The notes under the pieces are model-generated. The model was not told the origin of the DNA. It did no database searches and worked only from the letters and a program-made list of their open reading frames with translations. A program made the translations under genes and the position numbers. A DNA stretch of 56,855 nucleotides, filler included, from Basidiobolus meristosporus CBS 931.73 (taxonomy: Eukaryota > Fungi > Basidiobolomycota), in NCBI GenBank assembly GCA_002104905.1. It is 3 parts of 3 records of this genome, joined end to end, with 100 filler letters (N's around TTAATTAATTAA, not from the genome) between each part and the next. Parts side by side here need not be neighbours in the genome. Positions count along the whole stretch, not along the records: positions 24,415 to 44,055 come from MCFE01001028.1; 2 more parts are not named here. The stretch is one strand, 5' to 3'. This document shows, piece by piece, positions 1-56,855 of this stretch. Position 1 is the first letter of the stretch. Every line of letters begins with the position of its first letter.

Positions 1-211
1 TGCCATTAGCCACCAAGCTCCTACAACAATGTTAAACAAATGGCTTTAAACTATCAATCAGGGAGACAAGTCATGGATTCCATTAATGCTCAAATGAGGA
101 TTTCCACTCCATCTAAACAAATTCTTCATTGTACAAATAACACACAAAGTGATCAGGTTAATGAATCAATTGGCGCATTATGAAAACTGATGCTGAAGCT
201 GGACTCTCAAA

Positions 212-658
212 GTGAACCATCATCAAGCATCAACAAGGCAAGACCAGAAAAATCCCAAAACAACCAGTAATTATCCACAGCAAACCAAATATTGTGTGTA
301 CTGTGAATCTGCTGAACATAGCCGTTATGGTTGTCAAATAGGGAATATCAATATTGAGAGTCATAAAGTTATGATTAATTGCTATGGGAAGATTGGTGAT
401 ATTGCAGGAAACCCCTTGCCTATCAACAGAGGCTACAGTGAAATGAGGTCCTATATACTTGCTCAAGAAGAATCAAGTAAAAGCACCACAACATCAAATT
501 TTATACAAATCCAAAAGACTGCAGAAATTCCAAGCAATGAACATTATATACTTATAATATCAGACCCATCAGGGCAGGTCCAAGAATATCTAATGGAAAA
601 GGGGAAGTTGAAGAATTTAATTGCCTTATTGATAAGAGAAAATATGTCTCTACAGTGA
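212..658 (+). pseudogene. gag fragment of element A with CCHC zinc knuckle
   Basis: C-x2-C-x4-H-x4-C motif in ORF 212..658; upstream gag is interrupted by TGA at ~181. Confidence 0.75.
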
Positions 659-3600
659 GCAATTCTAAAAAGTTATGTACCAACAAAAGAAATCAGCCAG
701 TTGTTGAAATACCAGTACCGCCAGAAGCATCAAAAATCCACAAAGAACACTTGCAATATCAATCTAAGTATGACACTACTGCAATCACACAGAAAGTTAT
801 TGACAAATTCTGGAAATCTGCATTTCCACAACTTACAAATCAAGAAATGTTCACTGCTACAAACAATCTCAGTCAACTACTAACAGGAATAGTTAAGCCT
901 ATGAACAAAGATATCCTGAAGAATTATCAAGAACAGTTGTCAACAACATTATCAAGGGAGCAACTACAATTTGAAGTGGAAAAAGCCTTTTACTCTATTA
1001 CAACAAGAAGCTGTGCTGCTTCAATCAACAATGTTGAAGTGGAATGTGTTTTTTTGATAACATACCTGATGGAAGCTTATGGCTGACAATCACTTCCAAA
1101 AATCAAAAAAGAAGTGCAACCTTTTGTGCAGCAGAAGAGAATAATCCAAGAAATGCAGACTCAATTCCTGTACAAGATATTCAGGTTCATAAGGATATTT
1201 TATTTTATGATCAACACTTCATTCTGTTGATAACAAGTATGACAAATACAAAGTATAAGCCAGTTGCATTGAAAGCAAAGCCAGTATCTACTGGAATCTC
1301 ACCATCTGCGATTAACAATCCTCAAATGGAGCCTTTGCACAAATATGACAAAGTCAGACTCACAGAAGAGACCTTATTGTAATCCCTGGTTTACACTGTT
1401 GAAGAAAAATGGAAGTCTACAGTTTATTCAAGACATACAGCACTTGAATAAGGCCACCATCAAAGATGATATGCAACCACCCATACAACAAGAGTATATT
1501 GAGTCATTTACTGGATATCCTCTAATTACCACATTGGATCTTTATTCAGGATATGACCAAATACTTCTGGATCCTGACTCAAGAGATTTCTCTCCTATGG
1601 ATACACCAATAGGACTCATAAGGATGACAGAATTCCTCAAGAATCGACTAACTCTGTCCAAAATTATCAATGTGCAATGATTTGGGTTTTAGATGACTGT
1701 TTCCCTGAAATATGCCAACCATTTTTTGATGACTTTGCAGTTAAGAATAAGTCCAGAGAGAAAGATATATGACATGTCTTACCTCAAGTAAGAAGATATG
1801 TTTATGATCACATATGCATTGTTGAAAGGGTCATGAAGAAACTTGAAGCTTCTGGTATGACCGTATCTGGAGCCAAATGCAAGTTAGGCTACAACAAAGC
1901 ATCATTCTGGGTGAACTTGTAACAGAAAAAGGGAGATTGCCTGATTCTGCAAAACTTTCATTGGCACTAAATTGGAAGCCACCAAGCAATATTCATCAAG
2001 TCAGACAACTATTAGGACTTACTGGTTTATTCAGATTCTGGATCAAGAACTATGCTCAAATTGCTAAGCTGCTGACTCAGCTATTACAGAAAAACCAGAA
2101 ATTTGAATGGCATGAAGAACAGGCAAATGCTATGTTGACATTGCTTGAGTCATTATTAAACCCTCCTGTCTTAGCAGCTATAGACTCCAGTGTTTTTGAT
2201 TTACAACCAATCATTGTATCAGTTGATAGCTCTGGAATTGGGGCTGGTTGAATCATGATTCAAGTTTCAAAAGATCATCATTGACAACCTTGCAAATTTC
2301 TTGGTAGACTATTCAAAGCAAATGAGCTTAACTATTCATCTATCAAGAAAGCAACACTGGGAGTACTCTATGTACTCAAAAAGCTGACGCCATACTTATT
2401 AGGGGTGCACTTCATGCTGGAGGTTGATGCCAAGCCATTATCAGGAATGTTGAATAAGTTGGAGCTTTTGCCTGATCCTATTCTAGCATAGTGGATATTT
2501 TATATTCAGATCTTTGACTTTATGCTGCAACACATACCAGGGGCCAATCACAAAGGACCTGATGCCTTATCTAGAAAGCAACTAAATTCACCATACTCAA
2601 CTGATGATGAAGAGATTGATGAGTTTCTTGAAAACACAAGCCTTGGATTCTCATTCAGACATATGATGCAAAGCAATTATCAGCAAATCAAGGAACTTCT
2701 TATATCGCTCAAAGTTCCTGCTGATATTCCTACAAATCAATGCACAAATTTTAAAGAGAAGGCTTTAAAGTTTATACTGCATGACGGCACACTTTTCAGA
2801 AAAAGCAAACATGGAGTTCCTCAATGGTATATAAATAACAAGCATGATCAAGGGAAGATCATTTCAGAATTGCATGAATCTGAATCAGGAGGTTATAAGG
2901 GAATTACATCAACCTATGCAAAAATCTCCTTACGGTATTTTTGGTCAATGCAATACACTGGCACAAAAGAATATGTGAAATCATGTATTCCATGTCAAAG
3001 AAGAGACAACCAAAAGATGCATGAATCACTTCACAGTATATACACATATTATGCTTGGCAAATTGCACATGTAGATATTATACATTTACCAAGGGCAACA
3101 GCAGGGTATAAGTATGTAGTGGACTGCTGTGATAACTTTACTGGTTGGATAGAGGCTAGAATGATAAAACAAGCAAATGCAAAAGCAGTAGCAAGATTTC
3201 TTAAAGAAGATGTATATCTCAGACTTGGTTCAGTTGGTGCCCTTATTGCAGACAAAGGAGAATATGGATCTTGTGAAATACAAAAACTAGCAATGAAGCA
3301 TGGAACCATGCCTATACATACTTTGCCATACCACCCACAAGCAAATTCACCAGTTGAACATGGACATTCTGCTTTTGCAAACACATTAGCAAAGCTTAGC
3401 TATGAAGAACCCAACAAGTGGGCAATTAACTTTCATGCAGCAGTTTGGGCTGATAGAGTTACGGTTCAAAGAAGTGCAGGGTATACACCAATTTTTTCAA
3501 TATATGGGCATGAAGCTGTTTGGCCAATAGACTTACCTTTTGAAAATTGGCTTACCCTCCCATGGAAACCAACCATGACAACATCAGAGCAATTGCTAGC

Positions 3601-3920
3601 AAGAGTACAACAGATTCAACAAGAATACACTCTGCAAAAGAATGCAATAGAAAACCTCAAGAAATCCAGAATGGCTGGCAAGGAGTACCTTGGCACTCAA
3701 AAATGCCTAAGAAAACATTGCTAGAAGTAGGTGAATTTATACTACTTCACAACACCAAGAGCCAAAGAAACAAGGCATCCAAACTGACTATGTGATGGCC
3801 AGGTCCCTACAAGAGCATATATGCAAACAAAAATGGATCTTATAAATTAGCAGAACTTGACAGTACACCACTTGCACTGGTACAACCTGGTAACAGACTG
3901 AAGAAGTTTCATATCAGAAT
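655..3920 (+). pseudogene. pol of element A (protease remnant, RT, RNase H, integrase)
   Basis: RT: PWFTLLKKNGSLQFIQD, TLDLYSGYDQI, and FFDD at ~1725. RH: IVSVDSSGIGAG. IN: H-x6-H...C-x2-C zinc finger, AHVDIIHLP, HPQANSPVE. Confidence 0.9.
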
Positions 3921-4100
3921 TATTAATGAAGGCATTATTTCTCAAAGTCAGGGTAGACTTGTGGTAATGGAAATTATCCCATTACTACAATATCTCAAAA
4001 CTAATATTGCACTCATTTCTTTTGCAAAGCTCACAAGAATCCAATTTAAGTTCAACAAGAAACTACCACTTTTCTGTTGGAAAAGTCCCCTCAGAAGCCC

Positions 4101-4299
4101 CTTTACTCTAAAGACACCCCTTTAGTCTAAAGACCCCTTTAAGTAACCCCTTTACTCTAAAGAAGCCACTTTAAGCACCCCTTTAGTGTAAAGTCCACTT
4201 TAGAGACCTCTACAAGAGCCCCTTTACTCTAAAGACACCCTTTTAGGTCTAAAGTCCCCTTTAGAGACTTGCACAACACACCCCTTTAGGTTAAAGGGG
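4101..4299. repeat. Array of ~7 short palindromes CTTTA-N3-TAAAG in the 3' UTR of element A
   Basis: Units at 4101, 4120, 4150, 4181, 4222, 4240 (imperfect) and 4281; the last is CCCCTTTA-GGT-TAAAGGGG. Confidence 0.85.
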
Positions 4300-4309
4300 G
4301 GCTCAGAGT

Positions 4310-4630
4310 TGCCATATTATGAAATGTTTTCTCAGAAAGGAAATGACTTCCAAATAAGGAAAAGTTACTATAAAAGTAAATAAGCCCATTAGTCAACAGA
4401 AGGACAGAACACTGCTGTAGAAGTGAGAAACACTGCCTATAGTATATTTTGAGCGTAAGATTCAGGATATTAGTGGAAGTTATTTCTTCTACTGGAATAT
4501 CAAACTCCCAATAACCTATTTCAGTATTAGCATACTGAAAGTTGTTGTATATTGTTGATTAGCCTCTACATTGTAGAACAAGCTGCAAACTAATCATATT
4601 ACAACACAACAGATCCCCAATCTTTAAACA
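4310..4630 (+). repeat. Putative 3' LTR of element A
   Basis: Starts with TG just after the PPT and contains a TATAAAA at ~4369. No second copy in the window to confirm the ends. Confidence 0.4.
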
Positions 4631-5301
4631 ATGGAAGATGTGGAGGCTGTGGTATACAAATTGCCTGTTTCTGCATACTCATCTACCTTGCTGGAGTGTA
4701 GCTCAACTGGCTGCACTCCCAACTCTTGTGAAAGCAGCTGTTTTCTTGTCGGTAAATTTTCTTGGCTGAGATGGAATTCAGTCTGTTCCAGGCGTGCAGC
4801 ATTAATTGGCAAGAACTGCAGTTTTTTTTGCATGCCTCCCTCTCTCAGGCTTGGGTAGACATTTTTCCCTTTACCTTTTCCTTTATCACTGCCAGCTGTC
4901 TCACTGCTACTTTGTCTGAGTGCTTCTTGTAATGAACTATGTTTTCTCCTTGATAAATTCCGCCCTTATGCGTCTGTTTGGCCTGCCTGTCCCTTGGTGG
5001 CACTCTTCTGACAACCTGGCATTTCTTTTCCGCTAGTTTTGAGCTCTCAACTGTAGTTGTGGCAGGCTTCTGTAAAAGTTGCTGTTTTTATCACTGCCAG
5101 GTTCTTCACTGCTACTTTGACCAAGTGCCTCTTGAGTGATACTATGCATTTTCCTTCATAAATGTTGTGCTGGTGCATCTGTGTCTGCCTGAATGTCCCT
5201 AATTGGCACTCTTCCAGCTACCTGATGTCTTGTTGATGCTTGTCTGGAGCTTTTGGCCCTGCTTGTAAAAGGCTTTTGAGGAAGCCCTGGTTTTTAGCTG
5301 T
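4624..5301 (-). pseudogene. 3' half of a decayed ORF of unknown function (host of solo LTR-B)
   Basis: After removing 5302-11316 the frame from ORF 11185..11436 continues (RQKNKGAT|AKNQGFLKSLLQ). Contains a diverged ~205-bp duplication (4887 vs 5092). Confidence 0.5.
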
Positions 5302-5342
5302 TGTAGTGGGGTGATAGTGACACCCACTGACAGATGTGCTCA

Positions 5343-5710
5343 TGTTACAAGTCTTGGTATAAGAGTTGTAGAGGAATAGGGAGTTTAGCTGGTATTGTAT
5401 TCACTAAAACTTGAACTGATTTTTATTGAGGTTCCAGCAGCTCCTTATATACATTATGCCAGATCAATTGCTGACTAATTGTATTTCCTAATGTAGGTTG
5501 TGGCTGATGACTCATTTGATTGCATCATCATCACCCAATAAGATCCTACTTAATATATTAATTTCTGTCTGATAAGGATCTGCTGATTCATTTGCTGACT
5601 AATGCTACTGATTTCATAGATAATACTGATATACTGATAACCTAAACATATACTAATTGATTTGACTAAAAACTGATCTAACTTAAATATTCAAGCAGCA
5701 GATCATAACA
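5343..5710 (-). repeat. 3' LTR of element B
   Basis: 368 bp, about 10 substitutions versus 9911-10278 (~97% identical by eye). Confidence 0.97.
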
Positions 5711-5717
5711 TTCTCCC

Positions 5718-8521
5718 CTACCAAAGTTGAGAGGGTTCTCCTGAATCTCTTTTCTTGTGATACCAATATCTTGATGGTTCAGTATTATCAGCAAGTCTTG
5801 CAAGCTTGAGTCTGTCCCTATGCACTAAGTCTTCCCAGATATTGCCTTGTTTGTCCACCAGTTGGTAAGTTGCAAATGGACATTCTCTGATGATCTTGAA
5901 TGGTCCTGTCCATTGTGGCTCAAACTTCTTCCAAGTGTTGTTTCTTAGCAATACAAAGTTCCCAACTGTCAATGCTTCTGGTGCTATAGTCTTATCAAAT
6001 CTCTGCTTCATCTTTTCTGCACTTTGAGATGCTTTGGTCTGTGCCTCTTGACATCTTTGTTCCAGCTGCTGGTATCTACTTGGCTGATTGAGTTCATCTT
6101 CTAAGGTGTCTGTAAGCTTTGGTTGTGTGAGATCTCCTGGAATCCTTGGTTCACGTCCATACACTAAGTAAAATGGTGATTGCTGGGTGGTGTTGTGTAC
6201 TCTGACTCTGCATGCACAGAGTGCTTGGTCTATATACTCATCCCATCTACTTACAACTCCATTTGAGTACTTGGTCAGCATTTTTCCAAATAATCCATTT
6301 AACCGCTCAGTGACTCCATTAGTTCTGGGGTGATATGCCAAGGTTTTCAAGTGTCTGATCTGCTGCATTTCCAGGTGAGCCTCTAATGTCTTTGCCATAA
6401 AGTTTGCTCCTCTATCAGATAAGATCTCCGCAGGGCATCCAAACTTCATCAGGATCTCATGGTAAATGAAACTTGCAACTTCTTGTTCACTGGGTATTGG
6501 TACAGCTTTAGCAACTGGCCATTTAGTGGCATGGTCAATTGCTACTAGGATCCAACGGTTGCATTTCCTGGTAGTTGGCTGTCTTCCAATAAAGTCATTT
6601 GCCCATCTTTCAAATGGTCTTACAGGCTCAAAGGGAAAAATTTCAGCAATTCTTTGTGATTGGCTTTGGTTGGTTTGGCAATTTGGGCATGTTTTCACTA
6701 GCTTCTCAATGTCTTGTTTCATTCTGGGCCACCATTCTCTGGCTTTCACAAGACTATAGGTTCCTTCAATTCCAAGATGTCCATATCCATTGTGTAGCTT
6801 ATGGATTAAATCCAGGTGAGAAACATAAGGGCAATAGGCAATTGGGCTTCCATCAACAATTTGATAGAGTGTTTCATCCTGTACTACAAATTTGCTGGCT
6901 TCATCACTGATTATCTTCTTTATCTCTTCATCCACCTCATTAGGAATGACTTGGTCCTCCAAGTACTTTGGTAATAGGCTAGGCCAATCTGATTCATGCA
7001 CCAAGTTGAGTTGTACCACTTGATCTAATCTTGATAAGGCTTCAGCAACCGTGTTGTTTTTTCCATGGCAGTAGACAATCTCCAGGTCAAATTGCTGAAT
7101 GTATTCACTCCATCTTGTCATTCTTCTAGAGAGTACCTTCTGAGTAAATATATACATGAGGGAGGCATGATCAGTCTTCACAGTGCATTTGACTCGTTCA
7201 ATATAGCATCTCCATATCTTCAAACAGTGTATTAAAGCAAGCATCTCCTTCTCATGGACTGGATAGTTTTGTTCTGCTGAGTTCAGTTTCTTGGACTCAA
7301 AGGCACAGAGTAGTCCTTTCCCTTGTGTTCTTGGCTCAGCACTCCACCAATTACATGATCTGAAGCATCTGTGCACAGAGTGAACACTTTTCTGAAGTCA
7401 GGTATTCTTAAGCTTGGCAGCTTAGCAAGTTCATTCTTGAGCATCTGGAAGGCAGTTTTACAAGCTATGTCCCACTTGAAGGTACTGTCTTTCATGAGGA
7501 TATCAGTTAAAGGGGCTGCAATACATGCAAACAACTTGACAAATCTCCAATAATAGGAAACCATTCCAAGGAGTGATCTGAGCTCTGATATGCTATGGGG
7601 CTGCTTCAGATTCTTGATTACTTCCACCTTCTTGGGGTCTAAGGTTACTCCTGTGCTAGTCACTATGTGTCCCAGATATTCAACATGTTCCTTAAAGAAT
7701 TCACACTTGGGTAGCTTGCCATAAAGCTTGTTCTCTCTTAGCTTTTTCAAGACTTTTTCAATGTGCACCAAGTGATCCTCTTCTGTCTTGCGGTATATCA
7801 GTATATCATCTAGGTATATTATGACAAACTTGTCAAAGTACTCCAGGAAGACAGTCTGCATCAAGGTCATGAAAGTTGCAGGGGCATTGGTAAGGCCAAA
7901 ACTCACAACTAAGTACTCGTAATGTCCATATCTAGTCCTGAATGCTGTCTTAGGGATATCTTCTGGTTTCACCCTAATCTGGTTGTATCCTGGCATGAGG
8001 TCAATCTTGCTGAATATGGTGGCTCCATTAAGTTGGTCCAAAAGCTCATCATGCCAAGGTATGGGGTACTTATTCTTGACAGTAACTGAGTTCAGGGCTC
8101 TGTAGTCAATGCACATCCTAAGTGTTCCATCCTTCTTTTTCACAAAAAGCACTGGTGCTCCCCAAGGTGACTTGCTGGGTCTAATGTATCCTTGCTCCAA
8201 TAGCTGATCAATTTGTCTCTTCATTTCCTCCAATTCCAATGGACTCATTCTGTAAGGTGTCTTGCTCACTGGAGGGCTATCTCCTGTGTCAATGGCCTGA
8301 TCTACATCTCTGACTGGTGGTAGGCTTACAAGCTCATCTGGAAATACATCTGAATATATCTTCAAGAGAGTCTGGACCTGCTGGGGTGCTGGGGTAGAGG
8401 AACCCTCCTGTAATACTGCCATGAGGAACATCTGGGTAGCTTTTCTAAGTGCTCTACAGAACTGGGTCTTGCTAAGTTCACTTGTCTCACACATACTGCA
8501 ATTGACCAAGTTGAAATCCAA
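5718..8521 (-). pseudogene. pol of element B (RT, RNase H, integrase)
   Basis: SPWGAPVLFVKKKDG, YLDD, LCTDASD, integrase HHCC, WANDFIG, YHPRTNGVTER. A frameshift at ~7300 separates ORFs 7283..8521 and 5718..7376. Confidence 0.95.
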
Positions 8522-8670
8522 CCTGGCAGGTAATAGCTCATAGGTCTTGTTGTCTTTTTGGATCTGAGTAGCATGGGTTCTCCAGTGAATGATGGATTAC
8601 AACAAAATAACCAGGTTTTTCCAAGTACAAGGTCAAACTTGCAGTTCCTAAACATATAAGCCTGTAGGTC

Positions 8671-9852
8671 TTATTCAAAGTAATTGATCTTCATTCTTAC
8701 TGGCTGAGTAATATGGTTGATTATGTGTGAGTTCCCATCAGCTGTTGAGACTGAAGTAAATTTGGTAGGTTCCAAGTTGATTCCATCTTTCAAAGCAAAC
8801 TGCTCTGACATGTACTCATGAGATGCTCCTGAGTCAATTATGATCTTGGCAGGTACTGCATTGATTACTCCATTCAAGTATAGTAGCTTTCCTGAGTTTG
8901 AGGTCATCTGGGATAGAAATTTTTCTGTCATGTGGAAGGTGAGTGCCGAGTCTTCTTCAAGTTCATCCTCCATGTTACTATACTCCATGGCCTCAGTACG
9001 GCTAAAGGTTCTTGATGGCTGGTGTCCATTTCTTCTCTGAGGGCAGTACTTTGCAATATGTCCTTGCTGGTGGCAATTGAAGCAAAGTCCTTTCTTCTTA
9101 CATTCTTCTGAGGTAGGATTCTTCTGAATAGCGTCTATTTCCATTGGTACTGCTTCTGACTGTCTTCTTTCATAATGATTGTAGCCTTTCAGATTAGTCA
9201 CTGTAGGCTTCCCCACTCTAAACATAGCTGAGTCATAGTCAATGGCAATCTTAATGGCTTCTTCAATAGTCTGAGGTCTTTGATAATTCACTTCCTTGCA
9301 AGTTCTTTCTTTCAACCCATCAATAAAGTATTCAACTTGATCCAGGGGGCCCATTCTTTCCATTTGTCCAAGTAGACATCTGTACTTGTAGATGTATTCT
9401 TGAACCATTCCATTCTGTCTGAGAGACTTTAACTTCCTTCTTAGTAGTGTCTGCTGGTGTGGAGGTTCAAAAGCATCCTGAATTTCCGACTCAAACTCAT
9501 CCCAGGTAGAGATTGTAGAGCATCCCTTTATAGTGGCCAACCTGATGTTGTTGTGGTACCACTGTAAAGCTGCATCTGCCAGGTAAGAAGCTGCATAATG
9601 CTACTTGCTTTCTGGAGCAATTCCTTTAGCTTTAAAAGCTTCTTCAACCTGAAAGAGCCAAGTTCCCAGGTTTTCATTGACTCTGCTATGGTACCAGTTG
9701 ACCTTCACACTAAAGTTGCTTTTGACAGGGCTTTGCTGGCTCTGAGTCATGGTAGTCATTCCTTGTTGCTGTTGGCTGAGGATCTGGAGTAACTGTTGCT
9801 GTTGGGCCAGGATTTTCTGCATGGCATTCTTCCATTCTTGATTGTCTGACAT
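8671..9852 (-). pseudogene. gag-protease of element B
   Basis: ORFs 9601..9852 and 8671..9540 are in frame across one TAG. Knuckle CFNCHQQGHIAKYC; protease IIIDSGASHEY. Confidence 0.92.
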
Positions 9853-9900
9853 ATTGAGGGTAGTTTCTTCTTTCTTCAGGAGGGAGGTTTCTGGTTATTA

Positions 9901-9909
9901 CTGCTACCA
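9901..9909 (-). promoter_or_regulatory. Primer-binding site of element B (tRNA-iMet type)
   Basis: TGGTAGCAG one base inside the 5' LTR, complementary to the CUGCUACCA 3' end of initiator tRNA-Met. Confidence 0.75.
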
Positions 9910-9910
9910 A

Positions 9911-10278
9911 TGTTACAAGTCTTGGTATAAGAGTTGTAGAGGAATAGGGAGTTTAGCTAGTATTGTATTCACTAAAACTTGAACTGATTTTTATTGAGGT
10001 TCCAGCAGCTCCTTATATACATTATGCCAGATCTATTGCTGAATAATTGTATTTCCTAATGTAGGTTGTGGCTGATGACTCATTTGATTGCATCATCATC
10101 ACCCAATAAGATCCTACTTGGTATATCTATTTCTGTCTGATAAGGATCTGCTGATTCATTTGCTGACTAATGCTACTGATTTCATAGATAATACTGATAT
10201 ACTGATAACCTAAACATATACTAATTGATTTGACTAAAAACTGATCTAACATAAACATTCAAGCAGCAGATAATAACA
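9911..10278 (-). repeat. 5' LTR of element B
   Basis: Direct repeat of 5343-5710, adjacent to the PBS. Confidence 0.97.
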
Positions 10279-11316
10279 CTCATTCCATTATTTTCTACTT
10301 CCCTTTATCTCTACTACACTTATTTTAGTCTTATCCCATTCATCTTATCCAATAAGTACTATCCCATATGCTGGTTGACTATCACACCTGCTTACCTTAT
10401 TGCATAAGTTACCCCTCACTTTATGTAAGATTACTAGCTATAAGTGCTTCTATATTAGGCAAGTACCTGCACCATTACCTGTGACACATGATCAATACAT
10501 GTCACCATCCCTACCAATTCCATACCATATATGGTGTTCCTATGTTACACAGGCTTCAGAATACTGATTCCTGATTGGTTAGATGTGCGGTGCCTCTTAG
10601 AACCTTCCAGTACCTACTTAGAACATTCTTAGGTCATTCGGATGTCATTAAGATTTCTATTGATATCCAGAACCTTCTGGAACACCATGATTAGTAATCA
10701 CTTAGCCAGTGAGAAAAGTATATAAGGGAGGCTATCCCTCAACAATAAATCATCATCCCCTTTATCAATATACCAACTTGTTGATTAGTGTGATCACTGC
10801 TACCTGCTGCTACCTGAACTTCCAACCCCAGACCACAGGACACTCCCAGGAAACCATGCTGACAGCCAACTGACCTTGGAGGCACTACTTGTGAGGAATA
10901 CTCAGAGTAGGTATCTTTTATTATATTTGATTCTTTCCCAAGTTTGTTCTTGTACAGGCAAAGATACTTTTCTGTCTTTGTAATTATTGACCACAGCTGC
11001 ATTCTTATCAAGTCCCTGCTGGTGGAGTTTACAGTTGTTTTGACTTTGGAAGCTTTAGTACATTGTCATCTGAAAGGATGCTGAACCCAGCACATACTTT
11101 TGTTAAGACACCAACTAAGCTGGGGATTGTAGCTCAATAGTTTTCCCTTGACAAGCTTGTGGCTTTATTCCCCTTCACATTAGATTAGAGACAAAACCCA
11201 AGTATTCCTAGCAAGCTTTTGCCAGAGGTTATTGCACCCAGTGAACACCCCACACACAAAACACTTGAGAAGTGTTGGACATATCTCTCCCTTGGACCTA
11301 TACACCACCACACTGT

Positions 11317-11937
11317 GGCACCCTTGTTCTTCTGCCTTTGATAGTTTATGTTATTCTTAAGATACTTTCTTAGTGTACCAATGCTTGCCCAAAATCCATT
11401 TGCCTGTTGGGATCCAGGATAGTGCTCATGGAACAAGCCAAGTGCATTCTGCTCAGCCTTGAGTTCCTGATGGTCACATGGTATGTCAGTCTTAAGCTGG
11501 TGGCATGCTAGACTTCTGACAACCTCTTGAATATTAGCCCACTCTTAATTATTGCACTCAGTGGCTTCATATATCTTCAATGTCTTTTGATTTCTAGGCT
11601 TTGGTATAAGAACCACATTGTGACCCTCCCATGCTGTGATAGGTTTATCTGTGGGCTTTATCTTTGGGCACTGTTGTTGTGCATCAAAGACTGCACAGTG
11701 CTCCTGTGCTGTTACATTGGTAAATGGCTCAATTCTTGGCTGTAACATTGAGCTACCTGAGTTCCACTTTTGCAGCAGAGATACTGCTTTCTCTACCTGC
11801 AATATTGATTGCTCTACACATATTATCCACTCATCCTGTTTCTGGAATATTTCCTGATTTCTCTGAGCCATTGCATATATACTACCATACACTGCACCTA
11901 GTTGATTCATTAGAACTTTGGTATGAGCTGACAACAA
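11317..11937 (-). pseudogene. 5' half of the decayed unknown ORF (host of solo LTR-B)
   Basis: ORF fragments 11545..11937 and 11185..11436; frame joins 5301 across the empty site. Confidence 0.5.
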
Positions 11938-12744
11938 ACTTGCTAATATGGGTGGTGGTGATGTTTTGACAGCCGCTTGCTGGTCTTCAACTGAGTGTAC
12001 AGCATTTCTACATTCTCATCTGGCAGAGCATAACAGTCAGCTTGTGGCTCAACAGAGATTCTCAGTTACCTACTTGACTGAGAACCTGAGGAGTCCACAT
12101 TATTACCTTCAGTGGGCACACTGTTAACAAGGTCTTTTTTGGATGTAGCCCTGCTTGTTGCACTGAATGTCAAAGCAAGCTGTTGTCCAACTGTTCTTCA
12201 GCTACATCAGAGGTGGAGTTTGGTTGGGAACCAAACAACTTTGCTTAATTTTTTGGCAGCATATATATGGAAGTGAGTCAAAGCAAAGGGGAAATAGTGT
12301 TACTTATATGTGTGTATGTGGTGCCACAACTTTATTTATAATGCTTACTATGGTGGGTCACCATTGAATCTTACATTCTTATAGGTGCAATGTCTCAGAT
12401 ACAAGACTGTCTTAAGTTCACATGAGTATTGACTAAAAAGTGATATATTAGCGTTATGTAGTTGAAGGTTAAACTGTTTGTCCTAAGGACAAGACTACTT
12501 TGGCTCAATGCCATATGAGATGAGAAAAAAGACTATATGGCTATTGTAACAAGCCTCTCAGCCATGAAGCACATAAACAGTAGAGGAAGTATTACAAGGA
12601 TCACAGCCAGTGTTTTGCCACACAAGTCATATTTGACCATTCCTTGGTCCCTACTGTACCAGCATAATCTTTCTGGTCAGTTGATGCTTCTATATTGGCC
12701 CCTGGCCATCTTTGTCACCTTGTGCAAACTGAGTCAGGTGAGTT

Positions 12745-13323
12745 TTGATGTCTTTAGGCTCTCCTCAGGCTTTGGAATATGGCACACAGAGTGATAGCTC
12801 TGACAAAGAAGGTTCACTAAAGGATTGTGAGCCTATTCCCACTAACAACAGTACCATATATGAGCCCAGTCAAATCCCAATATGCAACAAGGCAACACCT
12901 GCTGAAACAAATGCCAAGGATGCTTTATGGAATCAAGTGAGCCAGTAATTCATCTGCTGGTGAATGATGTAATGCTGTGGCTAGAGAACTGGCGTGTTTC
13001 CACTAATATCAATAGTGGGGGCTTTAAGGATTTATTACTACTTCTTGCCAAAATCATTCCAGGATGCAACATACCATGTACATGGTACAAGTGGACAACA
13101 ATCATGCGGCTAGCTATATATGATTCAAATACTGTCCTTATTCTAGCATTTGTTAACAGCTGCATGGCATTCATATCCAAAAATGCTACCATTGCAACAT
13201 GTCCAAATGGTCAGGAATCCACCACCATTGGGGGAAGACATTGTTCACACTCCAAATATATTCCGGCAATACCACCTGTGAGGAAGCTATTGCAGTCCAA
13301 CAGATATTGCAAAGCTATATAAT
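12745..13323 (+). pseudogene. CACTA/EnSpm-like transposase N-terminal fragment
   Basis: FKDLLLLLAKIIPGCNIPCTWY...LAFVNSCMAF...CPNG...YIPAIPPVRKLL resembles the LP-N-LP-S-Y / HACVNDC / CPxC / YxPxIPRLQRL series of CACTA transposases. Cut off by the PHIS terminus at 13324. Confidence 0.62.
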
Positions 13324-13499
13324 AGACATGTTCTGTTGGATAGTGCCACAGAGTGCCAGCCTGTTTATAGCGCCAGATTGATCTGGGACTCTACACCACC
13401 ATCTAGCAGTATAATTTTTACCATAATGCCAGTGGTAGTATATAGTTACTGGTATTTTATTTAATCTTACTTATGTTGCTCAGAATAATGCTTTCTTTG

Positions 13500-14390
13500 C
13501 TTTATTTACTCTTCATAATGCTCCAGACACATTTCTCTCAGTGGATGTCTTCTTTATGAATATACTGTGCATTGATAAATATTTTGACTATTTTAGATAT
13601 TCTGTTGTTTTCTCCTATATATGACTTTGCTCTGTAATTACCAGCCAATATGCTGAATCTCTTCAGATATCCAAATGTATGCTCTACTCTCACTCTGAAA
13701 TGATTAACTATTGCATTGTAGAGCTTCTGCTTCCTGCTAAGCACACCATTCCTTGGCTTCCAACATGCTTCAATACATCTTAATCTCTGACAATCCTCTC
13801 CTATATAAGCTAAGTCCACCATACATTTCCCCCCTCCTACTGAATTCTGAATGATTCTCTACCCAGAGTGCTTTGTCATGCCTATTTCTAGTATATGGCC
13901 CACTAAACCAGGTGATGTTACCCTCATTGTCAGACAGTGCTTGAAACTTCACACGGTGTGCCTTGCACTTGCTATAATAAAAGTGCCTCTGCACTCTAGG
14001 GGGTCTGTCAATCCTGACTGCAAAGGTATCTAAAATACTCCTTTTATGAAACCAGTTGCTGAACACTCTGGGATATGGATGTCTATTGGAGCTTCTGAAC
14101 CTAGTATACCAAGGTTGCTCTAAGTTATTCATACCCTCTGGAAGGTGATTCTCCATTGCTGTCAGCTGGGAATGACAGCTTCTACAGCTTTTGTAACCAT
14201 GTATGGTAGGATGAAACCTTGAGGGGCAACAGTTCTTGTAATAGCAGAGAATCTTAACAAGGGATCTCCTTGAGTAGACTGGGGTAGATGCTCCACAGTA
14301 CTTGGTATAGATCTCCTCTAGTGTGTCAAAAGGAAATCCAGCGGTAGTGATAGGATTAGTGAGAAAAAGCCATTCAGATGATTAAGTTGT
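13500..14390 (-). pseudogene. DDE_Tnp_4-type transposase of copy 3
   Basis: ORF pieces 13770..14156 and 13538..13822 align to the transposases of copies 1 and 2 (ILDTF, DLAYIG, RVRVEHTFG). Confidence 0.9.
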
Positions 14391-14667
14391 ATTAAAATTG
14401 GATGGTGATTGGGCTGAAGTAATATAGACTTGTTCCGTTGGATAGTGCCACATAGTGCCAGCCTGTTTATGGTGCCGGATCAATCTGCACTCTACGGCAC
14501 TATCTGGCACTATAATATCTACCATGATGCCAGTGGTATGATACAGTTACTGGTAGTGTTACTCAATCTTACTTATGTTGCTCAGAATAGTGCTTTCCTT
14601 GCTATACTTATTCTTCATAATGCTCCAGACACATTTCTCTCAGTGGATGTCTTCTTGTATGAACATA

Positions 14668-15492
14668 CTATGCATTAATAAGTATCTTAACTATTTTACC
14701 TATTCCGCTGTTTTCTCCTATATATGACTTTGCTCTGTAATTACCAGCCAATATGCTGAATCTCCTCAGATATCCAAATGTGTGCTCTACCCTCACTCTG
14801 AAATGATTAAATATCTCATTGTAGAGCTTCTGCTTCCTGCTAAGCACACCATTCCTTGGCTTCCTATAAGCTGTAATACATCCTAATCTCTGACAATCCT
14901 CTCCTATATACGCTAAGTCTGCCATACATTTCTCCCCTCTACTGAATTCAGGATGATTCTCTACCCAGAGTGCTTTGTCATGCGTACTTCCAGCAAATGG
15001 CCCACTAAACCAGATGATGTTACCCTCAATGTCAGACAGTGCTTGAAACTTCATACAGTGTGCCTTGTACTTGCCAGAATAAAAGTGCCTCTGCCCTCTA
15101 GAAGGTCTGTTAATCCTCACTGGGAAGGTATCCACAATACTCCTGATATGGAACCTGTTGCTGAACACTCTGGGGTATGGAAGTCTATTGGAGCTTCTGA
15201 ACCTAGTATTACAAGCTTGCTCTAAGTCATTCATATCCTCTGCAAGGTGGTTATCCATTGCTGTCAGCTGGGAATGAAAGCTTCTAGGACTTTTGTTGCC
15301 ATGGATGGTGGGATGAAACCTTGTAGGACAATAGTTCTTGTAATAGCAGAGAAGCTTAACAAGGGATCTCCTTGAGTAGATTGGGGTTGATGGTCCACAG
15401 TACTTGGAATAGATCTCCTCTAGTGTGTCAAAAGGAAATCCAGTGGTAGTGATGGGATTGATGAGAAAAGACCATTCAGATGAGTAAGTCAT
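14668..15492 (-). CDS. DDE transposase of copy 2 (274 aa; probably truncated by ~20 aa)
   Basis: Catalytic motifs VDTFP, MADLAY, RVRVEHTFG. Copies 1 and 3 have CAG where this copy has TAG, and continue QYVHTRRHPLRE... Confidence 0.85.
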   Translation of the reverse strand: MTYSSEWSFLINPITTTGFPFDTLEEIYSKYCGPSTPIYSRRSLVKLLCYYKNYCPTRFHPTIHGNKSPRSFHSQLTAMDNHLAEDMNDLEQACNTRFRSSNRLPYPRVFSNRFHIRSIVDTFPVRINRPSRGQRHFYSGKYKAHCMKFQALSDIEGNIIWFSGPFAGSTHDKALWVENHPEFSRGEKCMADLAYIGEDCQRLGCITAYRKPRNGVLSRKQKLYNEIFNHFRVRVEHTFGYLRRFSILAGNYRAKSYIGENSGIGKIVKILINA

Positions 15493-15849
15493 ATTAAAAT
15501 TGGTGGATGATTGTATGGAGGCGGTTTGAATTGATTTGGCGCAATCTTCATTGTTTACCTAATTTTTAATACATTATGGTTAAATCTCCATCAGTTGCCA
15601 TGTATCCCATCATTATGTTGCAAAATCATCCGCAAACAATACCTTGGTACTTTTATTGATGCTTTAATCATAGGTCTATAATCAAATAGGAAATCTGCAA
15701 TTGATGTGATCTGATCCGTGTCAACACAAATCAAGATGCATCATGCATAATATACGGAAAATTCAACAATACATTAGTTTTCATATATATTTCATATAAG
15801 ACCAGGTTGATGCCAATATTCTGCTGTATAAGTATCCATATCCATTGCT

Positions 15850-17095
15850 ATGGTCCCCATACCAAGCCTCAACTCATCTTTAGTACAACCCAGACAAAAC
15901 CCATCCCCCAGCTCATAAGCACAGCCTGGACCAGAAAAGTCAATGTTGGATCCATTTGAGTTCTCACCGAATGATTTTAGTATGGCCCAAGTGTCTATGA
16001 TGAGCCTTTACAGATATTTGGGTACTACTGATTAATCTAGCAGAACTAGATACCTCAGAGAGTTGACAAAGATGGAAGATTTTGAGTAGAAAGCTGTGGC
16101 ATGAGTTCTACATCAAGATGCCAGCCAATGTATGTAAAAAGATATATAACAAGGCAAGTATTGAAATCAAGAATGAGCTGAGAGTGAGGGGATTTGACAA
16201 AGAAGCCGCGTGGGAACAATTTCAAGCGCAATTTGCACAGTACAGGCCGGATGCATCCATTTGTGCCTTGACTTTGGGAACCAAGGAGATTTTGAATGAG
16301 TTTTTGCCTCAAATGACTAATGTACTATGTGATATATTAGTAGAGCTAAGTGGCTTCCAGGAGCAATATACACAGGACTCATCCAGGCAACAGCTCCAAA
16401 GTATCAGACAGAGGGTAAGTGAATACCTTGAGGAATCAGATGGTGAGCTTCAGGAGGAAGAATACAGACCGCAAGCAACATTGTCCAGATTGTGCCAGCA
16501 CACCTTGCTTGATTCCCTACCATCTCTTGCAATCGCAGCGTGCCAGCACACATCAGTCCAGACCATGCCAACACCCTTTACCAGAACACCCCGCATCAAG
16601 TCAACGTGCGTTGGGTCAACGCGCATGCTTCAGAGCAAAACTACAAGAACTCGCCAAACTGCTCATTTAGACACAAGTCCATTGGAGCGGACCAAGTCGC
16701 GTCAACATGCAGCATCACATTGAGCTCAGCCAAGGGCCATCTCAACGTGTCAAGGCGCGCCTGCGCGTGCCGTTTTGCCTGACCATCAGCAAGTTACTTC
16801 TGGTGAACTGACTGATGATGACCAACATGAAGTGCCTCAACCACCGGAGCCCTTGGCAAGTAAAAGAACGTGTCAGCCCATGGCACTACAGGCTGGTTCA
16901 GTTGGTTCAGTTGGAGCAATTCAGCGCGGCCAAGCTATAGCATTACACTCATCAACTAGGAGGCAAAATACTGCCTACAAATACACAAGTAGCCAAGATG
17001 ATAGTCAGCCAGCAAGTAGTACAGGTGTGCAAAGTGAGTCACTACCAAATGCTTCAGTAGTAATCCCTGTGAGAAAAAAACCCAGGAGAAGATGA
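15850..17095 (+). pseudogene. ORF1 (accessory protein) of PHIS copy 2
   Basis: Homologous to 21570-22832; early TAA at 15916 and a frameshift at ~16007. Confidence 0.85.
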
Positions 17096-17363
17096 TGCAA
17101 TTGCTTTGAACTGCTATTATTTGTAATGATCCCAACAACCCATTTTTTTTTGCAATCTAAATCAAGCCATTGCAAATCAGTGATCATCAAATTTTTGATA
17201 TAAGTAATATCAAGCTCATCTCATATTTGAGATAGTACCCCTATAAATAAACACCCTGCATATATATACATCATCTGTAAAGCCAGTGCAGCTATTGGAT
17301 CTGTTTTGCACCTACCCAATTGCTTGCGTGCCAGCTATGACACCTTGTCCAATCACTAGGATC

Positions 17364-18145
17364 CAAGTAGAGTCACACCAGATGCAGTGCCTGGGCAAAG
17401 GTCTTTGTCCCTCAGTAGCAACCTCAGCTGAGCCATTAATCTTGAGGGCTAGCTTTTGTAGCTGTTCAGCAAGTTGGTCAATTCTGTTGGTAGTGTAGGT
17501 CTGATTGTCAGCAGCAGCACTCCATGGTTCCTTGGTTGTCTGGTCTGGCAGATTAGATGTCAGGAGTCTCATAAAGGTAGAAGTTTGCTTTGCCTCTAGG
17601 AGAACACGTTTCATCTCTTCAAAGCAAGGAATGCCAGACTTGTCATCCTTGGCTGCATGTAAGTCAACTTTCCTTGCCAAGTCCTGGGGAAGCCCTTGTG
17701 CAAGGTAAAGTGTCATGGTAAACTCAGTTATAGCCTGGGACTCTAGGAGTGGCTTGGCCATATCTTCATACTGTTGAATGAACTCTTCAAGTGGTAGCTT
17801 GGAAAGTCCAGTTCTTCCAAAGTGCCTGAGGTCTTCAATTCCATAGTATATCTGGGGTCTACCATACTTGGTCTGTAGGTAGGTCTTCATTAAGGCCCAG
17901 TCAGTGAGAATGTCTCCTTGTCTGAGAAGCTTAGTGGTAATATCATCGGTGCAGTAGTAGGGGAAGTCTTCAGCCATTTCTTGTTCAGATGGGCTGCACG
18001 TCTTGCAGAGCTTCTCCCATTTGAATATGAGGCTTTCCACATTCTTTCCATCAAACTGTTGGGCTCCATGTGAGAGTGGTAATGGCATAGAGTTCATATT
18101 GGGCAGGTAGGTTGGTGTTGTAATCTTGATAATATTGGTAGTCAC
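17364..18145 (-). pseudogene. Truncated gag of the LTR-B retrotransposon
   Basis: MPLPLSHGAQQFDGKNV-type fungal gypsy gag start, ending in a half knuckle CIWCDS fused to PHIS sequence at 17363. Confidence 0.8.
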
Positions 18146-18216
18146 TTTTCAATAGGTGGATAACAGCTCAAACCTTCAGGTAAATCTTGTTGGGTCCTAG
18201 GGAGCTTGTATGAACC

Positions 18217-18233
18217 CCCCACGTTGGGTGCCA
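18217..18233 (-). promoter_or_regulatory. Primer-binding site of the LTR-B element (tRNA-Lys CUU type)
   Basis: TGGCACCCAACGTGGGG, 4 nt inside the LTR; differs from the canonical Lys1,2 PBS TGGCGCCCAACGTGGGG by one CG>CA change. Confidence 0.8.
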
Positions 18234-18237
18234 AATA

Positions 18238-19307
18238 TATGGTGGTGTATAAGTCCAAGGGAGAGATACGTCCAACACTTCTCAAGTGTTTTGTGGTGGG
18301 GTGTTCACTGGGTGCAATAACCTCTGGCAAAAGCTTGCTAGGAATACTTGGGTTTTGTCTCTAATCTAATGTGAAGGGAAATAAAGCCACAAGCTTGTCA
18401 AGGGAAAACTATTGAGCTACAATCCCCAACTTAGTTGGTGTCTTAACAAAAGTATGTGCTGGGTTCAGCATCCTTTGAGATGACAATGTACTAAAGCTTC
18501 CAAAGTCAAAACAACTGTAAACTCCACCAGCAGGGACTTGATAAGAATGCAGCTGTGGTCAATAGTTACAAAGACAGAAAAGTATCTTTGCCTGTACAAG
18601 AACAAACTTGGGAGAGAATCAAATATAATAAAAGATATCTACTCTGAGTATTCCTCACAAGTAGTGCCTCCAAGGTCAGTTGGCTGTCAGCACAGTTTCC
18701 TGGGAGTGTCCTGTGGTCTGGGGTTGGAAGTTCAGGTAGCAGCAGGTAGCAGTGATCACACTAATCAACAAGTTGGTATATTGATAAAGGGGACAATGAT
18801 TTATTGTTGAGGGATAGCCTCCCTTATATACTTTTCTTACTGGCTAAGTGATTACTAATCATGGTGTTCCAGAAGGTTTCGGATATCAATAGATATCTCA
18901 ATGACATCAGAATGACCTAAGAATGTTCTAAGTAGGTGCTGGAAGGTTCTGAGAGGCACAGCACATCCAACCAATCAGGAATCAGTATTCTGAAACCTGT
19001 GTAACATAGGAACACCATATATGGTATGGAAATGCTAGGGATGGTGACACGGGTTGATCATGTGTCACGGGTACTGGCACGGGTACTTGCCTAATTTAGA
19101 AGCACTTACAGCTGGTAATCTTACATAAAGTGCGGGGTAACTTATGCAATAAGGTAAGCAGGTGTGATAGTCAACCGGCTTATGGGATAGTACTGATTGG
19201 GTAAGACAAATGGGATAAAACTAAAATAAGTGTAGTAGAGATATAGGAAAGTAGAAAATAAGGGAATGAGCACATCTGTCAATGGGTGTCACTGTCACCC
19301 CACTACA
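18238..19307 (-). repeat. 5' LTR-B (~1.07 kb), uninterrupted copy
   Basis: Reverse complement of the reconstructed solo LTR at 5302-11312; followed by PBS and gag. Confidence 0.92.
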
Positions 19308-20061
19308 GCACAATCATCTGTGACAACCACATTGTGTCAGATTGTGCCATAGTGTGCAAGATTGTCCCGCATTGTGCAAAATTGTCCAAGAACAATCCTG
19401 CCTTCTGGTAGCTATTGTATTGCGCACAATTGTTCTTTACAACCGTGGATCATGCCGCGCACCCTGGCATGGTACAATGGAACAAGTCTTATGTATTGAT
19501 GCGGTGCAATCAGCTTTATTTATCTGATCTTCCATGCATTACAATTGAATCTCCATTAATTGCCATGCTTGCCATCATTATGTTGCAAGAATTTTCCTCA
19601 AACAATGACTTAGTATCTGTATTGATGCTTTGCCCACAAGTCTTTAATCAAATAGGAAATCTGCAATTGATAGGATTCAATTCATGTCAATGCAATCTGA
19701 GATGCATCATGCTTAATATATGGAAAACTCAGCAATCTCATTAGTTTTCTTATGTATCATATATGACCAGGTTGCTGCCAATACACTACTGTATAAGTAT
19801 CCAAATCTGTCACCATGGTCCCTATACCAAGTCTTGACTCATCTTTAGTACAACCAAGACAAAACCCCTCCCCTAGCTCACAAGCACAGTCTGGACCAGA
19901 AAAGTTAATGTCTGATCCATTTGGTTTCTTGCCAAATGATTTTAGTATGGCCCATGTTTCTATGTTGAGCCTTCATACAGATACTTGGGCACTACTTGTT
20001 AATCTAGCAGAACTAGATACCTCAGAGAGTCAACAGAGATGGAAGAACCTGAGTAGATAGC

Positions 20062-20589
20062 TGTCATGATCACATGACATCCCTGGTCTCCAATTATCCA
20101 GCCAAATAAAGTCAGTGAAGAAATCCCAATCCCTTCTAGAAAGATCTACTACATTCTAGCAACTTCTTGAAAGCTGCAAGTCAATGTTACGCAATGGAAC
20201 ATTCTATCGAAGCTTTCCATTAGATTTTCTGTAGTCCCATGCCATATATGGTAACCACATACCACATGACCAAGTCATATGATCAGCTGACCCCTGACAT
20301 ATCTCCACGTGATATTCCCGCCTGTTCTTTAGTATATTCTTTCTTGGCACACTTACTGTGCCTCACCCCAGAACCCCATCAGTATTAGCCAATATCTCTT
20401 GGTTTCCATATTGCCAAAAAGTATATATAGCCCTATCCCCCCTTATGTATTCCTCAGCCTGATAAACACAGGTCTTGAATAAACAGCCTTGCCTTGGAAA
20501 CACATCTTGCCTTGTTCAACCACACCTAAGTCCTTTCCTGGTCCTGCCTTGCCTAGCTCTACTCTCCGGCCTTGTGTCTATTTATAACA
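20062..20589. mobile_element. Solo LTR-C (528 bp) in ORF1 of PHIS copy 3
   Basis: TGTCAT...ATAACA ends with 5-bp TSD ATAGC (20057-20061 / 20590-20594); ORF1 homology resumes exactly after the TSD. Confidence 0.85.
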
Positions 20590-21569
20590 ATAGCTGTGGC
20601 ATGAGTTCTACATTATGATGCCAGTGGATGTTTGTAGAAAGATATACAACAAGAGAAATATTGAAATCAAGAATGAGCTGAGAATGAGGGGATTTGATGA
20701 GGAAGCCACATGAGAACAATTTTGCGTGCAATTTGCACAGTACAGGCTGGACACATCTGTTTGTGCCTCAACTTTGGGAAACAAAGAGATTTTGAATGAG
20801 TTTTTGTCTAAAATGACCAATGTATTAGACTTGTTCCATGGTACCGTGCCAGGGCGCGCGGCGCAATCCGCGGTTGCAAAGAACGATCGGGCGCAATATT
20901 ATAGCTACCAGAAGGCAGGATCGTTCTTGGACAATTTCGCACTATGCGGGACGATCTTGCACACTATGGCACAATCTGACACAATGAGGTTGGCGCGGAT
21001 GATCGCGCCAACTCGTAATGCTTGCATCACGTGCGCGATTGGATACCGCTATAATGGCAGGTAAAATCCGGTATTTGGATATGTTTCTTTAATGTAAATG
21101 GAAATAAATGTGTATCACACTATAAACTACACTGATACTTACCATTTTGGTTACCCTCACTCCAATTGGACGGTATCTCAGTGGTTAATTGGTCCAAAAG
21201 TATCCTGAAGCTGGCAGCCCCCAATTGGCTCATTGACTACTGAAAAAGCTACCTGATTCGCCATCAAATATCCCATTTTGCCTATTGAGCAAGTAAATCC
21301 CTGATCCTAGTGATTGGGCAAGGTGTCATAGCTAGCACGCAAGCGATTGTGTAGGTGCAAAACAGATCCAATAGCTGCACTGGTATTACAGATGACCTAT
21401 ATATATGCAGGGTGTTTATTTATAGGGGTTCTGTCTCAAATGTGAGACGACCTTGATATTACTTATATCAAAAATTTGATGATCACTGATTTGCGATGGC
21501 TCGATTTGGATCGCAAAAAAAAAGGGTTGTTGGGATCATTACAAATGTGAGCAATTCAAAGCGATCGCA

Positions 21570-22832
21570 TCATCTTCTCCTGGGTTTTTTTCTCACAGGG
21601 ATTACTACTGAAGCATTTGGTAGTGACTCACTTTGCACACCTATACTACTTCCTGGCTGACTATCATCTTGGCTACTTGTGTATTCGTAGTCAGTATTTT
21701 GCCTCCTAGTTGATGAGTGCGATGCTGCAGCTTGGCCGCGCTGAATCGCTCCGACTGAACCAACTGAACCGGCCTGTAGTGCCACGTGCTGACGCGTTCT
21801 TTTACTTGCCAAGGGCTCCGGTGGTTGAGGCACTTCATGTTGGTCATCATCAGTCAGTTCACCAGAAGTAACTTGCTGATGGTCAGGCGAAAGGGCACGC
21901 GCAGGCACGCCTTGACGCGTTGAGATGGCCCTTGGCTGAGTTCAATGTGATGCCGCATGTTGACGCGACTTGGTCCGCTCCAATGGCCTTGTGTCTAAAT
22001 GAGCAGTTTGGCAAGTTCTGGTAGTTTTGCTCTGAAGCGCGCACGTTGACCCAACGCGCGTTGACTCAATGCACGTTGACTCAACACGGGGCGTTCTGGT
22101 AAAGGGTGTTGGCGTAGTCTGGACTGATGTGCGCCGGCGTGCTGTGGTTGCAAGAGATGGTAGGGAATCCAGCACGGCGTGCTGGCGCAATCTGGACGAT
22201 GTTGCTTGCGGTCTGTATTCTTCCTCCTGAAGCTCACCATCTGATTCCTCAAGGTATTCACTTACCCTCTGTCTGATACTTTGGAGCTGTTTCCTGGATG
22301 AGTCCTGTGTATATTGCTCTCGGAAGCCACTTAGCTCTACTAATATATCGCGTAGTACATTAGTCATTTGAGGCAAAAACTCATTCAAAATCTCTTTGGT
22401 TCCCAAAGTTGAGGCACGAACGGATGTGTCCGGCCCGTACTGTGCAAATTGCGCGCGAAATCGTTCCCGCACGGCTTCCTTGTCAAATCCCCTCACTCTC
22501 AGCTCATTCTTGACTTCAATACTTGTCTTGTTATATATCTTTTTACATACATCGGCTGGCATCTTGATGTAGAACTCATGCCACAGCTTTCTACTCAAAT
22601 TCTTCCATCTTTGTCGACTCTCTGAGGTATCTAGTTCTGCTAGATTAATCAGTAGTGCCCAAATATCTGTATGAAGGCTCATCATAGACACTTGGGCCAT
22701 ACTAAAATCATTTGGCAAGAACTCGAACAGATCTGACATCAACTTTTCCGGTCCGGACCGCGCTTGTGAGCTGGGGGATGGGTTTTGTCTGGGTTGTACT
22801 AAAGATGAGTTGAGGCTTGGTATGGGGACCAT
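21570..22832 (-). CDS. ORF1 accessory protein of PHIS copy 1 (296 aa, then in-frame TGA, then 123 further codons ending RKKPRRR)
   Basis: ORFs 21942..22832 and 21570..21908 are in one frame. Position matches the second (DNA-binding) gene of PHIS elements, but I cannot see a clear Myb/SANT motif. Confidence 0.7.
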
Positions 22833-23191
22833 AGCAACGGATTTGGATACTTATACAGCAGTATATTGGCATCAACCTGGTCTTATATGAAATATTTATG
22901 AAAACTAAAGTGATTGTTGAATTTTCCATATATTATGCATGATGCATCTTGGATCGCGTTGACACAGATCAGATCACATCAATTGCAGATTTCCTATTTG
23001 ATTATAGACCTATGATTAAAGCATCAATAAAAGTACCAAGGCATTTTTTGCGGATGATTTTTGGGACATAATGATGGGATACATGGCAATTGATGGAGAT
23101 TTAACCATAATGTGTTAAAAATCAGATAAATAACGCAGATCGCGCCAAATCAATTCAAACCGCCTCCATACAATCATCCATCAATTTTAAT

Positions 23192-24075
23192 ATGACTTAC
23201 TCATCTGAATGGTCTTTTCTCATCAATCCCATCACTACCACTGGATTTCCTTTTGACACACTGGAGGAGATCTATTCCAAGTACTGTGGACCATCAACCC
23301 CAATCTACTCAAGGAGATCCCTTGTTAAGCTTCTCTGCTATTACAAGAACTATTGCCCTACAAGGTTTCATCCCACCATGCATGGCAACAAAAGTCCTAG
23401 AAGCTTTCATTCCCAGCTGACAGCAATGGAGAACCACCTTGCAGAGGGTATGAATGACTTAGAGCAAGCTTGGAATACTAGGTTTAGAAGCTCCAATAGA
23501 CTTCCATATCCCAGAGTGTTCAGCAACAGGTTCCATATCAGGAGTATTTTGGATACCTTCCCAGTGAGGATTAACAGACCTTCTAGAGGGCAGAGGCACT
23601 TTTATTCTGGCAAGTACAAGGTACACTGTGTGAAGTTTCAAGCACTGTCTGACATTGAGGGTAACATCATCTGGTTTAGTGGGCTATTTGCTGGAAGTAG
23701 GCATGACAAAGCACTCTGGGTAGAGAATCATCCTGAATTCAGTAGAGGGGAGAAATGTATGGCAGACTTGGCCTATATAGGAGAGGATTGTCAGAGATTA
23801 GGATGTATTACAGCTTATAGGAAGCCAAGGAATGGTGTGCTTAGCAGGAAGCAGAAGCTCTACAATGAGATATTTAATCATTTTAGAGTGAGGGTAGAGC
23901 ACACATTTGGATATCTGAAGAGATTTAGCATATTGGCTGGTAATTACAGAGCAAAGTCATATATAAGAGAAACAGCAGAATAGGTAAAATAGTTAAGATA
24001 CTTATCAATGCACAGTATGTTCATACAAGAAGACATCCACTGAGAGAAATGTGTCTGGAGCATTATGAAGAGTAA
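23192..24075 (+). pseudogene. DDE transposase of copy 1 with a 1-bp deletion near the 3' end
   Basis: LDTFP, MADLAY, RVRVEHTFG. GAGAAACAG here versus GAGAAAACAG in copy 2 (~23969) gives an early stop at 23983; the consensus stop is at 24073-24075. Confidence 0.88.
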
Positions 24076-24314
24076 ATAAGCAAGGAAAGCACTATTCTGA
24101 GCAACATAAGTAAGATTGAGTAAAATTACCAGTAACTGTATCATACCACTGGCATTATGGTTAGAAATTATAGTGCCAGATAGTGCCGTAGAGTGCCAGA
24201 TCAATCCGGCACTATAAACCGGCTGGCACTATGTGGCACTATCCAACGGAACAAGTCTATTATGTGATATATTAGTAGAGCCAGGTTGCTTCTAAGAGTA
24301 ATATAAACAGAACT

Positions 24315-24414
24315 NNNNNNNNNNNNNNNNNNNNNNNNNNNNNNNNNNNNNNNNNNNNTTAATTAATTAANNNNNNNNNNNNNNNNNNNNNNNNNNNNNN
24401 NNNNNNNNNNNNNN
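24315..24414. other. Artificial contig linker
   Basis: 44 N + TTAATTAATTAA (stops in all six frames) + 44 N. Confidence 0.99.
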
Positions 24415-24877
24415 TAACCTCTATATGGTAGATTGGTACTTGGCATGGTTCTTCCAACTGAACCTCTAGGTTAGTAAATAACTACCAAGTGACTGGCAAT
24501 TGGTTGGACGGATGGAAAAATATTTACACGTTCTTAGATGTGGAGCCACTTTACTGCTCACTTGCTAACAGTCATTATCTGGATATACTTGTTTTCCATA
24601 CCTGTTGTAGTTACTGACAGTACTCATCGAAAGTCCGAAAAAGTACGTGCTGTGTGTGAAGTAGGACTTTCATGTCGGCCTCGCCCCATTTAAAGGGAAA
24701 ACAGAGAGTGTTTACAGCAATGGTACATTGTAGTATTCATACATGTTTAGTCAGAACGAGCAAGTGCAACTTTTGTATAACCACTCCACATTAGCCCTGT
24801 CAAGAATCCACTATATCAGTCGCATAGAGGAATATGAAAGCTCTGTTTTGCTGAAGGTTAATTCTATAGAATTTGAA

Positions 24878-25160
24878 ATGATCAGCCAACTGAAAATTCC
24901 ATCCACCCTTCTAATGACTACACTGGCCATGAGTGCTCAACTGCAGTGCAGAGTCTCTCAGTTCAGCAAATACCTTATGTACAGATACACATCTTGGGAG
25001 CTCAAGTAAAAAATGAAAGGCATGCCCAAGACCGCGAACCTCATACCACAACAGATGACTTACAGTATGCAGAAGTAGTATCGAGAAGTGATGCTGGCTA
25101 TTCTCCCAAGGATCATACGACAGGCCGCAAAAGTGACTCGGCGAAGAATTCCAGGAAACT
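24878..25160 (+). pseudogene. Peptide-precursor copy P1 (remnant)
   Basis: MISQLKIPSTLLMTTLAMSAQLQ matches the P8 signal peptide; the rest is decayed. Confidence 0.75.
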
Positions 25161-25274
25161 GAATCATGAAGCTATTTGTTACTTTCTAAATGATTTGACA
25201 TTATGATTGATCGTTTAATGGATACAATGAGGTTAGATACAATGGCAGACACTATGGTGAAAACATAAAATACA

Positions 25275-26799
25275 CTAGTTCAGAGACATAGTAGCAAGGG
25301 AAGCCAAACTGAAGTAAACAAGAGCTGAACTTGGATTGAAAAGGCCAGCCCCATCACTAGTAGTACATATGTGGGTTCCATTTGCAGGCGGAGCTTTGGA
25401 ATCAAGGCAGGTGCTTTGCTTTGGGTCATCATCTTCAGTTTCAGTCTTGATCATGGCTTCACATTTGTAGGCCACGTTTGCAAGTGGCGCCTTAGGGTCG
25501 ATACAAGTGCTTTTCTTTGTGACGTTGAGTTCCACAGCCTCGAAGAGGTTACGCATCCAGTGGAATGTATAGTTAGTCTTGAAGCCGGGGTAGATCATGT
25601 TGACAGTGTCTTGCAGAGCAGCATCAGCCATCACAACGGCATTTCTGAACCAATCGGCATCGCCGCTCTTGGTTTGGGTTCTGTCTACACGGTATACTGC
25701 CTTGTTGCTGATGAACTTGTATTGTGTGTCAGCCACAGACAGGTTGTACAGGTGCAGTACCTCCTCAATGGTAGGGTAGGTGATGTTTAGGTCAGTGAAA
25801 TCCGTCCTGTCCACTAAAATGTCTGCATCTTCGATAACATTCAGCAAATCGGGCAACTCATACCCAGAGAACGAAATAGTATTGAACAGCCTAGAGTCAT
25901 CATGATCTTCTGTCAATTGAGCGCCACTATCCTGCATCAAATGACTTAAGTAGCCAGGAGTGCAGTGCATATAGGATATTGCGTCGATAGCATCGATCAA
26001 ATAGACCCAAGCAACCTTTGGCGTGGTTTTGTCCGCCATCAACTGTACCTCGTTTTTGATACAGTCATAATTGTCGTGAATGCTTTGTGTGACATTGTTG
26101 GCAACCCTCTCCAGGTTGAAGAAGACTGAATAAACCTTGAGTAGGTCTGATTTCGTAAGTGGACTGGCGGTTACCTCCTCATAGATGTTGATGGTTTTGT
26201 TTCCATCAACATCTATGTCTGGGGTAAAGTAGGCATCAACATTCTCGTCAAAACTGTTGTTGGCAATGCATGGAGACGTAAAGTACTGTGGATAGGCAGA
26301 TACGATACGCTCAACTAGACCAAGCGTCTTGAATGAGCCATGAGTTAGAATACGCCTCTGTATCACCTTTATGAAATTAGCCAACCGTGGAAACTTACAT
26401 CTAGATAGCTAGCTTCTGTAGGGCCAACATTACCCACTCTATTCAGTGGGATTTCAAAGAACTTGTCGTATTGGCTGATACGTTGCGGCTGAGGAGTCCC
26501 GCGCTGGTAGAGGATATATTTATCAGTACTTGAAAGCTGCACGTACTTCCAGTTCATTCTGTATTCAATACTACGCTCGGTTTCGATATTAACTAAACGA
26601 ACAGAAATGATCAGTAAGCTCTCGTAGTGCTGCTACGAATGAAATGGCTCATACATGTGACTTTGTCTGGGAAATAGTCGGTGGCTGGGTCATAATTCTC
26701 TACTGTGAATGATGGATCTACGATGTTCGAGGTGAGTACCTCACAAGAGACAGCAGTAAGGCCGAGGAAAGTAAGAGTGCAAATGCTGAAGCAACGCAT
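25275..26799 (-). CDS. S1: CBA1-like periplasmic-binding-protein-fold surface protein, signal peptide + GPI-type tail, ~463 aa, intact
   Basis: Exons 26799-26655, 26592-26399, 26327-25275 join in frame (intron 2 acceptor is AAG). Motifs DYFPDKV, YILYQRGTP, FFEIPL, TSPC, SVFFNLE, NKAVYRVD, DWF..AVV.AD.AL.D. Confidence 0.85.
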
Positions 26800-27573
26800 G
26801 TGTATTGATGTTGGATGTTTCGTGATGCACACTTAAATAATATCTGGCCATTGTACATTCGAACACATTGGCTGATCATCCAAAAATATGGACAAATAGG
26901 GCACTAACTATTGTGATCAAATTACTTACACAAGTAGCAAGATATATCATCTGGCCATTTACACATTGGAACACATTAGTTGGTCCACCGGAAACATCCC
27001 ACTAATTAGGATAGATTCCGTTGATGATGTGATGAAACAAGTTAGATACGTTTCTTTACGAGCCAATTGGGGCTACAAATCTTGCAAGCACCATTCGTGG
27101 ATGTCAAATAACCATCTATGGAAAATCAATTCACTGCACCGAGGAACAACTTCCAAAAAGCTGACAGTTAATGAGATAGATTGGATGAATATTATAGCCA
27201 TTGCCTTGGGTGAAAACGATTTGTAGTATAGCTTACAGCCTTCATCTAGATAAACGTCTACTTGCATATCTGAACTTATATATACACTAGCTGTGGCCCT
27301 CTGCGACTACTGGGGCTTTTGCTGATATTTATAACGACTCTGGCTCTTTATACCTCAGGAAAGACTACGTACAAGCCTACCCGTTAGACTTATTTTACTC
27401 CCCTCAACTCAAATCATAGTATACCTCAGCTTAGAAGAAAAGCTCTGATAATATGCCTTCCGGTATGACATATGTGCCATCTCATTAATCCTTCCCCGCT
27501 AACTAAGCATCAAGAGGTGCTCCCATCCCAACATAAAGCCTCTTGATAGATACGGCTGAACCCTAGCAAGTAC

Positions 27574-27820
27574 ATAATCCGAGAACTAGCAATCCCATTC
27601 ACACTCTCAATGGTAACCATGACAATGGGTGCAAAATTACATTTCACCATTGGTCCACCTCCTCTCAGCAACATTGCTATTAGGTTGACATTCACCGAAT
27701 CACTCAGACCAGCACAAACGCTATGGATAGGTTACTAAGTGAAATCATGATTACTAGGCTCGAGGACGTTTTGGGAGATACGGCTGGTACTACAACTGGG
27801 ACTACCTGTTTGATAAATAA
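27574..27820 (+). pseudogene. Peptide-precursor copy P2 (start lost, internal deletion)
   Basis: IIRELAIPFTL... followed by RGRFGRYGWYYNWDY and the conserved GATAAATAAATGAA 3' motif. Confidence 0.75.
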
Positions 27821-28032
27821 ATGAATCAGTAATTTCATATCGCTGTGATACTTGTCCCCAACACGCACACACTAATCTAGCTCAGAACTGTGCATAATGA
27901 CAAGACTTGAATCCAGATCGTGAAATCAATGAGATCGCCATAATGTTACGATATAAAATTATTTATGAGATTGCCTTCGATTATAACCGGTTACCTACAG
28001 TAATAGTTGCTATATTGGTGATGTGTAATGCA

Positions 28033-29468
28033 CTAGCCCAAATAGGCAGCTACAACAGAAGCCAACCCGAAGTAAACAAGAGCTGAGCTGGGACTGAAAA
28101 GGCTAACCCCATCGTTGGTATCAGTCTTGATCTTGGCGTCACACTTGTATGCCACATTTGCAAGTGACGCCTTAGGATCGATACAAGTGCCTTGCTGCGT
28201 ACCGTTCAGCTTCTCACCATCGAAAAGGTTACGCATCCAGTGGAAAGTGTAGTTACTCTTGAAGCCAGGGTGGACCATATTCACTGTGTCCTGGAGTGCA
28301 GCATCAGCCATCACAACAGCATTGAAGAACCAATCGGCATCGCCGCTCTTGGTTTGGGTTCTGTCTACGCGGTATACTGCCTTGTTGCTGATGAACTTGT
28401 ATTGTGTGTCAGCCACAGACAGGTTGTACAGGTGCAGTACCTCATCAACCTTAGGATAGGTAATGTTCAGGTGAATGAAACTTGACATATCTACTAAGAT
28501 GTCTGCATCCTTGATGACTTCTAGGACTTCATTCAATGGATTCCCAAAAGCTGAAATACCATTGTTTTCCTCAAACTCTATTATTGATTGTGCGCCACTA
28601 TCCCGCATCAGATAGTGTAGGTAGTTTGGAGTGTAGAGAACGTATGATATTCTTGAGGTTAAATAATCGATTATATAGACCCAAGCAATCTTTGGCGTTG
28701 TCTTAGCCGTCATCGACTGTACCTCGCTCTTGACGCAGTTATAGTTGCCCTCAATGTCCTGTGTGATCTTGTTGGCGGTCTTCTCCAGGTTAAAGAAAAC
28801 CGAATAAGTCTTGAGCAAATCCGACCTCGTGAGTGGCCTGGACATCGTCAACTCATAGATGTTGATGGTATCGTTCCTATCAGCATTTACACCTGGGGCA
28901 AAGTAGGCTCCAACATTTGACCCTGAATTGTTGTTGGCAATACACGGGGATGTAAAGTATTGTGGCTCGACAGATACGATACGTTCACCTAGGCCAAGCA
29001 TCTAGAATAAGCATGTCAGAAATTGCTACCAAATCGATGTTATCAAATGAGCCATCAATGGTAACTCACATCTAAAAAGCTAGCCGCGGTCGAATTTGCA
29101 ATGCTCACTCGATTCAGCGGGATTTCGAAGAACTTGTCATACTTGCTGACACGTTCCGGCTGAGGAGTCCCACGCTGGTAGAGGATGTACCTATTAGTCG
29201 GTGAAAGCTGCACATACTTCCAATTCATTCTGTATTCGATACGGCTCTCTGTTTCATTATTGACTAAGCGAACGGAATGCATTAGTAAGCCATCTTAGTG
29301 TGAATACAAATGAAGTGGCTCGTACATGTGACTTTGTCTGGGAAATAGTCGGTGGCTGGGTCGTAATTCTCCACCCTGAAGGATGGATCTACGATGTTCG
29401 AGGTGAGTACCTCAAGAGACAGCAGTAAGGCCAAGAAAAGTAAGAGTGCAAATGCTGAAGCAACGCAT
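28033..29468 (-). pseudogene. S2: CBA1-like copy with a 2-bp deletion in exon 1 (otherwise 435 aa)
   Basis: Exons 29468-29326 (143 nt instead of 145), 29263-29070, 29001-28033. TCTTGTGAG>TCTTGAG at ~29414 creates a stop. Could be an assembly error. Confidence 0.8.
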
Positions 29469-30454
29469 GTGTATTGATGTTGGATGTTTTGTGCTGCACA
29501 TTTAAATAATAACTGGCCATTGTACAATCGAATACCTTGGCTGCTTACCCAGAGCCATCGCGCAAAGTAGGATAGATCACACCAACTATTGTGCTCAAGT
29601 TAGTTACACAAGATCCTTTACCACGAGGCATGGAACGCTTTGTATGTAACAATGTTGCTTCCATTCCTTATCAGTGATGTTGTAGCAATTACATCACTAT
29701 CACTGGTGAATACCAAACAATCTCAATATGGTAAATTGGTGCTTGGCATCGCTTTTCCAAATAATGGGTAATTGGTTGGTCAGATTAAACAATATTCCAG
29801 TGTATAGTCACACACAAAATATCCTGTGGAGACAGTATATTTGACCACCATTTTTGGTTCTACTCTACTGTTCACTTGCCGACAGTTACCATTTCAAGTT
29901 CTTTATATCCAATTGTACTGATAGTATGCGTCGGCAATCTGATAATGTACAGGCGATGAGTGAGCAAATTCAAATCATTCATCATACCCTAAATGTAGAG
30001 GAAACTGAGTGCACCTACTGTGATGTTGTATTTATAAAAATTCAGGAAGAGAACTGTAGTTTGTGTAAATCCCCTTTTCATTTCACATGGCTGCTGAAAA
30101 GAATGCAGTCATATCAACTGAATTCAACTGGGTGCCAAGAACTTCCCTATATTCGGCTTCGTGATATATAAGCTGTGTATAACAAATATCTGAATCCCTA
30201 GTCTGATCATATGCTCATCAAAAAGACAGGATCGTGTGATAAAACGCTGGTATATTGAATAGAAAACAACGAATTCATCGGCATACCGTCACTCGTCTTT
30301 ACACCAGAGAATTGCCTGATGCAGATTAGCTCGCTAGGGATCATATACCGTTTTCATTAAACTGACTAGGCTTACCAAATCATATGATATATTCTAGTGC
30401 TATTACAAAAGTTTGTTCTGCTTTAAGCTAATGCCTCAGAACTCGAACTGGAAT

Positions 30455-30945
30455 ATGATCAGCCAACTAGCAAGCCCATTCCCTCTTCTACTAGCCACAC
30501 TGGTCATGGGCGCTCAGCTGCAGTCTACCGCTGGCCCAGCCTCCTTCAGAAAGGTGGCCCTTCAGCGAGTCCCTTAGCCCAGCACAGAATCGTAATGATG
30601 GATATACCATCCGGGAGTTCAAGTCAAACAAGAAGGAAGACGCATCAAGGATCATGAGCCTTATTCTCCAGCAGATGACGAACAGCATGCAAAAGAAGGA
30701 GTATACCCCACTCTCGAACATGCTTGACATAGATGAGGCGAAGACTGGTACCGCCTCCGATCCGAAGGATCCCACTCTAGGCAGCAAAGGTGGAGATGAA
30801 GGTGAGGGTATTTCTGAGATGAACCCCGAGGAAGCTGAGCTTTGGGGCAATTATGGTCGCTGGAGACGTGAATACTGGGAGATATGGTGGGTGTAGTCGG
30901 TGGGGAGGCAGAAGATATGGCGGGTGCTATGACTGGGACTGCTGA
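30455..30945 (+). pseudogene. Peptide-precursor copy P3 (two frameshifting deletions)
   Basis: MISQLASPFPLLLATLVMGAQLQ...PEEAELWGNYGRWRREYW.../RYGGCSRWGGRRYGGCYDWDC*. Confidence 0.85.
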
Positions 30946-31119
30946 TTTCATAAATAAATGAACCAGTCATTTCACTACATACTTGTGATGTTCCTTTCAT
31001 CATGCTGGCAGTGCGGCATCCATACATCCACACATATCTATCTCGGATCAAAGAACAAAGACGATTCTCGAAATGAAATCATGAAATGTTGTTAGATTAC
31101 CTTTGACATATAGGTTAGA

Positions 31120-31390
31120 TACAGTAATAGCCTGTACACAGGCTGAGTTTGTATTGCAAAGCCAAGACCATCACTGGTATTTATGCATCCAGTGGAAAAT
31201 AGAATCACCTCGACGCCGCAGCTCCCACAACTAATCTTACTGTTATTGTGAGTACGCCACGCTATTTGAATGTCAGGCTTAGTACTGGCGGTAATTGTCT
31301 GGTGTATTACTTCTCCATATATTCGTCGCAGCAACAATACAATCCAAAGCTTTTTCGCAGGTCATGATCTATCAGATGCGTGAACAACAC
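31120..31390 (-). pseudogene. S3: collapsed CBA1-like remnant
   Basis: FHWM and TSDGLGF fragments, next to a 3' UTR resembling those of S1 and S4. Confidence 0.55.
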
Positions 31391-31528
31391 TGAGATATGA
31401 ATATTCAATCCATCAAACCCCGTCAATCTTTGCTACAGACCCAATTATATTCCAAATATCTCTACTTGATTAAGGGTAGCTCATTGCCTTTGTCATGAGG
31501 GCCAATGCCGTGGAACCTGACCTGCGAT

Positions 31529-31850
31529 AAGATCAGCCAACTAGCAATCCCACTCAACCTCCTTGGCCACGGGTATTTCACTGCACTCCATAACTGACCA
31601 AGACACTCGAAAAGATATAGACACCGAACCTGTATCTACCGATTCATTTAGTCCTACACAAAACCCCGAGGACGGATATATCCTCCGGGAGTCCCAGTTA
31701 AGCAAGATATGTCGAGGATCATGAACCTTACTTACCATCAAATGACTCAAAGCATGCAGAAGGAATTTATAAATAGGAGAACTGATGATATCTCTGCTTC
31801 CAAGTATCCAACCATATACCACAAAAGCGACTCGAAGAATCCCAAGTAAA
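31529..31850 (+). pseudogene. Peptide-precursor copy P4 (remnant)
   Basis: AAG replaces ATG; ISQLAIPLNLL and SRIMNL...QMTQSMQK fragments. Confidence 0.7.
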
Positions 31851-32058
31851 CTGAATCATGAAGTTATTTGTTACTTTCTAAATAATTCGACATTATGGTT
31901 GATCGTTTGATGGATACAGTGAGGTTAGATACAGTAGCAGGCACTATGGTGAATACATAAATTACACTATTTCAGACAGGTAGCTGCAAGAGAAGCCAGC
32001 CCGAAGTAAGCAACAGTCGAACATAGATTAAAAAACCAATCCCATTGTTAGTAATTAT

Positions 32059-33402
32059 CTAGATCCTGGCATCACATTTGTAGGCCACGTTTGCAAGTGG
32101 TGCCTTGGGATCAATACAAGTGCTGTGCTTCGGACCATCGAGCTTCTCGTCGTCGAAAAGGCTACGCATCCAGTGGAAAGTGTAGTTACTCTTGAAGTCA
32201 TGGTGAGCCATATTCACTGTGTCTTGCAGAGCAGCATCAGCCATCACAACTGCATTGAAGTACCAATCGACATCACCGCCCTTGGTTTGTATTCTATCTA
32301 CACGGTATACTGCCTTGTTGCTGATGAACTTATATTGTGTGTCAGCCACGGACAGGTTGTATAGTTGCAATACCTCATCAACCGTAGGGTAGGTAATGTT
32401 CTGGTGAATGAAATCTGATATTTCCACTACAATGTCTGCGTCCTTGATGACATCTAGGAACTCATTCAAATTTTTATATCCGTGAGCCAAAGCGCCGTTA
32501 TCTTCGTCAAACTCTATTAATTGTGCGCCACTATCCTGCATCAGAGAGCCCAAGTAGCTCGTTGTGGAGTAAACGTAGTACACATCCGAGCCGTGATATT
32601 TGTAATAATCGGATCTATAGATCCAAGCAATCTTTGGCATTGTCTTGGCCTTCATCGACCCTACCTCGCTCTTAACGCAGTTATAGTTGTCCTCAATCTT
32701 CCGTGTGATCTTATTGGCGGTCTTCTCCAGGTTGAAGAAGACAGAATAAATTTTGATTAAATCTGATCTCACAAGTGGACTGTACCACGGATCCTCAGTA
32801 ATGTGGATGGTTTTGTTCCCAACGATATATCTGTCTGGGGAAAAAAGTGCATCAACGTTTACCCCTGAATTACTATTGGCAATGCACGGGGATGTGAGGT
32901 ATTGTGGTTCGGCAGACACGATACGCTCACCTAGGCCTAGCATCTATGATAACCATGTGTCAGGAAATGCTTCTAAATCATTCGTATTAGTAAGAACTCA
33001 CATCAAGATAGCTAACCGCAGTCGAGTTCACAACTTCCACTCGATTCAGCGGGATTTCAAAGAACTCGTCGTATTGGCTGATTCGCTCTGGTTGAGGAGT
33101 CCCACGCTGGTAGAGGATATACTTGTGAATACTTGAAAGCTGCACATACTTCCAGTTCATTCTGTATTCGATACGGCTCTTTGTTGCATTGTTAACTAAA
33201 TGGACGGAATGCATTAGTAGGTTATCTTAGTGTGAATACAAATGACGTGACTTGTACATGTGACTTTGTCTGGGAAATAGTCGGTGGCTGGGTCGTAATT
33301 CTCCACCCTGAAGGATGGATCTACGATGTTCGAGGTGAGTACCTCACAAGAGACAGCAGTAAGGCCGAGGAAAGTAAGAGTGCAAATGCTGAAGCAACGC
33401 AT
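32059..33402 (-). CDS. S4: CBA1-like copy, ~407 aa, stop before the GPI signal
   Basis: Exons 33402-33258, 33195-33002, 32943-32059 in frame. AAG>TAG at 32059-32061; a decayed GPI-tail sequence follows. Confidence 0.78.
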
Positions 33403-33934
33403 GTGTATTGATGTTGGATGCTTCGTGCTGCACACTTAAATAATAACTGCAATCTGATCATTGTACATTCGAACACATTGGCTGATCATCCAGAACTATC
33501 GCAGAAATTAGGATAGATTGCACCAACTGTTGCGCCCCAAATAGTTACACGAGATCATTTATCGCGAGGAAAAGAACACTCATATGTAACACTGTTGCTT
33601 CCACTCCTTGTCAGTGATGATGTAATAGCCACATCGCTATCACTCGTGGATACTAAACAACCTCTATATGGTAGATTGGCGCTTGGCATTTCTGTTCCAA
33701 ATGGAAGACGGGCGGACAGAACAAGATTCCGGTGGATAGCCACATAGAGAATAACATATGGGGACTGCATATTCAGCCATCGTTTTTGGGCCTACTTCAC
33801 TGCTCTCTTGCTGACAGTTGTCATCTCGAAACTTGAAATACCTCGGCTAAGACTTCACTATATTCAACTTCATGATATCTCAGCCATATAGAGTGTCAGA
33901 CCTGGCATTGACGGTAAAAATACTTAGACTTGTA

Positions 33935-33970
33935 AGGTAGAAGGTATAGCGGGCTTCATAAATAAATGAA
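33935..33970 (+). pseudogene. Peptide-precursor trace P5 (3' end only)
   Basis: GGTAGAAGGTATAGCGGG...CATAAATAAATGAACC matches the 3' ends of P3 and P8. Confidence 0.5.
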
Positions 33971-34159
33971 CCAACAATTATTTCATACCTATACATCCAC
34001 ATATATCTATGCCGGACCAGTGAGCAAAGACAATGCTTGAGGAGAAGTTCGAAATTGTAGGGATGAACTACAATGATATTACATTCAACTATTTATTAGA
34101 TAACTTGAGACTAAAATAGCTTGATGCTGTGATAGACAGTATAGTGAAGACGCGTAATA

Positions 34160-34608
34160 CCATAGCCCAGATAGATGGCTACAATAGAAGCTGAAAACGA
34201 GTAAACAAGAGCCGACCTTGAGTTGAAAAAGCCAACTCCATCATTAGTATCACACTTATAAACCAAGAAGCTGAAGTGGTACCATATTGCATTGAGAAGG
34301 CCGAGGAGTGCCGCGCTGATAAAAGATTCAAGTCTAATAGAAAAGCTGTAGATACTTCCAGCTCTTTTGGTAATAAATACGATTCTCCATTGGGGCGTCA
34401 ACTAAATGAATGGAATGGATCAGTAAGCTCACTTAGCGTTGCTACGAATTAAGTGACTCATACATGTGACTTTGTCTGGGAAATTGTTGGAGGCTGAGTC
34501 GTAAAGCTCTATCTTGAATGCTGGATCTACAATGTTGGAGGTGAGTTTCTTACAAGAAACGGTAGTAAGGCCGAGGAAAGGCAGAATGTAGGTGCATAAG
34601 CACCGTAT
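34160..34608 (-). pseudogene. S5: CBA1-like remnant with a large internal deletion
   Basis: ATA for ATG, recognisable exon 1 (FPDKVT) and intron 1, part of exon 2 fused to YKCDTNDGVGFFNSRSALVY. Confidence 0.85.
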
Positions 34609-34940
34609 GTGTACTGATGTTGTATGTAGTATGCTGAACACTTACATAACATCATAGCCTTCAAACACATTAGCTGATCCACAAGAAACGTCGGACAATT
34701 TAGACATCAACTGCTGTGATCAAATGAGCTACATGAGTTTCTTTAACTATAGGCTAAGATCATATGCAAGTGACACTGTTGTTTGTTTTCCTTATCAGTG
34801 GTGTTACGATCTCCAAATCAATACTACTGTTGGATAACAATCTCTATATGGTAGATCCGTACTTGACATTACTCTCTCAAATGAAAGAAATTTTGCTGGT
34901 CAGATAGAATGATATTATAGTGTGTAGTCGGATGCACCGC

Positions 34941-35290
34941 TCAAGTCAAGCAAGAAGGAAGACGCGTAACGAACCATGAGCCTTATTTACCACCAAACGA
35001 CAAGCAGCATGTACCAGAAGGAGTATTCTCCACTCTCAAACATACTTGACATTTAAAAGACAAGAGCTCATTCAGTCCTCGATACAGGGATACCACCATC
35101 GACGACAAAAGTTGAGCGGAGGATAAGGGCAATTTAGAGAGAATTTTAAGGAAACATTACTAAGTGGGGAAGATACGGTCGCTGGAGACATGGTTACTAG
35201 GTTTGAGGACGCCACGGGATATATACTAACTATGCTCGGTGGGAAGGTCGAAGGGTATGGCAGGTTCAAAGACTGCTAGTTTATAAGTGA
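34941..35290 (+). pseudogene. Peptide-precursor copy P6 (3' half)
   Basis: KSSKKEDA, KEYSPLSNILD and KWGRYGRWRHGY fragments with stops. Confidence 0.75.
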
Positions 35291-35516
35291 ACAAGCCAGT
35301 AATTCGGTATAATCACTGTGATACTCTTTCGAACATGCCTAGCAATACACTCACACAACACCAACTTAGAGTTGTGAATAATGACAAGACTTGAAGCCAG
35401 ATCATGAAATCAATGAGATCGACATAATGTTATGACTTACAATTATTTATTAGACTGCCTTCGATTATAATAGGTTACTTACAGTAATGGTAGACGTATT
35501 GATGATGTGTAATGCA

Positions 35517-36952
35517 CTAGCCCAAATAGGCAGCTACAACAGAAGCCAACCCGAAGTAAACAAGAGCTGAGCTTGGACTGAAAATAGCTGACCCCATCGT
35601 TAGTATCAGTCTTGATCTTGGCATCACACTTGTAGGCTACATTCACTAGTGGTGCCTTGGGATCAGTACAAGTGCTTTGCTGCGTGCCATTAAGCTTTTC
35701 ATCCATCGAAGAGGTTACGCATCCAGTGGAAAGTTGTAGTTACTCTTGAAGCCAGGGTGGACCATATTCACTGTGTCTTGCAGTGCAGCATCAGCCATCA
35801 CAACGGCATTGAAGAACCAATCGGCATCGCCACTCTTGGTTTGGGTTCTGTCTACGCGGTATACTGCCTTGTTGCTGATGAACTTGTATTGTGTGTCAGC
35901 CACAGACAAGTTGTACAGTTGCAGTACCTCATCAACGGTAGGGTAGGTGATATTTTGGTGAATGAAACTTGACATCTCCACTATGATGTCTGCATCCTTG
36001 ATGACTTCAAGGAACTCATTTAATGAATATCCGAATGCTGTAATACTATAATTTTCCTCGAACTCCATCATTAGTTGAGCGCCACTATCCTTCGTCAAAG
36101 AGTATAAGTAGTTCGGAGTGTAGTAGACGTAGGATATGTTCGAGGAGAAGGTGTAGGCATCGGTTATGTAGACCCAAGCAATCTTTGGCGTTGTCTTAGC
36201 CGTCATCGATTTTACCTCGCTCTTGACGCAGTTGTAGTTGCCTTCAATGTCCTGTGTGATCTTGTTGGCAGTCTTTTCCAGGTTGAAGAAGACCGAATAA
36301 ACTTTGAGTAGATCTGATCTCATAACTGGAGTGTACCACGTATACTCAACAAGGTTGATGGTTTTGTTTCCATCGGCATATATGGATGGGGAAAAAAGTG
36401 CATCAACATTTGCACTCGAACTGTTGTTGGCAATGCACGGGGATGTAAAGGATTGTGGCTCGACAGATGCGATACGTTCACCTAGGCCTAGCATCTAGGA
36501 TAACCATGTGTCAGACAATGCTTCCAAATCATTCATGCCAGTAGCAACTTACATCTAGATAGCTAGCCCAGTCGAATTTGCAATGCTCACTCGATTCAGC
36601 GGGATTTCGAAGAACTTGTCATACTTGCTGACACGTTCCGGCTGAGGAGTCCCGCGCTGGTAGAGGATGTACCTATTAGTAGATGAAAGCTGCACATACT
36701 TCCAATTCATTCTGTATTCGATACGACTCTCAGTTGCATTGTTAACTAAACGGATGGAATGCATTAATACGCTATCTCAGTGTGAATACAAACGAAGTGA
36801 CTCGTACACGTGACTTTGTCTGGGAAATAGTCGGTGGCTGGGTCGTAATTCTCCACCCTGAAGGATGGATCTACGATGTTCGAGGTGAGTACCTCACAGG
36901 AGACAGCAGTAAGGCCGAGGAAAGTAAGAGTGTAAAAGCTAAAGCAACGCAT
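35517..36952 (-). pseudogene. S6: CBA1-like copy with several single-base indels
   Basis: Exon 2 is 193 nt (1-bp deletion at ~36568); extra bases at ~35735, ~35700 and ~35585 relative to S2/S7. Confidence 0.8.
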
Positions 36953-37053
36953 GTGTATTGATGTTGGATGTTTCGTGCTGCACACTTAAATAATAACTGG
37001 CCATCGTACATTCGAACATATTGGCTGATCATCCAGAACCATGGCACAAAATA

Positions 37054-37430
37054 GGATAGATCACACCCACTATTATGCTCAAATTAGTTACACGAGTTCA
37101 CATACTTCGAGGCATCGAACATTCGTATGTAACAGTGTTGCTTCCACTCCTTGTCAGTGGTGTTGCAACAGCTACATAACTAACACCGGTGGACACCAAA
37201 CAATCTCAATATGGTAGATTGGCGCTTAGCATAGATATATGGATAGATCACGCCCACTATTATGCTCAAATTAGTTACGCGACATCATTTACCACGAGGG
37301 AAAGGACACTCGTATGTAACACTGTTGCTTCTATTCCTTGTCAGCAGTGTTGCAACAGCCGCGACGCTATCACTAGTGGATGCTAAACAATCTCAATATG
37401 GTAAATTGGCGCTTGGCATAGCTCTTCCAA
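37054..37430. repeat. 187-bp tandem duplication in the S6 upstream region
   Basis: GGATAGATCAC... recurs at 37054 and 37241. Confidence 0.85.
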
Positions 37431-37954
37431 ATTACAAATGATAGGTAATTGGCTGGTCCCACGGAACAAAATACCAGTGTATAGTCGCATGCAGAACAAT
37501 AGATGGAGACAGCGTATTCGGTCACCATTTTTGGCTCTACTCTACTGTTCGCTTAGTGACAACTACAATTTTGAAAGCTATACACCTCACAAACATCGGC
37601 TACGTGCACTGACTGAGCATGTTTTGTCAGGAAGAGAACTGTAGTTTGTATATGACCACTTTTCATTTCACCTTAGCAAGCGTACCTACCAAATTCCATC
37701 TGGTGCGGAAATATTTCGGCCGAGACTTCACTATATTTATTTTCATGATATATTAGCCGTATAGTGCAAATCTTGGAGTCTTCAGTCCGATCATGTGTTC
37801 ATCATAAGTGCTGGTGCATTAAACAGAAAACAACCAATTCATCAGACTACCGTTACTGACTTTCGCTCAAGAGAGTTGTCTAGCTCATAGTGGCTTATTG
37901 GAGCTTATTTCTTTGTTCTGCTAAGAGCTGCTGTCTCAGAATCTGACCTGGAAT

Positions 37955-38465
37955 ATGATCGGACAACTGGCAATCCCATTCTCCTTCATAATAGCCACAC
38001 TGGCCATTGGTGCTCAACTGCAGTTTACTACTGACTCAGCTGCTCCTGGGAACGTGGCCAGATGATCAACATCCACCGAATTACTTAGTCCAGCAAAGAA
38101 TTCTGGGAACGGATACACCGCCCAGGAGTTCAAGTCATAAAAGAAGGAAGATGCGTAAAGGATCATGAACCTTATATCCCAGCGGACGACGAAGAGTATG
38201 CCCAACAAAGAGTAACTCTAGCATACTTGATATGGATAAGATGGGGCTAATCCGGTCACTGATTCTCAGGAGCCGGCCATGGACCTCAATAGTGGAGATG
38301 AGGCGAGGCTGGCTTAGTGAGGAATGCCGAGGAAGGGTGACTAAGTGGGGAAGATACGGATGCTAGATTCGAGGACGCTTTGGGGGATACGACAATAATA
38401 GTCGGTGAGGAGGTAAAAGATATGACGGGCGCTACAACTGGGACGACCAGTTCGATAAATAAATG
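37955..38465 (+). pseudogene. Peptide-precursor copy P7 (multiple stops)
   Basis: MIGQLAIPFSFIIATLAIGAQLQ...VAR*, later KWGRY and RGRFGGY fragments. Confidence 0.85.
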
Positions 38466-38642
38466 AAATTATACGCCCGTACAAATTTAGCTCAGAGCTG
38501 TGAATAATGACAAGACTTGAATCCAGATCGTGAAATCAATGAGATCGTCGTAATGTTATGACATACAATTATTTATTAAACTGCCTTCGATTATGAAAAG
38601 TTACTCACAGTAATAGTTGATGTATTGGTGGTGTGTAATACA

Positions 38643-40071
38643 CTAGCCCAAATAGGCAGCTATAACGGAAGCCAACCCGAAGTAAACAAGAGCTGAGTTG
38701 GGATCGAAAAAGCTGACCCCATCGTTGGTATCAGTCTTGATCTTGGCATCACACTTGTAGGCTACATTTGCGAGTGGCGCCTTGGGATCAGCACAAGTGC
38801 TTTGCTGCGTGCCATTAAGCTTTTCACCATCGAAGAGGTTACGCATCCAGTGGAAAGTGTAGTTACTCTTGAAGCCAGGGTGGACCATATTCACTGTGTC
38901 TTGCAGAGCAGCATCAGCCATCGCAACAGCATTGAAGAACCAATCGGCATCGCCGCTCTTGGTTTGGGTTCTGTCTACGCGGTATACTGCCTTGTTGCTG
39001 ATGAACTTGTATTGTGTGTCAGCCACAGACAAGTTGTACAGTTGCAGTACCTCATCAACGGTAGGGTAGGTGATATTTTGGTGAATGAAACTTGACATAT
39101 CCACTACAATATCTGCATCCTTGATGACTTCAAGGAACTCATTCAATGGATGTCCCGTAGCTGTAGGAGTACTACTTTCCTCAAACTCTACCAGTAATTG
39201 TGCGCCACTATCCTGCGTCAGATAGTGTAGGTGATTCGGAGTGTAGTGAACGTATGCTCTCTCCGAGGGTGAATCATCGAATACATAAACCCAGGCAATC
39301 TTTGGGGTAGTCTTGGCCGTCATCGATTGTACCTCACTCTTGACGCAGTTATAGTTGTCCTCAATCTCTTGTGCGACCTTGCTGGCAGTCTTCTCCAAGT
39401 TGAAGAAGACCGAATAAACTTCGAGTAGATCTGATCTCATAACTGGAGTGTACCACGTGTACTCAACAATGTTGATGGTTTTGTTTCCATCAGCATATAT
39501 GGATGGGGAAAAAAGTGCATCAACATTTGCACTCGAACTGTTGTTGGCAATGCACGGGGACGTGAAGGATTGTGGCTCGACAGATGCGATACGCTCACTT
39601 AAGCCTAGCATCTAGAATAAACCATGTGTCAGACAATGCTTCCAAATCATTCGTGTCATTAGTAACTTACATCTAGATAGCTAGCCGCAGTCGAGTTCGC
39701 AATGTCCACTCGATTCAGCGGGATTTCAAAGAACTTGTCGTACTTGCTGACACGTTCCGGCTGAGGAGTCCCACGCTGGTAGAGGATGTACGTATCAGTC
39801 TGTGAAAGCTGCACATACTTCCAGTTCATTCTGTAGTCAATACTACGCTTGGTGTCATTGTTAACTAAACGGATGGAATGCATTAATACGCTATCTTATG
39901 GTAAATACAAATGGCGTGGCTCGTACATGTGACTTTGTCTGGGAAATAGTCGGTGGCTGGGTCGTAATTCTCCACCCTGAAGGATGGATCTACGATGTTG
40001 GAGGTGAGTACCTCACAGGAGACAGCAGTAAGGCCGAGGAAGGTAAGAGTGTAGATGCTGAAGCAACGCAT
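38643..40071 (-). CDS. S7: CBA1-like surface protein, signal peptide + GPI-type tail, 435 aa, intact
   Basis: Exons 40071-39927, 39864-39671, 39611-38643 with canonical GT-AG introns. C-terminus TNDGVSFFDPNSALVYFGLASVIAAYLG*. Confidence 0.88.
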
Positions 40072-40172
40072 GTGTATTGATGTTGGATGTTTCATGCTGC
40101 ACACTTAAATAATAACTGGCCATCGTACATTCGAACATATTGGCTGATCATCCAGAACCATAGCACAAAATA

Positions 40173-40550
40173 GGATAGATCACACCAACCATTATGCTCA
40201 AATTAGTTACACGAGTTCCTATACTTCGAGGCATCGAACATTCGTATGTAACAGTGTTGCTTCCACTCCTTGTCAGTGGTGTTGCAATAGATACATAACT
40301 AACACTGGTGGACACCAAACAATCTCAATATGGTAGATTAGCGCTTGGCATAGATATATGGATAGATCACACCAACTATTATGCTCAAATTAGTTACGCG
40401 ACATCATTTACTACGAGGTAAAGAACACTCGTATGTAACACTGTTGCTTCCACTCCTTGTCAGCAGTGTTGCAACAGCCGCGACGCTATCACTAGTGGAT
40501 GCTAAACAATCTCAATATGGCAAATTGGCGCTTGGCATAGCTCTTACAAT
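40173..40550. repeat. 187-bp tandem duplication in the S7 upstream region
   Basis: Same duplication as at 37054 (units at 40173 and 40360). Confidence 0.85.
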
Positions 40551-41073
40551 TTACAAATGATAGGTAATTGGTTGATCCCATAGAACAAAATACCAGTGTA
40601 TAGTCGCATACAGGACAACGTGCACCTACTGCAACGTTTTATGTATGTTGGCATACTTTGTCAAGAAGGGTGCTGCGGTTTGTATATGTCCCGTTTTTAT
40701 ATCATCTCGACAGTCGTACCTACTGAATTCCTTCTAGTGTGCAAACACTTCGGCCAAGACTTCACTATATTCAACTTTATGATATATCAGCTGTATAGAG
40801 CAAATCTCTGAGTCTCCAGTCCGATCATGTGTTCACCATAATGACAGAATGGTGGGATAAAATGCTGATGCACTAAATAGAAAACAGTCAATTCATCAGA
40901 CTACTGTCACTCTTCTTTACACCAGAGATTTCCCTGATTCGGAGTAGCTCGCTAGAGCTCATATACTGTTTTCATTAAACTAGCTAGGACAACCAAACCA
41001 CATGATGTATTCTGGTGTCAATATAAAATCTTTGGCCTGCTGAAGGCTAAGGCTACAGAACCTGGCCTGCAGT

Positions 41074-41592
41074 ATGATCAGACAATTAGCAATCCCATTC
41101 ACCCTCCTAATAGCCACACTGGCCATGGGTGCTCAACTGCAGTCCATCGCTGTTCCAACTGCTCCTGGGAACGTGGCCACCAACTCTGTATCCACCGAAT
41201 CACTTGGTCCAGCACAGAATCCTGGGGACGGGTATACCGTCCGGGAGTATAAGTCAAACAAGAAGGAAGACGCATCAAGGATCATGAACCTTATTCTTCA
41301 GCAGATGACAAACAGCATGCAAAAGAAGGAGTATCCTCCACTCTCGAACATGCTCGAAATGGATGACGCGCGAACTAGAGCTGCCTCAGAACCAAAGAAA
41401 CACACCGTTGAGACCAGGAGTGGAGGTGAGGGTGAGGATATCTCTGAGAAGAATCCCGAGGAAGCTGAGCTGTAGGGAAGATTTGCTCGCTCAAGACGTG
41501 GATACTGGGGCCGAGGACGCTTCGGGAGATATGGTGGGTATGGTTGGTGGGGAGGTAGAAGGTACAGCGGATGCTACGACTGGGACTGTTGA
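41074..41592 (+). CDS. P8: secreted precursor (signal peptide, acidic pro-region, G/R/W/Y-rich cationic C-terminal peptide); one in-frame TAG at 41473-41475
   Basis: 133 aa to the TAG, then in frame GRFARSRRGYWGRGRFGRYGGYGWWGGRRYSGCYDWDC*. P3 has TGG at the aligned codon, giving 172 aa if Trp is restored. Confidence 0.7.
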
Positions 41593-41942
41593 TTTGATAA
41601 ATAAATAGTTGCACAGGTATTGGCAGTGTGCGGAATCGTCCATTCCCAATATAGATCTGGAGATGCAATCACGCACGGACTGTTGACATCAGCATGTCTT
41701 TTATATTTGGGGGAGTAAATCGCGAAGACTGGTACTGCCTTTTACTATACTGCCTTTCACCACCCAATGTGCAACCCAAGTATATAGATAGATTCGACGT
41801 TATCAACATGAAACACGATATGTCAATGGTATGAAAATATATATAGATTTATGAGAAAATCAAATTTCACATGAAATAAACTGTATATACTGTGCAAAGA
41901 AAAGTATTTGTCGGAAATATATGCGATTGCTTCACCGTCAAG

Positions 41943-42840
41943 TTAGACCATGGAGACGAATCTTCCAGCGCCAGGCATCATGGAGGTGGAGGTTCTCTCT
42001 TGACCTTTGAAGTAACCGGTGGCTGTGAGGAACACGTTAGACGGTGTCTTCCAATGCAAAAAGGACAAGCCTAGTATATTCTTACCGTAGAAGATAGCAG
42101 TGAAGGTCAATGTCAATGCGGGAATGAACAGGACGTTGAAATGTTGGATCAGAGAAAGCCACATGACGATGGCGAAGCTAGAGATCAATTCAGCGGTTGG
42201 TAAATTAATTTTGTAGTAAGATTCGAGCTATTCTTACACTAAGTAGACACCAGCTCTGATATGGCTACCCGAGAGCTTCTTGATGAAGTTATCACTAAAA
42301 TAAGTCAATTCCCTGTTGAGAAATCATGCTCGTTCATAGCATCTTGCTTGTACATATACTTACAACGTAGGGCTAGTAGGACAACACTGCAATATTTTGT
42401 AATCGTTTGGTAAGCTTCCACGCCATGGCATATCTGAGGGAAAGTCAAACATACCTTCGTCAAGAAAGAGATCTCCATGAAAATGATCAAAACAGTGAAA
42501 ACGCTAGAGTTTCGACGGGTTAGTCTTGTTCGACCTGAGTGGCCCGAGCCGAGGGATAGCGACAACACTTACAAGCCGAGAATAGAGAAAATCGGCACTC
42601 TGAGGAATTCAACGATCCCGAGGATGATCAACACTAAATGGGCAAAATCCAGGACGGTTAGTGATTCCCAGACAATGTGGGACGCTCAAGCTGGTACGTA
42701 CGAAGGGCAGACAGCATAGCAACCCTAACGCGAAGTTAAGCTTGGTTAGTGCAACTCCAGCGACAGTAAGGTGCCGAGGACAAATACCATTGTGCATAGA
42801 CCGAGAATTTCCCGGACTTCAGATCGTCCATAAAACTCAT
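41943..42840 (-). CDS. TVP18: Golgi membrane protein Tvp18 (multi-exon)
   Basis: Spliced translation MSFMDDLKSGKFSVYAQWVAMLSALLLIILGIVEF...IFMEISFLTKCCPTSPTFDNFIKKL...IRAGVYL...YATGYFKGQER matches the Tvp18 pattern DLKSxxFSVYxxW / CPxSxxF. Confidence 0.88.
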
Positions 42841-43194
42841 GTTTGTCGCGTTTGGAGTTGGTGGAGTAGGGTAGGGTAGGGTAGGTGCACGGAATCGAAC
42901 AAACCAGAACTAAAGGTTTGAGTTACGAGATGGTCGGTCTTTATAGCGCAATAATTTATCAATTCCTCGAGCCAATGGACAATAGGTAAATATTTGGAGT
43001 TGGGGATTCTAAATGGGAACCTTGGATTCCGACAAATTAATCATCAATCGACTCTTGACTTTAATCATTTCCAGATAAAGGCCTTTCCAAGTATCACATG
43101 AGCTCAGATAAAGCCTCGCTAAAATTAGATGATGGATTGTGCCGTTGTTCAGCCAAACGCTCGACAAACAATGGATTCTAATAGAACAGGAGGG

Positions 43195-44055
43195 TTATAG
43201 ATAGCGGCCATTCTTTTTGACTGATGCCAGGTAGCATGCGATATTGATCAAGGTGACTATGCTACTCCCGGCGGTAATCTTGGTAAACCAAAGCCTCCAT
43301 CTTCCCGAGGCGAGCGCTGAAACAGTGAAGTACAAATGGCTGAAATTGGCCAGACTGAAGGCCAGCAGGATCGCCTTCTGCGCAGTGATGTCTTTGATCC
43401 TGAAGGATAAGAGCGACAGCAAAGCCCAGGCAGCGTGTACCCCGCCCAGGAATTTGACCGTGTCAATAGCATACGGGGGAACCCCACCCTTTCCACCAGA
43501 CACTACGGCATTCATAAGGAGAGCCTTTCGTGGGCGGGAAAGGTAATAAACAGCCAAGCCATGCCACAACAGGTTGACAGCAAAGGCGGTGTAGTTCGTA
43601 TGGGTCAGATCTAGTAATGCTTGGAAGACGTGGCGCAAAAATCGTTTGGTGACTGATGGATTTTCCGCTGGAGGAATCCTGGATTATGGGCGAGTCCCTG
43701 TTTGTGCTCGGTCGATGATTCGGGTTGGGATTTGGTTGGATGGTGGTTGTTTCTGTGTGATTCCTGTGTTAGGTGGATTGTTGTTTCTACGTGAATCCTG
43801 GATAGCTTTGTTCCACATGTCCTCAAATGCCTCCTGCTCCTTGGTGGTTGCTTCGTTCTTCCTTGCGTCCCTCCCTTCCGAAGCTGGCTTTTTCTCGGGG
43901 ATTTTCTGCCATTTTCACCCACTCCTTGTCGGCCTTCGGCGACGGCTCCTTCTTGTTTTGAGAAGGGGTGCCCTGTTCTTTATCGAGATGATCTTCATTT
44001 TCGCAGGAAGCCGCCGGATCCTGCGGGATGGCGGTCTCCTCGACCTCGGAAGGTG
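43195..44055 (-). CDS. Partial gene: low-complexity N-terminal part and C-terminal ~4-TM domain, function unknown; 5' end off the contig
   Basis: ORF 43195..43638 has about four hydrophobic segments and no ATG. Upstream charged and Pro/Gln-rich reading frames are broken by apparent frameshifts near the contig end. Confidence 0.55.
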
Positions 44056-44155
44056 NNNNNNNNNNNNNNNNNNNNNNNNNNNNNNNNNNNNNNNNNNNNT
44101 TAATTAATTAANNNNNNNNNNNNNNNNNNNNNNNNNNNNNNNNNNNNNNNNNNNN
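44056..44155. other. Artificial contig linker
   Basis: 44 N + TTAATTAATTAA + 44 N. Confidence 0.99.
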
Positions 44156-45341
44156 GGAGGCTGCGAACAGTCTTGCCAGCTCTCCACATCTCACTCTCGC
44201 GGATCTCCTCCAACTCCTTCTCCAACCCGGCACGGTAGTTCTCCTCAGAGTTCTTCTCCAGGGATCTGCGGGTCTCGCTGCCATCGGCAACGGATGTGTA
44301 CAACTTCTCGAACACAGGCTTGGTGGCCTCGTAGAATGGCTTCCACCAGTCGAGGCTCCTCTCTGGGCGGTGGTGGAGCAGTTGGAGTACATCCAGTCCA
44401 TGCCCTTCTCCCCGATCAAGGGGTACAGGGACTGGGTGGCCTCTTCGACGGTCTCGTTGAAGGCCTTCGGATGGGCTGTGTCCACGGGCTCTCAAGACCT
44501 CATACTGGGCCTGGAAGGCTCCTTGGATGGCGCCCATAAGGATACCACGCTCGCCGGTCAGGTCGGAGTACACCTCCTTCTCGAAGGTGGTCTCGTACAG
44601 GTATCCGGATCCGATCCCGACCCCGAGAGCGATGGCTCTCTCCTTGGCGTTGCCACTGGCATCCTGGAACACGGCGAAGGAGGAGTTGATGCCACGTCCT
44701 TGCTGGAAGAGTCTGCGAACAGTGAATCCAGATCCCTTGGGGGCGGCAAGGATCACATCAATATCGGTGGGTGGGATGACTCCGGTGTCCTCCTTGTACA
44801 CCACGGAGAACCCATGGGAGAAGTAGAGGGTCTTGCCCTTGGTGAGGTATGGCTTGACCGTGGACCAGAGCTGCTTCTGGGCGGCGTCGGAGAGAAGGTT
44901 CATGATGACAGTACCCTTGTCACAGGCTTCCTCAATGCTGAACAGGTTCTTACCAGGGACCCAGCCTTCCTCGACAGCCTGGTCGTAGCTGCGTCCCTTA
45001 CGCTGGCCGATGATGACGTTCAATCCGTTGTCACGCATGTTCAATGCTTGACCACGTCCTTGGGGTCCGTATCCGAGGACGGCCAAGGTGTCGTTGGCGA
45101 AGATCTTCTGGAGCTTCTCCTTGGGGTAGTCGGAGCGCTCGTAGACGGTTTCTTGGGTGCCGCCGAAGTCAAGGGTCTTGATGGAACGGGTCTGAACGAA
45201 GTTGGTGGCGGTGGCACGAGCAACGGTGGAGGGAACAGCTCTCATGGCAGCTACAGAGAGCTGACGAGCGGGGAGCTTGGCCATGCGAGCAAGGCCGGCG
45301 ACTCTCAAGGAGTTTCTAAGTGCGATGCGTGAGCTGTTCAT
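44156..45341 (-). CDS. ILV5: Ketol-acid reductoisomerase, mitochondrial, copy A (last codons cut off by the contig end; compensating +1/-1 indels)
   Basis: VLGYGPQGRGQALNMRDNG, YFSHGF, APKGSG, EVYSDLTGERGILMG. Indels at ~44467 and ~44355 scramble about 38 codons relative to copy B. Confidence 0.9.
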
Positions 45342-46032
45342 AATGGTCTATTGAAGTGATAATCGGATCACAGTGAGCTGGTACTGGCAGATGTTTCTAA
45401 CCTCGAGTGGTTTTATAGCATCTCTCCTATTAATCACTGTGACTAATAGTTGGTGCATGCAAGCATGGGTGCACAAGGTTGAATACGATCTCGCATCCTC
45501 GTGATTCCCTTTGTCTAATCATTTCTAAATTTGGGGATATCGGGTAAAAACCCCTCTGTTGCCAGCGCACTTTCACGTAGAGTGTTTGTACCATTTCCCT
45601 TCCCCAGCTTTGTGAGCCCACCATACACTACAATTGCAGTGGAGGAAAACTTTTGGTGATAAGAAGATAAAGTGAGTCGTGTGATCAAGAAAGATCGACT
45701 AGCTAGATTATCGCAAGATCATTGATAATTCCAGTGATGACTGTCTCTCCAATCTTTCCTGGTAGAAGAATTATGCATTCAACTGTGGCTGAAAAATATC
45801 TAGTGGAAAGAATAGGATGGATCATTCATATGATAATGAGAGCGTATCGAGAGCGTATCAAAATCTTCGACTAATTTGGTTCTAACCATCCAGTAAGGTG
45901 TTTGTAGTGTATGACATTAATTTCATCCATCGCCCACAGCTCAGCATTACTCACTATGAATGGATTACGTTATTGATTTATATAAAGTGATTGCCATCTC
46001 CCACCATTGAATATATCCTTCGTTTTAATAGA

Positions 46033-47235
46033 ATGAATACCCTTCGTTTCACCTCCAAAAATGCTTTGAGAGTTGCTGGCCTTGCTCGCATGGCCAAGCT
46101 CCCCGCTCGTCAGCTCTCTGTAGCTGCCATGAGAGCTGTTCCCTCCACCGTTGCTCGTGCCACCGCCACCAACTTCGTTCAGACCCGTTCCATCAAGACC
46201 CTTGACTTCGGCGGCACCCAAGAAACCGTCTACGAGCGCTCCGACTACCCCAAGGAGAAGCTCCAGAAGATCTTCGCCAACGACACCTTGGCCGTCCTCG
46301 GATACGGACCCCAAGGACGTGGTCAAGCATTGAACATGCGTGACAACGGATTGAATGTCATCATCGGCCAGCGTAAGGGACGCAGCTACGACCAGGCTGT
46401 CGAGGAAGGCTGGGTCCCGGGTAAGAACCTGTTCAGCATTGAGGAAGCCTGTGACAAGGGTACTGTCATCATGAACCTTCTCTCCGACGCCGCCCAGAAG
46501 CAGCTCTGGTCCACGGTCAAGCCATACCTCACCAAGGGCAAGACCCTCTACTTCTCCCATGGGTTCTCCGTGGTGTACAAGGAGGACACCGGAGTCATCC
46601 CACCCACCGATATTGATGTGATCCTTGCCGCCCCCAAGGGATCTGGATTCACTGTTCGCAGACTCTTCCAGCAAGGACGTGGCATCAACTCCTCCTTCGC
46701 CGTGTTCCAGGATGCCAGTGGCAACGCCAAGGAGAGAGCCATCGCTCTCGGGGTCGGGATCGGATCCGGATACCTGTACGAGACCACCTTCGAGAAGGAG
46801 GTGTACTCCGACCTGACCGGTGAGCGTGGTATCCTTATGGGCGCCATCCAGGGAGCCTTCCAGGCCCAGTATGAGGTCTTGAGAGCCCGTGGACACAGCC
46901 CATCCGAGGCCTTCAACGAGACCGTCGAAGAGGCCACCCAGTCCCTGTACCCCTTGATCGGGGAGAAGGGCATGGACTGGATGTACTCCAACTGCTCCAC
47001 CACCGCCCAGAGAGGAGCCCTCGACTGGTGGAAGCCATTCTACGAGGCCACCAAGCCTGTGTTCGAGAAGTTGTACACATCCGTTGCCGATGGCAGCGAG
47101 ACCCGCAGATCGCTGGAGAAGAACTCGGAGGAGAACTACCGTGCCGGGTTGGAGAAGGAGTTGGAGGAGATCCGCGAGAGTGAGATGTGGAGAGCTGGCA
47201 AGACTGTTCGCAGCCTCCGTCCCGAGAACAACTAG
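46033..47235 (+). CDS. ILV5: Ketol-acid reductoisomerase, mitochondrial, copy B (400 aa, intronless, intact)
   Basis: Same motifs plus GMDWMYSNCSTTAQRGALDW; Arg/Ser/Ala-rich mitochondrial presequence. Confidence 0.97.
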   Translation: MNTLRFTSKNALRVAGLARMAKLPARQLSVAAMRAVPSTVARATATNFVQTRSIKTLDFGGTQETVYERSDYPKEKLQKIFANDTLAVLGYGPQGRGQALNMRDNGLNVIIGQRKGRSYDQAVEEGWVPGKNLFSIEEACDKGTVIMNLLSDAAQKQLWSTVKPYLTKGKTLYFSHGFSVVYKEDTGVIPPTDIDVILAAPKGSGFTVRRLFQQGRGINSSFAVFQDASGNAKERAIALGVGIGSGYLYETTFEKEVYSDLTGERGILMGAIQGAFQAQYEVLRARGHSPSEAFNETVEEATQSLYPLIGEKGMDWMYSNCSTTAQRGALDWWKPFYEATKPVFEKLYTSVADGSETRRSLEKNSEENYRAGLEKELEEIRESEMWRAGKTVRSLRPENN

Positions 47236-47394
47236 ATAATTAAGCCATTCCATAATCTATTTCATATGTATATTCGTCATTGATAGTGTTTAAAGAAATC
47301 ATTAGCATCTGAAATAAATCCATCGATTTCATTTATTTAGGTCTAGTCACAGATTGGTCGGAATAAGGTTAAGGGCGTTGGATTTCATTTAGAG

Positions 47395-48544
47395 TTACCA
47401 TTTCAGTAGCCTCTCTCCCTCCCAAGTGATGATACCACCTTTGACCTCATGGTCCCATACGCCTGGTTGGTAATCAAGGGAGTATTCCAAGTCTTCATTG
47501 GTCAGAGAGTCCCAGTATTTGTAGATCATCATTACTGAGAACAGCGTCGCTAATACGGTGAAGAATAGACCATCAGTGTAATGGGAAACTAGCTCACATA
47601 CTTCCGAACCAAAGTAATTGAACAGCACTTGCCCTCCGATGAACGACGCGGCCGACATAAAAATCACCCCTTGGATGAAACACAGTAAATAAAAAGCTCG
47701 GTAAGATTTGACAGCAGCCGACTTACCCAAGGGCCAGCGGTCAACAAGAGTATTCAGGATAAGAACCACTTGAAGTATGAAATACAGAACCAATGCTGCA
47801 CCATTCAGCACGTAGTATATCAACCATAGTAGCACGGGTTCCTGGGAGTTCAACCAAGGGGCCCAATCCTTAAACGTCCCAATTGACAGGATAAAGACCA
47901 CCAGGGTGATAAGCGCGGTGGAGATTCGAATTGACCATAGCGAGAATGCTGTCCCATCCTCGGCGAATTGGAAGCCCACGAACCCGTTCAACAGGAGGCA
48001 CCATATGGAACCAGAGATCAATCCCAGCTGCACGCCTACAAACCACTATGAGAGGAGGTTAACAAAACGCGCGGTTGCGACCATTCAGGGAGCCAATGCT
48101 ATACCGGATATGCCGGGGAAGGCAATGATATAAACCCACTGATCAGCAAGAACTCAGTGAACACGGTGATGAGGTACACGTAAAAGAAGCAAAGCATTTC
48201 TTCTCTTCCTGCAGACATACGGTTAATGGTGGTCTGTGGGATGGAAGATCAGGCACTTACCAACTGCAGTGTATTTGGTGCGTGTGCAATAAATGATGAA
48301 CCCTGTGATGATTATGACCACAATGTAAACAGCCAATGTACCTAATTTAAGCTTGCTCTTAGCCTTGATTTCAGAAAATCATTTGCCTGGTAACATTACC
48401 TGGATTAAAGATCAGATATCCGCCCACATCCAGGTTTCGAGCCATGCAACTCGAGAGGATTCTGCTTTCCACAGGACCCACGAGGGGACACAAGGGTAAG
48501 GACATGGTCTGGCAGATATGGTTGAAGTGGCCAAGCTGAAGCAT
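47395..48544 (-). CDS. CHS7: Chitin synthase export chaperone Chs7 (5 exons)
   Basis: Spliced translation ICQTMSLPLCPLV...CMARNL...RTKYTAVGREEM...CLLLNGFVGFQFAEDGT...MIYKYWDSLTNEDLEY. Confidence 0.95.
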
Positions 48545-48857
48545 GATGAATAGTGGAGTTGTTCAGCGCTGACAATTGCTCTCACGGAGAGAAACGCATC
48601 TGAGCATTTGCTTATAAGTGACGTTCAGAAGGTTGGCGTCTTCAGTTGACTAATTAGTATGGCTGAGGTGTTGATTAATCCTATCCGCGCAATACCCAAA
48701 TGAATTTTGCTTTACGCCGCCCACCAAGGAAACAGCATTGGTCAATGGATAAATGACTGTGAATATTATGGAACTTGGTAAAATGATGGATAAATGACTG
48801 GACATATCGTGGAATTTGGTTAAATGGTTGGGAATTGCACAGAGTTGCGGGGGACGT

Positions 48858-49715
48858 TTATTCTTGTGAGGAGCCGTCAGTAAAAATGAACTGTTTCAAT
48901 TTGGTGTAGGCCTCATCCAGGTCATCGTTGACGATGATGATGTCGTGAGAGCCTGGCTGCTTGGCATAATCCAACTCTCCACTTGCAGCGTCCAATCTGC
49001 TTCTTAGACTAGTCTCGGTCTCGGTTCCACGATCACGAAGCCTTTGCTCTAACGCCTCCAGAGAAGGAGGTGAGACAAACACAAACCTAGCGTTCAGGTT
49101 GGATTTTTTCACCGACTTCACCCCTTGCTATGATCCGGAAATTTAGAACAATATCGAGGGGCGAGGGAGAAGGCGGCCGAACGCTTACCATGTCGATATC
49201 GAGCACGCACAGCTTCCCGCTCTTTGAAACATTCCGAATGGCTTCCAAACTTGTCCCTACAACCCCGGTTTAGTTCGTACTCTCGAGAGTAGTCTTGCGA
49301 AACGCTCAGTACCGTACAAATTCCCGCTGAATTCCGCGTGCTCCACGAATCGCTCTTTCCGGATTTCTTCCTCCATTTGCCTCCTATCTACAAAATGGTA
49401 ACTTACTCCAGGGATTTCACCTGGACGAGGCTTGCGCGTGGTGTCTAACCCCAAAAAAACGTTGAATTCATGCCCTCGTCAAACCACACACGTGAAGACC
49501 TACGTGACACGCTGAAGCCAAACTTCTCTGGGTACTCGGCGAAGAGTTTGGTGAGCAAGGTGCTCTTCCCACTGCCGGAAGGCCCCGAGACCACTATTGG
49601 CCCTACAAGTAACAAACGTCTCAGGGAAGGATCTCGGTAAGCGGGCTTTATCAGGGGGCTTACTTGTGGAGTATCTTCTCACTGACGTGCGTAACAAGGA
49701 GCCGAATATGGACAT
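48858..49715 (-). CDS. GUK1: Guanylate kinase (5 exons)
   Basis: [70 protein letters not shown]. Confidence 0.96.
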
Positions 49716-49961
49716 GGTGGAGAGGTTGGAAAGGGAATTGACCCAGAAAATTTCCAGTAAATGGTGGTTGGATCGCAACAAATTTTCAGTCGAGTTGGAT
49801 GAATATGCCAGACAGGCTGATCACTTTAATGATTATATATTGGGTTATATCTGAGGAACTGGATTCAATACTAGCAACAGGGGGGGTCATAAAGGGTGAT
49901 TTCTGGCATATCCAGGCCATCATACAGGAGCTCGAGAATCTATATTTGATATGGCAGCTGC

Positions 49962-50523
49962 TTAGGACTCCATGGCGGTCTCTTCTTCGTCGGAGGAGGA
50001 GTCGTCACCTTGCGCCTGCGCTTGGGCAGAAGCGGGAGTATTACGGCGGTTTGCCTTTGCCTCACGCAGTCTTTGTACGGTGCTGTGGTTGCTGTGAATG
50101 CACTCGTTGTACAAGTCGCACAGCTGCTTTCCGACCTACACCATATATCATTAGTACTCGACCAACGAAGCAGATACGTCTCGACCTACCTGATAGGCGC
50201 TATCATCCTCCAGGGTGGTGTTGAATTCGTCGCTCATGATCTGGAACAGAATCTCCTCAATATCCTCGGCATACACGTTACGTCCATCTAGAAAGAGTAG
50301 GGTTGGTAAGCGAGGTGAGTACGTCGAGGTTGGGCCGAGTTGGCTTCGTTGAAAGGACTTTACTTTGACCAAAATAGTTGACGATGGTGTCGACCAACCA
50401 TTCCTGCTTGGCAACTGAGTCGACACCTCCCCACTCCATCTCCACCGCAAGCTTCAGGGCCGTCCAGTTTTCGAAGATCAGGGTGACACCCTCGGTGAAA
50501 GCAACTTGGTTTGGATGAGGCAT
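49962..50523 (-). CDS. TSR2: Pre-rRNA-processing protein Tsr2 (3 exons)
   Basis: FENWTALKLAVEMEWGG, EDIEEILFQIMSDEFNTTLEDDSAYQV, acidic C-terminal tail. Confidence 0.92.
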
Positions 50524-51478
50524 TTCTAGAAGCACGCTAAGGGCAAAGCCAGACCATGTGGCCAGGACACTGCTAAACTACGGGCAGGATTTTTTTTTAA
50601 TTTCAAGGGAGCAGGTGTGATTGGACACGGGGGGAATTTCATTCATCCCATAACCCAATACACATTACATAAAGGTGGTGGGTCTTGCACCAGGACCCAT
50701 CGGGTTCGGGTAGTGATTTGAGTCGAGGTCGGCCGCGTTGTCGAGCTTGACCGATTCCTGCCCCTTTAAATCAATTTTTGGCCTCCCATTCATTGGGAGA
50801 TTCTGAGGCGAAAAAGATTCGACGGGTGGTAAAGATTTGGCTTGGCACGGGTAAGGGTGTGGGTGTGGGTGCAGGTGCGGACACGGATGCATATGGGGCC
50901 GGGCCAGGCTGGGCGTGGATTTAGATGAAATACACGCTCGACACACGAATGATCTCACGAAACATTTCGATTTCAGCGGATGCGATTGATGGACTAATCT
51001 CCACATTGATTTGGTAGAAGTGCTTATTTTTATCCTCATCGATGGATTAGGTGGTTTGGCCAAGGGGAGCCCTATTCCATTTTGGGTGTTCTGACACTTC
51101 CACAACCCCGTCTCGCTCCCACTGCCACTCTCACTCTCACTCTCACTCCCATTTCCACCTGCGCTCTCTTTGGTCTTCGTCAGCCCACCCGAGTGAGGTG
51201 TCACTTTCCTGGGCAAGCCACTGCGCGCAGGCCCAAGACTCCATCTGCAGCGGTTTCGTGTGGAAACAGATGAGGTGGGTAATTCTTGTTCTAACCGAAA
51301 TTGGAATGGACATCCGTATGCAGCTCACCTGAATCCATATCAGTCCAATGATAAGCCATCGCTGCAGTATATAAGCCGGCAGCAGTCAAGGAATCCCCAA
51401 AACTCCGTGAACGACCATCAACTCTCTGCACATCCACATTGCAACCCACCACGCATTTCTAGTCTGCTCGACCCACCC

Positions 51479-52066
51479 ATGATTGACATCCAAACGAATC
51501 TCCCCTTTTCGGTTGGTAAGGAGAATCGAAATCTGTCGCGAAGACTCACCCGATTTCTCGAGAAGTTCAAAGGGGACCCGCTGGAAGATCACCAGCGGCT
51601 CATCCTCAACCCTGGATATAGCGAGTCGGATTCCGAGTTCGAGTCCGAAACAGGGTCCCCTCCACTCCCTTCCCCCCTCGACGAGCTGTACTTTGACGAG
51701 AACTTCCCCGAACCGGTCGGTGTGCTCTACCAGGACACCTTCGTCACTTTACACGAGGATCACATGGCCATCCACGACTACTTCGTCCCCACCCCGCAGC
51801 CGAAGCAGATCCACTACCGAGAGATAGCCCGCGTGTACGACGCGCAGGAGATGAGGTTCTCCCACCACCAGAGCAAGGTGTGGGGCTCACCGTTGGCCGG
51901 TAACTGGTGGACCTTGGACAAACGCGCCGCCCGAAAGTACGACACGATGGTCTTGACTCTGCACAACTCGAAGCGTATCGGGGTCTCGATCAAAGACTCG
52001 GATCAGATTGACTACGTGAAGCGATTGGTTCAGGAGGCCAACGATTCCGTGGTGCTAATCGAATGA
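51479..52066 (+). CDS. Hypothetical protein with a C-terminal PH-like domain (~195 aa from the first in-frame ATG; the frame is open from 51260)
   Basis: GC3-rich coding-like sequence; YQDTFVTL...DYFVPT..PKQIHYREI...KVWGS...WWTLD.R pattern. Confidence 0.65.
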   Translation: MIDIQTNLPFSVGKENRNLSRRLTRFLEKFKGDPLEDHQRLILNPGYSESDSEFESETGSPPLPSPLDELYFDENFPEPVGVLYQDTFVTLHEDHMAIHDYFVPTPQPKQIHYREIARVYDAQEMRFSHHQSKVWGSPLAGNWWTLDKRAARKYDTMVLTLHNSKRIGVSIKDSDQIDYVKRLVQEANDSVVLIE

Positions 52067-52114
52067 CCCCCCACCACCGCCACCTGCTTCAGTCTTCTCC
52101 AGCTGTACATAGCA

Positions 52115-52230
52115 TGCAAATCCGAATCCGAATCGCCATCAGAATTCAAATCCAAATCCATATCCATATTCATATTCATATCCAAATCCAAATCCAAATC
52201 CCATATTCATGTCCACATCTATGTATATGA
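52115..52230. repeat. Degenerate hexamer microsatellite (ATCCAA / ATATTC units)
   Basis: Directly visible 6-bp periodicity; similar hexamer runs at ~50850-50900 and ~51115-51150. Confidence 0.8.
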
Positions 52231-52419
52231 CCCTTCCAAGTGACCTTCCAAAATCTAACCCGTTTCTGTCCATATATCCTGAATAAATCATCCATCACGT
52301 GAGCTGGGTTTCAATGGGTTTATCTGACTCCTGGTTGGAGGAAAACGGTGGGTGATCTATGGAACATGTACAGAGGAATCGAATCTATGAAACATTGAGG
52401 TCGTTCTAATATAAACATA

Positions 52420-54758
52420 TCAGTTGGTTGAGGACTGATCTACCTCCGACCCATCGGACTCGTCAGAGTGGCCAAACGACGGCCGCCAGTCGACCACACA
52501 ATTGGAGTGCTCCCCGGCCCTCACCTCTTGGCACCTTTCCATAACGATGCTTTCGTGGTCGAGGGCCAAGGGCACGTTAGGCACCTCTTCCAACGTGTCC
52601 GAATACTCCCGCTTCATGTAGGGTCGTGGGGGTGGACTCAATGGGGTGAACGCGGGCTGGTACTTCGGCTTCACCGAGGGCAAAGGCTTGACGGGGGATG
52701 GCTCTTGGCTGATGGAGCTTGCGGTGCTTGGGCTGGCTGGGATCAGTATGCTGGTGTCGGATCCGGCCGGGTCCAGCTGAATGTCCGTCTTGAGGGGCTG
52801 CTGGGAGCCGTTATGCTCCAGTTTGATCTCCTCCACGGTGGTTGCGCTGCTGGACTTGGAGGTGGGGCCGGTTGTATCGGAGGGGTCGTGCACTCGGGTG
52901 CTGTTTAGGACAGCTGCGTAAGTGGCATTCTCGTCAGTTCCCCGGATGGACAGTATCACGAACACCGGGGTGAAGCAAATCAATCCAGACAAGATGGCCA
53001 ACGTGACCATGACCATATGGCCCGGTACGGTGGACGAGAAGTGGACCCCTTGAAGCGGTAACGCCACCGCCTGGATCATGTACCCGACTCCAGCCAAGAA
53101 GCACAGTAACGAGAGCTGCGGTTACAAGGTAGGTGCACGGATGAGTGTCGGCCACAGAGAGAATGGCTAAATGGGATTGGACTTTACCTTTCGGAAGCTG
53201 CTCTTGGTACGCGCTGACATACAGAGCGTCTTCATACCCCGATAAAATTGGAGTCCTAGCCAATCAAGGTCCGGTTAGTACGCAACATCCATCAATCCTG
53301 TCTACCACCGAGGGAACCTACCGAAGTACAAGAAAGAGATGCTCTGTCCCAAGTAGAGGATGGGTATGTAGAAGCTGTAAAGTCGCACGATAACACGGTT
53401 CCTGTCGATGTAGGGATGAATCTGCCGGATGATCAGCAGCACCAGCATGATGATGTTGTTGCAGATGGCGAAGATCCCCCAGATGATCGAGAGCTTGTAG
53501 ATGCGTCGTTTGAAGAGTTTCGCCAGGATCTGGCCCCTAAACAATGGTTGAGGTCAAGTCAGTCGCGGTTGAAATGCCGGGGGAGCTGTCTATGTCTCCT
53601 TACCACTTCAGCTGGACAAAGCCGTAACCACTGAAGGCTATTAGCTTCATCACGTGGTAGACGAGGTCCAGTGAAACGAGAGGTTCATTGGATGAAAGTC
53701 TAAGCAGGGAGCCTTATGTACAGGGAAATGTCAGGTTGGTCGGTCGTGGCGTTGAAAAAGCCCGGTGTTGCGGGACTTACCCAAGAACCAGGTAACGGAG
53801 GAGACGTAGAGGATGATCCTGGTGTCAATCACCCAACCCTCCTGGTAAAACAAGTTGATGATCTGGCACCAAGCGTACACCAAGGAAAAGAAGATCTGCC
53901 AACGGGCCTGGTTAGTAAGTGGTGCGTGTATATAGGGGTAAAATAAGGTTCCTATACCATGACAAAGAGAGTTCTATTGTCCAGGGCGAGGACGTATCGG
54001 TTGTGTTCCTCGGTAAAAGGCCCGTGCACTTCAGCTGGTATGTAAAGTCAGCGAGGTTCATGACGAACAGTTCCTAAGGTGAACTTACGGTGGTTAAAAC
54101 GCAGCAACATCGCCCCGGTCCGGTCGGTTACTTCCACGATGTATCGGCCGGTCTCTTCGTCGGTGACCGTCAAGTAGTTAAGGCAATCAGGGCCAGCCTT
54201 TTCGACCAAGTTGACGGGGTCCCTGTATTTGAACTTTCTCAGGTGGGGCGAGGTGAAAAGGAAGGTGATGATGGGACGAGTTTGGGTCTCGAGGAACAAT
54301 GAAGGGTTGAACCCGTCGGTGAGTTTGAAGTTGGCGAGGAACTGGGTGAAGTGATTAGACGAGTGGTTAGGAAAGTGATTTCGAGGTGGCCTGGCTTGCT
54401 CTAAACTTACCTCTGCTATCCCACCACACTGATGGTCGGAGATCTCTTGCGAGGAGATGAGCAGTATGTAGCCACCCAAATGGCTCGTTCCAAGCTGGGT
54501 GTTGTTGAGAACAGGGGGATTGATGTAAAATTGGCATTCTTGTGGGTGGTAAAACGTGGGTCGAACAACAACCGCTGGGTTGTTATACGGAGCAAGGTTG
54601 GCGTAGGAGTGGGAGGGAAACACCTTTCCTCTATGATGTGCAGGGGATTCTTGGGTAATGTAGGCATGGGCAAGGGATGGTAACACCAGCAGCAACAATC
54701 CGATCAATGTTACAGTGATGATGCATGAACGATATCGTCTACTTGATATCCATGACAT
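52420..54758 (-). CDS. Receptor-like membrane protein: signal peptide, ~230-aa ectodomain, seven hydrophobic segments, Ser/Pro-rich tail (~650 aa, 7 exons)
   Basis: ORFs 54048..54758, 53302..53544 and 52420..53097 join in frame through six GT-AG introns with small intervening exons. Confidence 0.8.
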
Positions 54759-56033
54759 GATTCAAGTCTCTAGTGATCTCTAAGTAAAGTCGAAATGGAC
54801 TTCCCTCTTCCCGTCAACATTTATATAAACCGGCCCTACTCCAGGTCTGTATGGAACTTTCGTCAACTGGTCATTCACCCAACAAAGCCTGCTGATTCTG
54901 GATTTGGTTCGGAAAACATCTAGGCCGAGAGTCCAAAGAAAACTTTCCATTGGCGGGGCAACGTTTCTCCTACAAATCCAACCATCCCACCACCATTTCT
55001 CCGATATTCAGACCCATGATCTGCTGCGTCTGATTCGTCCTTTGCACATCGGTCAAGCTGAGTTCTCTCGTGGATGTGGATACTGAGCCAATCGTGGAAT
55101 TTTGCTGAATCTCTGGCTCGATTTACGGTTGAAATATTCGTATATGGAACTTGATGATCTTCCTAACTACATTGTAGTTTGATTCGGTGCCTACTGATTG
55201 GGGCATATTCCATGGGTTGGTTTCTTTTGGGATTTTCCCTTGTTGACCTCCACATTTCATGGAAATATCCTCTTCTGGTTTAGTGGTTTTTCTGCACGAG
55301 ACCATCGTGATAGTATGATTTCCAATGAATTGGTCTTCGTCTTATACACCAAATTACACAGCAATCGTCAAGACTTTCCACTTAAATGTGAACGATCAGG
55401 GGGGGGGCTATATGTGATGTTAACCATGTGGAGCATACCCAGCATACTTCTTGACGGCTTGGTAGGTGCATCATCAGTTCCGCATTGAAGCGGCTTAGTA
55501 GCAATATGCCATTGATTGTTGCGTTGAAGTTGTTGTTACATCTTCTCATGAGTTTTAGGATTTAGCTTGCAGGATATTAGGTGGTTCCCAGCATTAATGA
55601 AGTCCTGGATGCTATCAAAATTTTCAAATATATCTACATGACCCTGAATTTTGCACGCAGCATCCTGATACCTTGCTCTGAAGATTCTTTCCATTGGCTC
55701 TAAGAAGCCCATCACAAAGTGCACACACTTTATTTTGTTGTAGGTTTTGTATCAACACCTGAATGCTGCATGTATTTGGTCAATCTTACTATTTCTTGCC
55801 CAAATACTTGATTGCAATTTCTTGTGCATATTAAATGTGTCTGGTCCACCAAGACCATGAAAAGGATGGGTGATACTTTTGCATGTTGCAAATTTTGTAA
55901 TTATACCTACACATTGATGTAGGAATCTAAGGAGTATTGGAAGTGATTTGGAGAAATAGAAGAGCTGCACAATGCTCATTTGTATGGAAAACTCCCTTGC
56001 TACACCTGAATACTCACCTAACTGAGTCACTTT

Positions 56034-56459
56034 TGTTGTGAGAATTTCGGAGATATTGGAAGTGACTGGGAGAACAAGTAGATGATGTGGTTTTCACATA
56101 ATGACTTATTGAATGTAAAAGTGGTATTTATACTTTTACATGAACTTGGCATAACAAACACATAGAAAAGACTTAGGAAGGTCCCAAGAGCATGTGTGCA
56201 AGGTTTGGGGCTGTTTGGACAACTTTGAGAATTTTCATGTTCTGGGTGTTGTAAGAGTCTTGGAGATATTGGAAGTGATTGGGAGAACAAGTAGATTATG
56301 TGGTTTTCACTTAATGATTTATTGATTATAAAGTAGTATTTATACTTTTACATGGTCTTGGCATTACAAACACGTAGAATAGGTTAAGGAAGGTCCCAAG
56401 AACATGTGTGCAAAGTTTGGGGCTGTTTGGACAACTTTGAGAATTTTCATGTTCTGGGT
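56034..56459. repeat. Two tandem 213-bp units, with a more diverged relative at ~55760-56000
   Basis: Units 56034-56246 and 56247-56459, each starting TGTTGT; CpG-poor. Confidence 0.85.
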
Positions 56460-56855
56460 AAATATTCTAAGTAAATCCCGACAAGGAATTTGGTCAGTAT
56501 TCTCTAGGATTTGAAGGTGATGATCTAAGTGACTAAGTTAGGTGAATATTTAGGTGGAAAATACAAATTTTTACAACACTCCCACTCAGCTAAATGTTCA
56601 TACTGACTAGTCCTAATTTTGACCTAAGATATTCAAACTTGTCTCTAGCTAATGGTTTGGTAAATATGTCTGCAATCATTTCATCTGTAGGACAGTAAAC
56701 TAAGCTAACTAAGTTATTCTCTATAGCTTCACGTATGAAATGATGTCTAATATCTATATGCTTGGTTCTAGCATGAAAAGTTGGATTTCTACCTAATTGT
56801 ATACATCCTTGATTATCTTGAAATAAAGTAATAGGCGTTTTTTGACATAGGCCTA
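56460..56855 (-). mobile_element. 3' end of a Ty1/copia retrotransposon (RNase H, PPT, start of 3' LTR)
   Basis: Minus-strand 56590-56855 reads QDNQGCIQL..NPTFHARTKHIDIRHHFIRE...YCPTDEMIADIFTKPL. PPT GAGTGGGAG at 56579-56587, then TGTTG from 56578. Confidence 0.93.

Follow-up and report, generated by a model that had tools for sequence, protein, structure and literature searches.

Previous studies have described CBA1 (cobalamin acquisition protein 1) in diatoms and Chlamydomonas, with CrCBA1 carrying a signal peptide at its N terminus and one hydrophobic helix at its C terminus, and with a W-F-E triad that adjoins the modelled position of B12 (PMC10828217). Fungal homologues of CBA1 were listed in the same work but not studied (PMC10828217). 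Early-diverging fungi have recently been recognised as B12 users, and in a supplementary table of that study Basidiobolus meristosporus has non-zero counts in seven of nine columns taken to be cobalamin-related families (PMC8085122).

We analysed a window of 56,855 nucleotides of B. meristosporus CBS 931.73, composed of three parts joined end to end, and report here on its MCFE01001028.1 part (24415..44055), which is a whole 19.6-kb scaffold of this gut-dwelling fungus. The scaffold carries a tandem array of two genes, termed S and P. S is homologous to CBA1 through the family that the CBA1-HMM defines, and presents the same layout: a signal peptide, a predicted BtuF-like class III body and one C-terminal hydrophobic helix. 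It departs from the described CBA1 proteins in its fungal host, in forming a tandem array of at least 6–7 copies as opposed to 1–2 genes, and in two positions of the array copies, where the Glu of the W-F-E triad is Phe or Arg and the Cys of YQCG is Arg. B12 binding and B12-regulated expression are putative in S. The bacterial class III binding proteins PhuT/ShuT, RhuT, CeuE, YiuA, FhuD, IsdE and BtuF share with the modelled S a two-lobe fold joined by a long helix, but differ from it in sequence (identity 8–16%), and S is eukaryotic and predicted to be membrane-tethered. No ABC transporter partner for S was found in the locus.

Cationic antimicrobial peptides are known to be made as precursors with an anionic propiece, and glycine- and aromatic-rich peptides occur in invertebrates. 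P is like such precursors in its signal peptide, its acidic pro-region (net charge -7 to -12) and its tail of +7, and differs from them in having no dibasic site at the junction and no sequence relative found outside two scaffolds of its own genome. The array as a whole follows the general pattern of birth-and-death tandem arrays with passengers; here the unit holds two genes, the S family is constrained while the P family degenerates, and some of the P lesions predate later duplications.

Results

Organisation of the array

The order of the copies was established by blastn and nhmmer with profiles of both genes (Table 1). Plus-strand P genes alternate with minus-strand, three-exon S genes at periods of 2.7–3.9 kb, and the direct repeats fall into families with start-to-start spacings of 2671–2680, 3932–3942, 3550 and 3117–3126 bp. 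Direct repeats, blastn and nhmmer all confirm the repeat array of the original prediction, in which P on the plus strand converges on S on the minus strand. The distance of 3119 bp that it gave for the last two P copies (there P7 to P8) is exact, and the co-amplification of the two genes is real.

We count six clear copies and one trace of S, and seven clear copies and one trace of P, in the order Pa, Sa, Pb, Sb, Pc, S trace, Pd, Sc, P trace, Sd, Pe, Se, Pf, Sf, Pg. The earlier count of seven S and eight P copies or traces is right if both weak traces are included, and these sit exactly at the places that the alternation predicts.

P and S lie tail to tail, with a gap of about 180 bp between Pf and Sf, while the 5' end of S faces the 5' end of the next P across a spacer of ~970 bp, in agreement with the divergent region foreseen between neighbouring units. 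In addition to the tandem pair of 187-bp elements listed in Table 1, a second pair occupies 37054–37421, and single copies are found in older units. The initial 45 bases of the scaffold (24416–24460) match the spacer element, so the array probably continues beyond the left scaffold end.

The same array is present, at about 99% identity, on MCFE01000530.1 (locus L001), another scaffold of the same assembly and referred to below as the sister scaffold; it is therefore no single-contig artefact. The sister-scaffold counterpart of the right flank carries a gene for a Cg6151-P family membrane protein. A search for Rfam families in the 19.6-kb scaffold found none and therefore no riboswitch.

Table 1 Features of the P–S array and its flank (positions along the window; strand "." where none applies).
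Feature	Position	Strand	Description
Tandem P (+) / S (-) array	24415..41640 (right end ~41640)	.	left end cut at scaffold edge
Pa	24784..25162	+	decayed fragment
Sa	25275..26799	-	intact CBA1-like gene, 463 aa
Pb	27497..27836	+	decayed fragment
Sb	28033..29468	-	2-bp deletion in exon 1 (after 29412), frame shifted past codon 18
Pc	30352..30998	+	full-length, disabled by 11-bp and 17-bp deletions, both common to the sister scaffold
S trace	31136..31183	-	between Pc and Pd; weak, nhmmer E 0.02
Pd	31471..31854	+	truncated copy
Sc	32059..33402	-	open for 407 aa to an early stop; same state on both scaffolds; database model P0002
P trace	33934..33976	+	between Sc and Sd; weak, nhmmer E 0.0012
Sd	34112..34687	-	fragment: exon 1 plus some of exon 2, fused to the C-terminal tail
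Pe	34899..35309	+	decayed; nonsense codon and 2-bp insertion in common with Pf
Se	35517..36952	-	differs from the sister allele by six single-base indels; JGI model P0001
Pf	37909..38497	+	decayed, full-length; same two lesions as Pe
Sf	38643..40071	-	intact CBA1-like gene, 435 aa from the conserved start codon
187-bp element, two tandem copies	40173..40540	.	in the S–P divergent spacer
Pg	41074..41592	+	best-preserved P; lone in-frame stop at 41473-41475
Unique right flank	41641..44055	.	outside the array

The S family

S belongs to the eukaryotic CBA1 family, with 739 relatives in the HMMER library, the nearest of them in early-diverging fungi and amoebae. This placement follows from the match of the Sc model P0002 to Heterostelium album P0032 (E 7.5e-31), an entry of the published CBA1-HMM table, P0032 sharing its sequence start with the Heterostelium entry in that hit table (PMC10828217). 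The spliced translations of Sa and Sf read as a signal peptide followed by a body and a single C-terminal hydrophobic helix. Neither the S exons nor the full S models had a match in Pfam, and a PDB sequence search gave none for S; the paralogue P0005 presented a sub-threshold match to Pfam Peripla_BP_2.

Our AlphaFold2 model of S (pLDDT 87.5, pTM 0.88) matches class III binding proteins with a Foldseek E of 1e-8 and with VIA-align Z scores of 15–17.6 over 230–267 residues. S is therefore predicted to have the class III (Fe/B12-type) periplasmic-binding-protein fold of the BtuF-like type. The best structural matches are heme- and siderophore-binding class III proteins, which ranked above BtuF (itself not among the best 50 matches of the model), a ranking that fixes no ligand. 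Taken together, the family match and the support from the fold uphold the initial description of S as a CBA1-like, periplasmic-binding-protein-like surface protein.

The motifs FFNLE and PKIAW are present in S, in columns conserved in 61–66 and 50–52 of 67 sequences, respectively (alignment A1), and the series FFNxE, PxVAW, DWF and a later Asp is collinear between S and both CrCBA1 and PtCBA1. The W-F-E triad is only partly retained: its Trp and Phe/Tyr are kept and its Glu, found in 52 of the 67 family members, is replaced in the array copies. The other Basidiobolus paralogues carry Ser, Phe or Thr at this position; the Glu is replaced in every Basidiobolus paralogue examined.

Two S copies of this scaffold are intact. 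The exons of Sa span 26799–26655, 26592–26399 and 26327–25275, every intron being GT..AG, and the gene contains an extra duplicated Cys-containing segment ahead of the C-terminal tail. Those of Sf span 40071–39927, 39864–39671 and 39611–38643; a further ATG upstream, at 40095, is specific to Sf, and the gene is intact on both scaffolds. Sb is intact on the sister scaffold (435 aa). The early stop of Sc leaves it without the C-terminal hydrophobic tail, and the junction in Sd corresponds to a large internal deletion. Se has extra bases at 35535, 35586, 35702 and 35733 and lacks one base after each of 36501 and 36568; its sister counterpart is open save for a shift within the last few codons. 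With both scaffolds combined, five S copies can be counted as intact or almost intact. The S copies differ chiefly in two segments, at codons about 136–165 and 211–270, the latter of which begins directly after a tryptophan of the predicted pocket.

S is transcribed and spliced. In X3, a single RNA run in contig form that is informative on presence but not on absence, the S exons reach a depth of 50–195 and intron 2 of Sf (39612–39670) is removed. A search of RNA runs with a 3.2-kb query listed none, and a search of runs of any kind with exon 3 of Sf listed three; X3 was taken as RNA on the basis of its exon-only cover and of the skipped intron. Comparison of the copies gives pairwise dN/dS values of 0.20–0.35 at dS of 0.23–0.65, which indicates that the S copies evolved under purifying selection.

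The P family

The precursor with a cationic peptide that had been proposed for P is borne out by the layout of its sequence, in which a signal peptide is followed by an acidic pro-region and then by a cationic C-terminal tail of 39 residues. The tail, encoded in Pg by the last 39 codons (41476–41592), is rich in Gly (about 30%), Arg and aromatic residues (31%) and has two Cys close to its end. The intact sister allele of Pg has net charges of +1, -7 and +7 for signal, pro-region and tail, compared with +1, -12 and +7 in P0153. Arg-Arg pairs lie inside the cationic part, and none marks its junction with the pro-region.

P is broken in six of its seven clear copies on both scaffolds. The exception is Pg, whose sister-scaffold allele (L001:1814-2332:-) forms an uninterrupted reading frame of 172 aa, so an intact P allele does exist. 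A splicing event that would bypass the Pg stop was considered and rejected, given the poor donor sequence and a sister allele that has no stop there. Apart from this allele, P is intact only in P0153, which is solitary and lies about 20 kb away. Because their disabling lesions are shared, Pe and Pf were already dead before their units duplicated. The copies had been described as being in all states of decay; this holds for P, with all but one array copy disabled, whereas S is mostly kept.

Between both intact P copies dN/dS is 0.195, which marks P as a real but orphan gene under purifying selection. Searches with the whole P and with its C-terminal part recovered only its own copies on two scaffolds of this genome; Pfam gave no match for P, and the best score in an Atlas search was 0.81, at chance level. 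The predicted structure is mostly disordered (pLDDT 50) and was left out of the fold search. P is plausibly an antimicrobial-peptide-like small secreted protein, a function suggested by analogy of layout.

Discussion

Our results indicate that the amplification was probably driven by S, with P as a passenger; the alternative that the original prediction had allowed, a hitchhiking peptide gene, is the one that fits best. Unequal crossing-over would have repeatedly duplicated a ~3-kb segment that held two neighbouring genes by chance, and selection would have acted on S, most copies of which were kept open. The C-terminal hydrophobic tail of S may serve as a GPI signal or a membrane anchor, which would place the protein most likely in endomembranes or on the surface of the cell. 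Its most likely role would be the capture of a corrinoid, or of a related tetrapyrrole or metal chelate, produced by gut bacteria. P would have been carried along, one or two copies being enough and the others free to decay. The driver of the amplification, the ligand and surface location of S and the function of P are what we infer here. P copies have diverged further than the synonymous sites of S would predict under neutrality (Pf–Pg 69% versus about 80%), so the history of duplication may be obscured by gene conversion between S copies.

The array could also be the by-product of a recombination-prone repeat, amplified with no selection on copy number and with both genes in birth-and-death decay. 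The 187-bp spacer repeats could promote unequal exchange, and on this scaffold S copies are damaged too (Sb, Sd, Se, the truncated Sc and one trace). We nevertheless regard such neutral amplification as unlikely, since dN/dS between S pairs stays at 0.2–0.35 over dS of up to 0.65, and on the sister scaffold most S copies have stayed open while the equally old P copies next to them are ruined, an asymmetry that argues for selection on S. The functional module of the original prediction, in which the secreted peptide damages or binds bacteria and the adjacent receptor captures the released cobalamin or chelate, the pair being amplified because it works together, can draw on the strict alternation of P and S, by which both were copied together, on the purifying selection on P and its charge layout of an antimicrobial peptide precursor, and on the last pair, Sf and Pg, which is intact on the sister scaffold with a common divergent spacer. 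We found this module unsupported and consider it very improbable; it fails those checks of the original prediction that were run. Only one of the 7–8 array P copies is intact against about five of the 6–7 S copies, and P copies that were already dead have been duplicated again. The synteny of the two genes at other Basidiobolus loci was probed through exact-protein look-ups: no P-like sequence was found within the examined flanks of four other CBA1-like loci (L002–L005, in B. meristosporus and B. ranarum), and no S-like sequence within 10 kb of the solitary P0153, and the pairing is absent from these loci. Finally, the S exons are present in the RNA contigs, as opposed to a depth of 0 for Pg and a faint 1–6 for Pf in X3, a single run as contigs that shows presence rather than absence. 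The last unit on the sister scaffold could be a working pair, with a peptide that lyses gut bacteria and a receptor that harvests the released corrinoid or tetrapyrrole, but we give that version equally little credence; co-regulation of this Sf–Pg pair, in which intact genes share the ~970 bp spacer, is possible.

Amplification driven by S also has to be set against the quality of the assembly, as the apparent decay might largely reflect poor polishing of the 19.6-kb scaffold, which would then be an alternative haplotig of the MCFE01000530.1 array with private stops and frameshifts that are not real. None of the lesions of Sb, Se and Pg recurs on the sister scaffold, and at many of the affected sites, among them 41474, 36501 and 36568, the sister letters are the only ones seen in the DNA contigs of runs X1 and X2; these private lesions may be allele-specific or assembly errors. 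On the other hand, the differences between the scaffolds, about 1%, are mostly transitions, a pattern that speaks for genuine divergence; the indels cluster in Se, with none in Sd, Pf, Sf or Pg; and the major P lesions (Pc, Pe and Pf) are found on both scaffolds. Assembly error as the main source of decay thus seems doubtful, if possible, and it alters the copy counts while leaving the main conclusion unchanged.

With S as the probable driver, the orphan P is left as a small secreted protein that is under selective constraint and resembles an antimicrobial peptide in its layout, and the evidence does not tie it to S. The locus itself presents a gut-dwelling fungus that has expanded and kept several expressed CBA1-like copies, differing beside the predicted pocket. 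Sa, Sc and Sf, together with the sister alleles of Sb and Se, are concrete candidate binders of cobalamin, other cobamides, heme or siderophores. In a milder but similarly improbable variant of the module, the S array could represent receptors that have diversified to suit the various cobamides of gut bacteria and, if true, fungi would thereby have their first candidate system for B12 uptake.

Array organization and the sister scaffold

Mapping with blastn and nhmmer, using profiles of both genes, shows the array order Pa, Sa, Pb, Sb, Pc, (S trace), Pd, Sc, (P trace), Sd, Pe, Se, Pf, Sf, Pg: six clear copies and one trace of the CBA1-like gene S, and seven clear copies and one trace of the secreted-peptide-precursor gene P. 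This agrees with the "seven S and eight P" copies or traces of the original prediction, and the mapped order bears out its tail-to-tail arrangement of P on the plus and S on the minus strand. Each S start and the next P start are head to head, with a spacer of ~970 bp between them. Repeat finding recovers 5–6 copies per unit part at spacings of 2671–2680, 3932–3942, 3550 and 3117–3126 bp. A 187-bp element, located ~100 bp 5′ of the S start, may have a promoter role or may offer a substrate for unequal exchange. Since the scaffold opens with 45 bases that match the spacer element, the array probably extends past the left scaffold end; the right flank is unique sequence, and one of its genes is, on the sister scaffold, a Cg6151-P family membrane protein.

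The sister scaffold, MCFE01000530.1, comes from the same assembly and measures 61.7 kb, and its final 17.6 kb (L001) is collinear with window positions 25913–43405 at ~99% identity (93–95% around Pc), the differences being for the most part transitions. Here it is taken to be either the sister haplotype of the array scaffold or a duplicate that arose very recently. Lesions at 29412, 35535–35733, 36501, 36568 and 41474 occur in the window and have no counterpart on the sister scaffold. For several of them, DNA contigs of two sequencing runs, X1 and X2, carry the sister letters only, and the private indels are concentrated in Se. The source of these lesions is either decay of the allele or a local error of assembly.

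Features of the array and the solitary P gene (window positions unless another source is named)
Feature	Position	Strand	State
Sa		minus	463 aa; intact in window
Sb		minus	2-bp deletion in exon 1 in window; intact on sister scaffold
Sc		minus	early stop, tail lost, in window and sister scaffold alike
Sd		minus	fragment in window
Se		minus	six single-base indels in window; sister allele open but for last few codons
Sf		minus	435 aa; intact in window and on sister scaffold
Pa, Pb, Pd		plus	truncated
Pc		plus	11-bp and 17-bp deletions
Pe, Pf		plus	many lesions; nonsense codon and 2-bp insertion common to both
Pg	41074–41592	plus	in-frame stop at 41473–41475, then 39 same-frame codons
Sister Pg allele	L001:1814–2332	minus	uninterrupted called gene, 172 aa
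P0153	MCFE01000530.1:24724–25242 (L006:10001–10519)		intact solitary P, 172 aa; ~20 kb off array
187-bp element, tandem pair	37054–37421 and 40173–40540		S–P spacers of two youngest units
187-bp element, single	33454–33689, 29642–29762		older units
Ordinary genes, unique right flank	41943–42850, 43195–43638	minus	

S belongs to the CBA1 family

The gene identities proposed in the original prediction, a CBA1-family S and a secreted-peptide-type P, prove largely right. Each full S copy has three exons with GT..AG introns. A full HMMER scan returns 739 relatives of P0002, the database model of Sc, 31 of them at <1e-30. The closest named fungal relatives are early-diverging (Basidiobolus, Calcarisporiella, Umbelopsis, Mortierella, Coemansia, Mycoemilia, a chytrid and an aphelid), and Acrasis and Heterostelium are also among the nearest; the Heterostelium match (E 7.5e-31) is the same sequence as the CBA1-HMM hit listed for that species in Sayer et al. 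2023 (PMC10828217). The motifs of Chlamydomonas and Phaeodactylum CBA1 tabulated there are collinear with those of S, which also shares the layout described for CrCBA1, a signal peptide and a C-terminal hydrophobic tail. In an alignment of 67 relatives (A1), conservation covers F-F-N-x-E, P-x-V-A-W, the Trp of W-F-E and a later Asp, all of which S retains. At the Glu of W-F-E, shared by 52 of the 67, the array copies have Phe or Arg, and all other Basidiobolus paralogues examined carry a replacement as well; the Cys of the family consensus YQCG is Arg in the array copies. Both changes were read from the A1 columns of P0002 residues 78–80 and 340–342.

Phylogenetically, all the Basidiobolus CBA1-like paralogues form one clade, in which the array copies are a tight subclade (support 100/100) sister to P0005, a single-copy B. 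meristosporus gene, with the B. ranarum proteins branching outside. A 90%-cluster search finds array-type S in B. meristosporus only. Another paralogue, P0015 (MCFE01000495.1), adjoins four or five secreted-protein genes in both orientations (L005:12200–18500), whose products are built of Gly-, Asp- and Tyr-rich repeats such as DYDDDYDGHGKGKKYGGGGGG. BLAST shows no likeness of these genes to P, but the locus gives a second instance of glycine-rich secreted proteins encoded next to a CBA1-like gene. CBA1-like domains also lie embedded in much longer proteins (A0A1Y2D0J3 and A0A139AJA2 in AlphaFold DB clusters; P0006, P0008 and P0009 in the HMMER scan), of which one is annotated with a family 3 GPCR profile and another with a peptidase A1 domain; some matches of 800–1500 aa hold as many as four CBA1-like stretches. 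In other eukaryotes the domain may thus act as a ligand-sensing module.

The AlphaFold2 model of S (pLDDT 87.5, pTM 0.88) has the fold of a class III binding protein. Its top solved-structure matches are the heme/siderophore binders PhuT/ShuT, RhuT, CeuE and YiuA (Z up to 17.6), and it also matches AlphaFold DB clusters named Fe/B12 periplasmic-binding domain. BtuF is absent from the 50 best structural matches, so the fold leaves the ligand unsettled. B. meristosporus has non-zero counts in seven of nine columns that appear to stand for cobalamin-related families in the supplementary data of Orlowska et al. 2021 (PMC8085122), a paper that reports four to seven such families as kept in Entomophthoromycotina. 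The retention of these families makes it plausible that the fungus needs to take up corrinoids; given the missing pocket Glu and the structural neighbours, the S ligand may be a corrinoid or another compound, for example of heme/siderophore type.

Selection and expression

Pairwise dN/dS among the five long S copies is 0.20–0.35 at dS 0.23–0.65, with amino-acid change clustered in codons ~136–165 and 211–270 (pN/pS 0.5–0.7). Synonymous divergence is unusually low in exon 1 and codons ~301–330, which hints at gene conversion among copies.

Sf exon 3 was found in three runs. X1 and X2 have coverage throughout, the pattern of DNA. X3 has the pattern of RNA, in that only S exons are covered and spacer depth is zero; one joint skips exactly 39612–39670, with the CT..AC ends of Sf intron 2 on the minus strand, and the exon-3 contig carries six letters diagnostic of the sister Sf allele. 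X3 depth is 0 on Pg and 1–6 on Pf, in a single run kept as contigs that show presence, not absence.

P is a constrained gene mostly lost from the array

Array P copies other than Pg are disabled on both scaffolds. At 41474, within the Pg stop, the X1 and X2 DNA contigs carry the sister's letter. The P protein begins with 24 signal-like residues, continues with an acidic part of 109 residues (net −7) and closes with 39 residues (net +7; 28% Gly, 31% aromatic) that include two Cys at the very end, five residues apart. Structure prediction gives a largely disordered protein in which residues 63–84 form a helix of moderate confidence. P0153 shares 74% identity with the intact sister Pg allele, the similarity being limited to the coding region. 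Between these two, dN/dS is 0.195 at dS 0.77 and similar in the pro-region (0.18) and cationic end (0.16); P is therefore a constrained protein-coding gene. Homology searches found no P relative beyond the copies in this genome.

Probably a passenger rather than a partner

The original prediction held that the P peptide and S receptor might work as a functional module. Five results count against this reading and leave functional coupling unsupported. The flanks of four other CBA1-like genes, two each from B. meristosporus and B. ranarum, contain no P-like sequence, and P0153, the sole other intact P, is solitary, with no S-like sequence within 10 kb. Within the array, S copies are mainly retained whereas P copies are mainly lost; moreover, the lesions shared by Pe and Pf indicate that P was dead before units e and f duplicated, and thus already dead copies were spread by further duplication. 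Finally, S is seen in X3 and Pg is not.

The five results fit a tandem amplification that was S-driven, or at least S-retaining, with P as passenger. Three caveats apply: the last Sf–Pg pair is intact on the sister scaffold, with a common spacer; the RNA evidence is thin; and P copies diverge more than expected from S synonymous sites, so that relative ages may be skewed by conversion among S copies. The locus is a lineage-specific tandem expansion of the known CBA1 family in a fungus, carrying an orphan secreted-peptide gene along with it.

What the first reader, a model, noticed from the sequence alone, without database searches (positions are those of the whole stretch)
25275..40071. Expanded family of GPI-type, CBA1/BtuF-like binding proteins in a fungus
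Seen: signal peptide, conserved 3-exon structure, and a small-residue omega-like site (SDG/NDG) plus hydrophobic C-terminus with no cytosolic tail. Established: helical-backbone (class III) substrate-binding proteins bind cobalamin, siderophores or heme; algal CBA1 has this fold and is needed for B12 uptake; early-diverging fungi retain B12-dependent enzymes. The family motif I recall as RAEW-x6-FFNxE appears here as (R/K)SDL-x6-FFNLE, an altered motif. Inference: a fungal cell-surface cobamide or metal-chelate capture system, possibly with shifted specificity.
Basis: partly seen in the sequence, partly recalled or inferred. Interest (0 to 1): 0.78.

Follow-up and report, generated by a model that had tools for sequence, protein, structure and literature searches.

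The report
Tandem fungal CBA1-like binding-protein genes
A gut-dwelling early-diverging fungus (Basidiobolus meristosporus) carries a tandem cluster of five diverged, partly broken copies of a secreted, probably GPI-anchored binding protein from the family that algae need to take up vitamin B12; the fold and family are confirmed, but the ligand is untested.

Summary
The piece is a 19.6-kb scaffold of Basidiobolus meristosporus CBS 931.73. On the minus strand it carries five ~1.7-kb three-exon paralogues plus one internally deleted remnant (25275-40071).

Pfam does not recognise the proteins directly. An exhaustive HMMER search gives 739 relatives. These include the Allomyces protein that Sayer et al. 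2023 listed as a CBA1 homologue.

Only two copies are complete as assembled (c5, c1). Copy c3 has lost its anchor signal through a stop codon. Copies c2 and c4 carry frameshifts that are absent from a 99%-identical second haplotype.

The array differs from the family at conserved positions: RAEW becomes RSDL, DWFE becomes DWF(F/R), and one cysteine pair is lost.

Cell-surface capture of cobalamin is the best guess, because the species has MetH, MCM and five class II RNRs. The ligand is untested. This is a new member of a known family, of moderate interest.

The parts
38643..40071 (-). Copy c5, complete gene of 435 codons. Exon 1 is 40071-39927, intron 1 is 39926-39865, exon 2 is 39864-39671, intron 2 is 39670-39612, and exon 3 is 39611-38643 including the stop.
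   Evidence: Each exon is open in the expected phase, with GTACGA..TAG and GTAAGT..TAG introns. An upstream ATG at 40095 is not conserved in the other copies.
39393..39437 (-). In c5, the altered family motif RSDLLEVYSVFFNLE. The family consensus is RAEWxKFxxxFFNxE.
   Evidence: Among 97 relatives the W is present in 87, the E of RAEW in 74, and F/N/E of FFNxE in 89/90/95.
38934..38945 (-). In c5, DWFF in place of the family's DWFE. The Glu corresponds to E396 of Chlamydomonas CBA1, which was placed near the modelled B12 site.
   Evidence: E is present in 73 of 97 relatives. The window copies have F (c5, c2, c4, c3) or R (c1).
38646..38726 (-). In c5, a GPI-signal-like C-terminus: N-D-G (candidate omega site), the spacer VSFFDPNS, then a 16-residue hydrophobic end with no cytosolic tail.
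   Evidence: This was judged by rule-of-thumb inspection only; no predictor was available.
35517..36952 (-). Copy c4, frameshifted as assembled. It has a 1-nt deletion in exon 2 (about 36571) and 1-nt insertions in exon 3 (about 35738, 35705 and 35588). The database model P0001 is a partial model of it.
   Evidence: All four indels are absent from the second haplotype L001, which has its own 1-nt deletion at the position matching window 35535.
34154..34745 (-). Internally deleted remnant of a sixth copy. The exon 1 region is joined to the C-terminal tail region.
32059..33402 (-). Copy c3, 407 codons. Exons are 33402-33258, 33195-33002 and 32943-32059. A premature TAG removes the omega site and the hydrophobic tail, so this would be a soluble secreted form.
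   Evidence: The same stop is present in the second haplotype (P0002, L001). Degenerate tail sequence is still visible downstream.
28033..29468 (-). Copy c2. Exons 2 and 3 are intact (29263-29070 and 29001-28033). Exon 1 (29468-29326) has a 2-nt deletion at about 29417, which gives a TGA after 18 codons.
   Evidence: The deletion is absent from haplotype L001.
25275..26799 (-). Copy c1, complete gene of 463 codons and the most diverged copy. Exons are 26799-26655, 26592-26399 and 26327-25275. It has a 78-nt in-frame internal duplication of the STCxDxKAPxAN..C motif (about 25443), the motifs KSDL..FFNLE and DWFR, and the tail TSDG...
   Evidence: In haplotype L001 this copy carries an extra G at the position matching window 26017, which explains the truncated model P0003.

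Best explanation
This is a lineage-specific tandem array of paralogues of the eukaryotic CBA1 family (cobalamin acquisition protein 1). That family is a branch of the class III, helical-backbone substrate-binding proteins (Peripla_BP_2 superfamily). The array lies in the amphibian- and reptile-gut fungus Basidiobolus meristosporus.

Each intact gene has three exons. It encodes a secretory glycoprotein: a signal peptide, a two-lobed binding domain of about 330 residues with 4-8 N-x-S/T sequons in exon 3, four of the family's six conserved cysteines, and a C-terminal signal of the GPI-attachment type.

The most likely role is high-affinity capture of a corrinoid (vitamin B12 or a related cobamide made by gut bacteria) at the outer face of the plasma membrane or cell wall, followed by internalisation through another component, probably endocytosis. 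The protein has no transporter domain of its own. The tail-less copy c3 would be a released, soluble form.

Shown here: fold, family, gene structures, vertical descent, purifying selection, and altered conserved residues. Inferred: GPI anchoring, surface location, ligand, hand-over mechanism, and any shift in specificity.
For: Identity of the piece:
- P0001 is a B. meristosporus CBS 931.73 protein on a contig of exactly 19641 bp.

Family:
- phmmer of P0002 against 1.84 billion representatives gives 739 hits at E<=1e-3 and 277 at E<=1e-10.
- The best named hits are Basidiobolus ranarum, Calcarisporiella, Umbelopsis, Acaulospora, Acrasis, Mycoemilia, Mortierella, Coemansia, Blyttiomyces, Amoeboaphelidium and Paraglomus.
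- P0107 (E 1e-17) begins with the same residues as the Allomyces sequence in Sayer et al.'s CBA1 hit list.
- The residues Sayer et al. list as conserved (E206, F214, F215, N216, E218, P251, V253, W255, W394, F395, E396, D408) map with matching spacing onto the consensus RAEW..FFNxE, PxVAW and DWFE..D.

Fold:
- 21 of 97 relatives hit Pfam Peripla_BP_2, best E 5.7e-19.
- The family profile hits the PDB heme and iron binders Lmo2184 and IsdE.
- The AF2 model has pLDDT 88.4 and pTM 0.88.
- Foldseek's top matches are all class III SBPs at E down to 1e-9.
- The Atlas fold search gives TM 0.86 and 0.80 to Mucoromycota and Zoopagomycota clusters, 0.79 to a Streptophyta cluster, and 0.74 to bacterial Peripla_BP_2.

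Vertical descent:
- The window copies form a clade (99*). It is sister to B. meristosporus P0005 (99*), lies inside a Basidiobolus clade (97*), and sits next to Kickxellomycotina, then Mucoromycota, Allomyces and chytrids.
- The position of intron 2 is shared with the single-copy paralogues P0005 and P0004.

Selection:
- Pairwise dN/dS over exon 3 is 0.28-0.38, with dS 0.40-0.72.

Need for B12:
- Orlowska et al. 2021, Table S1, lists for B. meristosporus MM-CoA mutase 1, CblAdo transferase 3, MeaB 1, MetH 2, CblD 1 and RNR class II 5.

Function of the family:
- CBA1 knock-outs abolish B12 uptake in Chlamydomonas and Phaeodactylum, and CBA1 localises to the plasma membrane and endomembranes (PMC10828217).

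Anchor:
- 85 of the 155 sequences scored (family representatives plus the four window copies) end in a hydrophobic stretch with 4 or fewer residues after it.
Against: - No ligand evidence of any kind exists for a fungal member.
- Structural neighbours rank siderophore and heme binders above BtuF. The fold therefore does not favour B12.
- The Glu that Sayer et al. place next to the modelled B12 (E396) is F or R here. It is also missing in every Basidiobolus paralogue seen: S, F, S and T in P0004, P0005, P0007 and P0015. The family's W of RAEW is L.
- Land plants keep CBA1 homologues although they do not use B12. Family membership alone does not prove cobalamin binding.
- Two of the five copies are frameshifted and one lacks the tail as assembled.
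- No expression data could be obtained.
- GPI anchoring rests on inspection only.
- CrCBA1 and PtCBA1 themselves were not among the 150 listed hits. The link to them is transitive, through the Allomyces protein and the signature residues.
Confidence: 0.55

Rival explanations
1. The fold and location are as in the best explanation, but the ligand is not cobalamin. The array would capture another bulky metal chelate, such as a ferric siderophore (its own or pirated from gut bacteria), heme, or another tetrapyrrole. The paralogues would differ in specificity.
For: - The top structural neighbours are catecholate or hydroxamate siderophore binders and heme binders: CeuE, YiuA, PhuT/ShuT, HmuT. The profile hits IsdE and Lmo2184.
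- The pocket Glu of the CBA1 signature is replaced, and the W of RAEW is lost.
- Plants keep the family without using B12.
- Basidiobolus has a marked expansion of siderophore NRPS genes of bacterial and fungal type and shows CAS activity (PMC7466969).
- Diatoms use a cell-surface class III SBP, FBP1, for hydroxamate siderophores (PMC6876252).
- Variation between paralogues is concentrated in two loop regions, exon-3 codons about 21-60 and 121-160, where dN/dS reaches about 0.6-1.2.
Against: - The proteins fall in the CBA1 family, not among FBP1/DesE-type proteins (FBP1 itself was not compared directly).
- The only experimentally tested members of this family act in B12 uptake.
- 13 of the 16 signature residues are retained, by the inferred mapping.
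- The species clearly needs exogenous B12.
- Fold ranking among class III SBPs is not a reliable guide to the ligand.
Confidence: 0.27
2. The array is a decaying cluster of redundant duplicates with little or no present function. The working CBA1-like genes of the species are the single-copy paralogues elsewhere (P0005, P0015/P0152, and others).
For: - c2 has a 2-nt deletion that gives an early stop. c4 has four 1-nt indels. c3 has lost its tail. A sixth copy is reduced to a remnant.
- The other haplotype has its own frameshifts in c1 and c4.
- The interspersed small secreted-protein gene also carries a nonsense allele and has two degenerate copies.
- The branch to the array clade is long.
Against: - dN/dS is 0.28-0.38 with dS 0.4-0.7, which shows long-term purifying selection on exon 3.
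- c5 and c1 are complete.
- Every frameshift is private to one haplotype, and the indels cluster within about 1.3 kb that includes intergenic DNA. Each copy is therefore intact on at least one haplotype, or the indels are consensus errors of the assembly.
- Splice sites and signature residues are kept in all copies.
Confidence: 0.12
3. The genes are a recent horizontal acquisition of a bacterial ABC-transporter substrate-binding protein. Basidiobolus is known for such acquisitions.
For: - Class III SBP fold.
- Basidiobolus has documented bacterial HGT (PMC7466969).
- A few bacterial lipoprotein-like sequences occur among the remote hits, such as P0141, P0143 and P0151.
Against: - The nearest relatives are all fungi, in roughly species-tree order. 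The bacterial sequences sit in a distant clade.
- There are two spliceosomal introns, one of them shared with paralogues at other loci.
- The family is eukaryote-wide.
- No ABC permease or ATPase genes are nearby.
Confidence: 0.03

Closest known systems
CBA1 (cobalamin acquisition protein 1) of Chlamydomonas reinhardtii and Phaeodactylum tricornutum, and its eukaryote-wide homologues (Bertrand 2012; Sayer et al. 2023, PMC10828217)
   Same: Same protein family, shown by HMMER hits shared with the published homologue list and by the signature RAEW..FFNxE, PxVAW and DWFE..D. Both have a signal peptide, a single class III SBP domain, a C-terminal membrane attachment and no transporter domain. Both occur in organisms that have MetH.
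   Different: - The anchor looks like a GPI signal rather than a transmembrane helix with a cytosolic tail.
- The genes form a tandem array of 5-6 copies.
- W of RAEW is L, and E of RAEW is D.
- The pocket Glu (E396 equivalent) is F or R.
- Two of the six family cysteines are lost.
- No functional data exist for any fungal member.
BtuF, the periplasmic vitamin B12-binding protein of the bacterial BtuCD-F importer
   Same: Same fold, two Rossmann-like lobes joined by a rigid helix. V. cholerae BtuF is a Foldseek match at E 3e-7. One family member hits the NCBIfam BtuF model weakly.
   Different: No detectable sequence similarity to the window proteins. There is no partner ABC permease or ATPase. 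These are eukaryotic secretory proteins with glycosylation sequons and disulfide cysteines. BtuF is not among the top structural matches.
Bacterial siderophore and heme SBPs: CeuE, YiuA, FhuD-type, PhuT/ShuT, HmuT, IsdE
   Different: Only 8-16% identity. The cellular context also differs.
FBP1, the diatom cell-surface ferrichrome/ferrioxamine receptor (Coale et al. 2019, PMC6876252)
   Same: A eukaryotic, surface-exposed class III SBP that works without an ABC importer, by endocytosis. It is a precedent for the siderophore rival.
   Different: FBP1 derives from actinobacterial hydroxamate-binding lipoproteins by HGT and is paired with the reductase FRE2. The window family is the CBA1 lineage, and no reductase gene is adjacent. 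A direct comparison with FBP1 was not run.
Fungal CFEM heme relay (GPI-anchored Rbt5/Pga7 plus secreted Csa2 in Candida). This is cited from my own knowledge, and the resemblance is in how it works only.
   Same: Anchored and soluble paralogues of one small-ligand binder at the fungal surface feeding an endocytic uptake route. This matches the mix here of anchored copies (c5, c1) and a tail-less copy (c3).
   Different: An unrelated fold and ligand. The relay idea is speculation for this locus.

Membership tests
CBA1 family (eukaryotic cobalamin acquisition protein 1 homologues) | Significant sequence similarity to proteins accepted as CBA1 homologues | tested here: met
   P0002 hits P0107 at E 1e-17 in a library of 1.84 billion proteins. 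P0107 begins with the same residues as the Allomyces macrogynus entry in Sayer et al.'s CBA1 list. CrCBA1 and PtCBA1 themselves were not among the 150 listed hits, so the link is transitive.
CBA1 family (eukaryotic cobalamin acquisition protein 1 homologues) | The conserved residues listed by Sayer et al. (K78, P118, L136, E206, F214, F215, N216, E218, P251, V253, W255, G289, W394, F395, E396, D408) | tested here: inconclusive
   The mapping is by motif spacing onto alignment A2 and is inferred; CrCBA1 itself was not aligned. About 13 residues are identical. E206 becomes D and V253 becomes I, both conservative. E396 becomes F or R, which is radical. In addition, the family's W next to E206 is L (87 of 97 relatives have W).
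CBA1 family (eukaryotic cobalamin acquisition protein 1 homologues) | Signal peptide plus a C-terminal membrane attachment, with a single SBP domain | tested here: met
   A hydrophobic N-terminus and a hydrophobic C-terminal end are seen by inspection and by a hydropathy scan. The domain is modelled at residues about 51-376. The anchor type (GPI-like) differs from the transmembrane helix of CrCBA1.
CBA1 family (eukaryotic cobalamin acquisition protein 1 homologues) | Required for, or binds, vitamin B12 | not testable with these tools
   Needs binding or uptake assays.
CBA1 family (eukaryotic cobalamin acquisition protein 1 homologues) | Co-occurrence with B12-dependent enzymes in the same genome | tested here: met
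   From the literature only: Orlowska et al. 2021, Table S1, lists MetH 2, MM-CoA mutase 1 and RNR class II 5 for B. meristosporus. I did not re-derive this from the genome.
Class III (cluster A, helical-backbone) substrate-binding proteins / Pfam Peripla_BP_2 (PF01497) | Two alpha/beta lobes joined by a single long rigid helix | tested here: met
Class III (cluster A, helical-backbone) substrate-binding proteins / Pfam Peripla_BP_2 (PF01497) | Pfam HMM hit above the gathering score | tested here: not met
   The best window protein (c2 exon 3) scores 14.3 bits against a cut-off of 27.5, E 0.028. P0002 has no hit. However, 21 of 97 relatives do hit PF01497, best E 5.7e-19. Membership is therefore at superfamily level, through intermediates and the fold.
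GPI-anchored proteins | N-terminal signal peptide; small omega, omega+1 and omega+2 residues; a polar spacer of 5-10 residues; a terminal hydrophobic stretch of 10-20 residues with no tail | tested here: inconclusive
   The pattern is N/S-D-G, then an 8-residue spacer, then 16 hydrophobic residues ending the protein in c5, c2, c4 and c1. No GPI predictor (NetGPI, PredGPI, big-PI) and no experiment were available. c3 lacks the signal.
FBP1-type eukaryotic siderophore receptors | Descent from actinobacterial hydroxamate-siderophore lipoproteins, and pairing with an FRE reductase gene | not tested
   No FBP1 sequence was available from a tool. The tree places the window proteins among fungal CBA1-like proteins. 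No reductase ORF is seen in the piece.

The most novel reading that the evidence does not exclude
The Basidiobolus CBA1-like proteins, and this array in particular, may have been retuned. They have lost the pocket Glu, the RAEW tryptophan and one disulfide, and the paralogues differ mainly in two loop regions. The anchored and soluble copies could then form a surface relay that captures different bacterial corrinoids (cobamide variants, cobinamide) or even bacterial siderophores in the vertebrate gut. That would make them a fungal 'cobalophore/receptor' system with paralogue-specific ligands.
Probability: 0.2. Interest if true: 0.7.

Novelty: new member of a known kind. Interest (0 to 1): 0.42.

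Why it matters
How fungi that use vitamin B12 obtain it is unknown. Orlowska et al. 2021 showed that B12-dependent enzymes occur throughout non-Dikarya fungi. Sayer et al. 2023 noted that some fungi have CBA1 homologues and called for tests.

This locus offers concrete candidates in a culturable gut fungus with an unusually large set of B12-dependent enzymes. It has two complete anchored copies and one naturally tail-less copy, together with a clear list of deviating conserved residues. Binding assays on these proteins would show whether CBA1-family proteins bind cobalamin directly. That is still unproven even in algae. They would also show whether the conserved Glu and Trp are needed for binding.

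If the ligand turned out to be different, it would help explain why B12-free land plants keep the family.

Tried and rejected
- Direct Pfam scans of the window exons and of P0001-P0003 gave nothing significant. The best hit was Peripla_BP_2 at E 0.028.
- phmmer of exon 3 against PDB sequences gave only noise.
- The word-indexed protein search found only the species' own proteins. With the 97-sequence profile it found only 9 hits. The exhaustive HMMER search was therefore needed.
- An NCBIfam scan of the 97 relatives was uninformative. It gave one weak BtuF hit and one PGF-CTERM SBP hit.
- I tried to find CrCBA1 and PtCBA1 among the fetched hits by their N-terminal residues. They were absent, and only the Allomyces sequence matched.
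There is therefore no test of expression, of splice junctions, or of whether the 1-2-nt indels are real.
- Model coordinates are not exposed to scripts. Pocket residues, disulfide geometry and mapping of the variable loops onto the cleft could not be computed.
- The exons were searched by reference. The database model P0002 (99% identical to c3) served as the full-length proxy for the HMMER search, the alignment and the fold.
- Bacterial HGT was considered and rejected on the tree and the introns.
- The small secreted gene between the copies gave no family in Pfam and only a sub-threshold Atlas lead.

Full report
**What the piece is.** The usable stretch (24415-44055, 19641 bp) is a whole scaffold of Basidiobolus meristosporus CBS 931.73. 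The word-indexed protein search with exon 3 of the best copy returned only three proteins, all from that strain. One of them (P0001, K493DRAFT_343132) lies on a contig of exactly 19641 bp.

The piece is also 99% identical and collinear with the last 17.6 kb of a second scaffold, MCFE01000530.1 (L001). It is therefore a second haplotype, or a very recent duplicate, of the same locus. Counts of this 'family' in the annotated proteome are inflated accordingly.

**The observation.** Self-BLAST finds five full repeat units on the minus strand, at 25296-26935, 27941-29648, 31963-33588, 35425-37131 and 38550-40250. They are 78-91% identical to the last one. There is also an internally deleted remnant at 34154-34745.

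Aligning the units shows one gene layout in all five:
- Exon 1 runs 145 nt from a conserved ATG.
- Intron 1 is 62 nt.
- Exon 2 is 194 nt.
- Intron 2 is 58-71 nt.
- Exon 3 is 885-1053 nt.
- All introns have GT..AG ends at identical positions.

The same exon junctions are used by the public gene model P0002 (407 aa). P0002 is 99% identical to copy c3 but is encoded on the other scaffold.

The N-terminus (MRCFSI.TLTFLGLTAVSC) looks like a signal peptide. The C-terminus of c5, c2, c4 and c1 is T-(N/S)-D-G, then eight mixed residues, then a 16-residue hydrophobic end with no tail. Exon 3 carries 4-8 N-x-S/T sequons.

**State of the copies.**
- c5 (435 codons) and c1 (463 codons) are complete. c1 has a 78-nt in-frame duplication of the C-terminal Cys-containing motif.
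- c3 ends at a TAG that removes the omega region and the hydrophobic tail. The same stop is in the other haplotype, so a soluble form is an established allele.
- c2 has a 2-nt deletion in exon 1, which gives a TGA after 18 codons.
- c4 has one 1-nt deletion in exon 2 and three 1-nt insertions in exon 3.

None of these frameshifts is present in L001. L001 has frameshifts of its own, in c4 (at the position matching window 35535) and in c1 (an extra G at 26017, which explains the truncated model P0003). In c4 the indels cluster in about 1.3 kb that extends into intergenic DNA. That pattern fits either allele-specific decay or consensus errors.

**What the proteins are.** Pfam, PDB-sequence and NCBIfam searches of the window proteins give nothing significant. 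That justified the exhaustive search.

phmmer of P0002 against 1.84 billion representatives found 739 proteins at E<=1e-3 and 277 at E<=1e-10. The named ones are overwhelmingly early-diverging fungi: Basidiobolus ranarum, Calcarisporiella, Umbelopsis, Mortierella, Acaulospora, Paraglomus, Mycoemilia, Coemansia, Blyttiomyces and the aphelid Amoeboaphelidium. A heterolobosean, Acrasis, is also among them.

Hit P0107 begins with the same residues as the Allomyces macrogynus sequence that Sayer et al. 2023 (PMC10828217) list among 277 CBA1 homologues. A second hit resembles their Spizellomyces entry.

The consensus of 97 single-domain relatives (A2) reads ...LxRAEWxKFxxxFFNxE... PxVAW ... GxxDWFExA....DxVLxD. 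By spacing, it corresponds to the conserved residues E206, F214, F215, N216, E218, P251, V253, W255, W394, F395, E396 and D408 of Chlamydomonas CBA1.

Further support for the fold:
- 21 of the 97 relatives reach Pfam Peripla_BP_2, best E 5.7e-19.
- The A2 profile hits the PDB heme and iron binders Lmo2184 (8.5e-6) and IsdE (2.2e-4).
- The feature search of the ESM Atlas gave eukaryotic 'Fe/B12 periplasmic-binding domain' clusters at 0.96-0.97.

**Fold.** An AlphaFold2 model of P0002 built on A2 is confident, with mean pLDDT 88.4 and pTM 0.88.
- Foldseek against the PDB returns only class III substrate-binding proteins at probability 1.00: an iron SBP of Eubacterium eligens, CeuE, YiuA, ShuT, PiaA and V. 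cholerae BtuF.
- The Atlas fold search gives TM 0.86 and 0.80 to clusters of Mucoromycota and Zoopagomycota proteins, 0.79 to a Streptophyta cluster, and 0.74 to cyanobacterial Peripla_BP_2 proteins.

The ranking does not discriminate between ligands. Siderophore and heme binders lead, and BtuF is further down.

**Origin.** In a maximum-likelihood tree (69 rows, LG+C20 PMSF, quick search), the four translatable window copies and P0002 form one clade (SH-aLRT 99). Its sister is another B. meristosporus protein, P0005 (99). Both lie in a Basidiobolus clade with P0004 and P0007 (B. ranarum) and P0015 (97). Next come Kickxellomycotina, then Mucoromycota, Allomyces and chytrids. Bacterial-looking sequences sit far away.

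P0005 and P0004 are single-copy at their own loci and share the position of intron 2. The family is thus an inherited eukaryotic one, and the tandem array is a Basidiobolus-specific expansion. Bacterial HGT is rejected.

Pairwise dS of 0.40-0.72 shows that the duplications are not recent. dN/dS of 0.28-0.38 shows purifying selection. Identity along the units is mosaic. Exon 1 and codons about 180-240 of exon 3 are 88-100% identical with very low dS. Two segments (exon-3 codons about 21-60 and 121-160) are 57-81% identical with dN/dS up to about 1. This suggests gene conversion plus locally relaxed or diversifying change. I could not map those segments onto the cleft because model coordinates are not exposed.

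**How the array departs from its family**.
- RAEW is RSDL or KSDL. The W is found in 87 of 97 relatives, and L is found only in B. meristosporus proteins.
- DWFE is DWFF, DWYF or DWFR. The Glu is present in 73 of 97 relatives, and Sayer et al. place it (E396) in the cluster around the modelled B12.
- Two of six conserved cysteines, those at P0002 positions 32 and 79, are both replaced. 80 of 97 relatives have both. This is consistent with loss of one disulfide.

The loss of Cys79 and of the Glu is shared by all five Basidiobolus representatives (P0002, P0004, P0005, P0007, P0015). It is therefore a trait of the genus and not only of this array.

The GPI-like tail is not special either. 85 of the 155 sequences scored (the family representatives plus the four window copies) end this way, including the Allomyces and Spizellomyces-like proteins, and 25 have a transmembrane helix plus a tail.

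**Mechanism.** The family's only tested members are needed for B12 uptake in two algae and sit at the plasma membrane and endomembranes. Their direct binding of B12 is still inferred.

B. meristosporus is listed with MetH (2), MM-CoA mutase (1), MeaB, CblD, three adenosyltransferases and five class II ribonucleotide reductases (Orlowska et al. 2021, Table S1). It lives among B12-producing gut bacteria.

My best reading (0.55) is surface capture of a corrinoid by GPI-anchored copies, with c3 as a released form, and uptake by a separate route, probably endocytosis.

The main rival (0.27) is another chelate, a siderophore or heme. It is favoured by the structural neighbours, by the lost pocket Glu, by the plants' retention of the family without B12, by the siderophore-rich biology of Basidiobolus (PMC7466969), and by the diatom precedent FBP1 (PMC6876252).

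A decaying, functionless cluster (0.12) is argued against by dN/dS and by the haplotype-private nature of the frameshifts.

**Novelty.** Fungal CBA1 homologues and their co-occurrence with MetH were already pointed out by Sayer et al. 2023, and UniRef already labels P0002 'Periplasmic binding protein'.

New here are the tandem array, its mixed state (anchored, tail-less and broken copies), the predicted GPI-type anchoring of the fungal branch, and the catalogue of altered signature residues. I file it as a new member (a divergent subfamily) of a known kind, with moderate interest.

**Limits.** No reads, no GPI or signal-peptide predictor, and no model coordinates were available. CrCBA1, PtCBA1 and FBP1 were not aligned directly.

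Noticed in passing
window 41074-41592 (+); degenerate copies at about 30177-31138 (+) and 24743-25200 (+): A small secreted-protein gene is interspersed with the array. In haplotype L001 it is 172 aa, with the signal peptide MIRQLAIPFTLLIATLAMGAQLQ and a Gly/Arg/Trp/Tyr-rich, cationic C-terminus ending in CYDWDC. In the window haplotype codon 134 is a stop (Trp in L001). The two other copies are riddled with frameshifts. There is no Pfam family, and the Atlas gave only a sub-threshold lead ('glycine-rich protein', Oomycota, 0.81). The layout X-c5-c4-remnant-c3-X'-c2-c1-X'' suggests larger segmental duplications.
   Followed up: partly
whole piece 25913-43405 versus L001 (MCFE01000530.1:44049-61688): The 19.6-kb scaffold is a 99%-identical, collinear second copy of the end of a 61.7-kb scaffold, with about 90 mismatches per 12 kb. 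It is probably a haplotig. Single-base indels are unevenly spread, with 10 falling between 35142 and 36570. Larger indels of 144-258 bp lie in the intergenic DNA around 29544-31229.
   Followed up: partly
A2 alignment; P0004, P0005, P0007, P0015 and the window copies: Every Basidiobolus member of the family lacks the conserved Cys of LYQCGTP (it is R, H or K) and the Glu of DWFE. Three of the five also lack the N-terminal partner Cys. So no 'canonical' CBA1 was seen for this genus among the 150 best hits.
   Followed up: partly
hits P0006, P0008, P0009, P0014, P0016, P0023, P0028 and others: Many relatives, mostly unnamed metagenomic or eukaryotic proteins of 800-1500 aa, carry two to four tandem copies of the CBA1-like domain in one polypeptide.
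   Followed up: no
window 25365-25443 (c1 exon 3): c1 has a 78-nt in-frame internal duplication of the C-terminal motif STCxDxKAPxAN..C, which adds a further pair of cysteines just before the omega region.
   Followed up: partly
window about 38850-39100, and the equivalent stretch in the other copies: This stretch of exon 3 (NLSVADTQYKFISNKAVYRVDRTQTKSGDADWF...) is 88-100% identical at the DNA level between copies, with dS as low as 0.04. Neighbouring parts of the same exon are 57-81% identical. Gene conversion between paralogues is likely.
   Followed up: partly
window about 41940-42840 (-) and 43195-43638 (-): Flanking genes appear unrelated to the array. One is a Cg6151-P (PF10233) small membrane protein, from the L001 gene call and a weak Pfam hit on one exon. 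The other is part of a 301-aa multi-pass membrane protein with no Pfam family. No ABC transporter, reductase or B12-pathway gene lies in the piece.
   Followed up: partly

Follow-up and report, generated by a model that had tools for sequence, protein, structure and literature searches.

The locus at positions 41074–41592 on the plus strand of the window (the whole stretch of DNA analyzed, 56,855 nt with filler) almost certainly carries a copy of a single-exon gene that is interrupted by a nonsense codon but undamaged elsewhere, making it either a null allele or a pseudogene of very recent origin. By sequence comparison, it is a member by descent of a peptide-gene family that is confined to Basidiobolus in the searched data and matches no described family, but it is a broken member, in which the homology is present and the tail frame is closed by a TAG. 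The proteins of this family are in all probability secreted and precursor-like. The best explanation as a whole, combining a broken copy, a secreted precursor, and a cationic antimicrobial-type peptide, is put forward as a tentative one.

Basidiobolus meristosporus CBS 931.73 is the source of the contig, 19,641 bp long, in which the locus lies. Its plus-strand ORF runs from an ATG at 41074 to an in-frame TAG at 41473–41475 and encodes 133 aa. Beyond the TAG, the same frame stays open for 38 codons (41476–41589) and ends at a TGA (41590–41592), the stop of the full-length frame. The sequence-only reading had proposed a tail behind the in-frame TAG, and all of its elements were found in place. 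The residues after the TAG comprise 11 Gly, nine Arg, five Tyr, four Trp, two Phe, two Ser, two Asp, two Cys, and one Ala, with a net charge of +7 and a C-x4-C pair (CYDWDC) at the extreme C-terminus. These counts agree with the earlier ones, and the fifth Trp counted there is obtained only when the stop position is taken as Trp, as in the intact twin P0019. The acidic stretch described ahead of the TAG is also present (41422–41472); the last 25 residues carry a net charge of −5, and the stretch ends in the junction motif (N/D)(P/S)EE(A/T)(E/Q)L. Likewise, the N-terminus has the properties of the proposed signal peptide, in that a hydrophobic core (residues 5–17) follows the basic start and A-x-G stands before position 20. 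AlphaFold2 (AF2) predicts a helix over residues 6–19. The putative signal peptide spans residues 1–19 (41074–41130), with A-x-G at −3/−1, and the same layout is seen in the paralogues P0002, P0005, and P0009. It is followed by an anionic pro-part (residues 20–133; 41131–41472), which has a net charge of −5 here and −7 in P0019 (pI 4.7) and contains a conserved core at residues 50–92 (41221–41349) delimited by the family alignments and AF2.

The flanking sequences fit the full-length frame. A TATA-like motif (41022–41028, plus strand), 46 bp upstream of the ATG, may act as the promoter, and the region upstream of the gene is shared with that of a paralogous copy (30284–30455) in blastn and DNA alignment. 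An AATAAA (41600–41605, plus strand) stands just after the TGA, not after the TAG, and is invariant in the three longest copies. The frame one base later (41363–41608, plus strand) is also open over the tail and reads as an acidic string rich in Gly, Asp, Thr, and Val.

The coding nature of the tail is established by an intact twin. P0019 (K493DRAFT_306629, ORX88445.1) is a 172-aa protein annotated as hypothetical on a 61,688-bp sister contig and is the second member of the 90%-identity cluster of the 133-aa window product. The window protein and P0019 were compared as two pieces, not joined across the stop. Over the first piece, 131 of 133 residues are identical, the differences being at positions 99 and 126, where the window copy has Ala and Lys, respectively; over the second, residues 135–172 of P0019 match the window tail at all 38 positions. 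P0019 carries Trp where the window copy has the TAG, as do P0002, P0003, P0004, P0005, and P0013, and P0009 has Leu. A second intact paralogue, P0002 (K493DRAFT_306618, 172 aa), shows 72% identity to residues 1–133 of the window product and matches the window tail at 31 of 38 positions (82%). The 172 codons are colinear with P0019 and P0002, and no intron is required. Between the window copies starting at 41074 and 30455, dN/dS is 0.31 over 104 codons, and the last 22 tail codons have a dN of 0.08 against a dS of 0.75. The identity with P0019 and P0002, together with the dN/dS values, indicates that the tail is coding in this frame and has been under purifying selection. The restored 172-aa reading of the sequence-only analysis is thereby upheld, since the intact twin encodes the same layout with Trp at the stop position, and homologues open through the tail were found in P0019, P0002, and P0009. 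It was also correct that the TAG conceals the tail from ORF calls, as the 133-aa ORF ends there and the tail beyond it is real coding sequence, and that another copy retains the CYDWDC end (30877–30942). The label "unrecognised" holds for the window copy and fails for the family, a twin with the tail having already been annotated as a hypothetical protein. At least 38 open codons after a stop are commonplace in this contig (12% of the stop-to-stop gaps); a chance open frame was ruled out for the tail by the P0019 identity and dN/dS. An origin of the Gly-rich tail from a DNA microsatellite was ruled out as well, the tandem-repeat scan giving only one 9-bp × 2 repeat.

Because the TAG replaces the Trp of the twin, the window copy can make only a 133-aa product composed of the signal peptide and the pro-part, and its tail is untranslated unless the TAG is read through. 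The locus is almost certainly not the working gene but a null or decaying copy. A copy unbroken in the living fungus, in which the TAG is an assembly error or is partially read through to yield the 172-aa protein, is very unlikely. The TAG is indeed the sole lesion across the 172 codons, which makes this the best-preserved copy in its array, and neither the promoter-like region nor the AATAAA behind the TGA is damaged. However, the window contig differs from the twin at two further codons and is thus a distinct sequence, not a miscopy, the neighboring peptide-gene copies are all plainly decaying, and GGA AGA, the sequence that follows the stop, is not known to us as a context favoring read-through. 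It is also barely conceivable that the TAG is the end of a short spliced-out intron with the acceptor ...CTGTAG. Donor-like GTGAGG/GTGGAG sequences occur at 41420, 41426, and 41432, 44–56 nt upstream of the AG at 41474–41475, but the candidate introns of 44, 50, and 56 nt are all 2 modulo 3 in length, the shifted frame stops after about 28 codons, and their removal would take away the conserved acidic junction. Moreover, the DNA frame read without splicing is colinear with P0019, P0002, P0005, and P0009 at the TAG point. Removal of the TAG as an intron was ruled out by the wrong length class and the colinear intact paralogues.

The window contig may be the other haplotype of the 61.7-kb sister contig or a recent segmental duplicate. 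The sister-contig proteins named here are P0002, P0004, P0007, P0008, and P0019, and counterparts of several window genes are 99–100% identical at the protein level. P0007 is 99% identical to window 32062–33402, and P0008, assigned to the sister contig by the database, is identical to the first window copy (ORF 25275–26384) over the stretch compared by eye. The sister contig also carries the peptide genes P0002 and P0004, which are without an equally close counterpart in the window. It seems that the assembly holds two or three diverged versions of the array, as haplotypes or segmental duplicates.

The 41074 locus forms the end of a tandem array with about six units. Each unit measures ~3.3 kb and consists of a peptide-gene copy on the plus strand arranged tail-to-tail with a three-exon gene on the minus strand. 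The other peptide-gene copies of the array, all on the plus strand, are decayed or fragmentary. The copy at 30455–30942 has 77% nucleotide identity, carries 11-nt and 17-nt deletions, and keeps its CYDWDC end in a shifted frame; the JGI model P0003 (118 aa) has been forced onto this decayed copy. The copy at 37955–38444 (~70% identity) has several stops and deletions. Fragments are found at 24831–25082 (blastn) and, by sequence comparison, at 27574–27799 (the signal-peptide part and the tail end only), 31560–31765, and 34943–35254 (with stops). The breakage of five of the six array copies and of several copies elsewhere (P0003, P0004, and P0010) shows weak selection on single copies.

The gene interleaved with the peptide genes encodes a secreted protein of ~407 aa and was located by tblastn with P0007 in six copies, one of them a fragment, at 25449–40071 on the minus strand (25449–26799, 28129–29468, 32062–33402, 34292–34608, 35614–36952, and 38739–40071). 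Its UniRef name is "Periplasmic binding protein-like II"; it has no match in PDB, Pfam, or NCBIfam, and its AF2 model has a pLDDT of 31. Copies with at least 90% identity occur on three different contigs (P0007, P0017, and P0018). The C-terminus of the long copies is hydrophobic and resembles a GPI signal. Copies of this gene retain long open exons, whereas the peptide genes between them are in decay. All ORFs of at least 90 aa in the contig belong to the binding-protein-like gene, overlap with such a gene or a peptide copy, or lie in the unassigned end region 43195–44107. Just past the array end, a 147-aa ORF (43195–43638, minus strand) with several hydrophobic segments and no Pfam or NCBIfam match likely encodes a membrane protein. 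A Pfam scan of five ORF products from the 19.6-kb contig gave no match (0/5), and no tyrosinase, peroxidase, other modifying or tailoring enzyme, or protease gene was found in it.

The alignments define a common layout for the family, in which a signal peptide, an anionic pro-part, and a conserved junction precede a cationic Gly/Arg/Tyr/Trp tail. The tripartite layout claimed for the single locus is thus a family trait, as it recurs in paralogues as divergent as 38–49% identity (P0009, P0013, and P0005). Residues G53, S61, D66, A67, and I70 are invariant in the pro-part core, which also holds the sole confidently helical internal stretch (residues 66–82, AF2). The junction motif is followed by (W/L)GRYG, giving a stretch of the EEAELWGRYG type, which is among the best conserved. 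The tails are 18–48 residues long, are built on GR(Y/F)G-like units, and have a net charge of +4 to +7; across members, they contain ~30% aromatic residues, 28–46% Gly, and 17–23% Arg. Long-form tails end in a Cys-x3/4-Cys pair around Trp (CYDWDC in P0019 and P0002, CDWGC in P0009). The pro-part/tail charges of the intact members are −7/+7, −12/+7, −7/+7, and −9/+4, so that two members are exactly balanced and the other two have an excess of negative charge in the pro-part. The predicted free tail of P0019 (residues 134–172) has a mass of 4774 Da (~4.8 kDa) and a pI of 10.5. The AF2 model has a pLDDT of 50 and shows helices only at 6–19, 66–82, and 128–136, and the ESM Atlas model (pLDDT 0.48) is mostly coil. 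Because both models are low-confidence and mainly coil, the family protein is predicted to be mostly disordered.

At the junction, which consists of E-L followed by W-G, the family conserves neither a dibasic pair nor any other recognized processing signal, and the tails of P0009 and P0005 have no dibasic pairs at all. The release of a free 39-aa peptide, put forward in the earlier reading, is therefore an assumption. Since a conserved dibasic site is missing, Kex2-type processing is unlikely. Secreted aspartic proteases favor hydrophobic pairs such as Leu-Trp.

Word-based searches over 5.8 billion proteins, a HMMER profile search over 1.84 billion cluster representatives, and a scan of JGI metagenome contigs recovered no relatives outside Basidiobolus. 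B. meristosporus has about ten annotated members, the relatives being P0019, P0002, P0003, P0004, P0005, P0009, P0010, and P0013, and the locus tags of the family include K493DRAFT_306629, K493DRAFT_306618, and K493DRAFT_321345. The window product matches P0002 with an E-value of 1e-52 in the word search, and the profile matches P0009, P0010, P0012, and P0013 have E-values of 4e-21 to 1e-6. The sole relative outside B. meristosporus is P0012 of Basidiobolus ranarum (K7432_013667, 115 aa, on a 6,167-bp contig), whose model comprises a signal peptide and a pro-part and ends before the junction and tail. Searches of Pfam, NCBIfam, and PDB sequences with the protein, its pieces, and the family profile gave no match, and the proposal of a new family accordingly stands as far as homology is concerned. 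Two long metagenomic profile matches, P0011 and P0014, are PEGA/PKD-type repeat proteins and were taken as repeat-driven false positives. In the ESM Atlas, the sole match was an oomycete "glycine-rich protein" cluster with a chance-level score of 0.81, and the tail alone gave none. In the literature, six locus tags (five family members and the neighbor gene) were mentioned in no paper found, and nothing relevant was found on Basidiobolus together with antimicrobial peptides or the secretome. The annotated members P0003, P0004, and P0010 are themselves truncated or frameshifted. After WGRYGGYGG, the public model P0010 enters an alternative-type frame like that of window 41363–41608, and it probably hides a frameshift or is mis-built.

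From the architecture of the family, the following course can be envisaged. The protein would be secreted, and the acidic pro-part would keep the sticky, basic, aromatic tail neutral and soluble during export. A non-Kex2 protease may then cut at or near the conserved Leu-Trp junction and free the tail, whose two terminal cysteines could close a small disulfide loop. The freed cationic, aromatic-rich peptide would act on competitors in the gut, dung, and litter. The chances that the tail is in fact freed as a peptide appear evenly balanced. An antimicrobial role, suggested by composition and architecture, is the leading guess for the tail and is possible rather than probable. It was ranked first because Arg/Trp-rich and Gly/Tyr-rich cationic peptides are established antimicrobials and because nematode clusters share the tandem, rapid-turnover genomics. 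In these clusters, the NLP and caenacin genes encode Gly/Tyr-rich secreted antimicrobial peptides (PMC2453101).

The composition of the tail would be equally compatible with an adhesive or cross-linkable wall protein. The main rival to the antimicrobial reading, itself rather unlikely, is an adhesive or matrix peptide whose tail sticks via cation-pi and aromatic contacts, maybe after tyrosine oxidation or cross-linking, with the acidic pro-part as a built-in coacervation partner; such a peptide might serve in the beak glue of capilliconidia or in the wall of spores or zygospores. The tail, with ~30% aromatic residues, is Gly- and Arg-rich and disordered, and the matched opposite charges of pro-part and tail would suit coacervation. 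Furthermore, the capilliconidia of Basidiobolaceae bear an apical beak coated with adhesive material (PMC13370150), and Mfp-3 offers the example of a ~6-kDa cationic, aromatic, Trp-containing interfacial adhesive (PMC12721214). However, homology to any adhesive protein is lacking, no gene for a tyrosinase, peroxidase, or other modifying enzyme lies in the 19.6-kb contig, nothing links the genes to spores, and decay of most copies would be unusual for genes encoding a structural glue. A stronger form of the adhesive reading, in which the pro-part and tail of one chain make up a self-contained coacervate that serves as beak glue of the capilliconidia or as a cross-linked matrix of the spore wall, is decidedly improbable. 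If true, the family would represent the fungal equivalent of marine wet adhesives and would provide the first molecular handle on the attachment of Basidiobolus spores to arthropod carriers.

It is also conceivable, though doubtful, that the family consists of unprocessed, secreted, disordered proteins, in which the tail stays in place as an anchor to the negative cell wall or a target surface, or in which the pro-part helix is the active element and the tail modulates it. The junction without a recognizable cleavage site and the location of the most invariant residues in the pro-part core agree with this, as does the existence of pro-part-only products: the B. ranarum P0012 model has a pro-part without a tail, which suggests that the pro-part may have its own role, and the window copy, also limited to the pro-part, continues to be listed with a gene product of 133 aa. 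On the other hand, conservation between P0019 and P0002 is higher in the tail than in the remainder of the protein, dN/dS is lowest in the tail, and the junction motif ranks with the best conserved stretches, as a recognition site would. The gene content of the 19.6-kb contig, which includes no tailoring enzyme or protease, does not favor any one of the antimicrobial, adhesive, and unprocessed readings. The preferred reading remains a secreted precursor with a cationic antimicrobial-type tail.

Basidiobolus inhabits the guts of amphibians and reptiles and occasionally infects humans. To our knowledge, almost no secreted peptides have been characterized in early-diverging fungi. A genus-specific multi-copy family would offer an easily synthesized candidate of ~4.8 kDa, either as a new antimicrobial scaffold or as a spore adhesive. 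The locus also holds a lesson for annotation, as one stop hides a real tail coding sequence, and an entry for the intact twin, named hypothetical protein, already exists in GenBank.

The general theme, a prepro layout in which an anionic propiece accompanies a cationic peptide rich in Gly and aromatic residues, is known, and the Basidiobolus family would extend it to a lineage without a characterized example. The NLP-29 cluster and the caenacins (CNC) of Caenorhabditis elegans resemble the family in being small, secreted, disordered proteins dominated by Gly, Tyr, Arg, and Trp and encoded by tandem, fast-turnover genes (PMC2453101). No nematode protein appeared among the matches of the profile search (1.84 billion representatives) or the word search, so that homology to NLP/CNC was not detected. 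The nematode precursors, as far as we know, have neither a long conserved anionic pro-part nor a terminal Cys pair. Mfp-3 resembles the P0019 tail (4.77 kDa, pI 10.5) in being cationic, ~5–6 kDa, disordered, and rich in Gly, Arg, Tyr, and Trp (PMC12721214). It differs from the Basidiobolus family in its animal origin, and no homology between the two was found. Mfp-3 depends on DOPA formed by tyrosine hydroxylation, and we know of no acidic pro-domain or terminal disulfide loop in this protein.

The fungal defensin-like peptide plectasin and the mammalian alpha-defensins share with the family a signal peptide, an acidic propiece, and a cationic C-terminal peptide, the charges of the latter two roughly canceling. 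Their mature peptides, released by cleavage at defined sites that are often dibasic, have Cys-stabilized folds with at least six Cys, whereas the Basidiobolus tail has only two Cys, no fold in AF2, and no conserved dibasic site. Membership in the CS-alpha/beta plectasin type was ruled out, with two Cys rather than six, no tail fold (AF2), and no PDB sequence match. A Kex2-processed repeat or alpha-factor-like precursor was also rejected, there being no basic pair at the junction and no repeated units. As for fungal RiPP precursors of the dikaritin/ustiloxin type, neither Kex2-flanked core repeats nor DUF3328/tyrosinase-type neighbors were found within the 19.6 kb. The "Rana box" of ranid frog peptides (brevinins) is similar in form only, combining a cationic peptide with a short C-terminal disulfide loop. 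In the frog peptides, an amphipathic helix is combined with a loop that contains Lys, whereas the Basidiobolus tail has a Gly-rich body and an acidic/aromatic loop (Y-D-W-D or D-W-G) closed by a putative disulfide.
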